From positions 1 to 64,000 of the IMG/VR virus record IMGVR_UViG_3300023175_000005: DNA of 64,000 nt; one strand, written 5' to 3'. The notes below the pieces were generated by a model. The model searched no databases and was not told the DNA's origin. It saw nothing but the letters and a program-made list of their open reading frames with translations. Both the position numbers and the translations under genes were made by a program. How positions within the stretch are numbered: position 1 is the first letter of the stretch; the number at the start of each line of letters is the position of its first letter. Shown one piece after another: positions 1-64,000 of the stretch.

Positions 1-11
1 AACGGCTTCGA

Positions 12-362
12 TTTCAATGGCTTACACGGTGATCCTCAGGTGGCCCCTGAGGGGCCTCACTGTGGTGTCACTTGTGAATCATCACATGAGGTTCACCTGC
101 TAACCGTTTGAATTTATTGAGAAAATCCTCTGCGGGGTCAGAAGGTTACTACCTTACTACTAGACTCTCTACTACTATAAGAGCGTCACCTAACCGTTTG
201 AAAACCGTGGAAAAAATCTCCCCTAGTACTACTACGCTACTATACACTTAACTACTATACTACTATAAGTTCAAGTTCATCCACTACTACACTATACACA
301 CAACTCATGTCTTTATAAGTCTTTGTTTCTAATGGATTCTTTTGGCCACTAAGTCATTGTTT
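12..362. promoter_or_regulatory. Cluster of five IHF-consensus-like sites
   Basis: TTTCAATGGCTTA 12-24; TAACCGTTTGAA 101-112 and 191-202; TAAGTCTTTGTTT 316-328; TAAGTCATTGTTT 350-362. Each is about one mismatch from WATCAANNNNTTR or its complement. Confidence 0.5.
146..300. repeat. CTACTA/CTACTATA low-complexity repeat tract
   Basis: Multiple CTACTACTATA / CTACACTATAC copies in a gene-free region. Confidence 0.7.
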
Positions 363-468
363 TTGTTGGATTCTTTTTTTCATTTTTATATAAAATAAAG
401 CTTGCGTATATGTGTAGTTGTGTTATATTAGTAGTATGTTAACAAAAATGCATATAGGAGGGCAACAT

Positions 469-783
469 ATGCTAAATGGACAAGTTTGTTTAACGGAAGC
501 AGTGCGTGTAGTACTAGTAGAAGAAGACGCACAATGGAAGGCGGAGTTTGAAAAATACGGCTACAACACAGACATGTGGGCAACATATGGGGAATTTGAC
601 GAGGAGTGGCGAGAAGACGTTTTTACAATAGACGTATTTGAAGACGAAACATATGGCTTTATATGCGGCAATGCTAGTGACAGGCGTGTATACGGATTTA
701 CAGTAGACGTGTACAAAGCAGAGGAAGCAGACGGCACGTATAGTTTTTGGATAACAAACGAAGACTACGCTACAATAGGATAA
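469..783 (+). CDS. Early acidic hypothetical protein (104 aa, no Pro)
   Basis: Own promoter; GGAGGGC RBS before ATG 469. Confidence 0.8.
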   Translation: MLNGQVCLTEAVRVVLVEEDAQWKAEFEKYGYNTDMWATYGEFDEEWREDVFTIDVFEDETYGFICGNASDRRVYGFTVDVYKAEEADGTYSFWITNEDYATIG

Positions 784-876
784 AAAAAAGTTTGCGCACA
801 GTGCATTTTTTGCTTGCATTGTGCGCAACTTGTGCTATAGTGTAACTACATTAACAACTGCACATAGTGAGGGCTT

Positions 877-1098
877 ATGCAAAAAAAACTTACACGCACA
901 CAAGTAAACGCAATTACACAAACGTTCCGCAATGCAACTACACTGCAACAACAACTGCACTACTTGCAAAACATGCAGTATAAAAATGGAAGCAGAGTGT
1001 ATGACGTAACGCATTGGGAGGAAGCTATTGAAAGTATTATAGAAGAATTGTGTGAGTGCATGGATGAAAGCGTGTTGCAACACTATAAAGTTTTTTAA
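877..1098 (+). CDS. Early hypothetical protein
   Basis: Promoter 814, RBS GAGGGC 869. Confidence 0.8.
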   Translation: MQKKLTRTQVNAITQTFRNATTLQQQLHYLQNMQYKNGSRVYDVTHWEEAIESIIEELCECMDESVLQHYKVF

Positions 1099-1182
1099 GC
1101 AAACGCAAAAAAAATGGTTGCACTGTAGCACAAGTTGTGCTATAGTGTAACTATAAACTAAACTAGCATAGAGAGGGCAATT

Positions 1183-1380
1183 ATGCAAAATGTTTTCGTT
1201 TTACAATTACAGGGCACAGGCGACAGTGAAACTGCTTGGGAAAATTTTGGCGTGTTTGCTACACAACAGGATTTAGAAAAACGCTTGCGAGAAATTAACA
1301 ACGACTATTTGGATACAGACTTACAGTTTTTTAGACTGTTTGACAATGCACGTATGGAAGTTTGGGAATTAAAAAAATAA
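1183..1380 (+). CDS. Early hypothetical protein
   Basis: Promoter 1118, RBS GAGGGC 1173. Confidence 0.8.
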   Translation: MQNVFVLQLQGTGDSETAWENFGVFATQQDLEKRLREINNDYLDTDLQFFRLFDNARMEVWELKK

Positions 1381-1451
1381 AAAAACACTTGACAAGCACT
1401 GTAGTACATGCTATAGTGCTTGTATAAACTAAACTAGCATAGGAGGGTTAT

Positions 1452-1799
1452 ATGCTAAAACTTACAAACAAATATGTTGAAATTGAACGTGACGAAGACT
1501 TGCAGGAGACTTGCACTATTACTGAGTATGCTGTGGAAGGCACAGTAAAACTTGCTATGGATAGCATTTGGAATTACACAGGCAGTGACACTGTGCGTGT
1601 GGATGGTATACAGATAAGAGAAACACTGTATGAAGAAGATGGTGATACTAGCATTATGGTGAACGTGGAGCATGATGCTGCATGGAACATATACACAGAC
1701 ACGGGCTTTGAACGTGCAATTAGTGAGGCGCTTGGTATGGATATTACATTTACAGAGCAAGGCATGCAAGACGACAACTATGCAAGCATGGAGGTGTAA
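1452..1799 (+). CDS. Early acidic hypothetical protein
   Basis: Promoter 1389, RBS GGAGGGT. Confidence 0.85.
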   Translation: MLKLTNKYVEIERDEDLQETCTITEYAVEGTVKLAMDSIWNYTGSDTVRVDGIQIRETLYEEDGDTSIMVNVEHDAAWNIYTDTGFERAISEALGMDITFTEQGMQDDNYASMEV

Positions 1800-1811
1800 T
1801 AACACACAGTA

Positions 1812-1878
1812 GAGGAAGTACTGCACTGTACAGTGTAGTACTTTCGTATACCTCGTCAGGCCCCGCTGTTGGGGTCCG
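1812..1878. repeat. Two inverted repeats (AAGTACTGCACTG-TA-CAGTGTAGTACTT; GGCCCC...GGGGTCC)
   Basis: Visible hairpins after the 1452-1799 gene. Confidence 0.6.
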
Positions 1879-1972
1879 GTTACCGGAAGTATTTTTTTTA
1901 AATTAGGGGTTGACAGGTGTGTGAGACTGTGTTATAGTATGTGTATAAGTTAACAAAACGCCGGAGGGCAAG

Positions 1973-2200
1973 ATGGCTACTGACTTACGTACAACAAACG
2001 AAGACTTTACAATGACACGCTTTTGGGCCGGCTTGGAGCAGAAGGTCCAGGTTACACAGCCGCGTGGTAACACTAACTTAGGCAAGTTGCAGCAAACGGA
2101 CGAGTTCTTTACCAGTTTGCAGTTAACACGAGACGAGGCACGTGCATTAGCATTAGACTTGTTTAAGTTTGCTGAAGGACAGGAAACAGAACAATTTTAA
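1973..2200 (+). CDS. Early hypothetical protein
   Basis: Promoter 1910, RBS GGAGGGC. Confidence 0.8.
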   Translation: MATDLRTTNEDFTMTRFWAGLEQKVQVTQPRGNTNLGKLQQTDEFFTSLQLTRDEARALALDLFKFAEGQETEQF

Positions 2201-2269
2201 CATTAGGGGTTGACAGCCCCTAATTATTATAGTATAGTGTATATACAGTAACGAACAACGAGGGATACA

Positions 2270-2611
2270 ATGTTTGTAATTTACGAAAACTCATCAACAC
2301 TTATCATGGGCAAGCCAGATCGCCACGGCATTGTTCGTCCAGATTATCGTCAGTCTTATAAGACTATGGCAGCGGCTAAGGCAGCCGTCACACGCATGGC
2401 CAAACTGTGGAGAGCCAACTCACTGTCAGTGTACGAGTCACGAGACAATGATCCTGTGTTCAGGTATGCGATAGCCGAGAAGTCACTGTTCCATAACTTA
2501 ATCGAAAAGCGGCGTGTTCGAAAGAACCTGATGAACGATTCAGAGTTCGTCGAACCGGTGAACACACCTGCACACATGTCACCTGCTTGCGAAACCTATT
2601 GGAGTATGTAA
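2270..2611 (+). CDS. Early hypothetical protein (C-terminal SPACETYWSM)
   Basis: Promoter 2210, RBS GAGGGA. Confidence 0.85.
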   Translation: MFVIYENSSTLIMGKPDRHGIVRPDYRQSYKTMAAAKAAVTRMAKLWRANSLSVYESRDNDPVFRYAIAEKSLFHNLIEKRRVRKNLMNDSEFVEPVNTPAHMSPACETYWSM

Positions 2612-2612
2612 G

Positions 2613-2792
2613 ATGAAAGATGTAGCATTGAACTTGGAAAAGCTAGACAACACTCTAGACACGGTAGAAGAACTCGTTCGGGGTCTTTCACTTCGGCCGC
2701 AAGATGAAAAGAGATTGACCGATCTAATCTACGACTTTTGGATGGATGTAGAAGAGTCGGTGGAACTGGCTCCTACAGATTTTCCAAATTAG
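2613..2792 (+). CDS. Small acidic protein, 59 aa (MKDVALNLEK...), below the ORF-track cutoff
   Basis: GGAG RBS; ATG immediately after the upstream stop; translated by hand. Confidence 0.7.
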   Translation: MKDVALNLEKLDNTLDTVEELVRGLSLRPQDEKRLTDLIYDFWMDVEESVELAPTDFPN

Positions 2793-2861
2793 GGGTTGAC
2801 ACAGTGCAGCCCCTATGCTATAGTGTATGTATAGTTAGAAACGTACAAACGGAGGGCTCCA

Positions 2862-3074
2862 ATGTACAACATGTTTACTGAAGAAGGCAACACAAAAGTT
2901 GCAGCACTTGTAGCACAAGCACGCCAATTTGCAGATGTAGACGGTCCTTACAATGCCACAGAACAGGCATGGAATTGGCTGCTAAACGAGTTGGATGCAC
3001 TAGCACGTAATCCTGCTTTTGAAGAAGCAACAGATACAGCAGTGCGTGAAGCCTGCTACGACCGTTTCATATAG
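2862..3074 (+). CDS. Early hypothetical protein
   Basis: Promoter 2796, RBS GGAGGGC. Confidence 0.8.
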   Translation: MYNMFTEEGNTKVAALVAQARQFADVDGPYNATEQAWNWLLNELDALARNPAFEEATDTAVREACYDRFI

Positions 3075-3083
3075 GAGGGCAAG

Positions 3084-3383
3084 ATGGACATTTCCGATCT
3101 TCTTCAAATCATCGCAGTGGTAGCAGCACTAGATGGAGTTCAATCTGACTCTAACCACAACGGAGGTTGGCACGGCGATCATGATAACCCGCAACACGAA
3201 AACGTTGTGATCAATCCTTGGCACGGCAACTCGAGCGGTTACCACGACGGCCAGCTTTATGCACCTGCCAGCCAGTGTGCTAGTGTACGTGAACAGGTAA
3301 CCGACCTAGGCGACCGCTGGAAGATCACCACCATCGAGACCTGCCACGACACCGTTCGAGCAACAAGGTATCAGTGGAAGTAA
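3084..3383 (+). CDS. Hypothetical protein, hydrophobic N-terminus, His/Gly/Asn-rich
   Basis: RBS GGAGGGC 3074-3080. Confidence 0.75.
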   Translation: MDISDLLQIIAVVAALDGVQSDSNHNGGWHGDHDNPQHENVVINPWHGNSSGYHDGQLYAPASQCASVREQVTDLGDRWKITTIETCHDTVRATRYQWK

Positions 3384-3398
3384 TCAAGACCCCCCTGC

Positions 3399-3455
3399 TA
3401 AGTCATTGAAAACAAAGAGAAAATTATTTTGCAAAAAAATGCTAAGTGCTTGTTT
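3399..3455. promoter_or_regulatory. Pair of IHF-like sites
   Basis: TAAGTCATTGAAA 3399-3411 and TAAGTGCTTGTTT 3443-3455; same motif as 316/350. Confidence 0.5.
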
Positions 3456-3544
3456 TTAAACAAAACAAAAAGCTTTACAAGTGCGTATACTTGTGCTATT
3501 GTGTATGTATAAGTTAACTAATATGTATACAGAGGAGCATTAGT

Positions 3545-3790
3545 ATGCAAAACAAAGTATTTTTAAACGCACAAAACGCTGCAATTGTTGTAACAGTAAA
3601 CAACAAAGTTGTTGCTACAGACGTACAAACTGCAGACGCACTTGTGCAAGTGTTTTTAACACATAACATTAATGTGCTAAAAGACAATATTATGTGTAGC
3701 AGCAGCATAGACTTTGCAAGTGAAGAGGGCTTTGCTAGTGACGCAAGTGCGCATAATATAATAGACGCTGCATTTGACACATTAGCATAG
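3545..3790 (+). CDS. Early hypothetical protein
   Basis: Promoter 3474, RBS GAGGAG. Confidence 0.8.
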   Translation: MQNKVFLNAQNAAIVVTVNNKVVATDVQTADALVQVFLTHNINVLKDNIMCSSSIDFASEEGFASDASAHNIIDAAFDTLA

Positions 3791-3810
3791 CACTGCTATA
3801 CTAAAGTATT

Positions 3811-3844
3811 GCAAGCACTATACATAATAGTGCTTGCTTTTTTT
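3811..3844 (+). terminator. Intrinsic terminator overlapping the next -35
   Basis: GCAAGCACTAT-ACATA-ATAGTGCTTGC followed by a T-run. Confidence 0.7.
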
Positions 3845-3899
3845 GTTTTTTGTGTTATATTAATTGTATAACTTTAACAAGCATATAGGAGGGCTTTAT

Positions 3900-4067
3900 A
3901 TGCAAAAACAATATACACTAGAAGACTTTACTAATTTGGAGTACTACAACAAAATGCGCTGTGCAGACGGAGACGTTGTACAGTACATTGCAAAACGTAA
4001 ACGTGCTAAAACACACTGCCTAATTACTGTAAAAAATAACGTAGTACTAAAAGTGCAAAAATATTAA
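3900..4067 (+). CDS. Early basic hypothetical protein (55 aa)
   Basis: Promoter 3834, RBS GGAGGGC, ATG 3900. Confidence 0.75.
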   Translation: MQKQYTLEDFTNLEYYNKMRCADGDVVQYIAKRKRAKTHCLITVKNNVVLKVQKY

Positions 4068-4139
4068 AAAAACACTTGACAAGTGCTATAGTGTGTGCTA
4101 TAGTGCTTGTATAACGTAACAGCATATGGAGGGCTTTAT

Positions 4140-4409
4140 ATGCAAAATACTACTACTAAAACAGCACGTCAAATTGTGCGCAACATCTTAAAGCAAAACA
4201 ATGTTATGTATTCTCCGCACAGTTACACAAACAAATGTGCAAATCCTGCACTGCGTAACATTTGCTTCCTCACTAAAAACTTAACTCCTACAGTAGTGCA
4301 GCAAATTGCTTCTGCGCTTAATGTTAGCAAAGTACATGCTACCAAGCCTATGTTTTACAATGTGCATCCGGATGCACGTTATTTGCGTATAGTACATTGC
4401 GCAAAATAA
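4140..4409 (+). CDS. Early basic hypothetical protein (no Glu/Gly/Trp)
   Basis: Promoter 4076, RBS GGAGGGC, ATG 4140. Confidence 0.75.
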   Translation: MQNTTTKTARQIVRNILKQNNVMYSPHSYTNKCANPALRNICFLTKNLTPTVVQQIASALNVSKVHATKPMFYNVHPDARYLRIVHCAK

Positions 4410-4495
4410 TTTAAAAAAATGCAAATTAGGGGTTGACAAACGGCTCCTAGTTTGCTATACTATATGTATAGTTAGACGCAACGGAGGGCAATCCA

Positions 4496-4693
4496 ATGGC
4501 AGCAATCAAAATTTTTAACTCAGCATACCGTGACTCAGAAGAGCGTTGGTTGGAAATGGACGAAGTGAATGTAGTCACTATGAAGATGGACTACGACAAT
4601 GTTCCTTACATTTTGTTTGAGCACCGTGACTTTCCACTAGGCGCACTGAGCGCAACATTCACAGACGGCAACTGGTACTGTGATTTAAATTAG
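4496..4693 (+). CDS. Early hypothetical protein
   Basis: Promoter 4433, RBS GGAGGGC. Confidence 0.8.
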   Translation: MAAIKIFNSAYRDSEERWLEMDEVNVVTMKMDYDNVPYILFEHRDFPLGALSATFTDGNWYCDLN

Positions 4694-4759
4694 GGGTTGA
4701 CAGCATCTACAGAGATGCTATTATATAAACATAACGAAACAAAGCCATAGGAGGGTAAC

Positions 4760-5236
4760 ATGGCAACTCGTGCAAGAATTGGAATCGAAAACGCAGACGG
4801 TTCAATCACAACTTCATATCATCACTGGGACGGCTACCCAGCAGGCTTGGGTTTCAACCTAGTCAACAACTGGGCAGACGAAGACTTGCTTGGTGAGGCT
4901 ATCGCACTTGGTGACGCATCACATTGGGCAGACACTATTGGTTCAAAGACAGACTTTGACTGCCGTGACGATAACTATTACAAACAGAATGTCTACTACG
5001 GACGTGACCGTGGCGAGACAGGCGTAGATCCAATCATCTATGATACCTATGCTGTGTTTGAGAAATGCTTCCTACGCAACACACCTTGTGGTGAAGAGTA
5101 TGCTTATGTCTTGCGCTTGGACGGCACTTGGACACAGATTTCAGTATACCACAAAGAGGTCAAGCACGATGCGGAGGATTCAATCCGCACTGCCAAGGCT
5201 CAAATGCAACGATTGATTGATCAGGAGGCAGCATAA
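4760..5236 (+). CDS. Conserved phage early protein (MATRARIG...YHHWDGYP family)
   Basis: Recognisable Y-x-H-W-D-G-Y-P motif; promoter and RBS. Confidence 0.85.
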   Translation: MATRARIGIENADGSITTSYHHWDGYPAGLGFNLVNNWADEDLLGEAIALGDASHWADTIGSKTDFDCRDDNYYKQNVYYGRDRGETGVDPIIYDTYAVFEKCFLRNTPCGEEYAYVLRLDGTWTQISVYHKEVKHDAEDSIRTAKAQMQRLIDQEAA

Positions 5237-5742
5237 TGCCCAATTGGTGCAACAATTCATTCTCAATCACTGGTAACACTGAAAGCATCAAAGACCTTTG
5301 GGAGGCAGCACAGACTGCCGGCCCAGACGGTGGCTTTGGTTTGCTCAATGCAATCGCTCCTATCGGTGACTGGGAGTATGGTAAGGCTGTAGACACTTGG
5401 GGAACCAAGTGGGATGTCACTGACGAAGGTCTAGAGTTCATCGACAATGGTGACGGCACTGCTAGTATCTCAGGTTGGTTTGACTCAGCATGGTCTCCAC
5501 CTATTGGTGCTTACGAACAGTTGGCAGCGGACTTCGACTCGTGTATAATCGAGTGCTCCTACTACGAACCCGGTATGGACTTTGGTGGCTTTTGGTCTAG
5601 TGAGAACGGCGACGAAGAGTTTGACAATCTACAAGAGCGCTTAGAGCAGCCTACAGAAGAATGGGACGAGCGTTTCACAGCGTTCGAAGTAGAATACGAT
5701 CTACTGTCAGAAGAATGGCGTTTTGAAGAGGAGGAAGCGTGA
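5236..5742 (+). CDS. DUF1281/YubB-like ferredoxin-fold protein
   Basis: MPNWCNN, WGTKWD, FDSAWSPP, YYEPGMDFGG motifs. Confidence 0.8.
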   Translation: MPNWCNNSFSITGNTESIKDLWEAAQTAGPDGGFGLLNAIAPIGDWEYGKAVDTWGTKWDVTDEGLEFIDNGDGTASISGWFDSAWSPPIGAYEQLAADFDSCIIECSYYEPGMDFGGFWSSENGDEEFDNLQERLEQPTEEWDERFTAFEVEYDLLSEEWRFEEEEA

Positions 5743-5981
5743 AGATGTATATTGAAGGTTTAACAGAGGAGCAATGTGAAATGCTCGACAAGCTTTGGTC
5801 AATGGATACGGTAGAAGAAGTCAACGAGTTTCGCAACACTCTTCCTCGTTTCCGCCAACAGCAGATCGATACACTGATGGAATTGGTTATCCATGAGATG
5901 AAAGAAAAAGAACTGTCTCTAATGGAACGCTATCCCGAAGCAGAAGAAATGCTAGAAAGATTGAAAAAAGATTTCCTTTAG
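5739..5981 (+). CDS. Hypothetical protein
   Basis: GTG start coupled to the upstream stop; GGAGG RBS. Confidence 0.75.
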   Translation: MKMYIEGLTEEQCEMLDKLWSMDTVEEVNEFRNTLPRFRQQQIDTLMELVIHEMKEKELSLMERYPEAEEMLERLKKDFL

Positions 5982-6043
5982 GGGTTGACACTGCTGCTGT
6001 AGATGCTATAGTGTATGTATAAGTTGAAACGAGGGCAGTTACA

Positions 6044-6193
6044 ATGACAAAAGAAAACACAGGCGAAGCATTTGGTTACTTCCTAATTGTATTATTTGCA
6101 CTAGGATGGATGGATGTGCTTTGGGTATTTGGAATTGAAAACAGCAAGGACTACACATGGTGGAACTTGATACAGTATTTGGGGAATCTCTAG
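6044..6193 (+). CDS. Small membrane protein, 49 aa
   Basis: Promoter 5985, RBS GAGGGC 6031; hydrophobic ORF translated by hand. Confidence 0.7.
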   Translation: MTKENTGEAFGYFLIVLFALGWMDVLWVFGIENSKDYTWWNLIQYLGNL

Positions 6194-6195
6194 GT

Positions 6196-6348
6196 ATGAA
6201 CGATCTAATCGAAATTGTAGAAGACTTGGAATCAATCGAACTGCACGGTGTAGATAGCACTGCGTTCGAAGCAATCATTGAGAAATGGGAACAGCGTAAG
6301 ACAGAAGCCGAAGAGTTTTTGGAACGTCAATTCGAGATGGAGGTATAA
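6196..6348 (+). CDS. Small acidic protein (MNDLIEIVED...)
   Basis: ATG directly after the upstream stop. Confidence 0.65.
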   Translation: MNDLIEIVEDLESIELHGVDSTAFEAIIEKWEQRKTEAEEFLERQFEMEV

Positions 6349-6350
6349 AC

Positions 6351-6510
6351 GGAACAAGGCAATATTGAGTGGTGGTCAAACCCCTGGTTCTAAAGTTCCA
6401 AAAATGACGTAAAGAGATATATTGCCTGTGGTAGCCTGCGCCACGTTAGAAAATAAGATTGGGCTTAGAGGGTCTGTAGCCTGGCGCAGACGATAAACTT
6501 CGCCCAGGTA
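6351..6510 (+). ncRNA. Candidate structured RNA upstream of the tRNAs
   Basis: Stems AGGCAATAT/ATATTGCCT, GTGG/CCAC, TGGGC/GCCCA, GTCTG/CAGAC; no sense ORF. Confidence 0.4.
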
Positions 6511-6513
6511 CTA

Positions 6514-6600
6514 GCCTCCATGGTGGAATAGGTAGACACAAGAGACTTAAAATCTCTCGCTGATTACAGCGTCCCAGTTCGAGTCTGGGTGGAGGCACCA
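6514..6600 (+). tRNA. tRNA-Leu (TAA)
   Basis: Acceptor GCCTCCA/TGGAGGC, anticodon arm AGAGA-CTTAAAA-TCTCT, long variable arm, GTTCGAGTC T-loop, encoded CCA. Confidence 0.97.
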
Positions 6601-6613
6601 ATCTTTTTTTGAC

Positions 6614-6690
6614 GGTTGCGTAGCTCAACTGGATAGAGCAACAGACTTCTAATCTGTAGGTTGAGGGTTCGAGTCCTTCCGCAATCGCCA
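6614..6690 (+). tRNA. tRNA-Arg (TCT)
   Basis: Acceptor GGTTGCG/CGCAATC, anticodon arm ACAGA-CTTCTAA-TCTGT, GTTCGAGTC T-loop, encoded CCA. Confidence 0.97.
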
Positions 6691-6774
6691 AAAAAAGATT
6701 AAAAAAGTGGTTGACAATATATCTACTGATGCTATTGTATATGTATAGGGCAACTAAACAACGAGGGCTTAGAA

Positions 6775-7089
6775 ATGTTCGTAGTTAAGACACAGATTTT
6801 AGAAAACTATGGTGCACACAGCGAAGACGGCCGTTTTGCCTCAGGCAATGCGTACTGGAAGATGAAAGGCGGCAACGAGTATATCGTTCGTGACCTTGAT
6901 CGTCCGCAGGATGCTATGGCGTTCGTGGCTGCCAAGTTCATCGAGAACAACATCGCATTCAAGGAGTTTCCAATTGAGGTAATCACTTGGGAAGAATGGC
7001 AAGCGGAACTTAACGATCTCGACGAAGACTATCGCGAGTTCCTAGTAGAGCAGGCTATTGCTTGCTCACCCGTAGCGGAGGCAGCGTAA
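6775..7089 (+). CDS. Conserved phage early protein (TQILENYGAH...YWKMKGG)
   Basis: Promoter 6711, RBS GAGGGC. Confidence 0.85.
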   Translation: MFVVKTQILENYGAHSEDGRFASGNAYWKMKGGNEYIVRDLDRPQDAMAFVAAKFIENNIAFKEFPIEVITWEEWQAELNDLDEDYREFLVEQAIACSPVAEAA

Positions 7090-7241
7090 TGGAGCAGAGC
7101 GTAATCACAGTCACCATCGTGCTAGCCACACTGCTAGCCGTTGGACTGTTCATTAACGTAGTTCAGTTCGTATCCCGTCCGTGGGTACTGGTATTACTGT
7201 TCGGAGTGCTTGGCTGGTTTTTATTCGCCAGTACACTTTAG
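7089..7241 (+). CDS. Small two-helix membrane protein, 50 aa
   Basis: TAATG coupling, GGAGG RBS, hydrophobic; translated by hand. Confidence 0.7.
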   Translation: MEQSVITVTIVLATLLAVGLFINVVQFVSRPWVLVLLFGVLGWFLFASTL

Positions 7242-7302
7242 AGGTTGACAAATGCATTTTAGAACGTATACTGATAACAATTGTAAAACACATGAGGGCA
7301 AC

Positions 7303-8298
7303 ATGAATATAGAAATTATCGATGGCGAATACAATATCAAAGGGAAACCAACACCTATGAACGGTTTGATGTTTCCTCTAGTCGAAGAGTTTAAAATTGG
7401 GACGGGGGGCGGCTATGTCACGGTTGACGCTAGACCAGTCGCTGGCTTGCCGGATCGTAACATTAAGATCCGAGTTGCCAATGCAGACGCCTACAAGAAA
7501 GCAGGTGAGTCTACAGTCGCCCCCCAGGCAGAGACCGATGAACAGACCATTGAACGGTTGCGTGAACGGTTCCTAATGCTAGAGGACATGACCAAAGCAG
7601 TCAAGAAAGGCGATGTACGTGCAATGATCGTATCAGGACCTCCAGGTGTCGGTAAGAGTCACGGTATCGAACAAGTACTAGATCGATACAAGACCATGGA
7701 GGCACTTGGCGGTGAGAAGAAGTACGAAGTAGTCAAAGGCGCAATGAGTCCGATCGGCTTGTACTGTAAACTCTACAAGAATTCAGCCAAAGGCAACGTT
7801 ATTGTGTTCGACGACTGCGACTCAGTATTCAACGACGAACTATCGCTGAACATCCTAAAGGCTGCTCTGGATTCAAAGAAGACCAGAACAATCCATTGGA
7901 ACACTGATTCGTTCAAATTGCGCAACGAAGGTGTGCCAGATCAGTTCAAGTTCGAAGCCAGTGCGATCTTTGTTACTAACCTTAAGTTCGACAAAGCCAA
8001 GGGCAAGATCCGTGAGCACTTGCAGGCACTAGAGAGTCGCTGCCACTACATGGATTTGACTATCGATACCGATAGAGAAAAGATGCTCAGAATTCAGCAG
8101 ATCGTCGGTGACGGCATGCTAAATGATTATAAGTTTGCGAAAGAGGTAGTCGCAGATATTGTCGACTTCGTAGACATTAATAAAAATAGACTGAGAGAAC
8201 TGTCACTACGTACAGTGCTCAAAGTCGCAGACCTAGCCAAAGCTTTCCCTACTCGTTGGGAAGCAATGGCAGAGAATACTGTGATGAGACGTGGTTAG
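7303..8298 (+). CDS. AAA+ P-loop ATPase
   Basis: Walker A GPPGVGKS, Walker B VIVFDDCD, ALESRC; RBS GAGGGC gives ATG 7303. Confidence 0.9.
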   Translation: MNIEIIDGEYNIKGKPTPMNGLMFPLVEEFKIGTGGGYVTVDARPVAGLPDRNIKIRVANADAYKKAGESTVAPQAETDEQTIERLRERFLMLEDMTKAVKKGDVRAMIVSGPPGVGKSHGIEQVLDRYKTMEALGGEKKYEVVKGAMSPIGLYCKLYKNSAKGNVIVFDDCDSVFNDELSLNILKAALDSKKTRTIHWNTDSFKLRNEGVPDQFKFEASAIFVTNLKFDKAKGKIREHLQALESRCHYMDLTIDTDREKMLRIQQIVGDGMLNDYKFAKEVVADIVDFVDINKNRLRELSLRTVLKVADLAKAFPTRWEAMAENTVMRRG

Positions 8299-8390
8299 CC
8301 CTCAGCCTTTCCTCTCACAGTTGGTGTAGCAGCGTTGCCCTCACGCTCTGCACATTAGCGCTCGCAGGACCGCCCTCATCCTGCGGGCGC
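8279..8390 (+). ncRNA. Triple-hairpin RNA with GCCCUC loops (candidate anti-RBS sRNA)
   Basis: Hairpins 8279-8320, 8324-8353 and 8358-8390; GCCCTC in the loops at 8298, 8337 and 8372. Confidence 0.65.
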
Positions 8391-8464
8391 ATTCATTTTA
8401 AATTTTCGGTTGACACAAGTTTGATTGATGCTATTATAAATGTATAGCAAGAGAGGGCAATCAA

Positions 8465-8833
8465 ATGCTTATTACAAAAGACACCGACGCACAAGCAGCA
8501 CAGCCAAGTTGGATTGTGCTAGAAGACATTGCACGCCGTGCAGCACATGCCTACAACACACACCAAGAGTTGTTTGACAGTGCAGAGCACCAAGAACGTG
8601 TAGCACAAGCAAAAGAAATTTGTCGTGCGTACTTTGCAGGCTGGAGTGCAATATACGAAACAGCACGCCAACAAACAAGCCGCCGTGCAGCACACACTGA
8701 ACTCAAGTTCAATCGAGTTGTACTGCGCAAAACACGCAACAGAGATCGTTGGCTAGAAAGCCTACGTGCAATTGGCATTGACGAAGTTGTCTACAAGCCG
8801 GCAACAGAAAGTTACAGCCTACACATTAGGTAA
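8465..8833 (+). CDS. Early hypothetical protein
   Basis: Promoter 8410, RBS GAGGGC. Confidence 0.85.
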   Translation: MLITKDTDAQAAQPSWIVLEDIARRAAHAYNTHQELFDSAEHQERVAQAKEICRAYFAGWSAIYETARQQTSRRAAHTELKFNRVVLRKTRNRDRWLESLRAIGIDEVVYKPATESYSLHIR

Positions 8834-8844
8834 GGAGTTACTGT

Positions 8845-9051
8845 ATGACTTGGGAAGTTAGAGCACAAAGAAGCACAAGAGAAGCCTGCGTCAACAGTGA
8901 AGAGTTGGGCTGGAGCAGTGTTTTTGTTGATACACAAGCGGAAGCGGAAGCATGGTTCGAGTGCAGAACTAGAGGCAGAAGATTGGAAAGAAGTGTTCAT
9001 GTCTTGTTCGATCCCACAGGTGCTGTTCAAAGAGTTGCATTTTGTGGTTGA
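8845..9051 (+). CDS. Hypothetical protein
   Basis: AAGGAG RBS. Confidence 0.7.
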   Translation: MTWEVRAQRSTREACVNSEELGWSSVFVDTQAEAEAWFECRTRGRRLERSVHVLFDPTGAVQRVAFCG

Positions 9052-9112
9052 CACGGGTTGCCCTGTGTGCTATATTATAAACATAGGGCAACAGCAAAAG
9101 AGGGTTTTGCAA

Positions 9113-9271
9113 ATGGACTACAGAGACTTCGCAATTGAACTAGTAGAAGATATGGGCTACGATGCCAAAGACATGTTGATTGCTGCGCTTAAATATATGT
9201 CGCAAGACGATGTAGAAGACATGCTATACATCAACGAATATCCACTTGCACCGTGTGAGGAGGCAGCGTAA
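9113..9271 (+). CDS. Small acidic phage protein (ALKYMSQDDVEDML)
   Basis: Promoter 9048 and RBS GAGGGT give ATG 9113. Confidence 0.8.
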   Translation: MDYRDFAIELVEDMGYDAKDMLIAALKYMSQDDVEDMLYINEYPLAPCEEAA

Positions 9272-9465
9272 TGGGCTATCGCATTCTAAACATTGATCCG
9301 GAATTCCGTGCTAAGTTTGAAGAACGCAAAGGACTGGAAGGTCCGTTCTTCTACGATGGCAACGATGTGTTGTATTATGATCCTCGTGAAGGTGCTTACC
9401 TAGATCCCCGCACAGATCAATATCTAACCTACACAGAATATCAGGAGCGCACATGTACTACGTAA
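9271..9465 (+). CDS. Small phage protein (GLEGPF...LYYDPREGAY)
   Basis: TAATG coupling, GGAGG RBS. Confidence 0.8.
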   Translation: MGYRILNIDPEFRAKFEERKGLEGPFFYDGNDVLYYDPREGAYLDPRTDQYLTYTEYQERTCTT

Positions 9466-9572
9466 TGGAACCCGACGGCACTGTTTTTGCTATATGTTCA
9501 CGACTCAAAGACGCAGAAGCAATGTGTCATCGAGTAGGAAAAGAATCAAAAAAATACATCAAAAAAGGTTGA
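9453..9572 (+). CDS. Small hypothetical protein, 39 aa
   Basis: AGGAG RBS; translated by hand. Confidence 0.55.
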   Translation: MYYVMEPDGTVFAICSRLKDAEAMCHRVGKESKKYIKKG

Positions 9573-9628
9573 CAACACATCTAGTGATGTTAATATAAAT
9601 GTATAGGGCAACAACACAAGAGGGTGTT

Positions 9629-9901
9629 ATGAAAAATCTAAAACAATACGTTGAACAGCAGAACTCATGGAATGCAATCTTTGGTCAGTCACCACTGCCA
9701 ATGCCACTGAGTCAAGCAGGTGTTAACTCAATTGCAAACTCAATTGACGCAGGCTTGTCACCAGAGAACTTGCACTGCGATGGAGAGATTTCAGCAACAG
9801 AAGCACGTAAGAAATACAATCGCTATCACCAAGTGCTGAAAGAACTGCGTGAATACGCACGTAAGAACTCAATGACCTTACCAGAGATGTGGTGCGCATA
9901 A
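9629..9901 (+). CDS. Conserved phage early protein (LSPENLHCDGE)
   Basis: Promoter 9569, RBS GAGGGT. Confidence 0.85.
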   Translation: MKNLKQYVEQQNSWNAIFGQSPLPMPLSQAGVNSIANSIDAGLSPENLHCDGEISATEARKKYNRYHQVLKELREYARKNSMTLPEMWCA

Positions 9902-10122
9902 TGGAAAACTATGAAGCAATCTATCGCTTGGAAGCAATCCAAGAACAGTTAAACGAACTAGGCAACGAAGCAGCCGAGATCTTCCGCGAGCACTTCCCTA
10001 GGCAATATCAAACAGGAGATGCATACGGTGCATTTTCATTCGGCTCTAGCTGGAACTCATATAACACTACACTGGAGACACTGATTGAAAGTGCTCGCAA
10101 TCAAGAGGAGGAGTTGGCATGA
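9901..10122 (+). CDS. Hypothetical protein
   Basis: TAATG coupling. Confidence 0.75.
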   Translation: MENYEAIYRLEAIQEQLNELGNEAAEIFREHFPRQYQTGDAYGAFSFGSSWNSYNTTLETLIESARNQEEELA

Positions 10123-10264
10123 AGCTGCATCTAATCAATCTTGCAAGTTCAGCAATGAGTGCAGCCGTAATCCTGGGCACGATCTTTTTGGCAGTAATTG
10201 GTTGACACTATCTCTAGAGATGTTAATATAAGATATAGAAACAATAGCAAGAGGGTAACACGCT

Positions 10265-10609
10265 ATGAACTACACTGTAACAGAACTTAAAGCAATCCTA
10301 ACAGAAGCACAAGAAGCAGCATACACTGCGGCTGACGCTTTTGAAAAGAAATACTTTCCGGACAACGGCTGGGGAGCATGTGGCTTTGCTTGGGTAGACA
10401 TTTGGGGCATTAAAGGCAACACCAAACTAGGTCGTGCTATGAAGGCAGCAGGCATAGAGAAAGACTACAAAGGTGCACACTCTATTTGGAACCCCAGCAA
10501 GTATCCTACACAGAACATAGACACGCTAGAAGCAGGTGCACGAGCAGCCGCTGATGTGTTTAAGCGTTACGGCTTTGACCGAGCATACGCAGGATCTAGA
10601 CTAGACTAA
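10265..10609 (+). CDS. Conserved phage early protein (GACGFAWV...SRLD)
   Basis: Promoter 10202, RBS GAGGGT. Confidence 0.85.
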   Translation: MNYTVTELKAILTEAQEAAYTAADAFEKKYFPDNGWGACGFAWVDIWGIKGNTKLGRAMKAAGIEKDYKGAHSIWNPSKYPTQNIDTLEAGARAAADVFKRYGFDRAYAGSRLD

Positions 10610-10649
10610 GGTCATACATAATTCGCACAAGACGGCGTATGATCCAAGG

Positions 10650-10681
10650 AGGCAATCAGAAATGGTTGCCTTTTTTCTTTT
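10650..10681 (+). terminator. Intrinsic terminator ending the early region
   Basis: AGGCAATCA-GAAA-TGGTTGCCT plus T-run. Confidence 0.85.
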
Positions 10682-10870
10682 CGAAAAAAATAAAAAAAAA
10701 TTTTCTCGAGGGGTGGGGAGAATATATATAAAAAATTTGACAACTACAGCACGTAGCGTAGCGCAAAAAATCATGGTGATGTAGAATCACCACCCAGAAT
10801 CTGTAAGTACTTTCCTTAAATTTTTCGCGCAGCAGATTTTTTACTCTACAGGACCCTTTTGGGCAATAAA

Positions 10871-11059
10871 CTATTCACTAGTTTGTTGCTCTGGCAAATT
10901 CCATTTATCCGGTCCTGTATACCATGAATCTATCCAATCAGGAGGATTCTGCATTATATCGCATATGTTGCATCCACTGCTTATTACGTACAGTATCGTC
11001 AACATCAGTATGGCTAGTGCTACCACTGCTATAGCATGTTTCGCATGTTCGTCCAACAT
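10871..11059 (-). CDS. Small membrane protein
   Basis: One TM-like segment; TATATA-N4-ATG upstream. Confidence 0.6.
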   Translation of the reverse strand: MLDEHAKHAIAVVALAILMLTILYVISSGCNICDIMQNPPDWIDSWYTGPDKWNLPEQQTSE

Positions 11060-11112
11060 ACTGTATATATAACCTCGACAAATAACGAGTCACGAAGTAT
11101 GAGTGCTACGAG

Positions 11113-11152
11113 TTATCGAGTGTAGCGAGATATTATCAAGTGTAACAAGATA
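11113..11152. repeat. 20-bp tandem repeat
   Basis: TTATCGAGTGTAGCGAGATA / TTATCAAGTGTAACAAGATA. Confidence 0.7.
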
Positions 11153-11283
11153 TATCAACGCTAAATAAAATCACTGCGTACAGTGCTTACTCGCAGTTTG
11201 AACACTCTAGTTAGTTTTGGAATAGTCATAGACCCAATTCGAAAAAAACAAACTAGCCGACACACTGTACGCATAATTACTAT

Positions 11284-11526
11284 ATGTTTCCAAGAAGACT
11301 ATATCCAGAAACGCATCGTACTGCGTATCAAATTCAAATATCATACGCTACAGCACCAATGGCTTGGGAATCACAAACACAGTATTGGGTACTACACTTG
11401 TACACTCAACACGGTGTAGATTCCTATCAGACTTCGGAGCGTACTATAGCATTTACGTGCGAGCGTGATAGAGCTTTTGCGAGTATGGTTATACAGGATA
11501 AGAACCGTTATTTAGTTACCCTTTGA
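11284..11526 (+). CDS. Hypothetical protein
   Basis: 80-aa ORF with a CATAAT box just upstream of the ATG. Confidence 0.5.
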   Translation: MFPRRLYPETHRTAYQIQISYATAPMAWESQTQYWVLHLYTQHGVDSYQTSERTIAFTCERDRAFASMVIQDKNRYLVTL

Positions 11527-11638
11527 TTTCGACACCGTTTAGCAGGTCGTTTGGTATCGTTTTACACGGTATCTAGGAAATTGTTTTGTTATAGTCATCA
11601 AGTACTGTGATACTCTAACTGAAATTTTTGCGTAGCAA

Positions 11639-11709
11639 ACGCTTCGCGCTGTTAGAAAAATCTGCGTACCGTTTCACGGCTTTTGGGAATCGCGCACCGC
11701 TTCGCGGCT
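11639..11709 (-). repeat. Three GAA-triloop mini-hairpins
   Basis: - strand CCGC-GAA-GCGG, CCGT-GAA-ACGG, CGC-GAA-GCG. Confidence 0.7.
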
Positions 11710-11989
11710 ATACGGGCTTGATGTGACTGTGTTGTAGTGCGAATATAGTGTGTTCTGGTTCAGTTGAGTCACAGTCTACATATATGTCACAACGGCAGTA
11801 TACATCACCGGGCAGTGTTTGTGAGTTGGATCTTTGTAATACCCACTCCCATGCATTTTCTTCTATGGTTTTGTAAACTGCTTCGCCAACTGCTCTGCGT
11901 ACCCATAACTGTTCTAGATTGGTGTTACGGTGCGACCATTTGTACTCACACTGAGCGAGATAGTAACGAACGATTGTGCCATTGTTCAA
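11708..11989 (-). CDS. Hypothetical protein
   Basis: AGGAG RBS, TTG start. Confidence 0.65.
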   Translation of the reverse strand: MNNGTIVRYYLAQCEYKWSHRNTNLEQLWVRRAVGEAVYKTIEENAWEWVLQRSNSQTLPGDVYCRCDIYVDCDSTEPEHTIFALQHSHIKPV

Positions 11990-12026
11990 AAGTATATACT
12001 CCTAACTTATATAGTTAGCAAACCGT

Positions 12027-12446
12027 CTAGAGGGGATATTCGAAATTCTGGCAACTTTCTCCTTTGCGTAGAAATGTTGCACCGTTTGAAATATGGAAGC
12101 GTTCTGCCATTTCAGTTAACGGTGATAGTGTAACCATTCGAGAATATAGATCTTGTGCATTGTCTCTTAGTTGGTTAATTATAGTCCTACCTGCACCTTT
12201 GTTATAACTCCAAACAGTATATGCAACACATACCGTACCTTCAGGATCAGATAATTCAAACATTTCTTGTTCTGTAATAGGAACATCTTTACACAGTGCA
12301 AAACACACAACAGCATCTACACGATCGTTGTTTTCAAGCACCACTATGCTTCGACCACCGCCCACACGTTTTTCAAATGGGATATGAGGACGTACTGGAT
12401 CCTCTGTAATTAAATCACGTTCATTAAATGTGATGTTTCTTATCAT
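12027..12446 (-). CDS. GNAT-like phage protein
   Basis: YTVWSYNKGAGR and TLSPLTEMAERFHISNGA resemble GNAT acetyl-CoA motifs. Confidence 0.6.
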   Translation of the reverse strand: MIRNITFNERDLITEDPVRPHIPFEKRVGGGRSIVVLENNDRVDAVVCFALCKDVPITEQEMFELSDPEGTVCVAYTVWSYNKGAGRTIINQLRDNAQDLYSRMVTLSPLTEMAERFHISNGATFLRKGESCQNFEYPL

Positions 12447-13870
12447 TCCTCTGTACCTAAATTATTAATAAATGCTCTAAGCCGAGTTGAATCTGTTTCG
12501 GCTCGAATCTTTCCTACAGTATCACCTTCACTTGGATCTTGTGATACTTCGTCTGGTGCAGTTGGCGAATTGCCACGCTTGAGTTGATCATAGATAGTTG
12601 CTTTGCGTTTGTCAAATTCTTTATAGTCTTCGTCGTCGCCTAAGTCGCGAATACGTAAACTGTCTATGTCAAATTCTAGATCAATTTTTTGTCCAACACC
12701 GCTTGAACTTCTAGTTTTCATTAACTGTATCTGATAGCGCCCACGCTCACGCATTGCTCTACTTGTAAAGATACCTATGAGGTTGTCCGCCGTGTTAATT
12801 TTCGATATACCGCCACTAATATGACTATGGTCAAATTCTATCTCCTCTACTGAACTTCTATTCAACTGAGATGCTGTAACAAAGATACAATTAAGTTCCA
12901 TTGCCAAGTTGCGTAGTTCTTCTGATACATACTTGTCTTTAACAAACAAGTTTTCTGCTGAAATCTTTTGTCCAATTGGATGCATTAGATCCAAATAGTC
13001 TACAAGCACAACATCTACTTTTTTGCCTGTTTTGATTTCATATTCTTTTATATATGCACGTAAGTCATTTGCATTCTTGCCTGTAGGCATATACTTAACT
13101 TGGAATGCACCTGACTTTTTACCAATCATTTTAACTTTCATTTCAACATCATCAATGCTCTTGAAAATGTCTCTGCTTGGAATGTCAGTTGTCATTGAAT
13201 CAAGTCGCATACTAACCAATGCTTCTGAAAGTTCAAATGTAAGATACAATACATTCATTCCTGCTTCACACCAGTTTACACCCATGTTAGCCAAGAACAA
13301 ACTCTTACCTGAACCAGAGCCGCCTGCAAAGATATTCAGTTCGCCTCTGTTGAATCCGCCAAACAGTTTCTTGTCTAGACTTGGCCAACCTGTGCTTACC
13401 TGTCCGTTTTTATCTTTGATGCCTTCTAATCTGCTTCTAGGGTCTGCAAAATAATCTGTACCTAAATCTTTTTGTAGTCCAATCTGTACAGCCTTCTTAA
13501 CTAGGTCTTCAACTGGTCCATACTCACCTTTTTCAAGCAAGTCTGCACTCTTTAAAATTGCTGTCTCTAGTGCTTTGTGTCTTGAAAATGTTTCAAATTC
13601 TGCCAATAACCAATCATAGTGATTTTCTTGTAGTTGCCCTGGATCTTTTAAATTTTGATCTGTTGCTGCGTTGATCATATCAAATGTAGGCAGAGCATTG
13701 TGTTCTTCTACATAGTCTTTGATAAACTTTGCTGGTTCTTGTAAACGTCTGTCAAATGTCTGTGGATCAAATACACCTTGACAGCGCACAAAACTTTCTG
13801 CGTCTGTCATAAACATTTCTAGATATACCTTTTGTATATCATAACCATAATCTGTGTTCTGTCTTGTCAT
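12443..13870 (-). CDS. Replicative DnaB-like helicase (T4 gp41-like)
   Basis: GGSGSGKS, VDYLDL, TASQLNR, MKTR motifs. Confidence 0.95.
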   Translation of the reverse strand: MTRQNTDYGYDIQKVYLEMFMTDAESFVRCQGVFDPQTFDRRLQEPAKFIKDYVEEHNALPTFDMINAATDQNLKDPGQLQENHYDWLLAEFETFSRHKALETAILKSADLLEKGEYGPVEDLVKKAVQIGLQKDLGTDYFADPRSRLEGIKDKNGQVSTGWPSLDKKLFGGFNRGELNIFAGGSGSGKSLFLANMGVNWCEAGMNVLYLTFELSEALVSMRLDSMTTDIPSRDIFKSIDDVEMKVKMIGKKSGAFQVKYMPTGKNANDLRAYIKEYEIKTGKKVDVVLVDYLDLMHPIGQKISAENLFVKDKYVSEELRNLAMELNCIFVTASQLNRSSVEEIEFDHSHISGGISKINTADNLIGIFTSRAMRERGRYQIQLMKTRSSSGVGQKIDLEFDIDSLRIRDLGDDEDYKEFDKRKATIYDQLKRGNSPTAPDEVSQDPSEGDTVGKIRAETDSTRLRAFINNLGTEE

Positions 13871-13876
13871 ACGTTA

Positions 13877-13905
13877 ATTATACTCGCAAAATTAAAAATT
13901 GTCAA
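13877..13905 (-). promoter_or_regulatory. sigma70 promoter 6 nt from the helicase ATG
   Basis: TTGACA-N17-TATAAT-N6-ATG. Confidence 0.8.
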
Positions 13906-14201
13906 GCCCAACCCATTACTAATTTTGTATCTTCAGGTACCATGTCTAGACTAAACGGTGGGTCAAACACCAGTGTAGTGTTAGCAGTTTCTATACCATC
14001 AACACCGAGGATTGCTTCTCTAATATCTTCACATATTTGATCAGCAAAAGGACACATCATACTTGTTAGTGTATGTCTAACTTCACAGTGTGAATCTACA
14101 ACATCAAGTTCATAAATTAGTCCTAGATCTACTACGTTGATACTTATTTCTGGATCATGCACTTGCCTTAGTGCTTCAATTACTTGCTCTTTTAATTCCA
14201 T
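13902..14201 (-). CDS. DUF59 / SufT-PaaD-like Fe-S assembly protein
   Basis: VHDPEISINVVDLGLIY, TLTSMMCP, FDPPFS. Confidence 0.9.
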   Translation of the reverse strand: MELKEQVIEALRQVHDPEISINVVDLGLIYELDVVDSHCEVRHTLTSMMCPFADQICEDIREAILGVDGIETANTTLVFDPPFSLDMVPEDTKLVMGWA

Positions 14202-14877
14202 ATTCTTTCCTTAAAAACGGTAATATGATTCTTTTTGTATAGAATCGTTGCTGCTTAGGTGATGGATGATCGTCTCCTGGTACAGTAAACGGTGTGCCTT
14301 GAGATAATGAGAACTCATAGATACTAGGTAAAAATTTACTATGATCTAACATGTCATAAAGATGTTTACATGCAGGATGATCTACAAATTCAAATACTGC
14401 GTCTTTGTAGTTAGTAAAAAAGTATTTTATATTGTTTGCTTGCAAATACCATTGCACTCTCAACATGTGTTCCAGAGTTTCTATTTGGTGTTGTATTTCG
14501 TTGGCCTGTCTAAAATAATCTCTGCACATTTTGTTTTGCCAAAATGCATTAAGCAGTGTCCATGCACCAGTATCGTCCGGATTAAACTTATAGGGATTTG
14601 TAACCCATCCGTCTGCTGGATCACGCCAGTCTTCCATGTTATTGCCATACTTTTCTTTTCTATCAATTCCACTCCACATAACACCAACTAATATATCTCC
14701 ATAGTTGTGATTGTGTAATTTAAAAAGCAAGTCTCTTGATATAATGCCATTTCCTGCGCTAGGCAATCCACAGTGTGTAAGAGGCACATCTAGTGCTATA
14801 GATAACCACTGTGGCCATGTTCGTGGATCCTCACTTGTAGCATCACTAAAACTACAACCGCTACTAATCAATCGCAT
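14176..14877 (-). CDS. SGNH/GDSL hydrolase-like protein
   Basis: GCSFS, SAGN, DDHPS motifs. Confidence 0.7.
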   Translation of the reverse strand: MRLISSGCSFSDATSEDPRTWPQWLSIALDVPLTHCGLPSAGNGIISRDLLFKLHNHNYGDILVGVMWSGIDRKEKYGNNMEDWRDPADGWVTNPYKFNPDDTGAWTLLNAFWQNKMCRDYFRQANEIQHQIETLEHMLRVQWYLQANNIKYFFTNYKDAVFEFVDHPACKHLYDMLDHSKFLPSIYEFSLSQGTPFTVPGDDHPSPKQQRFYTKRIILPFLRKEYGIKRASN

Positions 14878-16328
14878 GTGAAAACTTTTACTCCGTAGTG
14901 CTGTTCAAATTCTTGTGCATCTTCAATTGTATTAACAATAGGTTTGCCTTTGATGTTTAGGCTTGTGTTTAAAAGTATAGGACAGCCTGTTTCTTCATAC
15001 CAACGTTCTAGCAGTTTTCTAAAGCCCACGCTTTGATCTGCAGAAACTGTCTGAACCCTACTGGTGCCGTCCCCGTGGATGATTGCAGGTAGTCCAGTAT
15101 CCTTGCAAGTTGCAGTGTATTGCATAAAGGGTCCGACATGTCCGTCGAAATAGGTAGGCGCATGTTCCTCCAGTACTGCTGGTGCAAATGGTCTAAACTT
15201 CTGTCTTCGTTTGATTTCGTTAACTCTGTCTTTGATGTCTGTACCTCTTGGATCTGCGAGTAGACTTCTGTGTCCAAAGGCTCTAGGGCCAAACTCGGCC
15301 CTGCCATTAGCCACACCAACAATACCAGTAGTAAGTAATTCTTGTAGTGCTTTTTCAACAGGATATTCTCCTTCAATATTATACCCTGTGTACACATGCT
15401 TCAGGGGCATAAATTCTTTTTTGTGTGCAAGTACACACCCAACGCTAGACCCTGCATCACCTGGATTAGGCATTATCCATACGTTGTTAAAAAAGTCATG
15501 GGTAATGTGATTGGCTGAGCAATTTAATGCACACCCTCCCATTAATACAAGATTTTTGCTATCAACTAGGTTGCTGGCTACATCTAATACGCCTTTAAAT
15601 ATCTGCTCATATGCTTTCTGGGTAGCAGCAGCAATGTCAAACATGTCTTGTTCACTAGTAAGATCAGGACGCCACCATAGGCATCCTCTGTGTAAATTTT
15701 GTTTAAAACTTACAGGGTCACCTTTTAAATCAATAAAGTCTTCAACAATATCCTTTAACAATCGATTAGGGTCGCCATAAGCAGCCATACCCATAAGAAT
15801 ATATTCATCTTCTTGAGGCTTTAATCCTAGTCTTTGTGTGAGTGCCGAGTACCATAATCCAACGGAGTTAGGGTACGATCTAGAATAGACCTTTGTGAGT
15901 TTTGTTTCATTTGCTTCCCAGATTGTGAGTGTGTCAAATTCTCCAATACTGTCGATACTAACAACACAGGCTTCTGTAAAAGGACTAGTATAATAACCGG
16001 CAGCAGCATGGGAAAGATGATGATCAGTATACCTAATAGGAACAGATATCCCATAAGATCTAAGATAACGTTTAATATTGTTTTCCCTAAATTTGATCCC
16101 TTGCCCTGCTCGAAACTGTCTAAGAGTTTTGACAAGGGGTCTTTCATACCAAATAACTTCATCTGGTTCTCCCCAACGTTTTGCATACTCTATTAATTTA
16201 TCATTTAAATGCGCATCGTTTTTTACACCACTAAAGCGTTCGCTGTGGCTTGCAAACTCTAATCCGTCATCTGTAAATACTGCTAATGCAGCATCATGGC
16301 TGTTAGCACTTATACCCCATGTAATCAT
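14868..16328 (-). CDS. O-carbamoyltransferase (NodU/CmcH/TobZ family)
   Basis: HDAALA, HHLSHAA, EYILMGMAAYG, GGCALNC, EFGPRAFGHRS, LLNTSLN. Confidence 0.95.
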   Translation of the reverse strand: MITWGISANSHDAALAVFTDDGLEFASHSERFSGVKNDAHLNDKLIEYAKRWGEPDEVIWYERPLVKTLRQFRAGQGIKFRENNIKRYLRSYGISVPIRYTDHHLSHAAAGYYTSPFTEACVVSIDSIGEFDTLTIWEANETKLTKVYSRSYPNSVGLWYSALTQRLGLKPQEDEYILMGMAAYGDPNRLLKDIVEDFIDLKGDPVSFKQNLHRGCLWWRPDLTSEQDMFDIAAATQKAYEQIFKGVLDVASNLVDSKNLVLMGGCALNCSANHITHDFFNNVWIMPNPGDAGSSVGCVLAHKKEFMPLKHVYTGYNIEGEYPVEKALQELLTTGIVGVANGRAEFGPRAFGHRSLLADPRGTDIKDRVNEIKRRQKFRPFAPAVLEEHAPTYFDGHVGPFMQYTATCKDTGLPAIIHGDGTSRVQTVSADQSVGFRKLLERWYEETGCPILLNTSLNIKGKPIVNTIEDAQEFEQHYGVKVFTCD

Positions 16329-16630
16329 ACTTCTATATCTATAATTTGTCCTTGGACTTCTAATTCGCTGACTGTGCTTAGATCTCTGTTGTATCTAAGA
16401 GCAGCCTGTTGTCTAAGATCGGCAATTTCTTGCAATCGATCTTCTATTGCTTTTTGCCAAGCTAGTTTTACTTCTGTTCTGCTTGCTGCTTCAACTACAC
16501 GCCTACGATCTTTTTCTATAGGAGGTGTAATGTTTTCACTGTTTGCGTAAACATGTTGATGCCCGTATAGTTGTGCTTGTATTTGTTGTTGCACATCAAA
16601 GGGCATCCCATTGGTTGGTAATGCTTTCAT
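16325..16630 (-). CDS. Hypothetical protein
   Basis: AGGAG RBS gives ATG 16630. Confidence 0.7.
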   Translation of the reverse strand: MKALPTNGMPFDVQQQIQAQLYGHQHVYANSENITPPIEKDRRRVVEAASRTEVKLAWQKAIEDRLQEIADLRQQAALRYNRDLSTVSELEVQGQIIDIEV

Positions 16631-16631
16631 A

Positions 16632-16733
16632 TCAACTCCTGTCAATTGCCATCTGCATTAGTTTTTCTGGTAAACTGCATACCCAAATATATGGTACCCA
16701 AAATAGTATGTTATAGATTATTAGTTCTATCAT
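16632..16733 (-). CDS. Small hydrophobic peptide, 33 aa
   Basis: Translated by hand (MIELIIYNILFWVPY...); fills the gap in the operon. Confidence 0.45.
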   Translation of the reverse strand: MIELIIYNILFWVPYIWVCSLPEKLMQMAIDRS

Positions 16734-16884
16734 TGTGTACTTTCTCCCAATACTGTTCTGTGTCTAACTGTGGCATAGTCTTTTGTTTCTCTTCATATGC
16801 TATTCTGCGTTTACGTGCTTGGCGTATACCCCACCAAAAATATAGACGCCAAAACAATTTTGTACCCATTAACCATTTTTTCAT
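16711..16884 (-). CDS. Small protein, 57 aa (MKKWLMGTKLFW...)
   Basis: ATGA overlap with the upstream ORF; translated by hand. Confidence 0.55.
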   Translation of the reverse strand: MKKWLMGTKLFWRLYFWWGIRQARKRRIAYEEKQKTMPQLDTEQYWEKVHNDRTNNL

Positions 16885-17003
16885 TTGTAGATGAACGGAT
16901 CTCGTTTCTTCATCTCTGCAAGTTTCTTTTTGAACTCGCGTTCTTCTTTATACCATGTAATAGGCCAAATAATAAATGACCAAATCTTTTTTAAGTAAAC
17001 CAT
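16881..17003 (-). CDS. Small protein, 40 aa ending KKRDPFIYK
   Basis: Translated by hand; DPFIY-ending peptides commonly accompany carbamoyltransferase loci. Confidence 0.6.
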   Translation of the reverse strand: MVYLKKIWSFIIWPITWYKEEREFKKKLAEMKKRDPFIYK

Positions 17004-17986
17004 TTCTTTGCTTTCAATCTTATTTTTAAAGGACTGCTTTCGGCAGCAGAAGTAATACTGTATAGCGTATATAACCTACCGTACTTATCGACTGCATCTC
17101 CTATATCATTTATGTCCTGACTCCAGTCTGGCATACTCACAGACCATCCTAATTCTATTGCACGTTCGACAAGTTTGCTGCCTGCTTTATCTCTATCTGG
17201 AACAACATATATATCTTTTTGAAGTCTATTGAGAAGTAGTGCTTGTGCGTCATTTATATCACTTCCTCCTATAGCACAACCTTCTACGTGTAGTGCATCG
17301 ATCTGTCCTTCACATAATATACAGAATACTTTGTTAGGACCTTGTTCATCTAAATTAAACACATAACCAGGTTGCATGGTAGTTAGGTACTTACTTTTGC
17401 TTTCCCCTATTGCACGGGCTGTATATCCAACTACACGACCTTCGTAGTAGAAAGGTATAATAAGCCTATCACGGTAACCTAAACTAGGCGACCAATAATA
17501 TTCAATATCATCTACACGCAGATTACGTTCTAGCATATATTGAAATACACGCACCATGCGCTGATCTAACTGTCCTGCTTCGACCCACTGGTGCTCTGAT
17601 AGTTTAACGGCATCATCTGGCAACGAGACAGTTTTGAATGAAGGCATTTCGGCAATACGTGTTTTTGCTTCTACGCCTTCATTCTCTCGCATCACTTCAA
17701 GTGCTACCTTGTTGATTATATCGTCAGGTGTACCCATCCATTGTAGTAACTTACGCATCTTGTGTGAAAATGGTCGTCCTGGTTGCCATGAAGCTTTGTA
17801 ACCACAGTTAAAGCAATGATAACTTATACCGCCATCTGTGTTACTTATAAGGCCGCCTCGGCCTCTAGTATCTGCACTATGACCGTTATGATGACAACAA
17901 GACGCATTAAAGGATAGCCACCCGCTAGGCGTTGTTTTACGCTTTTGCGGCAAGAATGTCAGAACTGTATCAGCGACTATACTCAT
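16991..17986 (-). CDS. DNA primase (T4 gp61-like)
   Basis: Zn-binding YHCFNCG, TOPRIM CEGQIDA and PDRD. Confidence 0.92.
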   Translation of the reverse strand: MSIVADTVLTFLPQKRKTTPSGWLSFNASCCHHNGHSADTRGRGGLISNTDGGISYHCFNCGYKASWQPGRPFSHKMRKLLQWMGTPDDIINKVALEVMRENEGVEAKTRIAEMPSFKTVSLPDDAVKLSEHQWVEAGQLDQRMVRVFQYMLERNLRVDDIEYYWSPSLGYRDRLIIPFYYEGRVVGYTARAIGESKSKYLTTMQPGYVFNLDEQGPNKVFCILCEGQIDALHVEGCAIGGSDINDAQALLLNRLQKDIYVVPDRDKAGSKLVERAIELGWSVSMPDWSQDINDIGDAVDKYGRLYTLYSITSAAESSPLKIRLKAKKWFT

Positions 17987-18017
17987 ACAATTATAATAGC
18001 ATCAAGCTAGGTTAAAG

Positions 18018-18383
18018 TCAATGATTTAATTTAATACTGCCAATAGAACCATCTGTCCAACTGTTGACAGTTGCTCTTACCCATACATAATTACCTGTAA
18101 AGTTTTTGATAAAACTACCATCGCTTTCTGTTGTGTCAGTAGCAGTGCTTTCGTGTTCTGTTGTATCTAATGTAAACCAGTCGGCTGTGCTTGGATCTAC
18201 AGCAAGTGTTGCTTGCATAACGATTTTGCCAATAAAACCTGTAACAGTATATTGCACACTATGGAAGCCATCACTACGTCCATAGTATCCGTCACCTCTG
18301 TATTTGTCTCCAGTGACAGTTTCAGTTGTGCTATCGCCCGGATGCACTTGATTTGATAATATTGTTTCACTATTACTTGGCAT
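18018..18383 (-). CDS. Putative virion structural protein
   Basis: Late TAAATA box; Thr/Gly-rich beta-type; paralogous to the C-terminus of the next gene. Confidence 0.65.
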   Translation of the reverse strand: MPSNSETILSNQVHPGDSTTETVTGDKYRGDGYYGRSDGFHSVQYTVTGFIGKIVMQATLAVDPSTADWFTLDTTEHESTATDTTESDGSFIKNFTGNYVWVRATVNSWTDGSIGSIKLNH

Positions 18384-18395
18384 AATGTATTTACC

Positions 18396-19190
18396 TTAAT
18401 TACGTACTAAAATTTTAGATATACTTGTTGTAGGATTGCTAGTTGTCTTAAATCTAAGATAACTAAACACACCATTAAAGTTTGTTGGTACAGGTTCTGT
18501 TTCGCTACCTGTAAGTGTTATTGTAGATACAGTTGTCCAATTATTTGTACCTGTAATTTGATTATCGAGTGTTGCTTGTACTTCTACATCACCAGCATAT
18601 CCGTTGTTATATATTGCTACAGTATGTAATGCTTCGTTGCCATTTAAACCAGGGTGTGCTGTAATCTTATCTGCATCGTCATTACCTGCAAACCATTCGT
18701 CTGTAACTTCTTGCCAGTTAGTTACAGTAATACTATCTTTAGGACCAGGCATAGCATTGCCATCTAAATAAATTGTTCCAGCAGCACCAAAGTCTCTATC
18801 ATTATAAGTTACTGTTCTAGTTTGATTAGACTCTAGAATCCAAACAGTGTATGACAAGTACTGTTGATTTACATTTAGTGTATCTGCATCAGTAAATGTA
18901 AAAGTAAAGGTTCCTTTTGTACTTGCTGTTGTGCCGTCGTCTGTAACTGTTGCTGCACGTTCTATAATTTTTGTATTTTCTCTATCAAAAACTGAAACAT
19001 ATACTGACTTTCCAAATACGTTTACTGGTTTTTGATCTGCATTAAGCATACGGAATTGAACTGTATTGTCAACTCCTCTATAAATTTTTACTGTTCGTTG
19101 ATACACTGGTCTATACTCCACGTTAAACCCGGCATCGTTTGAGATGACTAAAATTTGATCATTTACTAAATATCTAGGTATAAGTTGCAT
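18396..19190 (-). CDS. Putative virion structural protein
   Basis: TAAATA box plus AGGA RBS; beta-rich. Confidence 0.65.
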   Translation of the reverse strand: MQLIPRYLVNDQILVISNDAGFNVEYRPVYQRTVKIYRGVDNTVQFRMLNADQKPVNVFGKSVYVSVFDRENTKIIERAATVTDDGTTASTKGTFTFTFTDADTLNVNQQYLSYTVWILESNQTRTVTYNDRDFGAAGTIYLDGNAMPGPKDSITVTNWQEVTDEWFAGNDDADKITAHPGLNGNEALHTVAIYNNGYAGDVEVQATLDNQITGTNNWTTVSTITLTGSETEPVPTNFNGVFSYLRFKTTSNPTTSISKILVRN

Positions 19191-19227
19191 TACCAGGTCC
19201 TTTACTAAGTATATTTATCGAGAGCAC

Positions 19228-19596
19228 ATGTTATTAAAAGAGATAGAAAAACAATTTCCATATATTAGCGTTGTAGCATACGGCGGAAAAGAGTATGTTG
19301 GTATAATCACGAATCAAGATCAAACTGTTACTACAATGTTTGTATATACTGATTTAAAAACAGATAACGATAAAAAACTGTTACTTGATTTAGGAGAAAT
19401 TTGGTGGTGGGAGTCAAATAGAATGTTACCAATTACAACATTCTTAAGAGAAGAAATTTCACCGTTAAAATATTCAATGATGACAATGAATACAAAAGAT
19501 GTAAAAGTTAGTGTCGGACCTTGTGTTAATGTAAACAATTTGACAATTAAAAGAGTCAAAAGAAAAAGTGTTCAATTAATTAAAAAAGTTACTTAA
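19228..19596 (+). CDS. Conserved hypothetical protein (LGEIWWWESNR)
   Basis: 122-aa ORF fills the gap between flanking genes. Confidence 0.75.
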   Translation: MLLKEIEKQFPYISVVAYGGKEYVGIITNQDQTVTTMFVYTDLKTDNDKKLLLDLGEIWWWESNRMLPITTFLREEISPLKYSMMTMNTKDVKVSVGPCVNVNNLTIKRVKRKSVQLIKKVT

Positions 19597-20150
19597 CTTA
19601 GTTGTTCACAAAATAAGTTCATGTGTACAACAACACTTACAGCATATGCAATAGCATGTGCCTTCTTAAAGTAGTAACTACCGTCAGTGGGTGCGATCCA
19701 CACATTTTCTAATATCGTTGGCCAAGTTTCGTTGACAAGATGGCGTTTGGCAGGCCGTATTATCGCTAGTACTGCTGCTAACTGCTCTATGCTCTGCGGC
19801 TTTGTTGTACGGAGTATATCGCCGTGTCCGGAGATATGAAAGATATTGTCTGTAAAATCGTCGTGCTGTAAAAGTTCCCATTGTGGTTCTCTTTCCATTA
19901 GTGTGTGTAAGTGTGTTTCATCTTTTACATCATTATAGATACTAACATTTAAAAAGTCTAGTTTAAAGTAGCCTCTATCTTCTGCTGTTTTGTAATCAAT
20001 AGTAGACAGATTATTCACAGGATTGTGTGGACACTCTGTAACGTATACACCTGTGTTGTGTTTTTTACCTGTATCTAATTTTGCCACACGGTGTTTAATT
20101 TGAGATAATAATACGTCTCGGTTTGCAAAGTCTATATCAATATCAGGCAT
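19593..20150 (-). CDS. Miniature DNA polymerase III alpha (DnaE) catalytic-core protein, 185 aa
   Basis: PDIDIDF, HNTGVY, FKLDFL, IIRPA, FKKAHAIAY; GGAG RBS gives ATG 20150. Confidence 0.85.
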   Translation of the reverse strand: MPDIDIDFANRDVLLSQIKHRVAKLDTGKKHNTGVYVTECPHNPVNNLSTIDYKTAEDRGYFKLDFLNVSIYNDVKDETHLHTLMEREPQWELLQHDDFTDNIFHISGHGDILRTTKPQSIEQLAAVLAIIRPAKRHLVNETWPTILENVWIAPTDGSYYFKKAHAIAYAVSVVVHMNLFCEQLS

Positions 20151-20361
20151 CTTCACGCTCCATTGCATATCTCCACATTTCACTTTCAGGAACACGATTC
20201 CAATGCTTTTCGTCCTCTTTAGGAGTAGCACCGATATACTGTTCACCTGTCTCTCTGTCAATCAATAACCACTTTGCTGGGGCTCTTGTTTTTACAACTA
20301 GTTCAACAGGTTCATCAAGTTCGTAAACTTGTACACCATCTTGTAATTTTCTAAAATTCAT
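20143..20361 (-). CDS. Hypothetical protein
   Basis: Coupled ORF. Confidence 0.75.
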   Translation of the reverse strand: MNFRKLQDGVQVYELDEPVELVVKTRAPAKWLLIDRETGEQYIGATPKEDEKHWNRVPESEMWRYAMEREDA

Positions 20362-21056
20362 AAACTACTTTCTTTAGCAACATCTTTTGCTAATTGTACA
20401 TCTTGTGGTTTACGCTTAAAACGCATTGCCCAGTGTTCTGGGTTTATAACATGATAGACCATTTCAAGTTGTTCGTCATTTAATTTACTTAGCATTTCCT
20501 TGCCACTATTACAATTCAATATTAGCCAAGGACTTATTTTACCGTCTTTTATTTGCCATACTGCTCTGTTTAAACTTACATGTTGAAAGTAATGATTCCA
20601 TGGTGCAGGTTCATTTTCGGCTGCCCATTCCATCATAGTTTTTACACTACGTTCTAGTGCTGTAATTGCATCTTCTTTGAGAATAAATTCTAATGCATAT
20701 TTTTCATACATTTCTTCTCTACACCAATGATCAAGTTTTACATTACTAGTAACAACATAATCAATATACTTGTCAGGGTATAAAGGTCGAACATTATTAA
20801 CAAAACTTCCAAACTTAACAAAAGCATTATAGAAACTGCTTTTGACAAAACCTTCATATGTTTTTTCTTTTCTATGCCCAGCACTTAGTTTGTAAAATCT
20901 TTGAAATGCATAAAATCCTAATTGCACACGTTTTTCATCTTTTTGCAACCATCTACGTTTAGGCTCGCACATATGAGCAAGTAAAGTTTTTTCTCTAGTA
21001 TAGCCTGTGTTACAGTACTCACAAACATATGGCTTAGGGTTTGTATTCGACGCCAT
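20358..21056 (-). CDS. Zn-finger hypothetical protein
   Basis: CEYC...HMC at the N-terminus. Confidence 0.7.
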   Translation of the reverse strand: MASNTNPKPYVCEYCNTGYTREKTLLAHMCEPKRRWLQKDEKRVQLGFYAFQRFYKLSAGHRKEKTYEGFVKSSFYNAFVKFGSFVNNVRPLYPDKYIDYVVTSNVKLDHWCREEMYEKYALEFILKEDAITALERSVKTMMEWAAENEPAPWNHYFQHVSLNRAVWQIKDGKISPWLILNCNSGKEMLSKLNDEQLEMVYHVINPEHWAMRFKRKPQDVQLAKDVAKESSL

Positions 21057-21501
21057 GTTCTTTAGCCAATTCTTTGAGTTCTTTTTTTGTAGATATTCTA
21101 GCAAGTAATTCTACCTCGTCCATCTTCATTTCAGGATATATTTGCGATAGCATTTTTACTGCCTTGCTACTATCATCCTTTTTCTTTTTCAATCCAATCC
21201 AAGGATGAAATTCTTTTTTTCCTGTTTTACCTGCGACACATAAAAGCTGCCATTGCAGTTTAATATGGTTAGTACCGCCTAGCACATTCCAATTTTTGTT
21301 ATAGTATTCATTAACTTTGAAAACTGCTAATGCTTGCTTTTCATAACTGCCTTTGACACTGCTTATATAACGATTAAGATTCCACAAGTCAAGTTTAATA
21401 TCTTTCTTACCATCGTCGCCGGCAGCATCATAAAGTTCTTTAATTCCCATATCAATAGCAGGAATTAACTCCTTAAATAAATCTAGTTCTTTGTTTGCCA
21501 A
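21034..21501 (-). CDS. Probable clamp loader small subunit (gp62-like)
   Basis: NRYIS...VNEY...LQWQLL...HPWI pattern, size, replication context. Confidence 0.55.
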   Translation of the reverse strand: MANKELDLFKELIPAIDMGIKELYDAAGDDGKKDIKLDLWNLNRYISSVKGSYEKQALAVFKVNEYYNKNWNVLGGTNHIKLQWQLLCVAGKTGKKEFHPWIGLKKKKDDSSKAVKMLSQIYPEMKMDEVELLARISTKKELKELAKEHGVEYKP

Positions 21502-22157
21502 AGTTCAACATCCTCAGGTGAGTTTATCTCTACACCATTAAATTGTACACTAGAACAATGGATTTGCCAACCATTTTTTAACCAACGTAATTGTTCAAGA
21601 CCCTCTAGTTCTTCTTCTATAGGAACATCTAATGTTGGATATTGTTCTAATGCTTCTCTTGTATATCCATATATTCCTATATGCCAATCGCCATATCCAG
21701 TTGTTCCTCTGCCAAACCATAATGCACGATCACCAGTTCTAATAAGTTTGACACTATTAGGATCGTTTTTCATTTCATCTGGCATTTCTGTATAAGCAGT
21801 TACTACATTATAATTTTCTAATTGTTGTTTTACAGATAATATTATATCCTCTGTAATATCGGGCATATCACCTTGTACATTTATAAAATGTGTGTAGTCT
21901 TTTAATTTTTCTTGTCTTAAAGATATACCGCATCTTTCAGTTCCATTCATTGCATCATCAGTGTAAATTACGTTAGCATAGGGAATTTGGTGTGCAACTT
22001 TTCTACTATCTGTTATAACATATGTATCAATACCTGTTGCAGTACACTTGTTGTAAACTCTATTTACTAGCGGCACACCATTTAACATTGCAAGTGGTTT
22101 GTTTGGAAATCGTGTGCTGCCTATTCTAGCGGGTATAAGAATAGCGTACGATGTCAT
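21483..22157 (-). CDS. kdsB: 3-deoxy-manno-octulosonate cytidylyltransferase
   Basis: IPARIGSTRFPNKPL, NGTER, NVQGD, HIGIYGY, LEQLRWL. Confidence 0.95.
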   Translation of the reverse strand: MTSYAILIPARIGSTRFPNKPLAMLNGVPLVNRVYNKCTATGIDTYVITDSRKVAHQIPYANVIYTDDAMNGTERCGISLRQEKLKDYTHFINVQGDMPDITEDIILSVKQQLENYNVVTAYTEMPDEMKNDPNSVKLIRTGDRALWFGRGTTGYGDWHIGIYGYTREALEQYPTLDVPIEEELEGLEQLRWLKNGWQIHCSSVQFNGVEINSPEDVELWQTKN

Positions 22158-22890
22158 ATACCACCTCCTCAAAATCATCTAGTCGAAGCATATTCGGACC
22201 GTCGCTTGGTGCGTTATCAGGCAGTTTGTGAACTTCGAGGAAGAAATTTGATATCCCGAGAGCAGCCCCGCTACGACTGAAGCCAGGCACAAGATCACGA
22301 TTGCCGCCACTGCTAGTACCCTGTCCTCCGGGTTTTTGGGCAGCGTGAGTACAATCCAACACGATAGGAACAGGAAGATTGTTGAGCATCCAATCAAGGC
22401 CGCTGTAATCAACAACAAGGGTGTTATATCCAAAACTTGTTCCTCTTTCTGTGATCCAAACTTCTTTTGCTTCCGCACACTTACTTAGTATTCCTTTGAC
22501 ATCCCAAGGCGCTAAAAACTGTCCTTTTTTAATATTTACAATGCAATCTGTTGCACATGCTGCTTGAATTAAATCTGTTTGACGACATAAGAATGCAGGA
22601 ATTTGTAAGACATCTACAATGTGTGTCAAGTATTGTATTTGATCTCTTTCATGTATATCTGTTACAATTTTTAGATTAGGAATTTCTTCTTTCATATCAA
22701 GAAAATCTCTAACTGTATCATGTAAGCCTCTGCCTCGCTTACCATCTACACTTGTGCGATTTGCTTTATCAAAACTGGCTTTGAAATAATAATCAATACC
22801 TAGTTTATTGCATACACGTTTACATTCTTTTGCAATTTCTAAACTTTGTTCTAGTGTTTCGTGCTGACACGGACCTGCAATTATTCTCAT
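22126..22890 (-). CDS. kdsA: KDO-8-phosphate synthase
   Basis: IAGPC, KASFDKANRTS, QIPAFLCRQTDL, KKGQF, ERGTSFGY, SDGP. Confidence 0.97.
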   Translation of the reverse strand: MRIIAGPCQHETLEQSLEIAKECKRVCNKLGIDYYFKASFDKANRTSVDGKRGRGLHDTVRDFLDMKEEIPNLKIVTDIHERDQIQYLTHIVDVLQIPAFLCRQTDLIQAACATDCIVNIKKGQFLAPWDVKGILSKCAEAKEVWITERGTSFGYNTLVVDYSGLDWMLNNLPVPIVLDCTHAAQKPGGQGTSSGGNRDLVPGFSRSGAALGISNFFLEVHKLPDNAPSDGPNMLRLDDFEEVVYDIVRYSYTR

Positions 22891-23159
22891 TTTGCATCCT
22901 TTATAATATAATACATTGTAACTGTTTTATCAAGTTGCTTCATCAAACTTTTATTTTGCATTGCTAATTCACATAATTCTTTCCAACTACCATAATCCAA
23001 CAACTCGCCTTGTGCTCGTGCAATTGCTCCAGGATCGCCACCAACAATCCATTTTGGATATTTGTTATATGGTGCATCTCGATACCTTGCCCATACAACT
23101 CCGTTAGTACGTTCGTATATTAGTGCAGCACCGGGAACAAGCTTATGTTGCTGAGCCAA
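22887..23159 (-). CDS. Hypothetical protein
   Basis: Coupled ORF. Confidence 0.7.
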   Translation of the reverse strand: MAQQHKLVPGAALIYERTNGVVWARYRDAPYNKYPKWIVGGDPGAIARAQGELLDYGSWKELCELAMQNKSLMKQLDKTVTMYYIIKDAK

Positions 23160-23487
23160 CAGTCTTCCTTACTATATCATTATGATTAAACTCTGCCCAG
23201 TATAGTTCAAATGCTACACCGTCTTCAAGTCCTTCAAACTGATGAATTACACCTGGCTTGACTTGCGTAAAGTCTCCTGGCCCAAGGATAGTTTCATCTA
23301 TTAGATCATAATCTTTTTGCCATACACGAACAAGCATTTTGCCTGACTCTACAAAGAAGCCATTCCATTTAAATCTATGTTCGTGCTCGCTACATTTGTA
23401 GCCACCTTTAAACTCAATACGGTGAAACTCTAACACACCGTTAGCGTGGATAAGTTCAGTTTGTCCCCAAATCTTTCCTGCTTTCAT
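23143..23487 (-). CDS. Cupin-domain protein (sugar isomerase-like)
   Basis: CSEHEH...VKPGVIHQF; AGGAG RBS gives ATG 23487. Confidence 0.8.
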   Translation of the reverse strand: MKAGKIWGQTELIHANGVLEFHRIEFKGGYKCSEHEHRFKWNGFFVESGKMLVRVWQKDYDLIDETILGPGDFTQVKPGVIHQFEGLEDGVAFELYWAEFNHNDIVRKTVGSAT

Positions 23488-23497
23488 TTTAGTCTCC

Positions 23498-24004
23498 TTA
23501 TAATAATTTTCCGTGATCAATAATTTCACTTTGTCTACTGATATCTTTAACAAAGAATGCACACAGGCTGTTTTCTTTTTCCTCGATAGGTACAGCAAGC
23601 AACTGACCTGATTTCATTTTAGGAAAAAACCATTTTACATCATTATAAAAGTTTACAGTTTCTATATGTAAAAATTGAGGCAAAGTGCCTGTAATAGGAT
23701 TGAAAACAAACGCTTCAAATCCTCTATCATTTAAACTTGTTAACGGTAACACTTCTAAGTCGCTACCTGCTTGATTACATCCTACAGCAATGCACCAATC
23801 TAAAGGCATTGTGACTTCGCTTTCGCCTATTTGTAAAACTATAGCAGGTGAATTAAAAGATTCTAAAAAAATCATAGGATTAAAAAAGAAGTCCGGATCT
23901 GCTGGATTGCTATTATCTAGCACTGCAAATCTAATAGCATCGTCTACAGTATTAGGCACATTATTCATATCAAAGGTTGTATTGTCTAGTGTAAGTATTC
24001 TCAT
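23498..24004 (-). CDS. Conserved hypothetical protein
   Basis: 168-aa ORF next to UvsW. Confidence 0.75.
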   Translation of the reverse strand: MRILTLDNTTFDMNNVPNTVDDAIRFAVLDNSNPADPDFFFNPMIFLESFNSPAIVLQIGESEVTMPLDWCIAVGCNQAGSDLEVLPLTSLNDRGFEAFVFNPITGTLPQFLHIETVNFYNDVKWFFPKMKSGQLLAVPIEEKENSLCAFFVKDISRQSEIIDHGKLL

Positions 24005-24005
24005 T

Positions 24006-25469
24006 TTATTTCCAATCTACTTTTTCTATAGTGAAAGGATATTGTGCTTCCTTATAGAATTTTTTGCGCTGTGTTAAATGTCTCTTTGCAAATTTGCACG
24101 TTGAAGTGATATCCCAAATTTGTACAAAGTCTTTGTCCTTTGCCTTTCTTACGCCTCTGCCTATAGATTGAATAACTCTTACGAATGATTTGCCTGGTTC
24201 TATGAGAACAAGATTAAAAATACGAGGAATATTAATGCCGACGGCAGCAACGCCATACGTAGCAATGACCACGTGATTTGTTCCTTCGTTAATTTCGTCA
24301 TATGCGTCCTTTCTATCTTTTAATTTTACATCGCCTTTAACAAAAACTGATCCTGGAATAAGTTCTTGTAACATTTCGCCTGCACTAATTCTATCTACTA
24401 GAATAAGTGTATTGCCTGATTCTTTTACACTGTTTAATATTTTGCCTATATATTCTACTCTTTCTTTATTTGTAACTAGATATTTTAATTCTTCTTGATA
24501 GTTACTATGTGCAACAGTATCCATTAGTTGCACAATATTAACATGACACTGCGCAAGTACGCCCTTGTCTTGTAATTCTTTTGCTGATATTTCACCGATA
24601 ACTGGACCTAAACTTGCATGTATACTTTCAAATTCAAACTTTTCTTTAGGTATAGTTCCTGTTAGTCCCCAACGTATTGGTGCATTTTTTAAGTTACGTG
24701 TTAATAAATTTTTCAATACTTCCGCTTTTGCTTGATGAACCTCATCAACAATAACGGTGCTCACACCATCTAAGAACTCTGCAAGCGATAGTACTGCGGA
24801 ACCGTCCTTGTGCTTCTTGTCAAGTATATTCAAACTTTGCCAAGTGCAGATGGTGTGAGTCTTACCCAACTCTTTTCTATCTCCAAAATAAACCCCTACA
24901 TCAAGTCCGCAATTAATGTAATCTTCTTCTGTTTGTGTTACAAGAGATTTGTTTGGTACAATAACAAGACTGCGTCCATACTTTTCACTCATATGTGATA
25001 GTGTAGCAGTTGTAATAGTTTTGCCAGCGCCTGTTGCAATCTGTTGTAGGCTTTGTGGATTGTTTGCAAAGTTGTTGATTGCTTCTACTTGATAGTCACG
25101 CAGAATAATTTCTTCACCTTCAGCAGGATGTCCTTTGGGCCAACGCACACCTTGGTCAGCCCAGTAGCGTTCCGTTACTTGATCAAAACTTAAATCAATA
25201 GGATGTCGTCTGTCTTCAATGTCAACTATTTGAACATTGTTTTTTGCAAGCACTTCGGTAACAGTATCTAAATGATTAACATAGCCAGTACCGCCGATAC
25301 CAAAGAAAGCAACTTTGCCGTCCCACCTGCCAAGTTTATACTGTGGCATATATCGTGCGTATGGCACTTCAAACTTGAGAGCGTTGGAAAGTTTACGGCG
25401 TACATCTACGTCTAAACCTTCTAGTTTGATGTTTACTTCATCTTCAATAATTAATTTGCAACTAGCCAT
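24006..25469 (-). CDS. uvsW: SF2 helicase UvsW-like
   Basis: LRDYQ, ATGAGKT, DEVH, GLTGT, QSIGRGVR. Confidence 0.92.
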   Translation of the reverse strand: MASCKLIIEDEVNIKLEGLDVDVRRKLSNALKFEVPYARYMPQYKLGRWDGKVAFFGIGGTGYVNHLDTVTEVLAKNNVQIVDIEDRRHPIDLSFDQVTERYWADQGVRWPKGHPAEGEEIILRDYQVEAINNFANNPQSLQQIATGAGKTITTATLSHMSEKYGRSLVIVPNKSLVTQTEEDYINCGLDVGVYFGDRKELGKTHTICTWQSLNILDKKHKDGSAVLSLAEFLDGVSTVIVDEVHQAKAEVLKNLLTRNLKNAPIRWGLTGTIPKEKFEFESIHASLGPVIGEISAKELQDKGVLAQCHVNIVQLMDTVAHSNYQEELKYLVTNKERVEYIGKILNSVKESGNTLILVDRISAGEMLQELIPGSVFVKGDVKLKDRKDAYDEINEGTNHVVIATYGVAAVGINIPRIFNLVLIEPGKSFVRVIQSIGRGVRKAKDKDFVQIWDITSTCKFAKRHLTQRKKFYKEAQYPFTIEKVDWK

Positions 25470-26680
25470 TAATAGTTTCTTCCTGCAAAATATGAAACAC
25501 GCTCATCGTGAAGTATAATTAAATCGCTTATACTAGTGCAATATGTTTGTACTAATGTGTGAGGTCTATGAGACGTTATGCAATACACGCTAGAAGGTTT
25601 CCAATCTGTTTTTAACAATAGTTTAGGTAATTTGTTTTTAGCAATATACACAACTTTTGTGTTTTTGTCAAGCCAGTTGTTTAAGGTGTTTTCTGAGATG
25701 TAATTATTAAGATCTGATTGTGCTGAATTTTTTTCTACACGGAACAAAATAGTTTGATCTGAATCAGCAAAAACATATTTTAGACTCTTATGTACTTTGG
25801 TTACTTGATTGTAAGCCTCATGTTCATCGATTAAAACTAAAAGTGGAAATCTTTCTAATTGTATTAAAGATTCTACAATAGAATCAAAGTTATGTTGGCT
25901 AGGCTGTATTAATACACTTGTACTATTTCTATACGCAATTTTTTCTATTAAATGCCCATCAGAACTTTTTTCTGGCAAGTGATATTGATGTATAAATCTG
26001 TTATCATATGCTTTTAATTCTGTAAAAATTTTATCATCTAAATTTGCACTTTTTGGTGCATTTAAAATTTTACCATCTTTGTAATAGGGCAAATATTTAT
26101 GAATACCTTCTTCTTTTATATGTACAATTTCTTCGTATGCATCTAAAATTTCTTGTTGTATTGAAAAGTTTTTTGATTTAAATACAGACACTAATTCAAA
26201 GATATTGTTTTCTGTAAGTCGTACAAAGTGTACTTGTGTAGATTTTATATGGTGTTTTTGTTGATAGGGAATGTTACAACTATCTAGTGCAACTATTAAT
26301 TTTTTAGAAAAAGGAAATCTAATTTTCATCCACTTCCATTTTTCTTTGCTAGACTCATATACTTGATCTACGTAAACATCTTTAGTATCAACAAGTTTAA
26401 TACTTTGTTCTCTGTTAATTGTCCGCAAAGGATACTTCAAACTTTCTACTACTGTTTGAAAGTTTGTTATACCACTCTCAATAAATTGATCTTGCATGTC
26501 AAACATTTTTTGTTTCATAAGATTAAACTGTCTATCAGTAAGTGCAGTGCCTTGAAAGGTTTGTCTAGCAATACTATAAATAATCTTAGAATCAGACGGA
26601 TTTATACTGTATTTAAAATCTGTTTGTTTTAATCCTGTGACAAGATGCAATAAATCTTCAATGTTTTCAACTGTATCCAT
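25469..26680 (-). CDS. Hypothetical protein
   Basis: 403-aa ORF with a sigma70 promoter close to the ATG. Confidence 0.75.
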   Translation of the reverse strand: MDTVENIEDLLHLVTGLKQTDFKYSINPSDSKIIYSIARQTFQGTALTDRQFNLMKQKMFDMQDQFIESGITNFQTVVESLKYPLRTINREQSIKLVDTKDVYVDQVYESSKEKWKWMKIRFPFSKKLIVALDSCNIPYQQKHHIKSTQVHFVRLTENNIFELVSVFKSKNFSIQQEILDAYEEIVHIKEEGIHKYLPYYKDGKILNAPKSANLDDKIFTELKAYDNRFIHQYHLPEKSSDGHLIEKIAYRNSTSVLIQPSQHNFDSIVESLIQLERFPLLVLIDEHEAYNQVTKVHKSLKYVFADSDQTILFRVEKNSAQSDLNNYISENTLNNWLDKNTKVVYIAKNKLPKLLLKTDWKPSSVYCITSHRPHTLVQTYCTSISDLIILHDERVSYFAGRNY

Positions 26681-26696
26681 GTTATTAATATAACAT

Positions 26697-27548
26697 CTAT
26701 AGTTTGTTTGTCAAGTTTTTAAAAGGTAATCCGTTTGCAATTTCAGTAATTGTGTATTCTGTCCAAGCATAATCGTTACGCCATTGTATTCTATCAGGCA
26801 TTAAAGGATTTTCTATATCATGTAAAAAGTCTATATCATTGGCTACAGGATAAGCAAGACTAGAAGGACTAACAAAAGCAGGAACACCTTGAAGTATAGA
26901 ATGACAGCCAGGATTACTACTATGGCTAATAGTAGCCCATATGTTATCAAAGCCCATATCAAAATCATCATAAGTCCCGGCAATGTGTCTTGGCTCCTGT
27001 CTTACTACATATCGCAAACCACGTTCTATATGTTCAAGTCTACATCTTGGATGAGGACGGAATATAATAGGACGATTGGTATGTTTGCGTACTTCGTCAT
27101 ATGTATTTAAGAACCAATTGCTCATACGTGGCATGTCTTGCCATTGTAGACTTTTATCATGCTGTCCGCATATCAATATGTATTCGCCGTCTTTGCGCCA
27201 AGGCTTTAACGCCATTCCAAATGCACTAGCACGATGATTAGAGTTATCTGGTTCACCAAAATAAGCGTCTCTGTTTATACCGTCTAATCCTACTTTCCAA
27301 GTTGTGCCTCTTTGTATACCACCAACTTCTAAAACAACAACGGGTCTATTTTTTCTTTTTGCTGCTTCCCAGATTTTTTGGTTAGGAGCCATCCTGCCAT
27401 TGAATAAGACACTCCATATGACATCGATACCATCAGTGCTATTATCAACACACTTATGACCATTAGCAATAGCGCCAACACGAAAGGCATCAAAAATAGG
27501 CTTAGAATTAAGTGCGCCATAATTTGTCCATAAATTAAATAGGGCCAT
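26697..27548 (-). CDS. KpsC/KpsS-like (capsule polysaccharide biosynthesis family) GT-B protein
   Basis: LEVG, ILICGQHDKS, IFRPHP, SHSSNPGCHSILQGVP. Confidence 0.7.
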   Translation of the reverse strand: MALFNLWTNYGALNSKPIFDAFRVGAIANGHKCVDNSTDGIDVIWSVLFNGRMAPNQKIWEAAKRKNRPVVVLEVGGIQRGTTWKVGLDGINRDAYFGEPDNSNHRASAFGMALKPWRKDGEYILICGQHDKSLQWQDMPRMSNWFLNTYDEVRKHTNRPIIFRPHPRCRLEHIERGLRYVVRQEPRHIAGTYDDFDMGFDNIWATISHSSNPGCHSILQGVPAFVSPSSLAYPVANDIDFLHDIENPLMPDRIQWRNDYAWTEYTITEIANGLPFKNLTNKL

Positions 27549-28446
27549 CCGGTCCTAGTTTCCTTGCTATTGTGCCGTAATCTATTTCGTCTTTTAATCC
27601 TGCCTTGTAATGTTTCATATAAGGGTCTAGAACGCTTCTAGGCATACATGTTTTGTGTACATGTTCAGGATTTAAATCTAGCATTTGTGCTCCTGCGGCT
27701 TGCATTACCTCTACAGTTTTACCATAAACTTCTCCGTCATAAAATCTACGGATATCTTTATGATCGTCATTGTAGTAGATGTTTTTATATGTTTCCTTAA
27801 AATCGTTAAATTGTTTATGATTTTTATTTAGAATAAAAAATCCTGTTTCACAACTAAACCATCTTTTGCCTTCTACATTATGCACTACGCCTAAGTGAGT
27901 GCTTAGATATCTGTCGTCTGAAAGTAAATCTAACAATTGAGGGTGTATAGGTGCATTGATAATTAAGTCTGCATCTAACCAAATTAGTCTATCACAATCA
28001 ATGTTTTCCATTGCATCAATAATAGTAAAACCTTTTTTTGCAAATGTTGCAACTTTTTTATTTACAGGCCACCAGCGTTCTTGAAACTTATTATATTCTT
28101 CTCCTAAGTCAAAGCCTCTTAATCTAATTCTAGATTTAACTTTAGGACGAAAAGCTTCATTATACAATTCAAAACGTATTCCTTTATTAAGATTATGGAT
28201 TACACTTTTTAAAAAGTATCTTCCGTATTTGTTGAAATACTTATGATCCATACTACTGATTGCAGTAAAACGTTTAGCACCTCCACGTTTATTTTGTACA
28301 ACTTCATTTACAATATGTTTAATCCATCTTTTCTTTTCAAATGTATTAATAGATACATGTCCTTCTCTACATACATAAACTATTTCTTCATATTTTACAA
28401 CCACACCTTTATCGTAAGTTGTATTTGGTTGCCAAATGTGTGCCAT
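27535..28446 (-). CDS. GT-A glycosyltransferase with N-terminal CBM5/12-like module
   Basis: WQPNTTYDKGVVVKY...YVC; LIWLDAD; CETGFF. Confidence 0.75.
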   Translation of the reverse strand: MAHIWQPNTTYDKGVVVKYEEIVYVCREGHVSINTFEKKRWIKHIVNEVVQNKRGGAKRFTAISSMDHKYFNKYGRYFLKSVIHNLNKGIRFELYNEAFRPKVKSRIRLRGFDLGEEYNKFQERWWPVNKKVATFAKKGFTIIDAMENIDCDRLIWLDADLIINAPIHPQLLDLLSDDRYLSTHLGVVHNVEGKRWFSCETGFFILNKNHKQFNDFKETYKNIYYNDDHKDIRRFYDGEVYGKTVEVMQAAGAQMLDLNPEHVHKTCMPRSVLDPYMKHYKAGLKDEIDYGTIARKLGPDGPI

Positions 28447-29285
28447 TATATTGCTCCCCAATATGCTTCTTGTCGTTTTTCTATCAAGTCTTTAGATAAA
28501 CTTTTTCCAGTATTCTTTCTTGCGCCTTTCATATGGTCTATCCAGCGTCCTAATTCTGTATTAATTAAAGGATGGCCGCCGCCACCTGTGTGTGCAGTTT
28601 TCATCATAAATCCTTCGGTATAATCATAAACATTAGGATGATCTATTTTGATTCTGTTTAGTATTATTCCAAACACATAACTGTCATGCCATTCTTCCAT
28701 TTGAAATATACCTGTTTCTGCATTTTCGTAAACATGCTCAAATTGACGTAAAAATTCTGTACAAACTTGGTTGTTTAGATTCATACCATAAAACCCACAC
28801 TCTGGCCATGTTGCTGCTTTTTTACCTCTGCCTACATATGTCATCCATTTATCATCTGGCAACAGTTCTTTAAATTGTTCGTATGACCACGGACTATGCA
28901 CGTATGTATCTGCATCCATCCATACACACCAGTCATCACAACGTTCGGCTGCGTCAAATACTGCATATACTTTGTTAGCAAATCTAACTGCGTCCCATTT
29001 AAATTCTTTATGATGGTCTCTTGGACGCTTTTGAGGCCATGGACATTTGCCATTTGCCTTGGGAACATTCTTCCAAGTTTCTTTAAACTTGTTTAGTTTT
29101 GGTAACACTTGTTTTGCATCTAAAACTATAATTTGATCAGTATCTTTGACAATAGGATTACAGTCTTCTGCATATACATACATTTTAATTTTTTTGTCTA
29201 CATTATCTTCAAAAGAAGTTATAAAGCGTTGACCATATTTTTCTAAACCTTCTTTATGAAATGTTGTTAGCACATTTATATTCAT
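28446..29285 (-). CDS. GT-A glycosyltransferase
   Basis: FANKVYA, VWMDAD, ECGFY, WHDSYVF, DHMKG. Confidence 0.75.
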   Translation of the reverse strand: MNINVLTTFHKEGLEKYGQRFITSFEDNVDKKIKMYVYAEDCNPIVKDTDQIIVLDAKQVLPKLNKFKETWKNVPKANGKCPWPQKRPRDHHKEFKWDAVRFANKVYAVFDAAERCDDWCVWMDADTYVHSPWSYEQFKELLPDDKWMTYVGRGKKAATWPECGFYGMNLNNQVCTEFLRQFEHVYENAETGIFQMEEWHDSYVFGIILNRIKIDHPNVYDYTEGFMMKTAHTGGGGHPLINTELGRWIDHMKGARKNTGKSLSKDLIEKRQEAYWGAI

Positions 29286-30196
29286 TTTAAATAATCCTTC
29301 ATTACTGACCACGCTTTACCCGATTGTAAATCATCAAAGTTATAATGACTCATTGCAATCTTTTCAATCCATTGTTCTCTCACAGGCATCAAAGGATATT
29401 CTATTTTACTAAGATCAAAATTTGCAACTTTATATGCTTGACTTTTGTTAGGTGACGGGTCTGTTACAAACACAGGAATTCCATCAATTGCTGCTGCTAC
29501 ACCAGGAGAACTATTATATGTTACCACTGCCCAACATTTATGAAAGTCTGCAAGTATACTTGCTTGTTTACTTATTTTTACACCAGGTATGTTTATTTTT
29601 TGCCATCTAGTGTTTTTCTTATCTCCAGGATGTCCTCGTACAATAATTTGTCTATCAGTATGTTGTCTTAATTGATGTATAGTTGCCATTAGCCATTTAT
29701 TAGCATCTTGTCCGCCCATACTCCAACCGCCGTTACGTTGCATACAAATAAGAATATGTTTACCAGTTTTACGCCAAGGTTTCAACCCAATATTTAGATC
29801 TCTTTGTATTTGCTGCCATCTTTCAGGATCTGGATTATCAGTAAAATATTGTCCTGTGTTAGGAAATACATCATTTAAACTAAATCTCAAATACGATTTA
29901 GTATTGCCGGGATCTCTATAAAGAAACAAATTACTATCAATTGCTAGTGTGTGTTTGCCTATTGCTTTTTGGTTATCTATTATAAGCCGTCTAAATTGTA
30001 GATGTGGTGAACGCTGGCTTCCAGGATGCACCCAGCCTTGTATGACAGCAAGATCGGAAGGCTGCCAGTGTTTAGTGTGAATTTGTTCGCTCCAAGGCTT
30101 AGGCACACCTTCGTGGAAATTATCAAGAACTTTAACCTTTTCTTGGTTTTTATTTCTTGGCGGTATGCCTGCATAATAAACTCTAACTTTTTTCAT
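29282..30196 (-). CDS. KpsC/KpsS-like GT-B protein
   Basis: ILICMQR, IVRGHP, VTYNSSPGVAAAIDGIPV. Confidence 0.7.
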   Translation of the reverse strand: MKKVRVYYAGIPPRNKNQEKVKVLDNFHEGVPKPWSEQIHTKHWQPSDLAVIQGWVHPGSQRSPHLQFRRLIIDNQKAIGKHTLAIDSNLFLYRDPGNTKSYLRFSLNDVFPNTGQYFTDNPDPERWQQIQRDLNIGLKPWRKTGKHILICMQRNGGWSMGGQDANKWLMATIHQLRQHTDRQIIVRGHPGDKKNTRWQKINIPGVKISKQASILADFHKCWAVVTYNSSPGVAAAIDGIPVFVTDPSPNKSQAYKVANFDLSKIEYPLMPVREQWIEKIAMSHYNFDDLQSGKAWSVMKDYLK

Positions 30197-30953
30197 CTAC
30201 CAACATCCTGTATGCTTTGCCACTCTTAAGTTCATCTGTATGGAATTGTCCGTAAGCTAAGTGACATGCCCATTTATATATCTTTTCTTCCTCTTGTATT
30301 GTAGGGTTTTCTAATAAACTTATATCTTGATCACATACAACGTCTGCTGCTGTTGGTGCTAGTGTAAAGGCAGGTACCCCATATAACACACTTTCTACTG
30401 CTGCTATACTTTGATATGTAACTAATGCATGGCAATTGTTTAAATCATCATATATTGTTTTTATGATGCGTTCCGGTCTAGATGCTTTGTCTCTAATTAC
30501 TATAGGTCGATCTGTGTATTGTTTGATTTTTTCTACTGTTTCTCTAACCCAGTTGTCTCTATCTATGCCGTAAAACTTACAAGGTTTTTCACTTGGTGTT
30601 ACTAACAATATATGTTTGCCTTTTTTAGGTTTATGTATTTCTTGCCCTAGTCTTCGCCATCTATCATCAGGTCTATCTATAATATGCTTGTGCTGTAAGT
30701 CGTTTTTTACAATTCTATGCCAAACTTTCCAACCTAATGGATTGCCTGGAGATTTATAATTTCCTATATACCCACTATCCATGTAATAAAACTGTCTACC
30801 TGTTTCCCAACATTCTTTTATTAATTTTCTTTTTGCCATAGATCTAAATATAATATCTCCCTTTGTTCCGGGTGATGTAACAATATCTAATCCAGATCCC
30901 TTTGCAAATAAATTAATAAATTGATCAGTTTTATTTTTAGAGAGACATATCAT
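30183..30953 (-). CDS. KpsC/KpsS-like GT-B protein
   Basis: YMDSGY, IVIRDK, VTYQSIAAVESVLYGVP. Confidence 0.65.
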   Translation of the reverse strand: MICLSKNKTDQFINLFAKGSGLDIVTSPGTKGDIIFRSMAKRKLIKECWETGRQFYYMDSGYIGNYKSPGNPLGWKVWHRIVKNDLQHKHIIDRPDDRWRRLGQEIHKPKKGKHILLVTPSEKPCKFYGIDRDNWVRETVEKIKQYTDRPIVIRDKASRPERIIKTIYDDLNNCHALVTYQSIAAVESVLYGVPAFTLAPTAADVVCDQDISLLENPTIQEEEKIYKWACHLAYGQFHTDELKSGKAYRMLVDEKS

Positions 30954-31620
30954 CCATCATCTCGTATAATTCGTTTTTCCATAGATCGGCAAATTCACAA
31001 TTACGATAATTTTCAAACCATGGACCGCCTTCGGTATAATGAATTAATTTTGGAACATCAATGTCATCGTAAACACCAACAAGATAATTCCAAGTATGAT
31101 CTAATTCTCCAATTTCTTCATCATTTAACCAACTAAATCTGTGTAAGTATGCTCCGTTAATTTCTGGATCATTTACTAAGTCTTGTGTAAGTGTAGCATT
31201 ACTAGGATGTGAACAGTTGAACAACATAACACTTGACCAATTTTTACGTGGATAGATAGTTTGTTTTTGCCCGTCCATCTTTGTACCTTCTTTAGGTGTG
31301 TAATCATGCTTTACACACATTACAGCATATTTGTCATCTGCTTGATCGAATAGTTCTTTAATGTCTGTTGTAAGGATCATGTCGCAATCCATAAACAGTG
31401 CCCAGCCTTTAAAATCTGTAAGTTCAGGGATTAGAAATCTTGTAAATGTAAATTCTGTACTAGCAAGTTTATCTGCCTTTCTTTTATACCAGCCCGAATC
31501 TCTTAATTCTTGCTGTTTTAGCGGGCGTACATCCGCTCCTGGCTGTTTGCTTAGTATACTATGCTTGCAAACTTGATATGCAATATCTTCTCTAGTATCA
31601 TAACCTACAAATATCTTCAT
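30937..31620 (-). CDS. GT8-like glycosyltransferase
   Basis: STEFTFTRF, FMDCD, RKNWSS, WNYLVG, HYTEGGPW. Confidence 0.85.
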   Translation of the reverse strand: MKIFVGYDTREDIAYQVCKHSILSKQPGADVRPLKQQELRDSGWYKRKADKLASTEFTFTRFLIPELTDFKGWALFMDCDMILTTDIKELFDQADDKYAVMCVKHDYTPKEGTKMDGQKQTIYPRKNWSSVMLFNCSHPSNATLTQDLVNDPEINGAYLHRFSWLNDEEIGELDHTWNYLVGVYDDIDVPKLIHYTEGGPWFENYRNCEFADLWKNELYEMMDDMSL

Positions 31621-32390
31621 TAATCTCTTCTTTCAATATCATCTTCAGTTAGTTCGTCTCCCATCCATACTTCGATAACTTTTGCAGTAATATCGCCTAC
31701 ATTTGTGGCTTTGTGCCAAGTGTTTACAGGGATATCAATACTGTCTCCTGAGTAGTATGTTTTGTTTTCTCTATCCCCATTTGGATATTCTAAACTCATC
31801 ATTATTGTACCTTGTACAATATGCCAATGCTCTGAGCGTACTAAGTGTCTTTGATCGCTAAGGCTTTTACCAACGTCAAACGCAAGTTCTTTTACTTGCC
31901 AGCCGCCGTTTTTATCTAAAATCTTATAAGTGCCCCATGCACGTTGAGTGATTGGTTTATCCCAATTACTAAGAATCCAACTACTTGAATTTTTCTTATT
32001 TGTGCCTCCTACGCCCCAAACAAATTCTACATCTTTTCGATCGCCATATGTTTTCCATTCTGGAGTATTTGTAGCACTGTCTCTATCGCCGCCGTTTGCA
32101 AATATAATTTTAGAATTTTCAGTTGTTGCCATAGTTTTAAAAATTGCACCACATGCACTGTTATCGCTGTCATCAAATGCAACAATTCTATCAACAAAAG
32201 AAAGTTCGTCTATAATTGCTGCACGTTCTTCAAACGGCATAAAAGGTCTTCCTTTTTTACGTGTTAACCATTCGTCACTATTAATTCCAACAAATAACTT
32301 ATCACCTAGTTCTTTTGCTGCTTTCATATAATCAATATGACCTGAATGTAGTGGATCAAAACCACCTGTTACTAATACAATTTTTTCCAT
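31620..32390 (-). CDS. HXGH cytidylyltransferase fused to an MPI type-II cupin
   Basis: TGGFDPLHSGH, FANGGDR, KNSSS; RAWG, LSDQRH..RSEHW. Confidence 0.88.
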   Translation of the reverse strand: MEKIVLVTGGFDPLHSGHIDYMKAAKELGDKLFVGINSDEWLTRKKGRPFMPFEERAAIIDELSFVDRIVAFDDSDNSACGAIFKTMATTENSKIIFANGGDRDSATNTPEWKTYGDRKDVEFVWGVGGTNKKNSSSWILSNWDKPITQRAWGTYKILDKNGGWQVKELAFDVGKSLSDQRHLVRSEHWHIVQGTIMMSLEYPNGDRENKTYYSGDSIDIPVNTWHKATNVGDITAKVIEVWMGDELTEDDIERRD

Positions 32391-32425
32391 ACTGTATTTA
32401 TATACGTATATAACTTAAAAAAAGT

Positions 32426-32995
32426 TTATTGGTTGTATCCTAGTATATCAAAGTCTTTGTAAAAATATTCTTTGACGATTTCTTTACTAGATTTATCATA
32501 ATCATTTTGCCATATACTTTTTTTATTACTTTTATTACTTAAAGGCAAATCTGCTTCTATATTCAAGTATCTTTTTACTGGAATTATATCTTCGTGAATG
32601 TTTTCTAAATAACATAAGAATTTTACTTTATGATTAAAAAATTCTGTTTGGGTTTTTCCCATATCACCTTGCATCCAATTAGTATTTTGGATAAACCAAT
32701 TGAATCCTTTTCTTTCATAATCTAGCCAGTACGACCATCTATTAGGTTTATGGCTCCATTTTTTTGCTATACCTACATGATAATAAAACCAACTATGAAT
32801 TCTTGCATATGGATTCCTTACAACAACAAAATGATCTTTTACAGTATATTTTTTTTCTATATCTAAAAGAGTATCATGCTTATCTCCTACATCATCGAAG
32901 GAAATATTATTTTGAATCCATCCTCTTACACTGGTGCCTCCTGCTTTAGGTATGTGTAAAAAATAAATATCTTTTTTCGGTATATATAATGCCAT
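32426..32995 (-). CDS. Sulfotransferase family 2
   Basis: FLHIPKAGGTS (PAPS loop), VRNPYARIHS. Confidence 0.85.
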   Translation of the reverse strand: MALYIPKKDIYFLHIPKAGGTSVRGWIQNNISFDDVGDKHDTLLDIEKKYTVKDHFVVVRNPYARIHSWFYYHVGIAKKWSHKPNRWSYWLDYERKGFNWFIQNTNWMQGDMGKTQTEFFNHKVKFLCYLENIHEDIIPVKRYLNIEADLPLSNKSNKKSIWQNDYDKSSKEIVKEYFYKDFDILGYNQ

Positions 32996-33006
32996 ACTAT
33001 ATTTCT

Positions 33007-33555
33007 TTAAACAAAACGTATTCGATATTTTCTACTTTTTTGTTGTGCAACAATTTCGTCTAAAATCTGTATGTTCTCTTGAGATTCTATATTACGTATG
33101 TCCATAATAATAAAACTGTTTTCATTTGTATGTTTGTTAACAATTTCCATGTATGTATTTGCAGGATAATGAAATCCACAACTTAAAAAACTATAAACAA
33201 GATCAAATGTTACATTTTCATCTATTTGAATATTGTTTGCATCTACAAAATTATATTGCATATTTTGACTATCGTAATAACGTTTTAAGTCTGTAATTTT
33301 ATTATAAAAAGACATGTTTTCAACAGACCCGTATCTAACTTGTCTAGTGCCATTGCTTTCAGAAAATTCACCATCTAGTAAATATAATTCACTTCCGTAT
33401 TTTTCTTGAAATAATTTTGATTCAGTAGCAAAGCCACATCCTATATCAAGGATACATTTAGGTTTAAATTTAATATAGGAATCAACTATATTAAAATTTA
33501 CAGTCTTTCCGTGAATGTAATCATCACGTGTCCAAAATTCTTGCCAAGTAATCAT
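33007..33555 (-). CDS. Class I SAM methyltransferase
   Basis: ILDIGCG, FDLVYS. Confidence 0.8.
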   Translation of the reverse strand: MITWQEFWTRDDYIHGKTVNFNIVDSYIKFKPKCILDIGCGFATESKLFQEKYGSELYLLDGEFSESNGTRQVRYGSVENMSFYNKITDLKRYYDSQNMQYNFVDANNIQIDENVTFDLVYSFLSCGFHYPANTYMEIVNKHTNENSFIIMDIRNIESQENIQILDEIVAQQKSRKYRIRFV

Positions 33556-33558
33556 ATT

Positions 33559-34317
33559 CTATTTACGCCTATTTTTACGTAAAAAATCATTTATTTGCTG
33601 ATGTGTCATGTCAAATTTTTCTTTAAATCTTTGAAAATATTCTTTTTTATTTGCTTTGAAATATTCTTTTTGTGTATGCTCGCCTCTACCTTCTCTAAAT
33701 GTGCTATTTCTATACCAATCTATACTTAATAATGGCGTAGTAAATTCATCCCAACCTGCATTTAAATTATACATACGCATATCTTCAGTTGCACCTTGAC
33801 CGTGATGATATGTAACATCATACCAGCCGTGTTTTTTTCTTTTTAATTCACTAATATATTTTGTATTCCATATAGTAAATATAGGCTGTGCAAACATAGG
33901 ATTTTTAATAAAATTATCAACGCCTATTTGTTCAGGTATAGCAACATCTATCCAACCATCAACATTTTCTATTTTAGAATATATTGCACTCCATTTTTCT
34001 TTCTTTAGAGATTTTGTAGTCTTTACAATAGTTTTTTTATAGTTTTGTTTTAATAATGTTGCACTAGTGGTAATAGTAACAAAGAAAGATTTTCTTTGAT
34101 TTATTTCCCTATCAAAAATTACTCTATAAGCGCCGCTTACTTTCCTATTTGTTGGTAATGGAATTCTAGTTTTAGGATGCATGGGTTCTTTGTCAGAACC
34201 GTTATCTAGTATATAGATATCTTCTTCTAACATTGATCTACAAAGCATACGATATATTTTATCTGTATGCTCTGGCATATTATAGTTTATGATATAGGTA
34301 TTAAAAGAGTCCGACAT
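33559..34317 (-). CDS. GT2-like protein
   Basis: IINYN, ILDNGSD. Confidence 0.6.
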   Translation of the reverse strand: MSDSFNTYIINYNMPEHTDKIYRMLCRSMLEEDIYILDNGSDKEPMHPKTRIPLPTNRKVSGAYRVIFDREINQRKSFFVTITTSATLLKQNYKKTIVKTTKSLKKEKWSAIYSKIENVDGWIDVAIPEQIGVDNFIKNPMFAQPIFTIWNTKYISELKRKKHGWYDVTYHHGQGATEDMRMYNLNAGWDEFTTPLLSIDWYRNSTFREGRGEHTQKEYFKANKKEYFQRFKEKFDMTHQQINDFLRKNRRK

Positions 34318-35605
34318 TGTTTAGTACATCAAAAGGATCTGAGCCAAAGGTTGCTTCAAATTTTACAAGCATTTCTTTTTTAAGTGCTGCTTTTACTTCT
34401 TCAAAAACAAACTGCCATTTTTCTGCTGGTATGCACACAACACCGTCAGGATCACCAAAAATAATATCATTGTTGCGTACTCTTACACCGTTAACAGTTA
34501 CTGGCATATTCATTTCTTCAAGTGTACCTTCGTATCTAATATCGTCAGGCATTCTTGTATGTGCAAACAATGGTAAACCGATTTGTGTAACCCTATCTAC
34601 ATCACGTGTGGGGCCATCTACAACAACACCCACTGCACCGCTTCTATATGCAAAGTGTGCGTTTAAATCGCCAAAGTATGCTTTGTCTTTTACATCTGTG
34701 GAAACTATAATTACATCACCTGGTGCAACAAATTCATAACTTCCTAAGGCGTCAAATATACCTTCCCAATGTGGTAATGCAGGGTCTTTTTGATCTTGTG
34801 GTAATTCTTTTAATTTAAGCGTTTTTGCATATCCTAAAAATGTACCGTTGTTCATAGATTTTATTTCACTACTTAAAAAATGATCAATACCGTTTTCTTT
34901 GCAAATATCACTTAACAAACAACTACTAATACTTTTGCTTAACATTTTAAGTTGTTGTACTTTTTTTGCTCGTTGTCCTGCACAAATATCTCTTGCAAAT
35001 ACAAGATCTTCTTGATTGTTGATATCTACAAGTTGTAAAGGTGTGACAGGCCATAGCATTACATTATCTGTATAACGTTTTTCAACAGGATTTCCGTTTG
35101 TTTTTACAGCATAAAAACTCATTGCTTCGATAATATGATTTGGTAAGTCTACACTGTTAGGAATACTATTACCATATGCAGGTTGATGATCGTCCCATAA
35201 GTATAATTTTTGCTCAGATACAGCAACTAAACTTGTAGTAGGACTTTCCTTTAAATCTCTTAATGCAGGATCAATTACAGATTTATCTATAAACGGTGCT
35301 GTACATAATACTTGCACTACTATATCTGCATCTGTAACTCTTGATTCGTTAGCAAACATTGCATGTCCATCAGTTTTGTTGTTTGCTAGGTTAGGATCTC
35401 TATAGTGATGTTTAATCGGTAAGTCTCTTGCTAATCTGTGTAATTCTTCACTTTCACTATCTAGCCAAACCTCGTCTATTTCTTCACATTCTAATAACTG
35501 TCTTAATTTACGCTTAAACAAATACTCTCCGTCTAATACTTGTAAATTTTTATTTTCAATTCTTTCACTAGTTCCTTTTGCAGGTACAAATGCTACTGTT
35601 TTCAT
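34301..35605 (-). CDS. CMP-nonulosonate synthetase (NeuA-like) fused to RraA/HMG-aldolase
   Basis: PAKGTSERIENKN, TAPF, DIN; C-half AYFGDL, VVDGPTRD, GDPDGVV. Confidence 0.85.
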   Translation of the reverse strand: MKTVAFVPAKGTSERIENKNLQVLDGEYLFKRKLRQLLECEEIDEVWLDSESEELHRLARDLPIKHHYRDPNLANNKTDGHAMFANESRVTDADIVVQVLCTAPFIDKSVIDPALRDLKESPTTSLVAVSEQKLYLWDDHQPAYGNSIPNSVDLPNHIIEAMSFYAVKTNGNPVEKRYTDNVMLWPVTPLQLVDINNQEDLVFARDICAGQRAKKVQQLKMLSKSISSCLLSDICKENGIDHFLSSEIKSMNNGTFLGYAKTLKLKELPQDQKDPALPHWEGIFDALGSYEFVAPGDVIIVSTDVKDKAYFGDLNAHFAYRSGAVGVVVDGPTRDVDRVTQIGLPLFAHTRMPDDIRYEGTLEEMNMPVTVNGVRVRNNDIIFGDPDGVVCIPAEKWQFVFEEVKAALKKEMLVKFEATFGSDPFDVLNNVGLF

Positions 35606-36366
35606 AATTTCTCCTCTATGGTAACTTCTTTGCCTTTTTTATAGTTGCTCTTATTAGCTTTAGTCACCCAGTGTCTTAAATATTCTTTTAATTCTGTGTG
35701 CATAAAAGGTACAATACTATCAACTGCTGTTGCAAGATGTTTCAATTTAGAGCCTTTCTTTTCAGCAGTATGTATGGCATCCCACCATACACCTGTATCC
35801 AATCTCCTACTGACTTTTAATATCTGTAGGGAATTATGACACAATTTATAAAAGTCAATAACATGTTGTGTATTTTTATCTTTCATGTTAAGCATAAAAA
35901 ATCCAGTTTCTGCTTCTTTTCCTTTTACTTTGCCGCCTGCTGGAATATCAACAGAAAGTGTGTCTTCTGGTAATAAGTTTTCTATAAACTCTAAAGGTAT
36001 TTTTTTATTAGTAATTACATCACTATCTAACCATATAAAAACATCTTGTTCACATTCTTGTAATGCTGCTGTAATTACATGGCCTTTAATCCAACTAAAT
36101 TTGTATCTAGAAAATAAATCTTTTCCCTTAGGATCATGCGGTACATGTGGATATATTAATTCTAAAAATTTATCTAAGTCATTACGAACCTTTTCAAAAT
36201 CTTTTACAATCAATCTAGGATTATCAATGTCAGGTACAAACCCTTCAGCCCATAATTCTATTGAAATATTTTTAGGCCAGTATTCTAAAAAACTAGTAAT
36301 ACAATCTTTTCCAATTTGATTGTAGTACGGTTCGTGTTGTGATGTAACTACTCTAAAAGTTCGCAT
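35602..36366 (-). CDS. GT-A glycosyltransferase
   Basis: IWLDSD, AETGFF; paralogue of the 27535 and 28446 genes. Confidence 0.75.
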   Translation of the reverse strand: MRTFRVVTSQHEPYYNQIGKDCITSFLEYWPKNISIELWAEGFVPDIDNPRLIVKDFEKVRNDLDKFLELIYPHVPHDPKGKDLFSRYKFSWIKGHVITAALQECEQDVFIWLDSDVITNKKIPLEFIENLLPEDTLSVDIPAGGKVKGKEAETGFFMLNMKDKNTQHVIDFYKLCHNSLQILKVSRRLDTGVWWDAIHTAEKKGSKLKHLATAVDSIVPFMHTELKEYLRHWVTKANKSNYKKGKEVTIEEKL

Positions 36367-36439
36367 GAGAATCCTTATTCAATTAAGTACGTATATTTAG
36401 TAAATAAATAACTGCGTATTTAAAAGTTCGGAGCATAAC

Positions 36440-37414
36440 ATGAAAAAACGTGCATTAGTAACAGGCATCACAGGACAAGACGGTGCTTATCTAGCAAAAT
36501 TATTATTAGAAAAAGACTATGAAGTATATGGTTTTGCAAGTAGACGAGTCAACCAAAATTATTCAAACACCGATTACTTAGGAATCACTGGAAAAATTAA
36601 CTTTGTACACGGTGATGTAACAGATATTAGCAGTGTTAATCATGCTATTAAAGTTTCTAGACCACACGAACTGTATAATCTTGCTGCAATGAGTTTTGTA
36701 GGACTAAGTTGGCAAGAACCAATTCATACAGCAAATGTTGATGCTATGGGTCCATTGTATATTATGGAGTCTTTAAGACAACATTCACCAGATACAAAAT
36801 TTTATCAAGCAAGCACAAGCGAAATGTATGGAAATAGTTATGAAGAAAATCATACACAAAACGAACTTACACCTATGCGTCCTAGATCACCTTACGGTTT
36901 TAGTAAAGTATTTGCACACAATGCTGTTGTAAACTATAGAGATAGTTATAGTTTATATGCAACTAGTGGCATTTTGTTTAATCATGAATCGCCTATTAGA
37001 GGTAAAGAATTTGTTACACGTAAAATTACAGACGGTGTTGCTCGTATCAAAGCAGGACTACAAGATACAATTGAGTTAGGAAATTTAGATCCTAGAAGAG
37101 ACTGGGGATTTGCAGGTGATTATGTTGAAGCAATGTGGTTGATGATGCAACAAGATACACCAGAAGATTATGTAATTTCAACAGGCAAAACTTGGAGTAT
37201 TAAAGAACTCTGCAATGCTGCATTTAGTGCTGCTGGAATAGATAATTGGGAAGATAAAATCGTAACAAATCCTGCATTTGTAAGACCTGCAGAACTTTAT
37301 TATCTAAAAGGCGATAGTACAAAAGCAAAAGAAAAACTAGGATGGGAGCCTAGTGTAAGTTTTGAAGAATTAATTACAATGATGGTACAAGCCGATTTGG
37401 AAAGATACAGTTAA
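36440..37414 (+). CDS. gmd: GDP-mannose 4,6-dehydratase
   Basis: GITGQDGAYL, YQASTSE, SPYGFSK, LFNHESP, RDWG. Confidence 0.97.
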   Translation: MKKRALVTGITGQDGAYLAKLLLEKDYEVYGFASRRVNQNYSNTDYLGITGKINFVHGDVTDISSVNHAIKVSRPHELYNLAAMSFVGLSWQEPIHTANVDAMGPLYIMESLRQHSPDTKFYQASTSEMYGNSYEENHTQNELTPMRPRSPYGFSKVFAHNAVVNYRDSYSLYATSGILFNHESPIRGKEFVTRKITDGVARIKAGLQDTIELGNLDPRRDWGFAGDYVEAMWLMMQQDTPEDYVISTGKTWSIKELCNAAFSAAGIDNWEDKIVTNPAFVRPAELYYLKGDSTKAKEKLGWEPSVSFEELITMMVQADLERYS

Positions 37415-37971
37415 CCTTTCCAATAAATTTTATCTTGTGCGACAGAAAAAATTAATTTATATCCCCAATCAGTCATAAAATTATGATACGTATTATCATT
37501 ATTTCGTACACCTGCATTATCTTCTATACAAATATAATCTATTGTATAATCATCTTCAATCGCACCTAGTATTTCTAGTTCACTACCTTCTGTATCAATT
37601 TGCAAGTAGTTGATATGTTTAGGAATAGGCAAACTACTAAATTTATAACTTTTTGCTTTTATTGTCTTAATTGCTTTTTCAGGATGAGCATGTGTTTCTT
37701 TTATACCTGTGTGTCCTCTTAGTCCTACATCGATAATATCAACATACCCATCTTCTTTCCACACAGCACCTTGAATAACTGGTGTTGTTCTATTTTTCTT
37801 AATTGCTCTTACATTTGAAGGAACGGGTTCAATTAGTAAACCTTGCCATCCTTTAAATTCTAAAACCTTTGTAGTGTTTTGAGTTTTGCCGTTCATTACG
37901 CCAATTTCAATAAAATATCCATCTTTGATATCTTTACCAATTTCTTTATAAAACCATTCAGTTGCCTTCAA
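37411..37971 (-). CDS. FkbM-family methyltransferase
   Basis: FIEIG, GLLIEP, IDTEGSE. Confidence 0.85.
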   Translation of the reverse strand: MKATEWFYKEIGKDIKDGYFIEIGVMNGKTQNTTKVLEFKGWQGLLIEPVPSNVRAIKKNRTTPVIQGAVWKEDGYVDIIDVGLRGHTGIKETHAHPEKAIKTIKAKSYKFSSLPIPKHINYLQIDTEGSELEILGAIEDDYTIDYICIEDNAGVRNNDNTYHNFMTDWGYKLIFSVAQDKIYWKG

Positions 37972-38423
37972 AGTGTTGCATCCTCCATACCTGCTACACG
38001 TAACTTTACAACATTAGTGATTTGCCATTGTTTTTGATCAAGTGCTTTTAAAACACCTAACCACTTGTTACGCATTAATGCAAATTCATTAATAATTTTT
38101 TCGTAGTCAACAACATCAGATTCGCCGTCGACGTATTTTTCAACATCGCGACTTGATAGAGCACGTTGATAATTTTCAAGATATTTTTTGAAAAATGAGC
38201 TACGCAATCTACGTAGCTCAATATTCAAGTAGTTGAGTATTGCTTCAATTTCTTGAAGTTGATTAAATCTATGCTCAACAATACCAGGCATAGCCGCTGC
38301 TGACTTTTCAACATTTCCTACAAGTTTACATTCTCGACGTGCATCTTGTAGTTCTTTTTCAAAGTACAAGATTGCGTCTGGAATTTTAGAAATATCTCTT
38401 GATACCTCTGAGTACCATCCCAT
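37968..38423 (-). CDS. uvsY: Recombination mediator UvsY-like
   Basis: Helical; DVEKYVDGE, KQWQITN; beside UvsX. Confidence 0.75.
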   Translation of the reverse strand: MGWYSEVSRDISKIPDAILYFEKELQDARRECKLVGNVEKSAAAMPGIVEHRFNQLQEIEAILNYLNIELRRLRSSFFKKYLENYQRALSSRDVEKYVDGESDVVDYEKIINEFALMRNKWLGVLKALDQKQWQITNVVKLRVAGMEDATL

Positions 38424-38425
38424 AT

Positions 38426-38650
38426 CTATTCCTCATATTCATCGTAATGATCTTCTTCGTCCATTTCAAGGAAATAATAGATAGCGTTGTCTAATATTTT
38501 ATCATGCCCTAGAATTTCTTCTAATTGCACATCATCAAACCCGTAGTCCACTAGAAGATCAACATATCGCTCTGCGGCTGCTTCTACTTCTTTTTTGTCT
38601 AAGTGTATCTTAAAAACATCCCAAATGTCGCATGCCTGCTCTTCATTCAT
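38426..38650 (-). CDS. Acidic hypothetical protein
   Basis: Coupled ORF. Confidence 0.75.
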   Translation of the reverse strand: MNEEQACDIWDVFKIHLDKKEVEAAAERYVDLLVDYGFDDVQLEEILGHDKILDNAIYYFLEMDEEDHYDEYEE

Positions 38651-39725
38651 TTTCGACTAACTCCTCGTGGTCATCTACTTCTTCTGTAGTGCCGGTATTT
38701 ACCACATTACGTTCTTTTTCGAGGTAATCCGTCATGACCTTGTCGAGTAATTCGCCTTTCCAGTTTTTACGATATTCTAACAATTCTTCGCCTGCTATTG
38801 TTGTATATTTTAATCTATTGCCTTGTTTTTCGATCATGCCTTTTGCTTCAAATAACTCAACAAGTCCGCTGTAAGGATTCATACCTGTTTCATATGGAAT
38901 CTTTACTTGTACACCTTCGAAAGGTTTAGCGTAACGTGTTTTCATTACCTTACAACCAGCACGAATACCACGTACATCACTTACTTTGTTACCATCTTCA
39001 TCTTCTTTTAGTTTTAGTTTTTTCATTGCTACAACAATTGAAGATGCATAGATAAATCCTTGACCACCTGAGATTTTGTCATCTGGATCAAACATATCTT
39101 GCGATGCATAAGTATGATTAGTACAAACAAGTCCTACATTATGTGAACCAATCATATTAACTGTGTTACGAACAAGTGCAGTAAGTTGCTTAGGTTTGCG
39201 ACCCATATCACCTTTCATATCACCTTTGTTAAACTGATCAATATCAGTAGGAGTAAGTAACATGCCTAATGAGTCAACAACAAACAATACTTTAGGACGA
39301 TCTTCTTCAGACATATCTTTATAGTCTGCCATAAACGTACTAATAGTTTTAGCAACGTCATCGATCATTGACATGTTTAGTTTTAGAAGTTTTTCTTCTG
39401 AAGTATCTACATCAAGTGCTTGTAACCACGACTCGTCAAGTGCATTCTCTGAGTCAATAAGAACTACAAAGATACCCTGGTCTTGTGCTGCCTTGACAAT
39501 GTTACCCGAACAGATATAAGATTTGCCTGCGCCAGACTCACCGGCGAAAACAGTAACTTTTCCCAATGGGACTCCCTTATGGAAGTCCCCTGAGATCAAA
39601 TAGTTGAGTGCAAAGTTTCCTGTGCTGATCCAATCAGTTGGATCATTAAAACCTGCACTCATTCCGCTAATCGACTTTGTTAAATCTTTACGGAATTTAC
39701 TTGGATCAAATGCCTTAATTGCCAT
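38643..39725 (-). CDS. uvsX: RecA-like recombinase UvsX
   Basis: ISTG, GESGAGKS, DSENA, VVDSLG, NHTY, SGG. Confidence 0.95.
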   Translation of the reverse strand: MAIKAFDPSKFRKDLTKSISGMSAGFNDPTDWISTGNFALNYLISGDFHKGVPLGKVTVFAGESGAGKSYICSGNIVKAAQDQGIFVVLIDSENALDESWLQALDVDTSEEKLLKLNMSMIDDVAKTISTFMADYKDMSEEDRPKVLFVVDSLGMLLTPTDIDQFNKGDMKGDMGRKPKQLTALVRNTVNMIGSHNVGLVCTNHTYASQDMFDPDDKISGGQGFIYASSIVVAMKKLKLKEDEDGNKVSDVRGIRAGCKVMKTRYAKPFEGVQVKIPYETGMNPYSGLVELFEAKGMIEKQGNRLKYTTIAGEELLEYRKNWKGELLDKVMTDYLEKERNVVNTGTTEEVDDHEELVENE

Positions 39726-39916
39726 TAGTCACTCAAGTCCATTGATGTAAGTGAACGTACACCTTCGATCATTTCATCGGCAGTATTGTACATTACTTTG
39801 GCTGTAGAATAATCATCTTCATGATTTCTACCTGATACTTCAATGAAATATCCGTTATCTAGAATATTCACACTGAAATAATTGTCAATAGATTTTAATT
39901 TGTCAGATACTTGCAT
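39725..39916 (-). CDS. Hypothetical protein
   Basis: AGGAG RBS, coupled ORF. Confidence 0.7.
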   Translation of the reverse strand: MQVSDKLKSIDNYFSVNILDNGYFIEVSGRNHEDDYSTAKVMYNTADEMIEGVRSLTSMDLSD

Positions 39917-39930
39917 CCTTATCTCCTATT

Positions 39931-40956
39931 TTATTGGTTTTGTCTTGCACGGATCATTGCAAGAATGTCCTGTGCGCTTCCGCTTTCTTCTGCAGGTGCT
40001 GCTTCTGCTGCTGGAGCAGGTTCTGGCGTTGCTGCCGGAGCAGGATCTTGCCAACCTGTGTCAGTTACAGTTTCAGCAACTGGTGCTGCTGGTGCTGCTG
40101 GTGCCGGAGCACTTTGACTTACCGCAGTTGCTTGTGGACTTGCTTTTACGTTAGGATCACCTGTACGTGCTTGCATACCCGCTGGACGGAAGTATTGTGA
40201 CCAACGTTCTGCATCGTATGCTTCACCGTCTACACTTGCTTCAAACATTTCAGTCAAAACCTTAACTTCAACTTCGCCTGGTTTTTTAGGCAGGAAGTCA
40301 TTAAGATTAAACAATCCATGTTCATTGACTGCATTCATTTCACTATCACTTAGTGGACGTTCGCGACGTGCCCAAGTTGACGTGCCATAATCAGCATAAC
40401 CACCTTTTGAAGTTTTGTTAAGACGGAAATCTACACCAGCAGTATAGTCCGTTGGTAGTTCTTCCATATCAGGATCCATAAGAGCCTGTTTAATAATTTG
40501 GAAAATTTGTGGACCAATAATAAACCTACGAATTGGATTATTAGGAGTAGTATCTTCACTCAAAGGATTATCTGATACAAATCCTTGGAAGATATAAGAA
40601 CGTTTCTTCCAATACTTACGACCCATATCTTCTAGACTTGGATCCTTAAACCAACCACGCACTTCTGCTAGAATTGGACATGATTCTCCATACATTTCCA
40701 TACATGGAACTTGTACCTGTACTGGACGTGAATCTGTTTCGCCTTTTACGCCAGCAAACGGAAGTTTAATCATCAAACGTTCTTTCCAAAAGAAAGTATT
40801 TGAATCATCGCCGTCTGGCAAGAAACGCATAGTTACACTATCGCCTTCCTTGATATTCCAAAATGGGTAAATTGCGTTATCGCCACCTGATGTCGTGCCA
40901 CTTGAGCGATTTTCTTGTTCTTTTAACTTTGCACGAATTTCTGCTAATGATGCCAT
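39931..40956 (-). CDS. Single-stranded DNA-binding protein (gp32-like)
   Basis: RFLP, CPI, YWKKRSY, Ala/Pro-rich acidic tail. Confidence 0.9.
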   Translation of the reverse strand: MASLAEIRAKLKEQENRSSGTTSGGDNAIYPFWNIKEGDSVTMRFLPDGDDSNTFFWKERLMIKLPFAGVKGETDSRPVQVQVPCMEMYGESCPILAEVRGWFKDPSLEDMGRKYWKKRSYIFQGFVSDNPLSEDTTPNNPIRRFIIGPQIFQIIKQALMDPDMEELPTDYTAGVDFRLNKTSKGGYADYGTSTWARRERPLSDSEMNAVNEHGLFNLNDFLPKKPGEVEVKVLTEMFEASVDGEAYDAERWSQYFRPAGMQARTGDPNVKASPQATAVSQSAPAPAAPAAPVAETVTDTGWQDPAPAATPEPAPAAEAAPAEESGSAQDILAMIRARQNQ

Positions 40957-41017
40957 AGTAATGCCTCCTTATATATGCCTATGTTCTATGTGCCTTTATG
41001 TGTAGCACATTATCTTT

Positions 41018-41046
41018 ATACTACACAAAGTTATTTATCTTGTCAA
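41018..41046 (-). promoter_or_regulatory. sigma70 promoter with an embedded TAAATA late box for gp32
   Basis: TTGACA-agaTAAATAactttgtg-TAGTAT on the - strand. Confidence 0.75.
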
Positions 41047-41065
41047 CTGTTTTTTTTATTTTTTT

Positions 41066-41200
41066 TGGACTCGGACTACGCCGGGGCCCACTTGTCTACC
41101 TAGGCAGACGGTTGGATGCCCCAAGGCGCTGTCACTGTTTCTACAAAGGGTCTTGCTAACCTTCGGTTAGGATCGTTAACAAGAGTATCTTTGCTCGAAA
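41066..41200 (-). ncRNA. Candidate GC-rich structured RNA
   Basis: Nested stems; G:U pairs favour the - strand; no ORF. Confidence 0.5.
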
Positions 41201-41203
41201 ATC

Positions 41204-42760
41204 TTATACTCCTGCTAACGCTTTAATTGCGTCTGTTTCAGGATGCATACTATTGTTTAATTCTTCAGCCTTACGTTGCGCAACCATAGCCTCTACTTTT
41301 TTAATCATTTTAGCGGCAGGTTTGACATATTCGTCGCCGTAATCTTTTTGCACCGCAGTTAATACTGCTGTCTCGCCTTTTGGAAATTTGCCTGTTTCTC
41401 TGTCAAAATAACTTAGAATAAATTCTCCAATTGGTGTTTTTGGTTTTTGTTGCATAGGCTCTTGATCGGGCGGAGCAATAGTCATTGTTGGCATATCATC
41501 TGATTCTGGAACGGCACTTGCCATTTCTTTACAATCTGAACATCTACCATGCCCGTCATAAACATCCATAATCGGAGCGCCGCAACAATTGCTTACCATT
41601 CCTTCTTCGTTTTCATCGCCTGGTGAATATGCTTCTTTTTCATCATCATCATTGCCTTCAGCAAATTGTCCCATTAGGGCATTAATTGCTGCTTCTAACA
41701 TATCATTGATTGATTCTTGTTTTGCTTTTTCCTTACGTTCTTCAGCCTCTACACTAGCACTTTCTTCGCCTAGTAAATCATCTGGACCTAATTCTTCTGG
41801 CTTCATTGATTCGCCTACTAAGTTATAGATATAAGGAAATACATCTTTTAGTTCTTCGTTGAACTGTTTGATTGTAAGTTGATCAATCCAGCTATCTGCA
41901 ATATCTTCCGGAACTTCTTTTGCTTCTGTTTCTACAAAATTTTCTTTAGCCTGTAAATAGTGTGATTCTTTTTGTAAATTTTGTATTGTTTTTCTAACTT
42001 CGTTTACTCTTTCACTTACTACATCCATGTAGCCTGCTAAACTTTCAGCCATTACACTTGAACGATTCATATACTTTTTAAATGAATTAAGTTTACTTAA
42101 TTCTTCTGACAAACCGGAGATATATTTGCCAAACGAATCATACGCATTACCACCTTCACTAACATGTCTTGCCATTGCTCTTGCACCGCTTAGATGTATA
42201 AAAGGATATTTAAATCTTTCTCCATCTGCACTTTCAATGTAGATTGCGCCAATCTTTTTTGTACGATTTTCACCTTCTTCAATTGGTGCTGTATGTTTAA
42301 TAGCAAGTCTTGCATTACCTATTTTTTGATAACTTGTTTTGTTAGTTCCATACATTCTTGATTCTGACATGGGATTCTCCGATTTGCGATTTGTGGCTAA
42401 AAAGTCATAATCTCTTTTGTTTAGATTTGATTTATTAATGTCTCTTACTGAAAACTTCATGAGCCTTTTTTTAGCAAAAGTACGTAATTCTTTAAGAAAA
42501 TTATACCATTCTGTTTGTACATTTTGCTCTTCGTTTGATACAATATCTCTGCCTACAATTACTACCAGTCCTTCGTCAGTATCTAAATTGATACTTACTT
42601 TGCCTAAATCACGTCCTTCATTATAATAACCAAAATCAAAAAAACGTGCTTCTGTAGGTTCGTTGGTTATTTCACCGTTTTCGTTGCCAATTGTTACGCT
42701 AGGAAAACGACCTCTAATTTTATTAAATAGGTCAGATGCTATATTGTCAAAGTTCTGCAT
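41204..42760 (-). CDS. Putative virion/internal head protein
   Basis: TAAATA-N5-ATG; Glu-rich; adjacent to terminase. Confidence 0.65.
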   Translation of the reverse strand: MQNFDNIASDLFNKIRGRFPSVTIGNENGEITNEPTEARFFDFGYYNEGRDLGKVSINLDTDEGLVVIVGRDIVSNEEQNVQTEWYNFLKELRTFAKKRLMKFSVRDINKSNLNKRDYDFLATNRKSENPMSESRMYGTNKTSYQKIGNARLAIKHTAPIEEGENRTKKIGAIYIESADGERFKYPFIHLSGARAMARHVSEGGNAYDSFGKYISGLSEELSKLNSFKKYMNRSSVMAESLAGYMDVVSERVNEVRKTIQNLQKESHYLQAKENFVETEAKEVPEDIADSWIDQLTIKQFNEELKDVFPYIYNLVGESMKPEELGPDDLLGEESASVEAEERKEKAKQESINDMLEAAINALMGQFAEGNDDDEKEAYSPGDENEEGMVSNCCGAPIMDVYDGHGRCSDCKEMASAVPESDDMPTMTIAPPDQEPMQQKPKTPIGEFILSYFDRETGKFPKGETAVLTAVQKDYGDEYVKPAAKMIKKVEAMVAQRKAEELNNSMHPETDAIKALAGV

Positions 42761-42771
42761 AGTATTATTTA

Positions 42772-44358
42772 TCAATAGTTGCTGCTAATAAAGATAGGCA
42801 TTGGGGGTTCGTAATCTTCTTCTCCAGCCCCGTCCATTTGTGAAAAAGAATTATAAATGTTTACATCCCAATCTTTCATTACATTTATCATACGTAATGC
42901 AAGAAGCATACTGCTGACTAAGTCATCTGTTTGACCCGGCTTTGCTTGATAACTGCTTCCTGTTGCAACATAGTTTTTTAGTTCTGATATAAATGGTTTA
43001 CTACGAACAATAAGTTTATTATTTTCTATCATAGTTTTCATTCTAGCACATGCAGTAACTTTTGCACTGTGCGTTGTATTAAATCCTTTACGGAATTTAC
43101 GAACATGTCCTTTTCTAATAGGTTCACTAATAAACAACCCAGGTATCTGCTCTTCACCTAGATCAGCAATAACAAGTAGTGCTGCTTCACCTAATCCGTT
43201 ATTTTCAACACTCCAATATATACCGTTATCAGTTTTTCTTTCTGTTTCTAAGTACGTGCAAATATCTCGAAGCACTCTAATTTGTCCAGGAATACCTGTT
43301 GTATTATGTTGCCATTCTCCTACTTGTTCGTATGTAGGTAATTCTACGATCTGTATTGCTGCATTATCACCTCCTGTGCCCATTGAAGGATCTAATGCAA
43401 TAGCATAATTATACTTGGCATTAGGTTTTTTATACCAACGAGTTTGCCCCATATTAATTGTAGGCGAAACGCCTTCCATGGTTGCAAGATGTAAACTTGC
43501 TATAAGTGTTTCGTCAAATACTAAGAATTCACAACCATATTCTCTACGGAAGCGCTCTTCTCCAATACGTCCAATTTCGTCTTCTTTCCATTTTTCATCA
43601 CGGTCAGGATGCTCGTCCCAGTTTGCAAGAAAACTATGAAATCCGTTTCTTCCTGTTTCGCTTTCGTTTCCGAACTCGTCAAATTTATCTTCTGCTAGTT
43701 TCCAAATATTAGCAAACGTATCTTCGTCTGAGTTTGGCGTGCTTGTTATAATAGCACGACCACCTGTTGCTAGTGTAGGTGATATTGAAGTCCAAAATTC
43801 ATCTGCAATGTTAGGTTGCACAAATGCAAACTCGTCACAATATAGTAACGAAATAGACATACCGCGTCCAGTAGTGCCTGTTGTTGTTTGGCTTACTATA
43901 CGTGATCCATTTTCAAATTCTATTGAGCCCTTATTATAGGATACAACACCTGCTCTAATATGATCAGGACATAATTCATATACATAACGAATACGCTGCA
44001 TAATTTCTTGTGCACCTGTATATTTGTGTGCAGCAATTAGAATAGTTTGATCAGGATTAAACATTGCATACCAAGCAAGATAGATAGCAGCACAAGTAGT
44101 TTTTCCTGTTTGTCTAGGCATCATGTTTATATTAAATCTATAACTGTGATAGGAATGCATTAAGCGCAATTGATACTCATAGGGTTCAAATAACAATTTG
44201 CCTTTTACAGGATGTTGAATGTAAGCAAATTGTCTTGCAAAGTACAGATATCCTTCATCAGGATCCATGCAATTCATGAGATCCTGTATTTGGTTTTCGT
44301 TAAATGTTTCTTGCTTATTAGCCTTTTTGACTAATACTCCGTCAAGTGATTTACTCAT
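42772..44358 (-). CDS. Terminase large subunit (gp17-like)
   Basis: PRQTGKT, YCDEFAF, ITSTPN, REYGCEF, LDPS, DDLVSS. Confidence 0.96.
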   Translation of the reverse strand: MSKSLDGVLVKKANKQETFNENQIQDLMNCMDPDEGYLYFARQFAYIQHPVKGKLLFEPYEYQLRLMHSYHSYRFNINMMPRQTGKTTCAAIYLAWYAMFNPDQTILIAAHKYTGAQEIMQRIRYVYELCPDHIRAGVVSYNKGSIEFENGSRIVSQTTTGTTGRGMSISLLYCDEFAFVQPNIADEFWTSISPTLATGGRAIITSTPNSDEDTFANIWKLAEDKFDEFGNESETGRNGFHSFLANWDEHPDRDEKWKEDEIGRIGEERFRREYGCEFLVFDETLIASLHLATMEGVSPTINMGQTRWYKKPNAKYNYAIALDPSMGTGGDNAAIQIVELPTYEQVGEWQHNTTGIPGQIRVLRDICTYLETERKTDNGIYWSVENNGLGEAALLVIADLGEEQIPGLFISEPIRKGHVRKFRKGFNTTHSAKVTACARMKTMIENNKLIVRSKPFISELKNYVATGSSYQAKPGQTDDLVSSMLLALRMINVMKDWDVNIYNSFSQMDGAGEEDYEPPMPIFISSNY

Positions 44359-44373
44359 ACAATATTTAGTCAC

Positions 44374-44398
44374 AAAAATAGCGCCCTAAGGCGCTATT
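44374..44398 (-). terminator. Intrinsic terminator
   Basis: AATAGCGCC-TTAG-GGCGCTATT-TTT. Confidence 0.75.
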
Positions 44399-44412
44399 GA
44401 TGTCTGGGGGGT

Positions 44413-45522
44413 TTAAAGACCTGCTAGTTTTGTTAGCAAGTTCAATGCTTGTTGTTCGTTTTTCTGTGGTTTATCTTTAGAAATAGCTTTCGCTACTTTT
44501 TCACGACGATTCTTTAGATAGTCATCGGTTTTGTCTTTTTTACCATCATTGTTAACATCATCGTCTTCTTTACCTACTGGATCAAGTTTGTTTTTCTTTT
44601 CATTTAATGCTGCTAATAGTCTGGCTTTCATTTCTGTTGCCATTGGATTATCTCCTCCTGCTGCCGGCTTATACATTTTTTTGGCTCTGTTTAAGCCATG
44701 TGATAGTGACTTTGTCATATACTTTGTATCCATATATGATTCTTCACCTTCCGAACCTGCTGGAGTGTTTTCCCATTCTTCAACTGATTCTTCATCTTTG
44801 TCTTTTTTCATTAATGCTGCTGCACCTGCTGCACCGGCACCTGCTGCTGCCGCTGCTGGAGCATACTTACCAATTTTTGCACCAATTTCTGCACCTTTTG
44901 TGGCACCCATTGATGCACCTGCTGCGCCGCCCATTGGACCTGCTTTTGTAGCACCATATGCTGCGCCTGCTGCTTGGCCTACTGATTTTCCAACATTGCT
45001 ACCGATTTCAGCACCTTTGTCCATTACGCCTTTTGCAAAGTCTGAAATTGCACCTGCTGCAAGATCTTGATCATCTGGATCTCCATCTCTTCCTGGAATG
45101 CTTGGATCGTCATAATCAACATCAGTAATCTCGTCACCTGCTGCTGCGCCGCCCAATGCTCCTAATGCTGCACCAGGTACGCCGCCTAATGCGCCGCCTG
45201 CTAGTCCACCAACTGCTGCACCACCTAATTTGCCCAACAATCCTGCTTTTAGATCCATGTCTCCTGGCACATCGTCGATACCCGGAATGGTCGGATCATC
45301 ATCCATTGCTGCTGGCATACGCATTGATCCACCTTTAATGCCTGCTAGTGCTTGCATTACTTGTGCCATCGAATCTGTATCGCCTGAAATATTAATAGTA
45401 AGCGGGCCTTCTGCTTCAGCCATGTCTGGTGGACATTCTACAACAAATGACTCGTTTAAGTTTTCTTTCTTTTCAACACTGTCAAAACCTTGTAAAATGT
45501 TCAGCATATTTTGATCAGCCAT
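44413..45522 (-). CDS. Gly-zipper, low-complexity virion-associated protein
   Basis: GxxxG repeats; duplicated DDPxIPG unit; [24 protein letters not shown] motif. Confidence 0.65.
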
Positions 45523-45523
45523 A

Positions 45524-46069
45524 TTAACCTCCTATAACACTTTCTGTGTTTTGTGGCTCTTCTTTAACTGGTTCTGCTTTGTGTGCATTACCTTCTTGTT
45601 TTTCTTTACGAGCAGTTTCTAATTCTTTTAAAAGATCCATTATTCTTTTTTCGCCTACTTGATCTTGTGCAGATTCGCCTTCTAATTCTTCTGTAGTTAG
45701 CATAGGCTCATATGTTTTTTCTTCTACTTGTTCTTGATATGCTTCTTGTGCTTCTCCTGGACTGCGTACAATTACGTATCCTGGCTGACATGCACAGCAT
45801 TGTTCAATATATTCCTGTAATATTAAAGTAGTAGTTGGGTAGCCTAATTCACACTCCCAATAAGTTACTTCCATATTTTCTAGTTGTGGGAAATCTAATG
45901 GACGTTCTTGAATAGGTGTTTTTTTACCTGAACTGCAATTTGCTACTTCAAATTTTCCTAAACACGCTTTCATTTGAGATTCAAAATCGTCAGCCAAATC
46001 ACCTGCTACTCCTATTTTAAAAGGATAGGTTTTCTTGGCTTCTGTTAAATATTCTTTAAATTGTTTCAT
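45524..46069 (-). CDS. Putative internal head protein
   Basis: N-terminus [10 protein letters not shown] resembles the T4 capsid-targeting sequence. Confidence 0.6.
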
Positions 46070-46092
46070 AGTAATGGATCCTGTTACTAGTA

Positions 46093-46590
46093 TTATTTAT
46101 CCTTATCCATGCCTTTTAACTTTTCTAGTAGGCTATTTCTGTCAGTTACAACATAGCCGTCACCTTCTGTAAATCCATGGTCGATAGTATCGCTATCTAG
46201 TTTTTGTTTCTTAAGTTGCAATTCTATCATTTTTAATTTTTTATCAATTTTAGCAGTCTTTGCATCTAGGTTTGTTTTAAGCATTGTGCCTGCAACTTCA
46301 AATACTCTACCAGAATAACGTGACTCAACATTCATACCTAAATCCATTAGATCTTCATATGCTTGCATTGCTTTATCAGCAACCTCATTAAGTTCAGTAT
46401 CTGCCATTTCCCCTAGTCCTTTTACAGCGGGTAATGCACTTGCTATCTTATCAAATTCTTCTATGTCTCGAAAAGTTTGCTCTTGTTGTACAAGTGCTTG
46501 CTTATCTTCTTTTCTTTGTTGACGTTCTTGCTCTTTGATTATTTCTTTTGAATCTGGCAAGTTTAAAAGATCTTCTAGTTTTTTACTCAT
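46093..46590 (-). CDS. Probable terminase small subunit (gp16-like)
   Basis: Helical; RVFEVAGTML; C-terminal VTDRNSLL; late box. Confidence 0.7.
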   Translation of the reverse strand: MSKKLEDLLNLPDSKEIIKEQERQQRKEDKQALVQQEQTFRDIEEFDKIASALPAVKGLGEMADTELNEVADKAMQAYEDLMDLGMNVESRYSGRVFEVAGTMLKTNLDAKTAKIDKKLKMIELQLKKQKLDSDTIDHGFTEGDGYVVTDRNSLLEKLKGMDKDK

Positions 46591-46597
46591 ATAATAT

Positions 46598-47032
46598 TTA
46601 GCGCCCGCCTGTGTGGAACATATCTTTTTCAGTTATGATTCTAAAAGCAATACCTTTAGATTTACACCAGTTTCTAGCCGCTTCCCATTTTACTTGATTC
46701 AATGCCCAATGCAATTGATTTCTTCTGTTACGTCCTGTCTTTTCTTTTAATGTATGCATTTCAGGCTTTATTTCTATTACTTCAGTTTTTTGTTTACCAT
46801 TTTGATCTACATAGTGTATAAAAAAGTCAGGTACATAAATTGTTTGTTTGCCAGTAAAAGGATTTCTATAAGGAATCTTAATCGCTTCACTGGCCCACTT
46901 GTATATACTTGGATTCTCGTCACAAAACTTCATAAAGTGAAATTCCCAACTGCTACGATATGTAGGCATACTACCGCCTATATATTTGTCAGGGTTTTTT
47001 GGTCTGAATTTACCCTGAGCATACTTGGTCAT
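46598..47032 (-). CDS. Head completion nuclease (gp4-like, TnsA fold)
   Basis: PKNPDKYIG, YRSSWE, WASE, YVPDF, EIKP, ITEKD. Confidence 0.92.
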   Translation of the reverse strand: MTKYAQGKFRPKNPDKYIGGSMPTYRSSWEFHFMKFCDENPSIYKWASEAIKIPYRNPFTGKQTIYVPDFFIHYVDQNGKQKTEVIEIKPEMHTLKEKTGRNRRNQLHWALNQVKWEAARNWCKSKGIAFRIITEKDMFHTGGR

Positions 47033-48591
47033 TATCTTCTACCTATTTGTCCTACAATAGATAGGTTGAACGGTGTAAATAGATATCTATTTGGGCCATT
47101 TAAGATCCCAGATGTGTCTTGGTAATTATCTGTAGTACCATCAGTATAAAGTTTTCCAGTCTGTGCGTTATTATGAATATATGTTCTAATTTGTTCAGGT
47201 GTTGCTCCTGGATTTGCCTGTAGTATAGTAGCAATTACACCACAAACTTGTGGTGAAGCCATACTTGTACCGCTTATATTCATTTGTCTAAAAGAACTGT
47301 TTAGATGATAAGCACCTGTTGTAAATTCATTTGTATTACTACTAGCACTCATAATGTCTGAACCTGGTGCATAGATATCAACTCCTGGACCTTTTTCGGA
47401 AGAGGATCTTAATCTTTCTAATGTATCGTTGTGCATATCTGCTTCAATGTTTCCAGTCATTAATGCTCGTGTACTGTATGGTGAACTTCCTCTATGATAG
47501 TATGTTGTACCGCTACTAAGCACAGCAAAATTATCATAATCTAAACCACCACTTACATCTACTTTATGTGCTCTATTTCCTGCTGCAATACAAACATGAA
47601 CTCCTGCATCAATTAATTCTTCTACATCTGTGTCAACGCTTGCAATACGTACATTTGTTTGGTATGTGCTAAGTCCTACCAAATTCGGCACTAGCCCAAA
47701 ATCGTACCATTGATCAGTTGTTGCTATTGCTGTGCCTGTTTCTGATACACCTCTATAGTTTATTTCACTTACGCTTGTATAACTTCTACCATAACCCCAA
47801 CTCATATTTACAACAGTTGGTCTTTTCTTTCCAGTAGTAGGACTTACTGGCTTTGCATTATGCCATTCTTTAATAACATCAAAGCAATCAGTGACACTGA
47901 TACCAGTGCCACTGTCGCCTGAACCTTCCAAGCCACTAACCTTTACACTATAAATTTCTGCTGCTTTTGCCCAGCCGTATGTTTTACCTGCTGCAATACC
48001 TCCACAGTGTGTGCCATGCCCATTGTAATCTCTATAATGATTTGCGTTTTGTGTACCGCCGCCGCTAAATCCATCATACCAATCAATTGCTTGTGTTCTA
48101 TACCCGCCAAATTCATCTGTAAATTCAGGATGATCCATTTGCAATCCACTGTCTTGAATAACAACATCTACACCTGATCCATCTAAACTATATCTAAACG
48201 GTTCGGTAGAATTAGGTGTTGCGTTCAATGTGTTAGGATAAGGATTATTTGCAAAATGACAACGATACAATCCCCAGTTTGTGTAATCACCTGTGTCGCT
48301 ACTTGTCTTTTGCCAGTTAGCATCTTGTGTTGCAAAATGTCCAATTTCTAAAGTATCATCCTGATCAGGTGGCACTGCTACATCCATTACTCTAGAATCA
48401 TTTTTAAGTGCTTCTGCTTCTGCTTCAGACAAAGCATAGTGAGTATTACGGTTACTTGCTAATCTTGCATTTGCAACATCAACACTTCTATTAGGAACAG
48501 TTGATGAGCCTGTACTTTGTGTCATTTCTGCTGCAAAACTAGCAGGATCTACACCTTTGTTTAGTGTTACAATATATTCTTTTTCACTCAT
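47032..48591 (-). CDS. Subtilisin-like S8 serine protease with I9-like prodomain
   Basis: VIQDSG, HGTHCGG, AAGN, GTSMASP. Confidence 0.93.
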   Translation of the reverse strand: MSEKEYIVTLNKGVDPASFAAEMTQSTGSSTVPNRSVDVANARLASNRNTHYALSEAEAEALKNDSRVMDVAVPPDQDDTLEIGHFATQDANWQKTSSDTGDYTNWGLYRCHFANNPYPNTLNATPNSTEPFRYSLDGSGVDVVIQDSGLQMDHPEFTDEFGGYRTQAIDWYDGFSGGGTQNANHYRDYNGHGTHCGGIAAGKTYGWAKAAEIYSVKVSGLEGSGDSGTGISVTDCFDVIKEWHNAKPVSPTTGKKRPTVVNMSWGYGRSYTSVSEINYRGVSETGTAIATTDQWYDFGLVPNLVGLSTYQTNVRIASVDTDVEELIDAGVHVCIAAGNRAHKVDVSGGLDYDNFAVLSSGTTYYHRGSSPYSTRALMTGNIEADMHNDTLERLRSSSEKGPGVDIYAPGSDIMSASSNTNEFTTGAYHLNSSFRQMNISGTSMASPQVCGVIATILQANPGATPEQIRTYIHNNAQTGKLYTDGTTDNYQDTSGILNGPNRYLFTPFNLSIVGQIGRR

Positions 48592-48600
48592 GATATGTCC

Positions 48601-50322
48601 TTAAACTATGTTTATTGTGTTACCCATTACAGAATGGATTTGACATTGATAGTAAAGTGTGCTAGGAGCACTCATTGGAACTGTAAAACTAACAGTTCCT
48701 ACTGCTGCACCGTTGTTAGTAACACCTGTGTTATATTGTGCACCGCCGTTGCTTACTCTAATATCAAATGGATGTCCTGTTGCATCTACTGCAAAATCAT
48801 ATCTTTCACCACGTCTTAGATATAATACAGGATTATCTTCTGCTATCGGAAACCAATTATTTCCAGTGTCACTAACTGTAAATGCTGTATTAAGGCCGTT
48901 GTCTTGTACATCAAAAATATGTTTAATTACAGCACCATCCATAGTAATGTCATTTGTTACAGTTGGAGATGATGCACTAACATATCCTCCTGTGCTGTGA
49001 TCTCCCCAACTAACCGCAGTGTCCCACTGACCTACTTTTGCATCAGTAATTGTGTTTGTACCCATGTCAATATCGTTTAGGTTGGCATCTAGTGTGCCAC
49101 CTAATTGTGGACTTGTATCTTGTACAATATCAGTTAAGCCGCCGCCTGATGCACCTAGTGCTACCCATGAAAGTCCATCATACACTTCTACTGCTTGTGT
49201 AGACGTATTATAAATTAAATCACCATCTGTTGGTAATAATGCATTTCTTTCTGTGGTAGTAACATTATTTAAATTCAACGGAGAAGTTACTTGTGTTCTA
49301 TTTGTAGCTTCTAAAATAAGATCATTACCTGCTCTAAGATAGAATGGTCCAGTACCTTGAATTTCTAAATCTGCACAGTTTACAACATCATCGACATATA
49401 TTCCGCTTTGGAAGTTTACACTAGGAACAACAACAATTTGACTAGAGTCGTCTGTATCAATTGTGTTTGCAGAAAATTCAAAATTTGCAATGTCAGGAAC
49501 TACAGGCTGGTCTGTTAGATCATTGTACGATCCACTGAAAAGTAAATTACTGTCGTCTGTTAAATCATTAACGTCAGTAGGAATATCAGGAACATTTACA
49601 AAGTTTGTATAATCAATGTAATAACTTCCCGGTTGTCCGTTTAATGTAGTAGCATCTAAGCCGCCGCCTCCTGATGTTGCATCATCTGCTGCTGCCCATT
49701 CAAACCCATTCCATTTTAAAACTTGTCCTGAAACTGCTGATGTACTTGCATCACCTGCAACATCACTTAAATCTTGTATACTTGTAGGAACAGTAGGTCT
49801 TCCGGTTAAACTAGAATAAGCACCGTCAAATAACAGTACGTCTGCATCAGTAAGTTGATTTATGTCTGTAGGAATAGTAGGAGCACCAGTAAGACTGCTA
49901 TACAGTCCGTCAAATAACAAATCACCTTGGTCGGTAAGTTGGTTGATATCCGAAGGAACAACAGGAGCGCCTGTCAAATCGTTATATTGTCCGCTGAACA
50001 ATAAACTAGATGCATCTGCCAATTGGTTAATGTCTGTAGGAATTGCAGGGGCGCCTGTTACATTTAACCAATCTAAATAGTATGATCCGTCTTGTCCGTC
50101 TAGCGTATCTGCATCAGATGTTCCGCCTACTGCCGGTGCCCATTCGTCTCCGTTCCATTGTAAAACTTCACCTACATTCGGTGTTACACTTGCTACATCT
50201 GATAAACTTGCTAGTGTACCGCTTTCTAATGCAACAATACGAGTATCAAGATCGGTAAAGTTACCGTCTAATTCGTCAAATGTAAGTGTTGATCCTTTGA
50301 CTGTTCTTAACGTAATTGCCAT
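48601..50322 (-). CDS. Fibre-like virion protein with ~28-aa repeats and a C-terminal cupredoxin-like domain
   Basis: LLFxGxYxxLTGxPxxPTDINQL repeats; GHPF...LYYQCQIHSVMG. Confidence 0.75.
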   Translation of the reverse strand: MAITLRTVKGSTLTFDELDGNFTDLDTRIVALESGTLASLSDVASVTPNVGEVLQWNGDEWAPAVGGTSDADTLDGQDGSYYLDWLNVTGAPAIPTDINQLADASSLLFSGQYNDLTGAPVVPSDINQLTDQGDLLFDGLYSSLTGAPTIPTDINQLTDADVLLFDGAYSSLTGRPTVPTSIQDLSDVAGDASTSAVSGQVLKWNGFEWAAADDATSGGGGLDATTLNGQPGSYYIDYTNFVNVPDIPTDVNDLTDDSNLLFSGSYNDLTDQPVVPDIANFEFSANTIDTDDSSQIVVVPSVNFQSGIYVDDVVNCADLEIQGTGPFYLRAGNDLILEATNRTQVTSPLNLNNVTTTERNALLPTDGDLIYNTSTQAVEVYDGLSWVALGASGGGLTDIVQDTSPQLGGTLDANLNDIDMGTNTITDAKVGQWDTAVSWGDHSTGGYVSASSPTVTNDITMDGAVIKHIFDVQDNGLNTAFTVSDTGNNWFPIAEDNPVLYLRRGERYDFAVDATGHPFDIRVSNGGAQYNTGVTNNGAAVGTVSFTVPMSAPSTLYYQCQIHSVMGNTINIV

Positions 50323-50332
50323 TGTATTTCTC

Positions 50333-50788
50333 CTACGCTACATATCCAGGGGCAACATATCCCGGAGTTATGTATCCACTTGTTTCTTCTGTTGGTTCTG
50401 GTAACAATGGAAAATCAAAGCCGTCGACGTTTCGTGCTTCAAAATTATTTGTTACGTCTACATCTGCTTTGAATCCTAATTTTGTTATAGAACTTCTACT
50501 GTTATTTAATATGACTGCTACTAAATTTGTTAATTGTACTTTATCATAGCCTTTTAAAGTATCTAATAAATCAAAAACAGGTATTCCATCTGCTTTTGCT
50601 TGTGAAAGTATGACTGATGCTATGCTTATAGAAGCAACTTCTTCAAATCCTCTTTTGACAAAAAATCCTACTACTGCATCGATATCTGCCGCATTATAAT
50701 GAAGTGATCTATCAAAGAATGAATTAAAAGTTCTTCTTGTGTCTAAATTACTATCATTTACTACTGTTATGTTTTCATAAGTAGACAT
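50333..50788 (-). CDS. Hypothetical virion-cluster protein
   Basis: ORF in the tail operon; C-terminal GY(I/V)xP repeats. Confidence 0.7.
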   Translation of the reverse strand: MSTYENITVVNDSNLDTRRTFNSFFDRSLHYNAADIDAVVGFFVKRGFEEVASISIASVILSQAKADGIPVFDLLDTLKGYDKVQLTNLVAVILNNSRSSITKLGFKADVDVTNNFEARNVDGFDFPLLPEPTEETSGYITPGYVAPGYVA

Positions 50789-51999
50789 TATGCAGATTCC
50801 TGTCTAGGAACAACATAAGTTTTTCCGTTTACATTTACTAATTTTTCATTTTTGTTATCGTAACTGCCCTTAAAGGGTCTTGAGTTAGCAGGTAAATTAT
50901 CTGTTAAATCGGTTCTTTGTTGTGCAGATCTTTGTTCTGCTCCTGCTGCTTTTATATCTGCCCAATTAATACCACCTTGACCTTGCTGATTTATTCCTCT
51001 AGATGTAAGTCCTTGATTTACAATAGGTTGTAAACCTAATCTATCTAGATTTAATTTATCTCCTAAAAATTTAGAAGCAGATGTTTTTATAAAATTTTGT
51101 GCAAATGCTTCTATAGAATTAGTTCTTCCTTTTTGCGGAGACACACTTCCAAACGGTGTAGTTGTAACTCTACTGGTGCCAAAACTACTGCCTCCTTCTT
51201 GTATAGGACTTGGTCTAGTATCATAGTGTCTTTGATCTCCAAAAGATGTAGGTGCTACACCTTCTAATAGTTCTCCTCTTTCGTAATGAACTGTTTCGTA
51301 TGCTACTGTCATTGAATTAGTTGAAAATTCACTTCCTTCTGATTGCACATTATCGTGTTGGAAATCTTCTACTAATGGATTAATTAGTGTAAAGCATGTA
51401 TAGTGTGTTTTTTTATTCAAAGGATGCAATTGGAAAATTTGAATAGAATCAAAAAATTGATACATTTTATTTGGTTTATCTAAACCATATCTGTAATTAA
51501 AGTTTTGAAAATATGTATTATTAGATCCAAATGCACTTCTTCTATATCTTTCGTCTGGAGCAATATCTGGTGCTGCTGAAGCACTTTGTTTTTGATGATC
51601 GCCGTCTGCATAATAATATCTAAAATATGCTTCCCACAACAATGTTGTTAGCCCTGCATTATCATCATGAAATTCAATTCTTACTGGCTGATAATCTATT
51701 CTTGTTTGTAAAAGTTTTTTTCTATTATACTGATTTAAAACTTCTACTTGTGGTCTATATTTTGGCAGTTCTGCACTTTTTGCTAAAATATGAATGTCTT
51801 CTTGTGTAAAATTATCAATGAGCGTGTCTGGTCTAACATCTGGGTTTATATTCAAAACTACATGATAGAGAAACTTGTGCTTAGGAGCAAGACGCATATT
51901 GTTAGAGCGGAATACTCTAGATGCATGATCATAATCGCCTAAATTACCTTTAGGACCATTATAGCTTTTAATATTATCAAAAAATCCTGTGAACGCCAT
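50788..51999 (-). CDS. Tail tube-related / baseplate tube initiator (gp19/gp54-like)
   Basis: AELPKY, NQYNRK, IEFHDD; next to the tube gene. Confidence 0.7.
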   Translation of the reverse strand: MAFTGFFDNIKSYNGPKGNLGDYDHASRVFRSNNMRLAPKHKFLYHVVLNINPDVRPDTLIDNFTQEDIHILAKSAELPKYRPQVEVLNQYNRKKLLQTRIDYQPVRIEFHDDNAGLTTLLWEAYFRYYYADGDHQKQSASAAPDIAPDERYRRSAFGSNNTYFQNFNYRYGLDKPNKMYQFFDSIQIFQLHPLNKKTHYTCFTLINPLVEDFQHDNVQSEGSEFSTNSMTVAYETVHYERGELLEGVAPTSFGDQRHYDTRPSPIQEGGSSFGTSRVTTTPFGSVSPQKGRTNSIEAFAQNFIKTSASKFLGDKLNLDRLGLQPIVNQGLTSRGINQQGQGGINWADIKAAGAEQRSAQQRTDLTDNLPANSRPFKGSYDNKNEKLVNVNGKTYVVPRQESA

Positions 52000-52035
52000 A
52001 CTGTATTTATCGTTTATGTAAAGTGTGTGGATAAT

Positions 52036-52061
52036 AAAAAAGGGAACCGAAGTTCCCTTTT
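52036..52061 (-). terminator. Intrinsic terminator with UUCG loop
   Basis: AAGGGAAC-TTCG-GTTCCCTT-TTTT. Confidence 0.85.
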
Positions 52062-52084
52062 CTAAAGCAATCTCTTATTTGCTA

Positions 52085-52702
52085 TTAACCAGTTGTACCA
52101 GTTCCAATTGTTCTAGGAACTGCTGCTCCTACTCCTTCACCATTTGGTGTTTGTACAGCATTATCATACTGTATTGTAACTGATGTTTGTACTGGTTCAC
52201 TGTTTGCATATGCTAAGGAATTATAGTTGACTTCTGTTAAGTAGCAACCATAAATTTCCCAAGTTTCTAACACACCTGCTTCTGCTGCTCCATTACCGCC
52301 ATCTAAAATTTCAATGTTAGTTTGGAACTTATAATCAATACCAGATGCAGCACTTGCTTGATTAATAAAGTCAAATTGTTTCTGAAGTTGTTCGCCAACT
52401 AGTTTTTGCACACTGTTGTTTACATCTTCACGTAATGTAATTGTAATTGGGTTCCATGTGTGTTTACCTGCCAAATGTACAGTTGAATTGTATACCGGAA
52501 TTGGCATGTTTTCGAACGTCAAGTTCGGTCTTGCAGCATCGATAACTTGTTTGGTTAATTCAGTAGTTGATGCAGTAACGCCAAAGTTAATAAAGTTTAC
52601 TCTAAAACGGTATTGTAGTTTTGGCATTAACAAGCCTTCAGATGTTGCACTCTGGTCGCTTGCTAATGGAACACTTAATTTTGTTAATGATGAGATTGCC
52701 AT
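52085..52702 (-). CDS. Tail tube protein (gp19-like)
   Basis: PKLQYRFRV, LAGKHTWNPITITLRED, WEIYGC, IQYDN; follows the sheath gene. Confidence 0.88.
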   Translation of the reverse strand: MAISSLTKLSVPLASDQSATSEGLLMPKLQYRFRVNFINFGVTASTTELTKQVIDAARPNLTFENMPIPVYNSTVHLAGKHTWNPITITLREDVNNSVQKLVGEQLQKQFDFINQASAASGIDYKFQTNIEILDGGNGAAEAGVLETWEIYGCYLTEVNYNSLAYANSEPVQTSVTIQYDNAVQTPNGEGVGAAVPRTIGTGTTG

Positions 52703-52735
52703 TTAATATTTCTCCTATTCACAAGTATTTATCAG

Positions 52736-52763
52736 TTTAGGGTCAACTTTCGCTGACCCTAAA
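52736..52763 (-). terminator. Hairpin between the sheath and tube genes
   Basis: TTTAGGGTCA / TGACCCTAAA inverted repeat. Confidence 0.5.
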
Positions 52764-52771
52764 TTCAGTGA

Positions 52772-55700
52772 TTATAAACTTGCAATTTCTCCTGTGTTTT
52801 TAAGACGTAGTGGAATGTAAATAAACTCAACACTCTTAACTGGTTCGATAGCAACGTCCACATATAGTTCGTTTTTATCAATTCTTGTTGGAGTATTGTT
52901 TGTTTCATCACATACAACTAGATAGTCAAAAATTGCTCTCAATGATGTAAGTTCAATTAGTAGACTTTCAACTTGTCCTTTAATGCTATCTCTTGTAATC
53001 TTATCATTTGGTTCAAAGACGAAAGGTTTAGCAAGTGTTTTAAGTTGACTACGTAAGTAAACTACAAGTCTAGCAACATTTACTCTATCTAGTGAACTTG
53101 CATTTGCTGCACGAGTTTTCTGTCCAAAGATAACAAGTCCTGCTCCGTTAATAAACGAAATTGGGTTAATATTCTTAGAATATAGTGTATCTCTTTGTCC
53201 TTCGTTTAGTGCAACACTAGTAAATTCTCCTTCACTATCAATGTAACCTGATGCTGTTGCATTAGTTACACTACCACGTCTTGTACCTGCTGGAGCAAAC
53301 CAGGGGAATGCAACTTGGTCGTTAAGTGCAATAGTTCTTAGTGCCATGTGCGATGCTGGAACAACAATATTGTTACCTGCATTGTCACTTGTAAATCCTG
53401 CTGGATAGTACATGCCTAAGTATTCATCACTTGTAACTGCACCGTCATCATTATCTTCTACTGCGCCTGCAATGTTGTTTGCCCAGTTTGTTAATGATGT
53501 GCTATCAGGTGTTAGTCTCATCGGAGTATCACCTACAACAAACGCTGTTAATCCACGATCGTTGTTTAGTGTTACCATTTCACCAATTAGTTCCGGATAA
53601 CCTGGAGTTGAAATCAAGTTAAAGATTCTTGATTCATCATCGCGGATATCTTGGTTGCTGTTCATTTCTGCTTGTAACGCTTGTACAACAATTTTACGCT
53701 GTGCTTTGCGTCCAAATGATCCTGAACCATCTTCGTTGTTTGCTGATTTTGTTACCCAACGGTTAGCATAGTAGCCTGCCATTGATTCGTCGCCATTACG
53801 ACCATTTTCAGCATTGATATCAATATGATCACGCTTGAATTCTTTTACGTTGAATCCACTTCTACGTGTATTCCATAGCAACATACCTTTTGGATATAGT
53901 GCTGGATCTGGAGCATCTGGATCTAAATAGTTGCTTACTAGTAGATCTGCAATATCACCTGCTTCGTCACTGTTTGCGCCTGCTGTGTTATAACGTGCAT
54001 CTGCAAATAGTACACCATTTTCAGTTGTTTGATCTGTGCTGTCTAGTAATGCCCAAACACCTGCTGCTGTCCATCTGTAAACTTGTGGATAGTTTTCTAA
54101 GTCTGCTGTTGAAATCCAAAGATCGCCAACAACTAGCGCACTTCCGTCTGACTGTTCTGTTGGAGCACTTGCTGCAACAATCGGTCCTGCTGGATCGTTT
54201 GTGCTACTTGCACCGACTAATCCGCCACCTGTGTGATCAAAATTATGATAACCAACCCATGATGTACCATTATGAATCATCATATCTACTTCATCTACTA
54301 CGCTGCTATACCATAGCGCACCATCTGCTGGTGTACTTGTAGGTGCACCTTCTGAAGCAGTGTATGATAATGTTTTCCACCATGTAACAATATATTGCTT
54401 AGGTGATGTGCTTGAGTCAGTACCCGGTGTGTAATAGAAGTTTGTAGTAGTTGTAGGATCTGTTGAATCAAACACTGTATATGCATTATCAACAATACCA
54501 TCTGTATCAACAATACGAATTTCGCCACCTAGTGCATGTGAAATTACAACTCTGTTTTGTGAATCTACGTTTGCACTTACATTTGTAAATCCTGCTGAGT
54601 TAATATCACCTGCTAGTGTATCTGCATCAGCAGTTGCACCTGTTGCTGTAAACGAAATTGTTTTTGCACTATCCATTGAGTTTTGTCCTGATAAACTTTC
54701 TGACATTGTAAATGAATATGTGCCTGCTGGGAACGTAGATGCTGTAATTTTTGTTGATGTAATTGTAACCGCACCGCTTCCACTCTTACGATAAATCTTA
54801 AAGTTTGCTAAGTTGTCGTAAGCTTCTTCGCTTGTGTTACTTTGTACATAGATAGAACCTTCTGCAATACCAGCACCGCCACCTGATGTATCCATTTCAT
54901 AAATTGCTGTGTGGTTATTTGCATAGATTGGAGCATTTACAGTTGTCCAAGCATCTGTTGCTGAACTGTACTGTTTTACACTCCAGTTTGCACCCAAATT
55001 AGGTGTTGTTGTTTTAACCCAAATAGAACCTGTTGGTCTTGGTTCTGTGTCATTTGTTTTATACTCTGGAACACTTGTATGTGCAGCAATAGTTAGTTCT
55101 GGTGAGTAATATTCGCCAGCTGTTATGCCTAAAGCACTTAACAATGCTGCATCACCAAAAACATCGATCAAGTCGCCTTGGCCGCCAGTTGTACCACCAG
55201 CATTATATAGTGAAAGTCTTCCGTTGTTATTTTTTGCAGTTACGCCTGCACTTGCAAGTCCTGCATCTACGTTAATTTGTCCAACTAAAGATGTAACAGT
55301 TGTACCTGTAAGTGTAATTGTATGCTCTGTTGAAGTACTGTTTGCTTCTTCAACACGAATAATTAATTCTTGACCAATTGTAAGTGTTGGATTTGCTGCT
55401 GTACCAGTTACTGCTGGCCAACTTTTTCTCCATGCAGCGCCACCTACTTCTACCCAAGTACCGTCTGCATTTTTATACCATAGTTTGTTAGTAGTTGTAA
55501 CTGCTACTAATGCATAGTCGCCTACAGCACCTACTGATGTTTTTGGTGTGTAGTCTGCACCTGCATAATCAACAACTTTTGTTGTATCTGTAATTACAGT
55601 AGGAACTCTGTTAGTAAAAGTTTGTCCACCTGTTGTTGTCGCTGCTGCGCCATTCCATTCAAATATACCGTAGAATGAATCATTTGTATCAAACCACCAT

Positions 55701-56101
55701 GCACCATTAGCAGGCTTGCCTGCTGTTTCTGTTGCACTTGCTGTGATTGCATCCATGTCTACTGGTGCTCTAACAACATACGCTCTATTTGCTACGCCTA
55801 AGAAACTGTATGCTGCTTGTAAACCATATTCGTTTTGCTCGCCCCCATGAATCGAAGCACCATTGTTATCTGTGTAGAACAATGGATCGCCGAATGTTTC
55901 TGATAGTTCACGCTGTGAACTCATCAAATATACTTTGCCAGCATTTGCTGCTGTTGTACCTGGGGCAATACCTGTGCCTGCAGGATTTGATTTATCTTGT
56001 TTTGTTGCCACAAAAATTAGTGGTGTTGTACCTGGTTCAGCAGGAGTGTAAAAACTCTCGTCTATAACGCTGACCTGTACGCCTGGTGATGTTAAAGCCA
56101 T
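52772..56101 (-). CDS. Tail sheath protein (gp18-like) with large insertions
   Basis: LTSPGVQVSVIDES, PWFAPAGTRRG, RVNVARL, FEPND, CDETNN. Confidence 0.96.
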   Translation of the reverse strand: MALTSPGVQVSVIDESFYTPAEPGTTPLIFVATKQDKSNPAGTGIAPGTTAANAGKVYLMSSQRELSETFGDPLFYTDNNGASIHGGEQNEYGLQAAYSFLGVANRAYVVRAPVDMDAITASATETAGKPANGAWWFDTNDSFYGIFEWNGAAATTTGGQTFTNRVPTVITDTTKVVDYAGADYTPKTSVGAVGDYALVAVTTTNKLWYKNADGTWVEVGGAAWRKSWPAVTGTAANPTLTIGQELIIRVEEANSTSTEHTITLTGTTVTSLVGQINVDAGLASAGVTAKNNNGRLSLYNAGGTTGGQGDLIDVFGDAALLSALGITAGEYYSPELTIAAHTSVPEYKTNDTEPRPTGSIWVKTTTPNLGANWSVKQYSSATDAWTTVNAPIYANNHTAIYEMDTSGGGAGIAEGSIYVQSNTSEEAYDNLANFKIYRKSGSGAVTITSTKITASTFPAGTYSFTMSESLSGQNSMDSAKTISFTATGATADADTLAGDINSAGFTNVSANVDSQNRVVISHALGGEIRIVDTDGIVDNAYTVFDSTDPTTTTNFYYTPGTDSSTSPKQYIVTWWKTLSYTASEGAPTSTPADGALWYSSVVDEVDMMIHNGTSWVGYHNFDHTGGGLVGASSTNDPAGPIVAASAPTEQSDGSALVVGDLWISTADLENYPQVYRWTAAGVWALLDSTDQTTENGVLFADARYNTAGANSDEAGDIADLLVSNYLDPDAPDPALYPKGMLLWNTRRSGFNVKEFKRDHIDINAENGRNGDESMAGYYANRWVTKSANNEDGSGSFGRKAQRKIVVQALQAEMNSNQDIRDDESRIFNLISTPGYPELIGEMVTLNNDRGLTAFVVGDTPMRLTPDSTSLTNWANNIAGAVEDNDDGAVTSDEYLGMYYPAGFTSDNAGNNIVVPASHMALRTIALNDQVAFPWFAPAGTRRGSVTNATASGYIDSEGEFTSVALNEGQRDTLYSKNINPISFINGAGLVIFGQKTRAANASSLDRVNVARLVVYLRSQLKTLAKPFVFEPNDKITRDSIKGQVESLLIELTSLRAIFDYLVVCDETNNTPTRIDKNELYVDVAIEPVKSVEFIYIPLRLKNTGEIASL

Positions 56102-56250
56102 TTTTTTAATCTCCTTTGGGATTTCACTATTGCTATATTATATTTACCAGTATGCATAGAAATATACCTAAAATACATGGTAAAACACGCATTTTATACT
56201 TGACAAATATAATATTTTTTGTTATTATCAAGGATAACTTAGGAGGCATC

Positions 56251-56526
56251 ATGAGCATAGATTATAAATTTGACGAAAACCAATATATTGAAGAATTTGC
56301 AAAATATATCGATTCAACATATGGTCAACATTATGCAAAGGACAAATTCCAAGCCACTGAGTTTATTGTTGATGGCGGACACGGAACAGGCTTTTGTATT
56401 GGTAATGTTTTAAAGTATGCACAAAGATATGGCAAAAAAGGTACACGCGAAGATGCACGTAAAGATTTAATGAAAGTTTTACATTATGCATTAATGCAAA
56501 TGTATGTTCACGATAACAATCTATAG
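56251..56526 (+). CDS. DUF3310-like small protein
   Basis: TYGQHY, GFCIGNVLKYAQRYGKK, DLMKVLHY; promoter TTGACA 56200; AGGAGG RBS. Confidence 0.8.
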   Translation: MSIDYKFDENQYIEEFAKYIDSTYGQHYAKDKFQATEFIVDGGHGTGFCIGNVLKYAQRYGKKGTREDARKDLMKVLHYALMQMYVHDNNL

Positions 56527-57003
56527 TTGTTTAAGCCAAACATTGTTTGTACCAACATCGTAATCTACTATCAGTTCGTTTACTGCTTGATAAACACCTG
56601 CATAATCAATATCATGACCAGTTAACCAGCCACCTTTTTTAACCTTAGGTGTATATGCTCTTATGTCTCTGCACACCCAAGGATAACTGTGATCTGCATC
56701 TATAAAAACTAAATCTTGAGAATTATCAGGAATATTTTTTGCACAATAATCGCTTAATCCTGCAAACGGTTTTAGCCTATCTCCGTACTTTTCTTGGATT
56801 TGTTTATTATAAAACCCTCTAATACTTTTATCTATTGCGTAAATCACAAGATCGGGATTATTATCTAATAAATGAAATGTTGTTCTGCCATCTCTTACAC
56901 CTACTTCGGTCATTGTTTTAATATTGTGTTTTTTTATCCACCAATTTAAAAAATGTTTTCTATTAGGTTTTCCTGTGTATTCAATTGTCTGATCTAAATT
57001 CAT
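56521..57003 (-). CDS. Methyltransf_24-like SAM methyltransferase
   Basis: EVGVRDG, DLVFIDADHSY, GGWLTGHD. Confidence 0.85.
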   Translation of the reverse strand: MNLDQTIEYTGKPNRKHFLNWWIKKHNIKTMTEVGVRDGRTTFHLLDNNPDLVIYAIDKSIRGFYNKQIQEKYGDRLKPFAGLSDYCAKNIPDNSQDLVFIDADHSYPWVCRDIRAYTPKVKKGGWLTGHDIDYAGVYQAVNELIVDYDVGTNNVWLKQL

Positions 57004-57692
57004 TTCATACCTATCCGCATAAATCTTGTATATTTTGTTAAAGATAATTCTCCTTCATAAAAAACGTGCATAGGTGTTTGTTCAGCAAATGTTTGTAAAT
57101 TAGAAACACAATTTATATGCTGTTCGTGTTCGTAATAGTTATTATTTTGTAATGCAACTATTGTGCCTGATGGAATGTCGTCATACCATTGCGTAAAATC
57201 TTCTATATGTTCACAACTTGTATTGATAATTGTATTAGGCATTTCAGTTAGTTCTAAACTTGTACCGTTTGCCCTAAAAGTTTCATGTGTAGTAGGATAT
57301 GTCATTTTTCTAATATCTAATGTGCTTGCTTTAAATTGCCAGCCATCCATTACATATGGTCGATTAATATTATCAGCAACATCTGCACAACTTGGATCTA
57401 TATCAAAGCTTCTAATCTTTTCAAACTTATCAGGAATGTATTCAAACATCATACCTGCAAGGGTGCCAAACCAGCCTGCACATATAAAAACTGTACCCAT
57501 ATCATTGGGTAAGTTTTCTACCATCCATTTTTTACTTTTCAATTGTCCTAAACTATACGCATCTACCATTGCATATTCAACTTCAGGAAATTTATGTAAA
57601 GTCCTTTTAAGTTGAGACACAGTTACGTTTTCAGGGTATAAAAATTCTAAACCGTTTAGGAATTGAATTACACTGCTGCTAAATTGTTGCAT
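57000..57692 (-). CDS. Class I methyltransferase-like protein
   Basis: GQLKSK, CAGWFG, SFDID, INTSCEH. Confidence 0.75.
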   Translation of the reverse strand: MQQFSSSVIQFLNGLEFLYPENVTVSQLKRTLHKFPEVEYAMVDAYSLGQLKSKKWMVENLPNDMGTVFICAGWFGTLAGMMFEYIPDKFEKIRSFDIDPSCADVADNINRPYVMDGWQFKASTLDIRKMTYPTTHETFRANGTSLELTEMPNTIINTSCEHIEDFTQWYDDIPSGTIVALQNNNYYEHEQHINCVSNLQTFAEQTPMHVFYEGELSLTKYTRFMRIGMK

Positions 57693-57717
57693 AGTGTATT
57701 TATATTAAATGCGTAGT

Positions 57718-58479
57718 TTATCCTATAACAAAACTATAACCTGTGCCGCCTGCAACATTTAATGCTGCTTCTGCGTCAAGTTTTTCCATTTCTGCTTGCG
57801 CTTCTGCTTTTAAACTTGCACCGTTTAAACTAGTACCACCTTGTGGTCCTGCAATTGTTGCAAACTTTTCACGTGCTTCGCCTAACATATACTTACATGC
57901 TGCTAATGTATAATCTTTGATCCATTGCTTTGAAAGATAGTCTTCTAGCAATTGCGAGTCAGGACGGAAATTGTAGCAATACAACAAAATTTCTTCATCT
58001 GCTCTTGGACGTTGTAGTATTGTTAACTTTTTTGTAGGACTATTCCATGTAAATTCTATAAAGGAACCAAACATTCTACCTACCAATTCTTGATAACTTG
58101 CAAACATGTAGTAAGTTGCGAGGCCGCCTACAGCAGAACTTGCTAACAAATATGTATTAGTATATGCAAGATTAAATGGCTCGTATAGTGTTCCGCCATC
58201 ACCTCCAGCAGATCTACTACCTACACTTCTTCTAAAACACTGTCTTACTTCTTGTATTTCATTTGGAAGAATATAATCATTTTGATCTTCAACTAAAGTT
58301 AATGTGACATAACTTTCTTCTACACTATGATCAACACGCTGTCTATACCTACTAAGTGCCTTTGTTAAAGCAGTTTCATAGTGTATTGGATCAAGTTCAA
58401 CATCGACCATACCGCCACCTAAAAAGGCTTTTACATAGTCGAAAATTTCTTGTTTTTGTTCAATGTAGTTTGCTGCCAT
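57718..58479 (-). CDS. Neck protein (gp13-like)
   Basis: LGGGMVDVEL, WIKDYTLA, GGTSLNG; GGAG RBS gives ATG 58479. Confidence 0.85.
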   Translation of the reverse strand: MAANYIEQKQEIFDYVKAFLGGGMVDVELDPIHYETALTKALSRYRQRVDHSVEESYVTLTLVEDQNDYILPNEIQEVRQCFRRSVGSRSAGGDGGTLYEPFNLAYTNTYLLASSAVGGLATYYMFASYQELVGRMFGSFIEFTWNSPTKKLTILQRPRADEEILLYCYNFRPDSQLLEDYLSKQWIKDYTLAACKYMLGEAREKFATIAGPQGGTSLNGASLKAEAQAEMEKLDAEAALNVAGGTGYSFVIG

Positions 58480-58523
58480 AAAAGTTCTCCGTATTGTATT
58501 TATTCGTTGCGATAAATATATGT

Positions 58524-59678
58524 ATGCCACGCTTAAGCTTATATAGACCAAATAAAACAAATGATTATACATTTTTAGATGATGTAATTAGAGAACAATT
58601 TTACATCGGTGGCACCGACGTGAATGTACACAAATATCTAGGACCAAGAAATCCTACAGAAGAAGAAGCAACAGCAGAACAGCCACGTTATGATGCAGTT
58701 AAAGAGACTAACATTCAAGATATGCTGTTCTTGGAAAACAGAGATAGAAAATACGATCAAGATATCTACACAATACGTGGCATTTATAATGTAATAGATA
58801 ACGATTTTAATCTAAGTCAGTTTGGATTGTTTTTAAGCAATGATACATTGTTTATGACTATACACATAAATGAAAGTGTAAAAACACTTGGTAGAAAAAT
58901 TATGGCAGGTGATGTATTTGAACTGCCTCACTTAAAAGACGAATATGCTGCAAATGACTATAGTGTTGCACTAAAACGTTTTTATGTAGTTGATGAAATT
59001 ACTCGTGCAGCAGAAGGTTTTTCACAGACTTGGTATCCTCATTTATATAGAGTTAAACTAAAACAAATATTTGATTCACAAGAGTTTAAAGATATACTGG
59101 ATTTACCTGCAGGTGATGATGCTGATAATACTTTACGTGATGTACTAAGCACATTTGAAACTGAAATGAATATTAATAATGCTATTGTACAACAAGCAGA
59201 AGCAAATGCAAAAGCCGCAGGATATGAAACAAGTCACTTTTTTACAGTAGCAGTAGATGATGACGGCGTACCTACATTGAGGACAGCAGATTCAACAGAA
59301 ATAGATGCAAGTGGCAGTGAACTTTCAGATTCTATCTTAGATACTCCTATACGTGATGGTTATGACGGCTATCTAATAGGAGACGGACTTGCACCAAATG
59401 GTTCGCCTTTTGGTAGTGGGTTATCATTTCCTGACGCAAGTGCATCAGGAGATTACTTTTTGAGAACAGACTTTTTTCCAAATAGACTATTTAGATATGA
59501 TGGGAGAAGATGGGTGAAAGTTGAAGATAACGTAAGACAAACACTAACTAACACATCAACAAGAGCGCATCAGAAAGGTACGTTCATTAATAACACAAAC
59601 ACAAGCACTATTGGCGGTGAAGTTGTTGAAGAAAGACAATCACTATCAAAAGCATTAAAGATAAAGACGGATAACTGA
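58524..59678 (+). CDS. Neck/head-closure protein (gp14-like)
   Basis: FLENRDRKY, LSQFGLF, GDVFELPH; TAAATA-N5-ATG. Confidence 0.75.
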   Translation: MPRLSLYRPNKTNDYTFLDDVIREQFYIGGTDVNVHKYLGPRNPTEEEATAEQPRYDAVKETNIQDMLFLENRDRKYDQDIYTIRGIYNVIDNDFNLSQFGLFLSNDTLFMTIHINESVKTLGRKIMAGDVFELPHLKDEYAANDYSVALKRFYVVDEITRAAEGFSQTWYPHLYRVKLKQIFDSQEFKDILDLPAGDDADNTLRDVLSTFETEMNINNAIVQQAEANAKAAGYETSHFFTVAVDDDGVPTLRTADSTEIDASGSELSDSILDTPIRDGYDGYLIGDGLAPNGSPFGSGLSFPDASASGDYFLRTDFFPNRLFRYDGRRWVKVEDNVRQTLTNTSTRAHQKGTFINNTNTSTIGGEVVEERQSLSKALKIKTDN

Positions 59679-61162
59679 TGCAGTTTTTTTATGACGGACA
59701 AATACGTAGATATCTAACACAGATTATACGCTTATTAAGTAATTTTAGTTACCAAGACGGTGATGGTCAATTACGTCAAATACCTGTAACATATGGTGAT
59801 TTGACAAGACAAGTTGCGAGCATTATACGTGACAATAGTGAAAATAAGGTTCCTAGTGCGCCACGAATGGCAGTTTATATTACAGGAATCGAATTAGATA
59901 GACAAAGATTAAGCGATGCAAGTTATGTTAACAAAGTTAATATTAGAGAACGTGCATATGATTCCGATGGACAAGAATACCTAAACGAACAAGGCAAAAA
60001 CTATACAGTTGAAAGACTACATCCTGCTCCATACACATTAAGTGTAAATGCTGATATATGGGCAACAAATACAGAAATGAAGTTGCAAATTATGGAGCAA
60101 ATTTTAACATTATTCAATCCTAGTTTAGAAATTCAAACAACAGACAATTTTGTTGATTGGACAAGTTTAAGCGTAGTAAACTTAGAATTAGTAAACTTTA
60201 GTAACAGGAATGTACCTGTAGGTGTTGATAGTGAGATAGATATTGCAACTTTAGGTTTTTCTACTCCTATCTATCTAAGTGCTCCTGCAAAAGTTAAACG
60301 TTTAGGCGTTATTACAAATATCATTGCAAACATATTTAATGAAGAAAGTGGTGATATTGATTTGGGTAATAGTGAAGCAGAACTTGGTGCATATGAAGAT
60401 TCATTACATCCTATAGAACAAACTACACAATCAACAGATGCTTCAGGCGAAGTTGATATTGAAACACAAAGATCGGTAGATCCACTATTGAATGAAAGAG
60501 TTACACAAAGTACAACATTTAAAGATTATGGATTGTATGTTGAAGGTACACAAGCACGTATTGTTTATAATCGTGAAGTAGGAACAACTAACTGGAGAGT
60601 ATTATTAGAAGCATATCCAGGAACATATACAGCAGGGTTAAGCCAAATTAGAATGCGAACTGAAGGATCTGATAATTTTATTATTGGTACATTTGCTCTA
60701 AATCCGCTCGATGAAAGAATTATTAGTATTACATGGGATTCAGATACATTGCCTAGCAATGATGTAATAACAGGGCCTGCTAGAAATCCTGCAAGTTATA
60801 CAAGTATTGATTATGTTATAGAGCCTTCAAAATGGAATCCAAGTTCATATAAAACACCAGGACTTAGAGTGTTAGTAGTAAGCAATATTAATCCAAGTAA
60901 TCAAGTTGGTGAAGCAGGATACGACGGACCCGATGCATGGAAAAATACAGACACAAGTGATCCTGTTGCAGAAGCAAACGATATTATTGAATGGACTGGC
61001 ACAGAATGGCAAGTTATATTTGACGCTAGTGCAACAACTGATATAACACATATTAAAAATCTTAATACAGGTGTCCAATACAAATGGACAGGATCTGATT
61101 GGATTAAGAGTTGGGAAGGTGAGTATTCAGGAGGTAACTGGATGCTATTCTTAGACGGCTAA
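59678..61162 (+). CDS. Tail completion/sheath stabiliser (gp15-like) with C-terminal extension
   Basis: FFYDGQIRRY, PVTYG, PAPY, QIMEQILTLFNP. Confidence 0.82.
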   Translation: MQFFYDGQIRRYLTQIIRLLSNFSYQDGDGQLRQIPVTYGDLTRQVASIIRDNSENKVPSAPRMAVYITGIELDRQRLSDASYVNKVNIRERAYDSDGQEYLNEQGKNYTVERLHPAPYTLSVNADIWATNTEMKLQIMEQILTLFNPSLEIQTTDNFVDWTSLSVVNLELVNFSNRNVPVGVDSEIDIATLGFSTPIYLSAPAKVKRLGVITNIIANIFNEESGDIDLGNSEAELGAYEDSLHPIEQTTQSTDASGEVDIETQRSVDPLLNERVTQSTTFKDYGLYVEGTQARIVYNREVGTTNWRVLLEAYPGTYTAGLSQIRMRTEGSDNFIIGTFALNPLDERIISITWDSDTLPSNDVITGPARNPASYTSIDYVIEPSKWNPSSYKTPGLRVLVVSNINPSNQVGEAGYDGPDAWKNTDTSDPVAEANDIIEWTGTEWQVIFDASATTDITHIKNLNTGVQYKWTGSDWIKSWEGEYSGGNWMLFLDG

Positions 61163-61170
61163 TTATTTTT

Positions 61171-61602
61171 ATGAAAAAGATAATATGTAGTGGTGCATTA
61201 TTTTATACCCTCTCCACTAAAAGATTTTTAACTTTACATAGAACAGCAAAGAAAAATGCAGTATGGGGTCTTGTAGGCGGCACTAATGAAGAAAACGAAA
61301 CCGCATGGGAAGGTTTGAAGAGAGAAATAGAAGAAGAAATAGGATTTATTCCAAAAATAAAGAAAACTATTCCTCTAGAAACTTTTGTAAGCAATGACGA
61401 ACATTTTCATTTCCATACTTATCTTTGTGTAGTTGAAGATGAATTTTTGCCTATTTTAAATAATGAACATGATGGATATGCATGGGTACAATTTGGAAAA
61501 TGGCCTAAGCCTTTACACCAAGGCTTGGCCAATACTCTACGTAGTAAAACTAACCAAAACAAATTACAAACTGTGTTTGAATTAATTAACCTTATCTCTT
61601 GA
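61171..61602 (+). CDS. NUDIX hydrolase
   Basis: GGTNEENETAWEGLKREIEEEIG Nudix box. Confidence 0.9.
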   Translation: MKKIICSGALFYTLSTKRFLTLHRTAKKNAVWGLVGGTNEENETAWEGLKREIEEEIGFIPKIKKTIPLETFVSNDEHFHFHTYLCVVEDEFLPILNNEHDGYAWVQFGKWPKPLHQGLANTLRSKTNQNKLQTVFELINLIS

Positions 61603-64000
61603 AACATTTTTTGGCAGTAAGAAAATACCATTATGGTATTGCTTACCCTCAACTTCATGTATAAACGAATGAGATGTACTTCTATCATACTCATTATCAT
61701 GTGTAAAGTAAACATCAAAGTCAAAATTACTTGTATCGACGTTTGACGAAATAGCCCAAAACATTTCTGTTTTAGATTCGTCTAGTGCTTTTAAATAATC
61801 TTCGTATGTATCAACAATAAATCTGTCGTATTCTACTGGTCCGCTTGCAACCGTATTCCATTCTTTTCTAGTAACAAGATGTCTGTGTTCAATTTCTTTT
61901 TTGCTTACAGGTTTGTTTTTGCTCATCAAGAACACACCGTTATAATATTCTTTATCTCCTACTTTGTGTACAAAGACATGATTTTCGTTTCTTTCGTATT
62001 CAAATTCATCATCTCTGTCATCAAAGAACAGATCAAACTTAAAGTTAGGATTAATTTCAACATTTCTGCTTTTAATCCAAAACATTTCTGTTGTAGACTT
62101 ACTAAGTGCCTCTAAGTATTCATCATAATTATCTACTTCAAAAATATTGTAAAGAACAGGTCCAGTTACTATTTGTTCATACTCTTTTCTTTCAACAATA
62201 TGTTTGTAATCAATTTCTTTTTTAGTTACAGGCTTATGCTTTGAAAACAAATATAGTCCGTCATAAGTTAGTTTATCGTTGACTTTGTGTAAAAACGCAT
62301 GATTCATTTTTCTATCAAACGTATTGTCATGTTTAAAATATAAATCAAAAATTGATTCATCGATAATTGTTAAATTTTGTAACTTACCCCAAAACATCTC
62401 TGTTTTAGATTTTTGCATTGCATCTAAATAATCATCATAAGATCCGATATCAAATACGTCATATCTAGTTTTTGTACTTGCAATTTCATTCCATTCTTTG
62501 CGTTTTACTGGATGTCTAAATTCTATTTCTTTTTTAGAAATCTTTGAGTGTTTACTACATAAAAATACACCACTATAAAGTTTTTCACCGTCAACATCGT
62601 GTAAAAACGCATGATTAATTTTTCTATCAAAAGCATTGTCGTGTGTGAAATACTTGTCAAATTTGAAGTTTTTCTTTATCTTTACATTTCTACTTAATGC
62701 CCAAAACATTTCTGTCTTGCTTTGTTCTAATGCATTTAGATATTCACCGTAAGTGTCAATATAAAATTTTTCATATTCTACTTGTGTTGAGCCAATGACT
62801 TTCCATTCTTTTCTTTCAATAATGTGTCTGTGTTCGATTTCTTTTTTGTTAAGAGGTTTTTTCGTTGAACAAAGGAATAAGCCGTTGTATAATTGCCTTC
62901 CATCAGCATCATGTATAAAGGCATGGTTTGTCTGTCTATCATACTCGTTTTCAAAGTCAAAATATATCTCCGGTATATTGCTACTAATGTTTCTACTATC
63001 CATCCAAAACATTTCTGTTTTAGAATTATTCAATGCATATTCGTATTCTTCATATGAATCAATATAGAATCTATCATAAATTACTGGACCAGTTGCTACA
63101 ATATCATGCTCAATACGTTCTACAGGAAATCTGTAAGTAACTTCCTTTTCTGAAAGTATTTTGTTTTTAGAACACAAAAATAATCCGTTGTACTTGTTAT
63201 TGCTATGCAAAAATGCATGTGTTTTGTTTTTAAGATCTTTTTCATGATGTGGAATATAAAAGTCAAGATCGATGTTAACTTTTATATTTTTACTGCTCAT
63301 CCAAAACATTTCTGTTGTAGATGATTCAAGTGCAGTTTTATATTCATTATAATTATCAATTTCAAAAAAGTCATACTGCTTTGGTGTACTTGCAATCATA
63401 CGTACTTCTTTTTTGTTAACTAAAAATCTATAGTCAATCTCTCTATCTGAGGGATTATAAAATTTGTTACACAAAAATATGCCATCAAATTGATTTCTTT
63501 TTCCATTTCCGAACACATGATTATATTTGTAACTCCATTCGTCTGGTTCAAAAGAAAAGTCAAAGTTTTCTGATACATTAACATCATTTGGTATTAACCA
63601 AAACATATCAGTTGAGGTTAGTTCTTGTGCTTGACTATAAGTGTCAACAATTTGTATATTATATTTTTCTTTTAATTTTTTGTATTCGCTATCTTTACGG
63701 CTACCTAAGAAAAATATATCAAATTTTTCTTTGCCATAATATGGATCATATACGCCACAAATATTGCTGTGTGTATATTTCTTTTTTGCATCAAACTTTG
63801 TTGGAACTAGTTGTACTTTATTCCAACTTTTAGGATGTCTACTTTTTTTTCTTACGTAAGGAAATAAGTGAATACCGTTACTTTGTTCAGCACTTGGTCT
63901 AAAATGCCAAGGAAATGTATCTAATACTTTAATTGACTTATCAACAAGCCAAACATAATCAGCAACTTCTGCATAATCTTTTACTTGTTCATAATCTTCT
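61582..64000 (-). CDS. Large tandem-repeat protein (~105-aa SKTEMFW repeats), 5'-truncated by the window edge
   Basis: Frame stays open from 63606 to 64000 (translated by hand); repeats visible. Confidence 0.85.
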   Translation of the reverse strand, partial: EDYEQVKDYAEVADYVWLVDKSIKVLDTFPWHFRPSAEQSNGIHLFPYVRKKSRHPKSWNKVQLVPTKFDAKKKYTHSNICGVYDPYYGKEKFDIFFLGSRKDSEYKKLKEKYNIQIVDTYSQAQELTSTDMFWLIPNDVNVSENFDFSFEPDEWSYKYNHVFGNGKRNQFDGIFLCNKFYNPSDREIDYRFLVNKKEVRMIASTPKQYDFFEIDNYNEYKTALESSTTEMFWMSSKNIKVNIDLDFYIPHHEKDLKNKTHAFLHSNNKYNGLFLCSKNKILSEKEVTYRFPVERIEHDIVATGPVIYDRFYIDSYEEYEYALNNSKTEMFWMDSRNISSNIPEIYFDFENEYDRQTNHAFIHDADGRQLYNGLFLCSTKKPLNKKEIEHRHIIERKEWKVIGSTQVEYEKFYIDTYGEYLNALEQSKTEMFWALSRNVKIKKNFKFDKYFTHDNAFDRKINHAFLHDVDGEKLYSGVFLCSKHSKISKKEIEFRHPVKRKEWNEIASTKTRYDVFDIGSYDDYLDAMQKSKTEMFWGKLQNLTIIDESIFDLYFKHDNTFDRKMNHAFLHKVNDKLTYDGLYLFSKHKPVTKKEIDYKHIVERKEYEQIVTGPVLYNIFEVDNYDEYLEALSKSTTEMFWIKSRNVEINPNFKFDLFFDDRDDEFEYERNENHVFVHKVGDKEYYNGVFLMSKNKPVSKKEIEHRHLVTRKEWNTVASGPVEYDRFIVDTYEDYLKALDESKTEMFWAISSNVDTSNFDFDVYFTHDNEYDRSTSHSFIHEVEGKQYHNGIFLLPKNVSRDKVN

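What the first reader, a model, noticed from the sequence alone, without database searches (positions are those of the whole stretch)
456..10260. Early genes share a non-canonical GAGGG(C/T) leader code
Seen: 18 of the 19 promoter-proximal early genes, plus the internal 3084 gene, have GAGGGH just before the start; the exception is 3545 (GAGGAG). Several lack the upstream G of GGAGG (tgagggc, cgagggc, agagggc), so the conserved part extends beyond what pairs with a standard anti-SD. Most translationally coupled early genes and the middle/late genes use ordinary GGAG/AGGAG. Inference: the extra GG(C/T) is a regulatory address for the 8279-8390 RNA or for an RNA-binding protein or nuclease (compare T4 RegB cutting GGAG in early mRNAs).
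Basis: partly seen in the sequence, partly recalled or inferred. Interest (0 to 1): 0.7.

Follow-up and report, generated by a model that had tools for sequence, protein, structure and literature searches.

The report
Phage early-gene leader code and matching RNA
An uncultured jumbo phage marks nearly all of its early operons with a private ribosome-site variant (GAGGGC), and the same gene block encodes a conserved three-hairpin RNA whose loops all read the exact complement (GCCCUC), so one small RNA probably controls the translation of the whole early gene class.

Summary
GAGGG[C/T] sits 3-9 nt before the ATG of 17 of 19 promoter-proximal early genes (one more has GAGGGA; gene 3545 has GAGGAG) and before internal gene 3084. 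It precedes only 3 of 245 other predicted genes in the 256.6-kb genome (p about 8e-22). Those other genes use AGGAG, GGAGA or AAGGA. Window 8279-8396, the 3' UTR of an AAA-ATPase gene, folds into three hairpins, each with GCCCUC in its loop (z = -4.7). In 71 distinct related IMG/VR loci (ATPase at least 64% identical), 66 carry 2-5 GCCCUC motifs at that position. The stems differ between loci: 41 of 41 model pairs show compensatory changes. About 60% of 700 distinct early leaders carry GAGGG and 64% carry AGGGC. In 17 more distant loci, including PA5oct, both the RNA and the leader code are absent, and one sublineage has reduced both. The best model is a 3'UTR-derived, multi-loop anti-leader sRNA that occludes the ribosome site of the first cistron of each early operon, an RNA counterpart of T4 RegB. 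It resembles cuckoo/CcsR and LhrC-type anti-SD sRNAs but belongs to no Rfam family. Transcription, pairing and the sign of the effect are untested, and the host is unknown.

The parts
8279..8320 (+). Hairpin 1 of the anti-leader RNA. The loop AGCCCUC holds GCCCUC at 8298-8303. The 5' arm is the last codons of the ATPase gene, and the stop codon TAG (8296-8298) overlaps the motif by one base.
   Evidence: MFE fold. The same arrangement occurs in relatives with different inner stems. Helices 2-4 of model R1 are 77-92% paired, with changes on both sides in every pair.
8324..8353 (+). Hairpin 2. The loop UGCCCUC holds GCCCUC at 8337-8342. GUUGCCCUCA is a perfect 10-nt complement of the ATPase leader UGAGGGCAAC.
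   Evidence: The module GCCCUCACGCUCUGC recurs in most relatives with a covarying 5' arm.
8358..8396 (+). Hairpin 3. A 12-bp stem with loop CCGCCCUCA (GCCCUC at 8372-8377), followed by a weak U tract. It is the likely intrinsic terminator and 3' end of the RNA.
   Evidence: In relatives the same hairpin is followed by T6-8. Helices 7-8 of R1 are 89-98% paired.
7303..8298 (+). AAA-ATPase gene (331 aa, PHROG 1250, function unknown). The RNA is its 3' UTR. Its own leader carries GAGGGCAAC (7294-7302), and its promoter is at 7245-7272.
   Evidence: It served as the anchor for finding relatives.
458..463 (+). Leader motif GGAGGGC before ATG 469 (104 aa).
   Evidence: Predicted loop:TIR duplex -18.7 kcal/mol.
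869..874 (+). Leader motif GAGGGC before ATG 877 (73 aa).
1173..1178 (+). Leader motif GAGGGC before ATG 1183 (65 aa).
1443..1448 (+). Leader motif GAGGGT before ATG 1452 (115 aa). Promoter at 1389-1417.
1964..1969 (+). Leader motif GAGGGC before ATG 1973 (75 aa). Promoter at 1910-1938.
2260..2265 (+). Leader motif GAGGGA before ATG 2270 (113 aa). Promoter at 2210-2238.
2852..2857 (+). Leader motif GAGGGC before ATG 2862 (70 aa). Promoter at 2796-2824.
3075..3080 (+). Motif GGAGGGC before internal gene ATG 3084 (99 aa). It is the only internal early gene with the code.
3532..3537 (+). The exception: GAGGAG before ATG 3545 (81 aa). Promoter at 3474-3502.
3889..3894 (+). Leader motif GGAGGGC before ATG 3900 (55 aa).
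4129..4134 (+). Leader motif GGAGGGC before ATG 4140 (89 aa). Promoter at 4076-4104.
4484..4489 (+). Leader motif GGAGGGC before ATG 4496 (65 aa). Promoter at 4433-4461.
4751..4756 (+). Leader motif GGAGGGT before ATG 4760 (158 aa). Promoter at 4697-4724.
6031..6036 (+). Leader motif GAGGGC before ATG 6044 (49 aa). Promoter at 5985-6012.
6763..6768 (+). Leader motif GAGGGC before ATG 6775 (104 aa). Promoter at 6711-6738.
7294..7299 (+). Leader motif GAGGGC before ATG 7303 (the ATPase gene).
8453..8458 (+). Leader motif GAGGGC before ATG 8465 (122 aa). Promoter at 8410-8437.
9100..9105 (+). Leader motif GAGGGT before ATG 9113 (52 aa). Promoter at 9048-9076.
9620..9625 (+). Leader motif GAGGGT before ATG 9629 (90 aa). 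Promoter at 9569-9596.
10251..10256 (+). Leader motif GAGGGT before ATG 10265 (114 aa). Promoter at 10202-10229. This is the last gene of the early block.

Best explanation
The early block (window about 400-10,600, + strand) consists of about 19 short operons. Each has a sigma-70-type promoter and a short, mostly unstructured leader of about 25-30 nt. The ribosome site of the first cistron is a private variant, RAGGGC(A), usually GAGGGC. Its GAGG or AAGG part can pair with a canonical anti-SD, but its GGC part cannot. The ATPase operon in the same block ends in a roughly 100-120-nt RNA (8279-8396) with three hairpins, each showing GCCCUC in its loop. The last hairpin is a terminator. I propose that this RNA, released or left over as a stable 3'UTR-derived sRNA, accumulates during the early period. 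Its loops then base-pair with the GAGGGC of the early leaders, with 6-10 bp and predicted duplexes stronger than leader:16S pairing. This would shut 30S subunits out of the first cistron. Coupled downstream cistrons, which use ordinary SDs, would fall silent through loss of coupling, Rho-dependent polarity or mRNA decay. Late genes lack the GGGC extension and escape. The net effect would be a timed, class-wide shut-off or dampening of early protein synthesis. Shown: the motif and its distribution, the RNA structure and its conservation, the complementarity, and the phyletic co-occurrence. Inferred: that the RNA exists as a discrete species, that it pairs with the leaders, and that the effect is repression.
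For: The motif is restricted to promoter-proximal early genes: 17/19 versus 3/245. The same clustering occurs in five large relatives. Of 465 distinct GAGGGY+ATG sites in the clade, 91% have a promoter within 70 nt. Spacing to the ATG is SD-like, 4.8 +/- 1.6 nt after the hexamer. The RNA fold has z = -4.7, with all three GCCCUC in loops. Of 159 distinct GCCCUC units in relatives, 146 have at least 5 of 6 bases unpaired. Fifty-seven percent lie fully in hairpin loops, against 13% of GCCCTC elsewhere and 2.5% after flank shuffling. There are 43 distinct closing stems around the invariant motif. Covariance model R1 finds one copy in every clade locus, always just after the ATPase gene. On the model alignment, 85.5% of cells are paired and 41/41 pairs show compensatory change. 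The covariation score is 0.408, against 0.126 shuffled and 0.04-0.06 slid. Predicted loop:leader duplex medians are -14.9 kcal/mol for promoter-proximal early genes, -6.0 for other genes and -8.4 for leader:canonical anti-SD. The base after GAGGGC is A in 76% and T in 20%. The base before GCCCUC is U in 57% and A in 29%, which gives a frequent seventh pair. Orthologous ATPase leaders diverge completely except for RAGGGC. For co-occurrence, 66/71 clade loci have at least 2 GCCCUC and a median of 0.63 GAGGG-SD per kb, while 0/17 outgroup loci have either. The L043/L080 sublineage has 1 GCCCUC and 0.06-0.07 per kb. The leaders are predicted to leave the motif mostly accessible.
Against: There is no direct evidence that the RNA accumulates or has defined ends. 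The only expression data are metatranscriptome contigs. Their early-versus-adjacent depth step (2.6-3.8x) is barely larger than the step in DNA runs (2.2x). The core motif is invariant, so true covariation between RNA and targets cannot be tested. The flanking bases show no lineage-specific co-evolution. There is one RNA gene against about 20 strong promoters, so stoichiometry requires a stable or recycled RNA. Six to seven base pairs is a short seed. Some clade members keep many GAGGGC leaders with a single GCCCUC (L034/L036), and some lineages use GAGGGA leaders (L107/L111) with unchanged loops. The host, its 16S tail, Hfq and its RNases are unknown. Pair counts were made on an alignment fitted to the model.
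Confidence: 0.6

Rival explanations
1. The RNA pairs with the leaders, but the outcome is not repression. It might protect or stabilise early mRNAs, bridge the 5' and 3' ends of the ATPase mRNA in cis, or act as a surrogate anti-SD that favours early mRNAs.
For: The best complement (10 nt) is between loop 2 and the leader of the ATPase gene on the same transcript. Nothing computed here fixes the sign of the effect.
Against: Pairing directly over the SD normally blocks initiation, as in known anti-SD sRNAs (PMC4615179, PMC4132741). The leaders are already accessible, so nothing needs opening. A cis-only role does not explain about 20 other leaders per genome.
Confidence: 0.15
2. GAGGGC is recognised by a phage or host protein, such as a RegB-like endoribonuclease or RegA-like repressor. 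The complementary RNA is then unrelated or only modulates that protein.
For: T4 offers a precedent: RegB cuts GGAG in early SDs with an extended 3' context, and RegA represses early mRNAs (PMC3014915). Most early proteins here have no known function.
Against: No RegB, RegA, RNase III or RNA-binding family was found. A protein that reads GAGGGC would not be titrated by its complement. An exact complement shown 2-5 times in loops, in the same block and with the same phyletic range, would then be coincidence.
Confidence: 0.1
3. There is no special regulation. GAGGGC is simply a good SD, inherited with a promoter-leader cassette that spread by duplication. The hairpins are terminators or mRNA stabilisers.
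For: Every leader contains GAGG or AAGG, which pairs with a canonical anti-SD. Some window leaders are clearly similar to one another (GCATA-N-GGAGGGC at 469, 3084, 3900, 4140). Hairpin 3 is a terminator.
Against: Selection for 16S affinity would favour GGAGG, yet A precedes GAGGG in 62% and G in 17%. GGGC is kept even where GAGG is lost. Orthologous leaders have diverged everywhere else. Terminators do not need an invariant loop hexamer, repeated in non-terminator hairpins. RNA and code are lost together.
Confidence: 0.1
4. GAGGGC/GCCCTC is a DNA-level site, for example for a DNA-binding or modifying protein, present in both orientations.
For: The two motifs are the same duplex site in opposite orientation.
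Against: The leader copies keep SD-like spacing to the ATG. The opposite-orientation copies sit in covarying hairpin loops of one transcript, which is selection at the RNA level.
Confidence: 0.03

Closest known systems
Cuckoo / CcsR (RSs0680) RNAs of Rhodobacterales and Rhizobiales
   Same: The architecture is modular, with 2-4 adjacent hairpins. The only conserved sequence is a C-rich anti-SD-like loop motif. The stems are dominated by compensatory mutations. The RNA lies next to one conserved gene, and the number of hairpins varies between lineages (PMC4615179; compare).
   Different: The loop motif is CCUCCUCCC, not GCCCUC. Cuckoo RNAs are chromosomal genes of Alphaproteobacteria, not phage genes, and their targets are host mRNAs with ordinary SDs. 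Here the targets appear to be the phage's own early leaders, which carry a matched private motif. No Rfam family matches.
UCCC-loop sRNAs of Firmicutes (S. aureus RNAIII and Rsa RNAs, Listeria LhrC)
   Same: C-rich motifs sit in several loops of one sRNA and pair with the SD region to block initiation (PMC2790875, PMC4132741).
   Different: They have a different motif and fold, with no homology. They are host regulators with a few targets rather than a class-wide address in about 20 operons.
T4 RegB endoribonuclease (and RegA repressor)
   Same: The functional logic is the same. An early-expressed phage factor inactivates many early mRNAs at their SD, spares middle and late mRNAs, and acts on its own mRNA (PMC3014915). 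Here the ATPase-RNA transcript also carries the motif.
   Different: RegB is a protein nuclease that reads GGAG plus an A-rich 3' context. Here the candidate effector is an RNA, the discrimination lies in a GGC extension, and no RegB homologue was found (that family search rang in no control genome).
Phage P1/P7 c4 antisense RNA (from my own knowledge; not checked in a paper here)
   Same: It is a phage RNA processed from the same transcript as its target. Its loops pair with sites that include a ribosome site, and silencing spreads to downstream genes by polarity.
   Different: c4 controls one operon (icd-ant) of a temperate phage, not a whole temporal class.
CsrB/RsmZ-type sponge RNAs
   Same: There are many hairpins with one repeated loop motif.
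   Different: Those loops carry GGA and bind a protein (CsrA/RsmA). Here the loops are the complement of an SD-like motif and are suited to binding RNA.

Membership tests
Ordinary Shine-Dalgarno / anti-SD pairing as a full explanation of GAGGGC | The conserved bases are those that pair with the 16S 3' tail (CCUCC). | tested here: not met
   Only GAGG or AAGG can pair. GGC cannot. A rather than G precedes GAGGG in 62%. GGGC is kept where GAGG is lost. The median leader:canonical-tail duplex is -8.4, against -14.9 kcal/mol for leader:RNA loop.
Ordinary Shine-Dalgarno / anti-SD pairing as a full explanation of GAGGGC | The host 16S tail is complementary to the motif. | not testable with these tools
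   The host is unknown, because the genome is a metagenome-assembled IMG/VR record. Indirectly, 245 non-early genes use AGGAG, GGAGA or AAGGA, which fits a canonical tail.
Cuckoo / CcsR RNA family | The loop motif is CCUCCUCCC. | tested here: not met
   The loops read GCCCUC.
Cuckoo / CcsR RNA family | There are 2-4 modular hairpins, and the stems vary by compensatory change. | tested here: met
   There are 2-5 hairpins, 43 distinct closing stems, and 41/41 pairs with compensatory change.
Cuckoo / CcsR RNA family | There is sequence and structure homology (an Rfam model match). | tested here: not met
   cmscan of window 1-12000 at E up to 1 gave no hit in 8279-8396.
T4 RegB-type early-mRNA inactivation | A RegB endoribonuclease gene (PF10715) is present. 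| tested here: inconclusive
   There was no match in the 256.6-kb record, but the family rang in no control genome and the record is about 72% complete. No hit was found among 20 early proteins scanned against Pfam.
T4 RegB-type early-mRNA inactivation | The target motif lies in the SDs of early mRNAs and not of late mRNAs. | tested here: met
   17/19 versus 3/245. The motif differs, however (GAGGGC, not GGAG-RAYARAA).
Trans-acting anti-SD sRNA (functional class) | An accessible single-stranded seed is complementary to the target ribosome sites. | tested here: met
   The loops are unpaired in MFE folds, and the leaders have 6-10 nt of complementarity.
Trans-acting anti-SD sRNA (functional class) | A discrete stable transcript exists. 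| tested here: inconclusive
   A terminator-like 3' hairpin is present. Only unstranded metatranscriptome contigs are available, and their depth step is similar to that in DNA runs.
Trans-acting anti-SD sRNA (functional class) | Pairing changes the translation or stability of the targets. | not testable with these tools
   This needs reporter, toeprint or infection experiments.
CsrB/RsmZ protein-sponge RNAs | There are repeated GGA loop motifs that bind CsrA. | tested here: not met
   The loops are C-rich (GCCCUC).

The most novel reading that the evidence does not exclude
A phage-private ribosome-site dialect is read by a phage RNA. One 3'UTR-derived RNA with 2-5 GCCCUC loops addresses the first cistron of about 20 early operons through a GGGC extension of their SD. 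It thereby times the shut-off of a whole temporal gene class without a protein regulator. The system is conserved across a widespread clade of roughly 250-360-kb marine and estuarine jumbo phages. A still bolder variant, which I rate at about 0.05, is that the RNA acts as a surrogate anti-SD that gives early mRNAs privileged access to ribosomes.
Probability: 0.5. Interest if true: 0.85.

Novelty: new variant of a known kind. Interest (0 to 1): 0.8.

Why it matters
How large lytic phages end their early programme is known in molecular detail mainly for T4, which uses the proteins RegB and RegA. Here the sequence data point to an RNA-only solution. The phage gives its early operons a matched address that host and late messages lack, so a single small RNA can tell the gene classes apart. 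If confirmed, three things would follow. It would be the first class-wide, self-targeting sRNA regulon in a virulent phage. It would be a natural example of an orthogonal SD extension used for regulation. And it would be a compact, portable pair of parts (leader hexamer plus loop RNA) for synthetic control of many genes at once. The system is found in more than 70 distinct environmental contigs, so it belongs to an abundant but uncultured phage group. The hypothesis can be tested directly in E. coli-type systems, because the promoters and the SD core are canonical.

Tried and rejected
(1) Rfam search of window 1-12000 at E up to 1: only the two tRNAs and noise, nothing at 8279-8396.

(2) Pfam and PHROGs on 20 early proteins: an AAA-ATPase (PHROG 1250, function unknown) and a DUF1281_C domain. 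No nuclease or RNA-binding family was found.

(3) Pfam RNase III and RegB searched in the whole record: no match. The RegB search rang in no control genome, so it is uninformative.

(4) MAFFT plus RNAalifold on 14 RNA regions recovered only the two outer helices because the inner stems were misaligned. I replaced this with a covariance model and its structural alignment.

(5) A test for lineage-specific co-evolution of the bases flanking the 6-mer, comparing own with foreign loops, was null (p = 0.33). Correlations of loop base -1 with leader base +7 across loci were also null.

(6) PA5oct (terminase 52% identical) and Vibrio phage D479 were examined as possible carriers of a different complementary code. 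Neither has an RNA after the ATPase homologue or a GAGGGC leader.

(7) Metatranscriptome contigs were laid on 5900-10700 and 7000-12900. The early block is present in RNA libraries at 19-21x against 5-9x next door. DNA runs show a similar step, the contigs have no strand and their depth is flat, so neither transcription nor a discrete sRNA is shown.

(8) Literature searches for GAGGGC or GCCCUC together with phage returned no papers.

(9) The wobble argument, that Y at position 6 pairs with G, was dropped as weak. In the clade T (31) and A (24) are about equally rare after GAGGG.

(10) Host identification was not achieved. No close cultured relative is in the phage collection.

Full report
WHAT THE WINDOW IS. 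The window is the first 64 kb of a single 256,558-bp contig with 35.5% GC. The contig is an IMG/VR virus record that CheckV rates about 72% complete. It was assembled from salt-marsh metagenomes. Its terminase, tail sheath and helicases are myovirus-like. The nearest cultured relatives are the Pseudomonas jumbo phage PA5oct group, with only 52% terminase identity, so the host is unknown. Positions of about 400-10,600 form a + strand block of higher GC (43-45%). The block is packed with small genes of unknown function behind near-consensus sigma-70 promoters, TTGACA-N16-17-TATAnT, most with an extended -10 TG. I call these genes early by analogy. Their timing was not measured.

THE OBSERVATION. 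One search lists every GAGGG in the genome. Twenty of the 40 + strand copies lie between 458 and 10,256, and each sits 3-9 nt upstream of the ATG of a 49-331-aa ORF. Of the 19 promoter-proximal genes, 17 have GAGGG[CT], one has GAGGGA (2260), and gene 3545 has GAGGAG. Internal gene 3084 also has GGAGGGC, while the ten other internal or coupled genes have GGAG, AGGAG or GGAGG. Among 245 genes predicted outside the block, only three have GAGGG[CT] within 20 nt of the start (Fisher p = 7.8e-22). None of those three has a sigma-70 promoter nearby. The upstream regions of non-early genes are enriched for AGGAG, GGAGA, AAGGA and GGAGG, the complement of a canonical 16S tail.

THE MATCHING RNA. GCCCTC, the complement of GAGGGC, occurs ten times on the + strand of the whole genome. 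Three of those copies lie within 80 nt at 8298, 8337 and 8372, directly after the stop codon of the AAA-ATPase gene at 7303-8298. The stretch 8279-8399 folds into three hairpins at -51.1 kcal/mol, with z = -4.7 and no shuffle folding as well. Each GCCCUC lies in a loop of 7-9 nt. The 5' arm of hairpin 1 is the end of the ATPase coding sequence, and hairpin 3 looks like an intrinsic terminator. No Rfam family matches.

COMPARATIVE EVIDENCE FOR THE RNA. The ATPase protein retrieved 76 IMG/VR loci at 65-79% identity, mostly from marine and estuarine samples. A second scan added more distant loci. In nearly every clade locus, the 100-250 nt after the ATPase stop holds 2-5 exact GCCCTC flanked by short inverted repeats that differ from locus to locus. 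Of 159 distinct units, 146 have at least five of the six bases unpaired in the MFE fold. Fifty-seven percent are entirely in a hairpin loop, against 13% of GCCCTC elsewhere in the same loci and 2.5% after flank shuffling. Forty-three different closing stems surround the invariant hexamer. A covariance model built from 14 sequences finds a hit just after the ATPase gene on its strand in almost every clade locus searched (not L043). It finds none in the PA5oct or Vibrio D479 loci. It also finds exactly one copy in each of five whole records. On the model's alignment of 65 distinct sequences, 85.5% of cells are paired and all 41 pairs show compensatory changes. The covariation score is 0.408, against 0.126 in shuffles (0 of 500 as high) and 0.04-0.06 with slid partners. 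The alignment is fitted to the model and the sequences are related, so these figures lean towards the structure. The diversity of stems around a fixed loop does not depend on that alignment.

COMPARATIVE EVIDENCE FOR THE LEADER CODE. In 708 distinct promoter-proximal leaders of the clade, 431 carry GAGGG. The sixth base is C in 376, T in 31, A in 24 and never G. The base before GAGGG is A in 62% and G in only 17%. Ninety-one percent of 465 distinct GAGGGY+ATG sites have a promoter within 70 nt. The spacing to the ATG is SD-like. In five large relatives the sites cluster in one 8-12-kb block that also contains the RNA. Orthologous ATPase leaders have diverged at almost every position except RAGGGC. 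Where GAGG is lost, AAGGGCA usually replaces it. Overall, AGGGC is present in 449 of 706 leaders. The part that cannot pair with a canonical anti-SD is thus the best-conserved part.

THE LINK BETWEEN THE TWO. (i) The complementarity is exact over six bases and often seven. A follows GAGGGC in 76% of leaders, and U precedes GCCCUC in 57% of loops. In the window it reaches 10 nt for the ATPase leader and loop 2. (ii) Predicted loop:leader duplexes have a median of -14.9 kcal/mol for promoter-proximal early genes. The median is -6.0 for other genes and -8.4 for the same leaders with a canonical 16S tail. (iii) The leaders are short and mostly leave the motif unpaired. (iv) Phyletic co-occurrence is strong. 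Sixty-six of 71 distinct loci with an ATPase at least 64% identical have two or more GCCCUC downstream, with a median of 0.63 GAGGG ribosome sites per kb. All 17 loci with an ATPase at most 60% identical have neither. Inside the clade, the L043/L080 sublineage has replaced the leaders with a different design: an AGGAGA SD, an upstream CUCC and a conserved small hairpin. It has one GAGGGC leader left, and its RNA is reduced to one GCCCUC hairpin and one CCCCUC hairpin. That amounts to one gain and one joint reduction. It is suggestive, but it is few independent events.

MECHANISM. The most economical reading is a trans-acting anti-leader sRNA derived from the 3' UTR of an early mRNA. Its loops occlude the ribosome site of the first cistron of every early operon. 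The GGC extension lets the RNA distinguish early messages from late and host messages. Placing the address only on the first cistron is sufficient, because downstream cistrons are translationally coupled or subject to polarity. This is the logic of T4 RegB, which cuts GGAG in early SDs, spares late mRNAs and targets its own message (PMC3014915), but carried out by an RNA. In form, the RNA is closest to the cuckoo/CcsR RNAs (2-4 hairpins, conserved anti-SD loop motif, stems full of compensatory changes, fixed neighbour gene; PMC4615179). It also resembles the UCCC-loop sRNAs of Firmicutes (PMC2790875, PMC4132741). It is not a member of any of these families, because the motif, the fold and the carrier all differ. 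The existence of a discrete RNA, the pairing itself and the sign of the effect are all inferred.

WEAKNESSES. Expression data are limited to unstranded metatranscriptome contigs. The early block is 2.6-3.8 times deeper than the adjacent region in RNA libraries but also 2.2 times deeper in DNA libraries, so transcription is not demonstrated. The core is invariant, so covariation between the RNA and its targets cannot be tested, and the flanks show no lineage-specific matching. Some lineages keep the leaders with a single GCCCUC, or use GAGGGA leaders with unchanged loops. The host and its 16S tail are unknown. My gene caller missed several early genes, so the early list was made by hand from the sequence.

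VERDICT. The rivals are a non-repressive role for the same pairing (0.15), a protein reader (0.1), no special regulation (0.1) and a DNA-level site (0.03). I rate it a new variant of a known kind (anti-SD loop sRNAs), with interest 0.8.

Noticed in passing
window 7000-12770: In two DNA runs the contig depth is about 2.2-fold higher over the early block than just beyond it. X1 shows about 150-190 over the block against 76-79 beyond, and X2 about 76-98 against 42-44, with the step near 10.6 kb. The early block may be a collapsed long terminal repeat, as in T5 or SPO1, or may be shared by more strains.
   Followed up: no
window 1903-1909, 2203-2209, 2789-2795, 4426-4432, 4690-4696, 5978-5984: TTAGGGG lies directly upstream of the -35 TTGACA of many early promoters, often overlapping the previous gene's stop codon. 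The same element recurs in relatives.
   Followed up: no
window 6748-6756, 9085-9093, 9601-9609: Three leaders begin with UAGGGCAAC. This is a second partial complement of the RNA loops, upstream of their GAGGGY ribosome site.
   Followed up: no
L043 3300-8700; L080: This sublineage has early leaders of a different design. After the -10 element comes a conserved small hairpin (CAGUGAGCGAACAGCUC), then CCAAUAACUCCAC, then an AGGAGA SD. The CUCC could sequester the GGAG in cis. Its post-ATPase RNA is reduced to one GCCCUC hairpin and one CCCCUC hairpin.
   Followed up: partly
window 6514-6690: tRNA-Leu(TAA) and tRNA-Arg(TCT) lie inside the early block. They are preceded by about 160 nt of non-coding sequence (6350-6513) that relatives replace or skip.
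   Followed up: no
window 1-400: The left end is non-coding. It has a direct repeat CACCT(GC)TAACCGTTTGAA at about 91-110 and 187-206, and a CTACTAC-rich stretch at 150-300. It is also the end of the contig.
   Followed up: no
window 1-10600 versus the rest: The early block has 43-45% GC and positive GC and AT skew, against about 35% GC for the genome. My codon model, trained on long genes, missed several early genes.
   Followed up: no
L017 2190-3083: In one relative an insertion of about 600 nt separates the ATPase gene from the RNA. The covariance model finds the RNA at 2818-3083.
   Followed up: no
window 7303-8298: The ATPase (PHROG 1250, function unknown) has homologues in more than 1,300 phage records, including T4-like phages and PA5oct, where one record annotates it as thioredoxin. 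Only the marine clade couples it to the RNA.
   Followed up: partly
window 5236-5742: An early protein carries a DUF1281_C ferredoxin-like domain (Api92-like), E = 1.3e-8.
   Followed up: no

Follow-up and report, generated by a model that had tools for sequence, protein, structure and literature searches.

Two short islands in the window (the whole 64,000-nt stretch of DNA that was analysed) are almost free of the dinucleotides TC and CC on their sense strand. We refer to a C preceded by T or C as YC, and to GA and GG together as GR. The depletion is specific to the dinucleotide and not to a base or a codon, and YC avoidance is held by selection across divergent orthologues, where it reaches into the proteins. 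With confidence just short of even, we read it as a selected purge of target sites from the sense strand, in defence against a YC-directed enzyme of host or phage origin, an RNase or a base modifier, that acts on single strands and needs one hit only.

Island 1 contains only 3 YC in 1,463 nt. The original prediction had counted three in 1463 bp, and an exact recount over 382-1844 returned the same sites (TC at 926, CC at 927 and TC at 1196). It had also estimated that base composition predicts roughly 100; shuffling of the island bases gave 90.2 ± 6.8 (minimum 68 in 5,000 shuffles), which leaves the strong shortfall in place, and at the rate of the neighbouring + strand genes the probability of 3 or fewer YC is ~1e-55. 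Other dinucleotides remain common as first described, namely AC (129), GC (89), CT, TT, GA and GG, with GR occurring 164 times on the + strand (GA 95, GG 69). A coding strand without YC gives proteins without proline, and the four island 1 ORFs indeed contain no proline and use AGY for 11 of 11 serines, again in agreement with the first reading. The boundaries, described there as sharp, correspond to flanking YC at 380 and 1844.

The depletion persists when codon usage is controlled for. Synonymous resampling of the six island ORFs with the codon usage of neighbouring early genes predicts ~91 YC against 4 observed, and late-gene codon usage predicts 27.6 for the four island 1 ORFs against 3 observed. 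YC is close to zero at all codon phases (1-2, 2-3 and 3-1), and a check of 3-mers and 4-mers brought up no strong avoidance in the islands beyond YC. Beyond the original prediction, there is a second island with a single YC (CC at 4019); the non-coding island spacers are purged as well (0 internal YC in 703 nt, ~41 expected at the control spacer rate); and C itself is not avoided, since RC occurs at 0.15 per bp in the islands and at 0.13-0.14 in controls, so that C after a purine is kept.

The features of both islands are presented in Table 1. The palindrome CAAGCACT..AGTGCTTG flanks the promoter of gene D, and this gene forms the conserved core of the islands. Homologues of genes A and C are present in the island of one related lineage (L014) and a homologue of gene F in that of another (L023). 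The residual sites of gene B lie at a TTC-CGC junction (TCCG, 926-929). An Rfam search of the DNA brought two tRNAs alone to threshold. The phage is a marine jumbo phage with a 257-kb genome, of which the islands cover ~2 kb; a host lookup through its GDP-mannose dehydratase gave a best match of 60%, with matches from assorted phyla.

Table 1. Coordinates of the YC-free islands and their features in the window.
Feature	Position	Strand	Description
YC-free island 1	381..1843	+	Four small genes, own promoter each, plus spacers
First island promoter	402..429	+	TTGCGT, 16-nt spacer, TATATT
Gene A	469..783	+	104 aa, acidic (24 D/E), 0 Pro, 0 YC
Terminator-like hairpin and T-run, 3' of gene A	793..812	+	YC-free
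Gene B promoter	814..841	+	TTGCAT, 16-nt spacer, TATAGT
Gene B	877..1098	+	73 aa, 0 Pro
Gene C promoter	1118..1146	+	TTGCAC, 17-nt spacer, TATAGT
Gene C	1183..1380	+	65 aa, 0 Pro, one residual TTC-G (1196)
Gene D promoter	1389..1417	+	TTGACA, 17-nt spacer, TATAGT, with TG
Gene D	1452..1799	+	115 aa, acidic, 0 Pro, 0 YC
Island 1 end	1816..1898	+	Palindrome 1816-1843, then GC hairpin 1875-1887 with T-run
YC-free island 2	3404..4168	+	Genes E, F, promoters, first 29 nt of gene G
Gene E promoter	3474..3502	+	TTTACA, 17-nt spacer, TATTGT, with TG
Gene E	3545..3790	+	81 aa, 0 Pro, 6 Ser all AGY, 0 YC
Intrinsic-terminator-like hairpin GCAAGCACTATA..TAGTGCTTGC with T-run	3811..3847	+	Stem without YC and without GR
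Gene F promoter	3834..3861	+	TTGCTT, 16-nt spacer, TATATT; like first island promoter
Gene F	3900..4067	+	55 aa, 0 Pro, 1 YC
Gene G promoter, island type	4076..4104	+	84% identity to gene D promoter region
Gene G	4140..4409	+	89 aa, basic, normal YC (17)

Each island opens with a sigma70-type promoter and closes a short way beyond its final stop codon. In island 1 the nearest YC on the 5' side (380) is 21 nt away from the first -35 element, and YC returns 45 nt past the gene D stop codon. Among the 11 cases compared across lineages, 9 have their nearest upstream YC within 0-46 nt of the first -35, and YC is back 16-120 nt after the last stop codon. The purge is undiminished towards the 3' end: the final 120 nt of 12 terminal genes contain a single YC in all, where 108 would be expected. 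Overall, 23 YC remain in 14.7 kb of island sequence, a ~100-fold depletion. Among the sites that remain, 11 of 13 YC clusters end in CG (background 24%), four of five residual proline codons are CCG, and two clusters fall within a GGCCCCGC terminator stem. The residual sites look like the imprint of an enzyme's specificity and of single-strandedness. Promoter class was considered as the determinant of the purge and rejected, because in one lineage (L017) a GGGG-type promoter precedes a YC-free gene D.

The trait is conserved well beyond this genome. We compared 36 island genes (3,295 codons) from 10 related lineages, as the original prediction had proposed to do with orthologues, and found it conserved, with a loss in one lineage (L106). 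The 36 genes encode 2 prolines (0.06%, as against 3.2% in controls), and all 143 serine codons are AGY. The codons ATC, GTC, GCC and CTC are each absent and TTC:TTT stands at 2:132, while the use of NAC, GGC and TGC is normal. Threonine (doubled), asparagine and glutamine take the place of the missing serine and proline; leucine and phenylalanine, the products of C-to-T change, do not. The arrangement of codon pairs requires selection: C-starting codons stand after purine-ending codons in a ratio of 370:5, compared with 365:318 in neighbouring genes.

Gene D orthologues of 52-82% identity, at loci with GC of 0.38-0.50, are embedded in YC-free runs of 409 to 3,900 bp in all lineages that were retrieved. 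The orthologue itself has 0 YC in 8 of the 10 other lineages examined, the exceptions being L107 (1 YC) and L019 (4 YC). Among the matches listed for gene D, which has 327 metagenomic homologues, proline is absent from 114 of 120. YC-free units are carried by eleven lineages, including L105, in which gene E is purged. Homologues of gene E are YC-free in L014, L015 and L105 and relaxed in L106, where the gene has 17 YC and makes free use of ATC, TTC, TCA, CTC and ACC. The loss in L106 implies that the purge is not required for protein function. In a search for cultured relatives, 50,697 phage records gave no nucleotide match and no gene D protein match, and PA5oct, the closest cultured relative, has no island in its 50-kb early region (longest YC-free run 187 bp).

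In the explanation that we favour, the islands would be transcription units of small early proteins under host-type (sigma70-like) promoters; the type and position of these promoters suggest that the genes are early or even first-expressed. Purifying selection would strip the sense strand of each C that follows a pyrimidine, and the transcript, together with the identical displaced non-template DNA strand, would then offer no 5'-YC-3' step. A single-strand-specific factor acting at individual YC sites would lose all of its targets, where otherwise a single cut or base modification would be enough to disable the message. Candidate agents, all specific for YC (probably YCH), are endoribonucleases, cytosine deaminases and ADP-ribosyltransferases; the agent could belong to a host defence or serve the phage itself in shutting off its host. 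Genes in the islands would be those that need to be expressed while this agent is active. In sequence, action on RNA and action on the displaced DNA strand would leave the same trace.

The sense strand lacks the motif at every codon phase and also outside the reading frames, which fits avoidance of toxin target sites in mRNA, and so do the maintenance of the purge by selection across divergent orthologues and its dispensability for the protein. Single-hit logic also fits the ~100-fold depletion and the equally clean ends of the terminal genes. The enzyme class had appeared in the original prediction as a fallback, a YC-specific deaminase or lesion; the class is now favoured, but as a selective agent and not as the author of a mutational footprint. 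Some points speak against such an enzyme. Defence systems are patchy, whereas almost all members of this phage clade have the trait; with only ~6 genes protected per genome, it would fall to these to disarm the agent or outlive it; and gene G shares the promoter type yet has normal YC. The phage-defence and host-shutoff literature yielded no YC-specific RNase, deaminase or transferase, and we found no published precedent for YC purging.

The nearest parallels come from toxins that read short motifs. ACA-less mRNAs evade MazF. The islands resemble this case and that of CmdT in having a sense strand without a short motif that is read in single-stranded RNA, where one hit inactivates the message and immunity lies in the sequence itself. 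They differ in that their motif is a degenerate class (TC and CC) and the enzyme is a candidate only, and in that the purge is natural, reaches promoters and spacers and costs proline. CmdT modifies the A in GA of single-stranded RNA, which demonstrates that a dinucleotide alone can suffice for recognition, and its authors consider escape by site loss implausible (10.1101/2024.02.24.581662). Among modifiers of single strands, DarT2 modifies the T of TNTC in ssDNA (PMC11543638), and ScARP attaches ADP-ribose to cytidine in ssDNA as well as ssRNA (PMC12945103). More distant comparisons are found in animal viruses. APOBEC3 exerts pressure on TC there. Depletion of CpG under ZAP is likewise a case of a host factor that reads a dinucleotide and shapes viral sequence (PMC10191365). 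Both depletions are partial and genome-wide, whereas that of the islands is near-total, strand-specific and confined to a few bacteriophage transcription units.

It is conceivable, with the balance somewhat against it, that the purge is the genomic shadow of a new class of dinucleotide-reading single-strand effectors, reading YC here and GR for the gene G family. Such effectors would be defences common among marine bacteria, or else enzymes carried by phages to shut off the host, and the clade's answer would be to write its first-responder genes in a reduced sequence alphabet. Two-base recognisers are thought to be inescapable for phages because such sites occur everywhere (10.1101/2024.02.24.581662). 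The islands demonstrate that selected transcripts can be cleared of a whole dinucleotide class, with loss of proline from the proteins as the cost, and that this state can be held across deep divergence. The pattern flags a few island genes as being under exceptional pressure for expression, and they are therefore candidate counter-defence or takeover factors. The predicted single-strand YC-directed activity is open to biochemical search. Whichever agent is responsible, strand-specific dinucleotide-free runs provide a cheap new search key for metagenomes; if the effector-class reading is true, genome scans for such units would lead to general discovery of these effectors and of the counter-defence genes that outlast them.

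The main rival is evasion of the termination factor Rho, which we consider unlikely on the whole. The islands would then be rut-less transcripts, as YC-free RNA with more G than C cannot load Rho, and the first phage messages would escape Rho-dependent termination and the silencing of foreign DNA without a trans-acting antiterminator. The dinucleotide matches the cleft of the Rho primary binding site exactly (U or C first, C second), as this site holds 5'-YC of single-stranded RNA (PMC12360218, citing Bogden 1999 and Skordalakes & Berger 2003). Rho is a hurdle for phages transcribed by the host RNA polymerase: it silences foreign DNA (PMC11718236) and, when added to T4 transcription in vitro, restricts this to immediate-early RNA (PMC2988021). 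Its near-universal occurrence would account for the conservation of the trait in the clade; island sequence has C/G of 0.72-0.88 and no rut-like 78-nt windows, compared with 23-26 in neighbouring genes; and the YC tolerated in a terminator hairpin agrees with Rho's requirement for single strands.

However, Rho binding is multivalent over 60-90 nt and thinning of YC would suffice, whereas a 100-fold purge that costs all proline and all UCN serine codons far exceeds what loss of avidity needs. Rho loading would be harmless in the last 120 nt before a terminator, yet these are equally clean. Coupled translation should already protect the messages, because the genes are short and have strong GGAGG Shine-Dalgarno sites. 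Other early genes of the phage have normal YC, the early region of PA5oct manages without islands, and L106 has lost the purge. Neither the YCG bias of the residual sites nor the GR-purged gene family is predicted by Rho evasion. Known solutions are also of another kind, since lambda N and Q, P4 Psu and T4 rely on trans-acting proteins or RNA elements and not on removal of the ligand, and the completeness and 3' reach of the island purge exceed what evasion demands. If Rho is the agent after all, this would be the first antitermination by deletion of the ligand from the message.

Restriction-site avoidance in T5 first-step-transfer DNA and in the T7 early region shields incoming DNA, with emphasis on first-expressed genes, and strand-biased avoidance has a precedent in T7 and EcoP15I. 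For the islands, avoidance of DNA restriction, methylation or modification motifs appears highly improbable. It would remove GATC, GANTC, CCWGG, GGCC, CCGG, TCGA and many asymmetric sites; in an alternative form, the template strand would be kept free of a phage base modification in GR context, and the phage's sugar- and carbamoyl-transfer genes could in principle serve DNA modification. GATC, GGCC, CCGG and TCGA are indeed absent from both islands while each occurs 5-7 times in the stretch between them, and ~30% fewer distinct catalogued sites are present. In the recognition-site count proposed earlier, island 1 retains 244 of 618 catalogued sequences, against 330-361 in controls of similar length. 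Palindromes are not depleted. Palindromic 4-mers stand at 71-89 per kb in the islands and 40-54 in the flanks, and palindromic 6-mers at 18-31 and 8-15, respectively. Among palindromes, removal of YC rules out just 4 of the 16 possible 4-mers and 28 of the 64 possible 6-mers.

The constraint is also single-stranded in character. GA and GG are abundant on the + strand, where restriction of double-stranded DNA predicts symmetry, and restriction does not explain why the purge tracks transcription units. Cuts elsewhere would still be lethal, because the purge spans so little of the genome. The scanned parts of the window, which itself covers the smaller part of the genome, contained no gene for a DNA methyltransferase or for base modification. 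The broad restriction shield of the original prediction is therefore not borne out, with palindromes enriched and only GATC, GGCC, CCGG and TCGA vanishing. Its wider idea, that first-expressed genes are protected, survives in the form of a sequence-encoded shield, which fits the data.

Optimisation of translation or RNA structure, by an unstructured message, a free GGAGG or the lack of slow proline and serine codons, is barely tenable. YC is part of every Watson-Crick complement of the Shine-Dalgarno core, and the island genes have very strong Shine-Dalgarno sites; yet neighbouring early genes have the same sites with normal YC, codon junctions, spacers and promoter regions are purged too, and, relative to synonymously resampled versions, folding energies (MFE) of the real genes shift consistently neither up nor down (z between -2.1 and +2.1). 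TC-depleted genomes have been described for some animal DNA viruses. Least probable of all is an unselected footprint of YC-to-YT mutation by an APOBEC-like deaminase or transcription-associated deamination: the TC/CC context and the non-template strand are those expected of such deaminases, but the products are not enriched in island 1 (TT 113 against 96 expected, CT 59 against 57) or among the amino acids, where Thr, Asn and Gln are raised and Leu and Phe are not, the boundaries are sharp, the codon-pair arrangement demands selection, and the state is stable across 52-82% identity in orthologues whose proteins are intact and predicted to fold well.

Gene G carries the complementary purge, with GA and GG absent from 4133-4369. 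This purge is kept in 61 homologues. YC has an ordinary density in the family (6-17 per 270 nt across homologues). GR is the reverse complement of YC and includes the GA that CmdT reads. In L106 the GR-free state has disappeared along with the YC-free one. Duplex energies compared with codon-shuffled gene G rejected its mRNA as an antisense sponge for island leaders (z only -0.3 to -2.2, with no leader specificity). A role as an accessible 'super-rut' or decoy was likewise rejected on the ordinary YC density and on the mRNA being more structured than resampled versions. An antisense promoter 3' of gene G, which might lie behind the GR-free state, was neither evident nor conserved.

The products of genes A-G have no PHROG or Pfam match. 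Anti-restriction DNA mimics of the Ocr/ArdA type, as encoded at the leading end, were considered, as A, C and D are acidic, but beside the lack of PHROG or Pfam hits the predicted fold of gene D found no significant match in PDB or BFVD. Gene G has no sequence match and no significant fold match in PDB. The protein models of genes D and G are themselves confident (pLDDT 94).

The original prediction of a YC-poor island (YC being TC or CC) was exact in its count: the + strand of island 1 (genes A-D) holds only TC at 926, CC at 927 and TC at 1196. Shuffling the island's own bases gives an expectation of 90.2 +/- 6.8, with a minimum of 68 in 5,000 trials. A second island (island 2, genes E and F), unnoticed in that prediction, contains a single YC (CC at 4019), and no further run of this kind was found in the rest of the window on either strand. 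As had been claimed for island 1, the island proteins have no Pro and all of their Ser codons are AGY. The depletion extends beyond amino-acid usage, the six island ORFs holding 4 YC as compared to ~91 predicted by resampling synonymous codons at the usage of neighbouring early genes with amino-acid sequences fixed. YC loss is equal across codon phases 1-2, 2-3 and 3-1, and the promoters, leaders and spacers of the islands (703 nt) contain no internal YC against ~41 predicted from the control spacer rate. Only C that follows a pyrimidine is lost: AC and GC together occur at 0.149-0.151 per bp in the islands versus 0.127-0.141 in the early genes nearby.

Gene D, the only widely conserved island gene, has 327 homologues in marine metagenomes, and Pro is absent from 114 of the 120 listed. 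Ten further D-carrying lineages were fetched as DNA (52-82% protein identity, locus GC 0.38-0.50). In all ten, the YC-free stretch around D measures 409 to ~3,900 bp; it opens at a promoter or slightly ahead of one, and other, lineage-specific small genes are often part of it. In the 3.9-kb island of lineage L021, 4 YC dinucleotides remain, at two sites. L105, an eleventh YC-free lineage, carries a purged gene E, D being absent from its fetched locus. Protein D is predicted to form a beta-rich domain with one helix (model pLDDT 94.2), and its invariant residues include D37, W40, H74, W78, Y81, D83 and E87. Family searches of the purged genes, and a fold search for D against the PDB and predicted viral structures (no significant match), gave no recognisable function.

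The codon signature was pooled over 36 island genes from 10 lineages (3,295 codons), with neighbouring early genes as control. Pro occurs twice in the island genes (0.06%) as compared to 3.2% in the neighbours, and Ser codons are AGY in 143 of 143 cases (76 AGY and 111 UCN in the neighbours). TTC and TTT stand at 2:132 against 84:73; ATC, GTC, GCC and CTC are all absent (109, 53, 66 and 37 in the neighbours) and ACC is used once (52). Codons starting with C follow purine- and pyrimidine-ending codons at 370:5 in the islands and 365:318 in the neighbours, while GAC, AAC, TAC, CAC, GGC and TGC are used as freely in both. The island proteins are enriched in Thr, Asn and Gln but not in Leu and Phe, which C-to-T change would yield. 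This pattern reflects nucleotide-level selection rather than chance, hypermutation or codon bias. In lineage L106 the E homologue has 17 YC in 234 nt, uses ATC, TTC, TCA, CTC and ACC, and is accompanied by promoters with YC in the spacer; the purge is thus not needed by the proteins.

Judged from its sequence, each island is a set of putative transcription units. In 9 of 11 cases the YC nearest to the first -35 hexamer on its 5' side is 0-46 nt away from it, and YC returns 16-120 nt 3' of the last stop codon, within the terminator or the next promoter. Terminator hairpins within the islands lack YC and therefore their stems also lack its reverse complement, GR (GA or GG). Most island promoters fall into a single repeat family, marked by an upstream A-rich element and by a CAAGCACT..AGTGCTTG palindrome that surrounds the -10, and YC-normal early genes follow AAATTAGGGGTTGACA-type promoters; both families are strong sigma70-type. 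The correlation of promoter type with the purge is not absolute, since the YC-free D of lineage L017 has a AAATTAGGGGTTGACA-type promoter. The palindrome, which also makes a terminator hairpin, looks like a candidate operator. Just upstream of island 1 are C-rich, G-poor ACTACTA-type repeats, strongly rut-like (Rho utilisation site) in a crude C/G and YC scan. The pooled islands (14.7 kb) retain 23 YC dinucleotides in 13 clusters, of which 11 end in CG (24% background, P ~7e-6) and two lie within a conserved GGCCCCGC terminator stem; CCG accounts for four of the five residual Pro codons (16% in control genes). YCG and paired YC are therefore the tolerated forms.

Coordinates of the features in the window and in related loci
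Feature	Locus	Coordinates	Remark
Island 1	window	381-1843	genes A-D
Island 2	window	3404-4168	genes E, F
Gene D	window	1452-1799	
Island-type promoters	window	1371-1432, 3456-3517, 4058-4119	before island genes
AAATTAGGGGTTGACA-type promoters	window	1899-1953, 2199-2253, 2785-2839, 4422-4476	before YC-normal early genes
CAAGCACT..AGTGCTTG palindrome	window	1389-1428, 3811-3837, 4076-4116	brackets -10; also forms terminator hairpin
ACTACTA-type repeats	window	130-340	GR-free 210-334
ACTACTA-type repeats	L014	3740-4090	
Gene G	window	4140-4409	
Gene G	L014	6001-6270	
Gene G	L015	6001-6270	
Gene G	L105	7001-7270	
83-aa ORF	L021	2559-2810	
Relaxed E and G homologues, promoters	L106	372-1632	
tRNA-Leu(TAA), tRNA-Arg(TCT)	window	6514-6690	end of early region
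Nucleotide-sugar genes	window	14868-16328, 21483-22890, 30937-32995, 34301-35605	- strand
Nucleotide-sugar gene	window	36440-37414	+ strand
Subtilase	window	47032-48591	structural module
Tail-sheath protein	window	52772-56101	1,109 aa
Oxygenase, radical-SAM and nitroreductase-like genes	L023	807-3361	near early region
dCMP-deaminase-family gene	L008	4149-4622	near early region

A purge that is confined to the sense strand, matches transcription units in extent and tolerates paired YC points to a factor that reads single-stranded nucleic acid and whose substrate would be the transcript or the identical non-template DNA strand bared during transcription. We tentatively favour, as a real possibility, that the purge answers a single-hit YC-directed enzyme. 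Such an agent, for which one site would be one hit, might be an endoribonuclease, a cytosine deaminase or an ADP-ribosyltransferase specific for YC, perhaps YCH. It would explain why the purge is so complete and is uniform as far as the stop codon, why the residual sites are biased and why the trait can be lost in a lineage. No YC-specific enzyme was found in the literature searched. Precedents of principle are CmdT, which modifies GA in ssRNA (10.1101/2024.02.24.581662), DarT2, which modifies TNTC in ssDNA (PMC11543638), and the cytidine ADP-ribosylation of ssDNA and ssRNA on record (PMC12945103).

The main rival reading is an evasion of the termination factor Rho, to which YC-free transcripts offer no primary-site ligand; we regard this as rather unlikely. 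To our knowledge, Rho is the sole universal bacterial factor with YC specificity: the dinucleotide held in its primary RNA-binding cleft is precisely 5'-YC (PMC12360218), the one purged here. In the islands C/G is below 1, and no window is rut-like. Rho silences foreign DNA, so that phages must counter it (PMC11718236), and in T4 it limits in vitro transcription to immediate-early RNA (PMC2988021). However, Rho binds multivalently over 60-90 nt, and a 100-fold purge costing all prolines far exceeds the need if Rho were the sole driver. The last 120 nt of terminal genes are equally clean (1 YC, 108 expected), translation of the short island genes is strong, YC is normal in other early genes of this phage, the PA5oct early region has no islands, and L106 has dropped the trait.

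A shield against restriction, as originally proposed, was not borne out: only four palindromic 4-mers contain YC (GATC, GGCC, CCGG and TCGA), the islands exceed the flanks in overall palindrome density, and island 1 still has 244 of the 618 catalogued recognition sequences. The constraint is single-stranded in character and tracks transcription units, a pattern which a dsDNA nuclease would not yield; motif avoidance at the DNA level, a mutational footprint, and effects on translation or structure are each highly improbable.

A complementary purge is seen in gene G, which starts at the end of island 2 behind an island-type promoter and has normal YC (17) but no GA or GG on the coding strand across 4133-4369. 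Its basic product of 89 aa has a predicted ferredoxin-like alpha/beta fold (model pLDDT 94.5) with no significant match in the PDB. In 61 closer homologues Gly is near zero, Trp 0, Asp+Glu ~2 and Pro normal; more distant homologues adjoining D in other lineages show the opposite pattern, YC-free and GR-rich. The 252 nt of the 83-aa ORF in the L021 island are free of both YC and GR, and the product lacks Pro, Asp, Glu and Gly. GR includes the GA of CmdT, and its purge may reflect a second agent or the YC agent working on the opposite strand. Relaxation affects both purges in L106, whose G homologue contains 11 GR, whereas in L015 G is partly relaxed with E still purged; the link between them is therefore only suggestive. 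An antisense promoter as the cause, and RNA-sponge or decoy roles for G, found no support.

Loss by a virus of a motif read by a host factor is a known principle, seen with restriction sites, with toxin-free messages and, in animal viruses, with the depletion of CpG or TC. The novelty lies in the combination: near-total removal of a degenerate dinucleotide class, specific to one strand and to transcription units, paid for in the proteome, deeply conserved across an abundant marine phage clade and adjoined by a mirror-image purge. No description of a YC purge was found in the literature searched, and the chance that it is the sign of a hitherto undescribed class of effectors is substantial.

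The analysis covers the first 64 kb of an uncultured viral contig of 256.6 kb (IMGVR_UViG_3300023175_000005) and a dozen related loci. Its source is a jumbo myovirus, because a tail sheath, a T4-type large terminase and a DnaB-like helicase are present. The nearest cultured relatives are PA5oct-like Pseudomonas phages (terminase identity 52%), and a nucleotide search against 50,697 deposited phage records gave no matches. A series of small + strand genes occupies ~400-8300, each with a GGAGG Shine-Dalgarno site and a sigma70-type promoter close to consensus; their early timing, their transcription start sites and the host are inferred. Two tRNA genes lie at the end of the early region, and the structural module contains a subtilase and an unusually long tail-sheath protein. 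A nucleotide-sugar gene set, whose target may be the virion, the host surface or DNA, comprises a carbamoyltransferase, KdsA-like and KdsB-like enzymes, a family-8 glycosyltransferase, a sulfotransferase, a cytidylyltransferase fused to an RraA-like domain and a GDP-mannose 4,6-dehydratase. Near the early region, L023 carries a 2OG-Fe(II) oxygenase, a radical-SAM protein and a nitroreductase-like protein, and L008 a dCMP-deaminase-family gene.

Follow-up and report, generated by a model that had tools for sequence, protein, structure and literature searches.

Small early genes of an uncultured jumbo phage and many relatives contain almost no YC dinucleotides on the coding strand

The window analyzed here is a stretch of 64,000 nucleotides (positions 1 to 64,000 of IMG/VR record IMGVR_UViG_3300023175_000005) from the 256-kb genome of an uncultured jumbo phage. 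It contains two islands of small early genes in which the coding strand has almost no TC or CC (YC), and in which one gene lacks GA and GG (GR) instead. The features, all on the plus strand, are as follows.

381-1844: island 1, 1,464 bp with 3 YC (TCC at 926-927, TC at 1196; 3 of 221 C preceded by Y, P 6e-38), holding four small genes, each with its own promoter and GGAGG-type ribosome-binding site; GR is at near-normal frequency in the coding parts (GR index 0.35-0.86).
469-783: YC-free gene for an acidic 104-aa protein without Pro (family 125; P0, E14, D10), with 0 YC against 12.5-15.7 expected.
877-1098: YC-poor gene, 73 aa, no Pro, with 2 YC against 11-13 expected.
1183-1380: YC-poor gene, 65 aa, no Pro (family 46, purged in all 5 members).
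1452-1799: YC-free gene, 115 aa (family 16), whose homologues in other phages are unpurged and contain Pro; the predicted fold is confident (AlphaFold pLDDT 93.4) and beta-rich, with no PDB match.
3398-3408: CTAAGTCATTG motif directly before island 2 (also at 349-359 before island 1).
3404-4168: YC-free part of island 2, with a single YC at 4019; GR is also pushed to near the minimum the proteins allow (GR 11 with minimum 10 and expected 18.8; GR 8 with minimum 6 and expected 13.9).
3474-3502: promoter-like site TTTACA-17-TATTGT of gene 3545-3790, with no YC and no GR in the spacer.
3545-3790: YC-free gene, 81 aa (family 24), with a conserved MCSSSIDF motif in which all Ser are AGY; homologues in the related loci L012 and L065 are unpurged.
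3811-3837: intrinsic-terminator-like hairpin followed by a T run, built without any YC or GR.
3900-4067: YC-poor gene, 55 aa (family 32), with 1 YC.
4076-4104: promoter TTGACA-17-TATAGT of gene 4140-4409, followed by the GGAGGG ribosome-binding site at 4128-4133.
4134-4428: GR-free stretch apart from the TCCGGA at 4368-4373, with 17 YC.
4140-4409: the 'mirror' gene (family 129), encoding a basic 89-aa protein with P5, E0, D1, G0 and W0; the predicted fold is a confident alpha-beta-beta-alpha-beta-beta (AlphaFold pLDDT 93.0), and the protein is a distant homologue of the YC-free family 67.

The original prediction described this second island, the flip of the depleted strand at gene 4140-4409, the mirrored amino-acid usage and the depleted intergenic DNA, and all four statements proved correct. 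Window 3404-4019 and 4020-4169 are YC-free, leaving CC at 4019 as the only YC in 3405-4168, or 1 of 117 C preceded by Y against 36% in the neighboring early genes (binomial P 1.7e-21). In 4134-4428 the only GA/GG are at 4370-4371, inside TCCGGA, so that 2 of 42 G are followed by R against a background of 53% (P 1.9e-11), whereas in 20,000 mononucleotide shuffles the mean was 20.6 and the minimum 10. The six YC-free genes encode no Pro. Intergenic DNA of the islands, with the Shine-Dalgarno removed, has 9 GR per 100 G and 1 YC per 82 C, compared with 118 per 254 and 73 per 189 in non-island early intergenic DNA. These are the longest YC and GR gaps in the 64 kb, with runs of 546-648 nt without YC on the sense strand, and the only 270-bp windows with 2 or fewer YC lie in 355-1852 and 3394-4185. 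The islands are also C-poor and G-rich (C 222 and G 347 in island 1; C 110 and G 134 in island 2), a relation that is reversed in 4133-4428 (C 64 and G 43).

The depletion goes beyond amino-acid composition. Resampling synonymous codons with the phage's normal usage gives 7-19 YC per gene, whereas 0-2 are observed, and for 4140-4409 it gives 10.7 +/- 2.7 GR, whereas 2 are observed and the minimum of 5,000 samples was 3. The flip at 4140-4409 is maintained by selection, as the orthologue at L005:6398-6667 (loci of related phages are designated L) differs at 37 nt, with 22 synonymous against 9 non-synonymous codon differences, yet stays at 3 GR. Of the 61 homologue clusters of this gene, 59 keep Pro and almost all have very little Glu/Asp/Gly/Trp. 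Together with the ribosome-binding sites and the confidently predicted folds, this conservation shows that these are real protein-coding genes. The same family also exists in the opposite dialect: L066:587-853 has YC 0 and GR 19, L068:217-483 has YC 0 and GR 6, and family 67 has YC 0 and GR 22-31. Free use of Glu/Gly by homologues had been named beforehand as a result that would count against the signal, and distant homologues do use them freely; this shows that the protein does not dictate the composition, but not that the signal is chance.

The purge recurs in 18 of 29 related phage loci with enough upstream sequence, in runs up to 1,969 bp, and the same gene families exist purged and unpurged. 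In 28.6 kb of island DNA, TC and CC are each depleted about 100-fold and no other word is missing. YC density per gene is bimodal, either near 0 or at least 0.033 per nt. In purged homologues, Pro columns become gap (12), Ala (8), Asp (2) and Thr, Val, Gly or Pro (1 each), and none become Leu, Ser or Phe, while conserved Ser shifts from TCN 21 and AGY 23 to AGY 30 and TCN 0. One purged example is a 172-aa ORF without Pro, Glu, Asp, Gly or Trp.

The purge follows the sense strand of each gene. Minus-strand genes L063:6008-6352, L063:6433-6675 and L031:6313-6708 are YC-free in their own sense, whereas the non-transcribed spacer between divergent promoters, L063:6755-6830, is full of YC and GR. 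The purge runs from about the promoter to about the terminator, with YC resuming within 60 nt upstream of the -35. All purged genes sit behind sigma-70-type promoters and strong ribosome-binding sites. In L027 and L044 the last YCs lie in the promoter spacer, directly before the extended -10, but these two were found by eye; in a strict scan, 8 of the 9 promoter hits had no YC in the spacer and the ninth looks spurious. The window's two first promoters (402-429 and 3474-3502) are also clean, compared with YC in the spacer of 8 of 12 non-island promoters in the window.

In several lineages only YC is purged and GR is unconstrained. In the lineage of the window, however, YC and GR are avoided together in the same genes: class A genes use G-ending codons 67 times before R and 240 times before Y (p 7e-51), and class B genes use Ser AGY 34 times and TCN 7 times. 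At codon junctions GA is avoided more than GG (13 against 54), whereas AG is not depleted. This GA depletion is seen only in the window's sub-lineage, where GG is avoided too.

Searches of Pfam and PHROGs returned nothing for the island proteins, the ESM Atlas gave nothing useful, and PDB sequence and fold searches gave no significant match. Among cultured relatives there is no near DNA match, family 16 has no homologue in phage records, and PA5oct shows only one small YC/GR-free gene.

The interpretation attached to the original prediction is partly supported. A constraint that acts on nucleotides and is strong enough to set amino-acid usage agrees with our results. The proposed rule that YC never occurs on both strands locally does not hold, and the inference drawn from it, that an mRNA-level cause is excluded in favor of a double-strand, two-half-site recognizer, is not supported. 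Besides the sense-strand specificity and the lineages that purge only YC, the joint avoidance of YC and GR in the window's lineage would be superfluous under an either/or rule. Variants of gene 4140-4409 inside islands carry both: L069:3677-3946 has YC 8 and GR 4, and L071:2845-3114 has YC 14 and GR 7, with a YC and a GR 3 nt apart. TCCGGA is conserved, and YC 1196 has GR within 15-20 nt on both sides. No forbidden YC-GR spacing can be defined, because pairs occur at 0, 3, 15-20, 36 and 40-50 nt.

Our best, though tentative, reading is that the islands are early expression cassettes of a jumbo myovirus, read by host sigma-70 RNA polymerase, whose sense strand and therefore mRNA has been recoded to be invisible to a host factor that reads nascent single-stranded RNA through a two-base motif. 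The best candidate, and the best-known such factor, is the termination factor Rho. Each of its six primary binding clefts holds one 5'-YC (PMC12360218). Rho silences foreign and phage transcription, and it blocks expression from phage DNA (PMC3526286). An RNA without YC would offer Rho no loading site, so the first phage proteins would be made even before ribosome coupling or any anti-termination is in place. The avoided unit is exactly YC, and the purge lies on the RNA-like strand in both orientations. Apart from gene 4140-4409, the island RNA would lack YC over stretches of about 80 nt and be C-poor and G-rich (C<G), as expected of a Rho-resistant (rut-less) transcript. Isolated YCs are tolerated at 1-3 per 300-1,400 nt, as are YCs in the last ~45 nt before the island-1 terminator, which fits a recognizer that needs several sites over about 80 nt. 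The analysis itself establishes the purge, its strand and extent, that it is selected, and its repeated gain and loss; that the agent acts on RNA, that it is Rho, and that transcription of the islands would be insensitive to it are inferred from sequence alone.

Several findings sit poorly with Rho. It gives no reason for the GA/GG avoidance, which is the exact reverse complement of YC; this is a coincidence under the model and hints at a DNA-level or two-strand cause. The YC-free spacers of most island promoters, including most 'first' promoters, would require read-through or shared ancestry of promoters if the cause were RNA only. Rho is universal, yet 11 of the 29 related loci have no island and L065 carries the same genes unpurged. 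The mRNA of gene 4140-4409 has C>G and 17 YC, so it should be Rho-sensitive. In our view, a second, graded avoidance of GA/GG acts on the same cassettes in the window's sub-lineage, for which an enzyme like CmdT, which ADP-ribosylates GA in single-stranded RNA (bioRxiv 10.1101/2024.02.24.581662), is one precedent. Gene 4140-4409 encodes a basic protein that needs Pro but not Glu, Gly or Trp; in it the GR purge could go to completion, whereas the YC purge, which cannot reach zero (minimum 8), is relaxed.

Two alternatives are less likely, but comparable with each other. One is evasion of another RNA-targeting factor with a dinucleotide preference, such as a defense endoribonuclease (HEPN-type collateral RNases), an RNA ADP-ribosyltransferase or the phage's own host-shutoff RNase, with one activity preferring YC and a second GA/GG; early mRNAs lacking the motif would stay translatable while other RNA is hit. 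It predicts the same strand and extent as the Rho model, and the patchy distribution among related phages fits variable host defenses. The stronger avoidance of GA than of GG at codon junctions, without avoidance of AG, would match CmdT's preference for GA, and Cas13-type HEPN nucleases have base preferences (PMC8209922). However, no enzyme with YC specificity is identified, tolerance of 1-3 YC per cassette is less natural for a nuclease that needs one cut, the island-1 terminator region carries about 10 YC, and CmdTAC is triggered late in infection, not early.

The other is transcription-coupled attack on single-stranded DNA, in which a host enzyme acting on exposed YC, such as an APOBEC-like cytosine deaminase or an ssDNA-modifying toxin, would hit the non-template strand of heavily transcribed early genes hardest and the template strand less, leaving the sense strand completely and the antisense strand partially purged. 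This unifies YC and GR in one cause, with sense much stronger than antisense, would explain why promoter DNA seems to be purged as well, and fits the restriction to highly transcribed early cassettes and the patchy distribution. Yet gene 4140-4409 keeps 17 YC on the exposed non-template strand, 9 of them synonymously avoidable, and in many lineages the template strand shows no avoidance at all (p 0.38). There is no C-to-T footprint, as Pro is replaced by Ala or gaps and not by Leu, Ser or Phe, and conserved Ser is kept as AGY; we are aware of no such anti-phage deaminase.

The double-strand recognizer, for example a restriction-type enzyme that needs YC on both strands (two inverted half-sites, or sites containing both YC and GR), is very unlikely. 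It accounts for genes that are YC-free, GR-free or both, for one family existing in both dialects, and for promoters that seem to belong to the purged unit. Any palindrome containing YC also contains GR, and 94 of 182 palindromic sites are excluded by a one-strand purge. However, it is weakened by the L069 and L071 variants, in which YC and GR lie 3-50 nt apart, by the conserved TCCGGA, and by minimization of GR in genes already YC-free and of YC in GR-free genes, which would be pointless. A one-strand YC purge excludes only 154 of 617 known recognition sequences (25%), ranking 49th of 120 two-dinucleotide purges. Other palindromes (TGCA, GTATAC, TGCGCA, GTTAAC) are common in the islands, and the lowest tetramer ratios are modest (CGCG 0.28, AGCT 0.51), so generic palindrome or restriction avoidance was rejected. 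A cut anywhere else in the genome would still be lethal, and the DNA between the islands is unpurged.

Neutral mutational bias, such as deamination of YC on the non-transcribed strand, or a side effect of protein composition has only the somewhat AT-richer islands and mild TT enrichment in its favor, and is effectively refuted by the synonymous expectation, the context dependence at codon junctions, the shift of Ser from TCN to AGY (two or three changes), the purge kept through 22 synonymous differences, and homologues with the same fold-family sequence that use Pro or Glu/Gly freely. Avoidance of RNA structure was rejected because island mRNAs are no less structured than synonymous recodings (z from -2.1 to +2.1). 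An orientation-independent cost of the double-stranded YC:GR step was rejected because acidic genes keep 50 or more GR while removing every YC and some lineages show no GR avoidance, and replication-strand or DNA-entry explanations because purged and mirror genes alternate at about 300-bp scale (L005) and unpurged genes lie between the two islands.

Known phage answers to Rho are proteins or RNA elements, such as lambda N and Q or P4 Psu, and removal of every YC from a transcript is, to our knowledge and in the literature searched, not described. Restriction-site avoidance and the T7/EcoP15I strand bias, in which type III enzymes need inversely oriented sites, share the selected loss of targets and a one-orientation-only logic; here, however, the unit is a 2-nt degenerate motif rather than a 4-8 bp site, the purge is limited to early cassettes, palindromes in general are not avoided, and variants with both orientations exist. 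Animal viruses are likewise recoded to escape host factors that read a dinucleotide, as with CpG and ZAP (PMC10191365). UpA and RNase L, and TC and APOBEC3, are further examples. Those depletions are partial and genome-wide, whereas here the depletion is essentially absolute, is local to early genes and removes amino acids. CmdT is a bacterial anti-phage enzyme with dinucleotide specificity on mRNA, and GA is the most strongly avoided member of the GR class here, but GG is avoided too, CmdT is released late in infection and no link to this phage's host is known; its authors judged escape by mutation implausible for so short a motif. Host-takeover or pre-early modules of large lytic phages, such as the T5 first-step-transfer region and the SPO1 terminal-redundancy module, are also arrays of very small orphan genes expressed first, each with a strong host-type promoter and ribosome-binding site, but no dinucleotide purge is reported for them and no homology was found.

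Here there is an essentially complete, selected purge of a degenerate dinucleotide that is confined to early expression cassettes, recurs across dozens of phage genomes and strips Pro (or Glu/Asp/Gly/Trp) from folded proteins. It offers a sequence signature that finds immediate-early and probable anti-host genes without homology, and a natural set of paired purged and unpurged homologues for asking what reads YC in infected cells. We consider it somewhat more likely than not that a clade of marine-type jumbo phages writes its first-expressed genes in a reduced dinucleotide alphabet, without TC or CC and in some without GA or GG either, a trait gained and lost repeatedly. This would show that a host recognizer with only a two-base motif, whether Rho's YC clefts or an unknown RNA- or ssDNA-directed defense, can be escaped by recoding whole genes at the cost of deleting amino acids from the proteins. 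If Rho is the agent, this would be the first case of a purely cis-encoded, protein-free anti-termination strategy, and a direct way to measure how far Rho limits phage early expression; if it is not, the purge points to an undiscovered YC-specific antiviral activity.

The window comprises the first 64 kb of the 256,558-bp IMG/VR contig UViG_3300023175_000005, which belongs to an uncultured jumbo myovirus. Its large terminase is 52% identical to that of Pseudomonas phage PA5oct and 42% to Rak2-like phages, and it encodes a 1,109-aa tail sheath, a DnaB-like helicase, and a primase. In the early region, almost every gene is preceded by a near-consensus TTGACA-N16-18-TATAnT promoter and a GGAGG ribosome-binding site. 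The features of the window considered here are as follows (YC, the dinucleotides TC and CC; GR, GA and GG).

1-10.7 kb, plus strand: early region of small orphan genes
100-377: repeat array upstream of island 1
349-359 and 3398-3408: exact 11-mer just before islands 1 and 2
381-1844, plus strand: island 1, depleted of YC
1452-1799, plus strand: gene of family 16
3404-4168, plus strand: YC-depleted part of island 2
3545-3790, plus strand: gene of family 24
4134-4428, plus strand: GR-depleted stretch of island 2
4140-4409, plus strand: the 'mirror' gene, family 129
6514-6600 and 6614-6690: tRNA-Leu(UAA) and tRNA-Arg(UCU)
7252-8298: gene for an ATPase
14176-37414, minus strand: large cluster of sugar-nucleotide genes
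35419-35707: stretch poor in GR

The sugar-nucleotide cluster includes a Nol-like carbamoyltransferase, a KdsA-like DAHP_synth_1 protein, two CMP-KDO-synthetase-like cytidylyltransferases (one fused to RraA-like), GT8, a mannose-6-P isomerase/cytidylyltransferase, and a GDP-mannose 4,6-dehydratase, and may serve surface or DNA glycosylation.

The original prediction described a YC-free island in which the depleted strand flips at gene 4140-4409, and each of its factual statements held. YC is absent from 3404-4019 and 4020-4169, whereas GR is absent from 4133-4370 and again to 4428, apart from TCCGGA. Against the neighboring early genes, the binomial probabilities are 1.7e-21 for YC in 3404-4168, 1.9e-11 for GR in 4134-4428, and 6e-38 for the first island, and none of 20,000 shuffles came near the observed GR count. 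These are the longest YC and GR gaps in the window. The only other stretch with 2 or fewer GR per 270 bp is 35419-35707, which lies across the junction of the minus-strand genes 35602-36366 and 34301-35605, so that their sense strand is YC-poor there, although the significance is borderline. Given each protein sequence, normal codon usage predicts 7-19 YC per gene, whereas 0-2 are observed; for gene 4140-4409 it predicts 10.7 GR, against 2 observed and a minimum possible of 1. The YC-free proteins are fully compatible with zero YC, whereas ordinary neighbors need at least 3-17. Intergenic DNA of the islands lacks both classes outside the Shine-Dalgarno and some -35 boxes.

The phenomenon is general in this phage clade. 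Homologs of the nearby ATPase retrieved 63 loci (numbered L001 onward), and of the 29 with at least 4 kb upstream, 18 carry YC-free runs of 240-2,870 bp in total, with single runs reaching 1,969 bp (L033:28-1996). The remaining loci with at least 4 kb upstream of the ATPase gene have no island (L065, L015, L016, L028, L037, L042, L047-L049, L054, and L060) and constitute natural controls. In the cultured relative PA5oct (L064; NC_071039.1), only one small gene (gp099) lies in a 244-bp YC-free stretch (35836-36079), which is partly GR-free, but the significance is unclear, because that genome has only 32% GC. A gene census gives a bimodal picture, as about 70 genes have 0-2 sense-strand YC and no Pro, whereas everything else has at least 0.033 YC per nt. 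The state belongs to the locus and not to the protein family. Family 16 is YC-free in L001, L002, L008, L050, and L066, but has 15-41 YC and several Pro in L013, L037, L041, L043, L048, and L060, and family 24 is purged in most loci and unpurged in L012, L065, and L071. In 28.6 kb of pooled island DNA no other word is missing, so the unit of avoidance is the dinucleotide.

The 11-mer CTAAGTCATTG before both islands of the window recurs in 10 of 63 related loci (found also in L005, L012, L013, L020, L026, L031, L044, L050, and L063), often as CTAAGTCATTGAAATCATTG and usually near island edges, and may be a protein-binding site. The repeat array upstream of island 1 has TACTAC/TACTATA-rich 33-nt and 23-nt repeats, CTAACCGTTTGAA twice, and TAAGTC(A/T)TTGTTT..GGATTCTTTT twice, and similar TAGTAGTGTAG arrays lie upstream of the islands in L005 and L020. 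Island genes nearly all begin ATGCAAAA... (MQN, MQK, or MQT), as seen in the window at 469, 877, 1183, 3545, 3900, and 4140 and in most island genes of other loci. Neighboring genes share almost identical promoter, ribosome-binding-site, and start cassettes, which suggests spread by duplication of the cassette.

The purge reflects selection and not mutation. Where unpurged homologs have Pro, purged ones have a gap, Ala, Asp, Thr, Val, or Gly, and none has the Leu, Ser, or Phe expected from C-to-T change. Conserved Ser columns use TCN 21 times and AGY 23 times in unpurged genes, but AGY 30 times and TCN 0 times in purged genes. Gene 4140-4409 and its ortholog L005:6398-6667 differ at 37 nt, with 22 synonymous and 9 non-synonymous codons, yet GR stays at 2-3 while the YC positions turn over. 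AlphaFold models of family 129 and family 16 are confident (pLDDT 93.0 and 93.4), so these are real folded proteins written in a restricted alphabet.

The purge follows the sense strand. In L063 and L031, an island gene family lies on the minus strand with its own ribosome-binding site, promoter, and terminator, and there the minus strand is YC-free, which appears as a GR-free run on plus. The ortholog in L020 lies on the plus strand and is YC-free on plus. Meanwhile, between the divergent promoters of L063 (6755-6830) both YC and GR are abundant. At island starts YC resumes within 60 nt upstream of the -35, and in L027 and L044 the last YCs lie inside the promoter spacer, directly before the extended -10. 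At the 3' end, island 1 stays clean until about 30 nt before its terminator hairpin, which itself carries YC, whereas the island-2 terminator is built without YC. Most island promoter spacers, including first promoters, are also free of YC, and in the window they are free of GR too, whereas 8 of 12 non-island promoters have YC in the spacer. The purged unit is therefore roughly 'promoter to terminator', although the promoter itself is only possibly under the constraint. Non-island early promoters of the window (at 1910, 2210, 2796, 4433, 4697, 5985, and others) carry GG, usually TTAGGGG, directly upstream of TTGACA, which the GR-purged islands drop, often using TTGCAT, TTGCAC, or TTTACA as the -35.

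The mirror gene has 61 homolog clusters in metagenomes, of which 59 keep Pro (1-6) and almost all have very little Glu/Asp/Gly/Trp, typically 0-3 in total. The two most divergent clusters are Pro-free and use Asp/Glu/Gly, and their DNA confirms the opposite dialect, with L066:587-853 having YC 0 and GR 19 and L068:217-483 having YC 0 and GR 6. The distant homolog family 67 (29% identity, E 1e-8) is YC-free with 22-31 GR. The flip is therefore real, old, and maintained, and the protein does not dictate it. However, it is not an either/or switch. L069, a close relative of the window, has this gene inside an island with YC 8 and GR 4, and L071 has YC 14 and GR 7, with a YC and a GR 3 nt apart. 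In L065, a phage whose whole region is unpurged and which carries families 129 and 24 with normal YC and GR, the gene has YC 9 and GR 11.

In the window's sub-lineage, GR is avoided in the YC-free genes as well. G-ending codons precede R-starting codons 67 times and Y-starting codons 240 times, while A-ending codons do so 675 and 289 times (p 7e-51), and G|A junctions number 13 and G|G junctions 54. Arg is CGT/CGC 41 times and AGR/CGR 8 times, and Gly, Trp, and Glu are depleted. The early region carries the tRNA-Leu(UAA) and tRNA-Arg(UCU) genes. TTA is 29% of Leu codons in purged genes against 13% in normal genes, and AGA is avoided in the GR-purged genes, which use CGT/CGC. Other lineages (L026, L031, L033, L039, L043, and others) show no GR avoidance (p 0.38) while still having zero YC. 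The GR-free genes in turn avoid YC at the codon level (Ser AGY 34 against TCN 7), and in gene family 143 YC sits almost at its minimum. Some ORFs lack both classes, for example L004:13030-13548, which encodes 172 aa with no Pro, Glu, Asp, Gly, or Trp and lies in a 785-bp stretch that lacks both YC and GR. The overall picture is a strict sense-strand YC purge everywhere, plus a graded GA/GG purge in one sub-lineage; acidic proteins keep GR, and the Pro-requiring basic family 129 keeps YC.

Whereas the purge, its strand, and its extent are read directly from the sequences, the agent behind it is inferred from sequence alone. Once the readings dismissed below are set aside, what remains is a strand-specific recognizer tied to transcription. 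The only well-characterized bacterial factor that, to our knowledge, reads 5'-YC on single-stranded RNA is Rho. Each of its primary clefts binds one YC dinucleotide and Rho suppresses phage gene expression, and its need for several sites over tens of nucleotides fits the tolerance of isolated YCs and the all-or-nothing distribution. We tentatively rank evasion of Rho first, although it does not explain the GA/GG purge, the promoter-spacer purge, or the patchy distribution. A second RNA-directed enzyme is one possible addition; CmdT modifies GA in mRNA, and its authors thought escape by mutation implausible. Alternatively, a single agent acting on YC in transiently single-stranded DNA of both strands would explain why the second motif is the reverse complement of the first, but this model fails on the 17 YC kept on the exposed strand of gene 4140-4409.

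The interpretation offered by the original prediction, that YC never occurs on both strands locally because a double-strand recognizer with two half-sites is evaded, was only partly supported. The flip itself stands, but the two-half-site rule is contradicted by the variants carrying both classes, by conserved TCCGGA, and by the joint minimization of YC and GR. As a restriction-evasion device, a one-strand YC purge would be mediocre, because it excludes 154 of 617 sites and ranks 49th of 120. An orientation-independent double-strand cost is excluded, because acidic genes keep 50 GR while removing every YC, and avoidance of RNA structure is rejected.

Literature searches found no report of YC-free or dinucleotide-purged phage genes. 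Conceptually, the phenomenon is target-motif avoidance, and what sets it apart within that kind is the length of the motif, the completeness of its removal, the confinement to early cassettes, the loss of amino acids from the proteins, and the repeated gain and loss of the trait.
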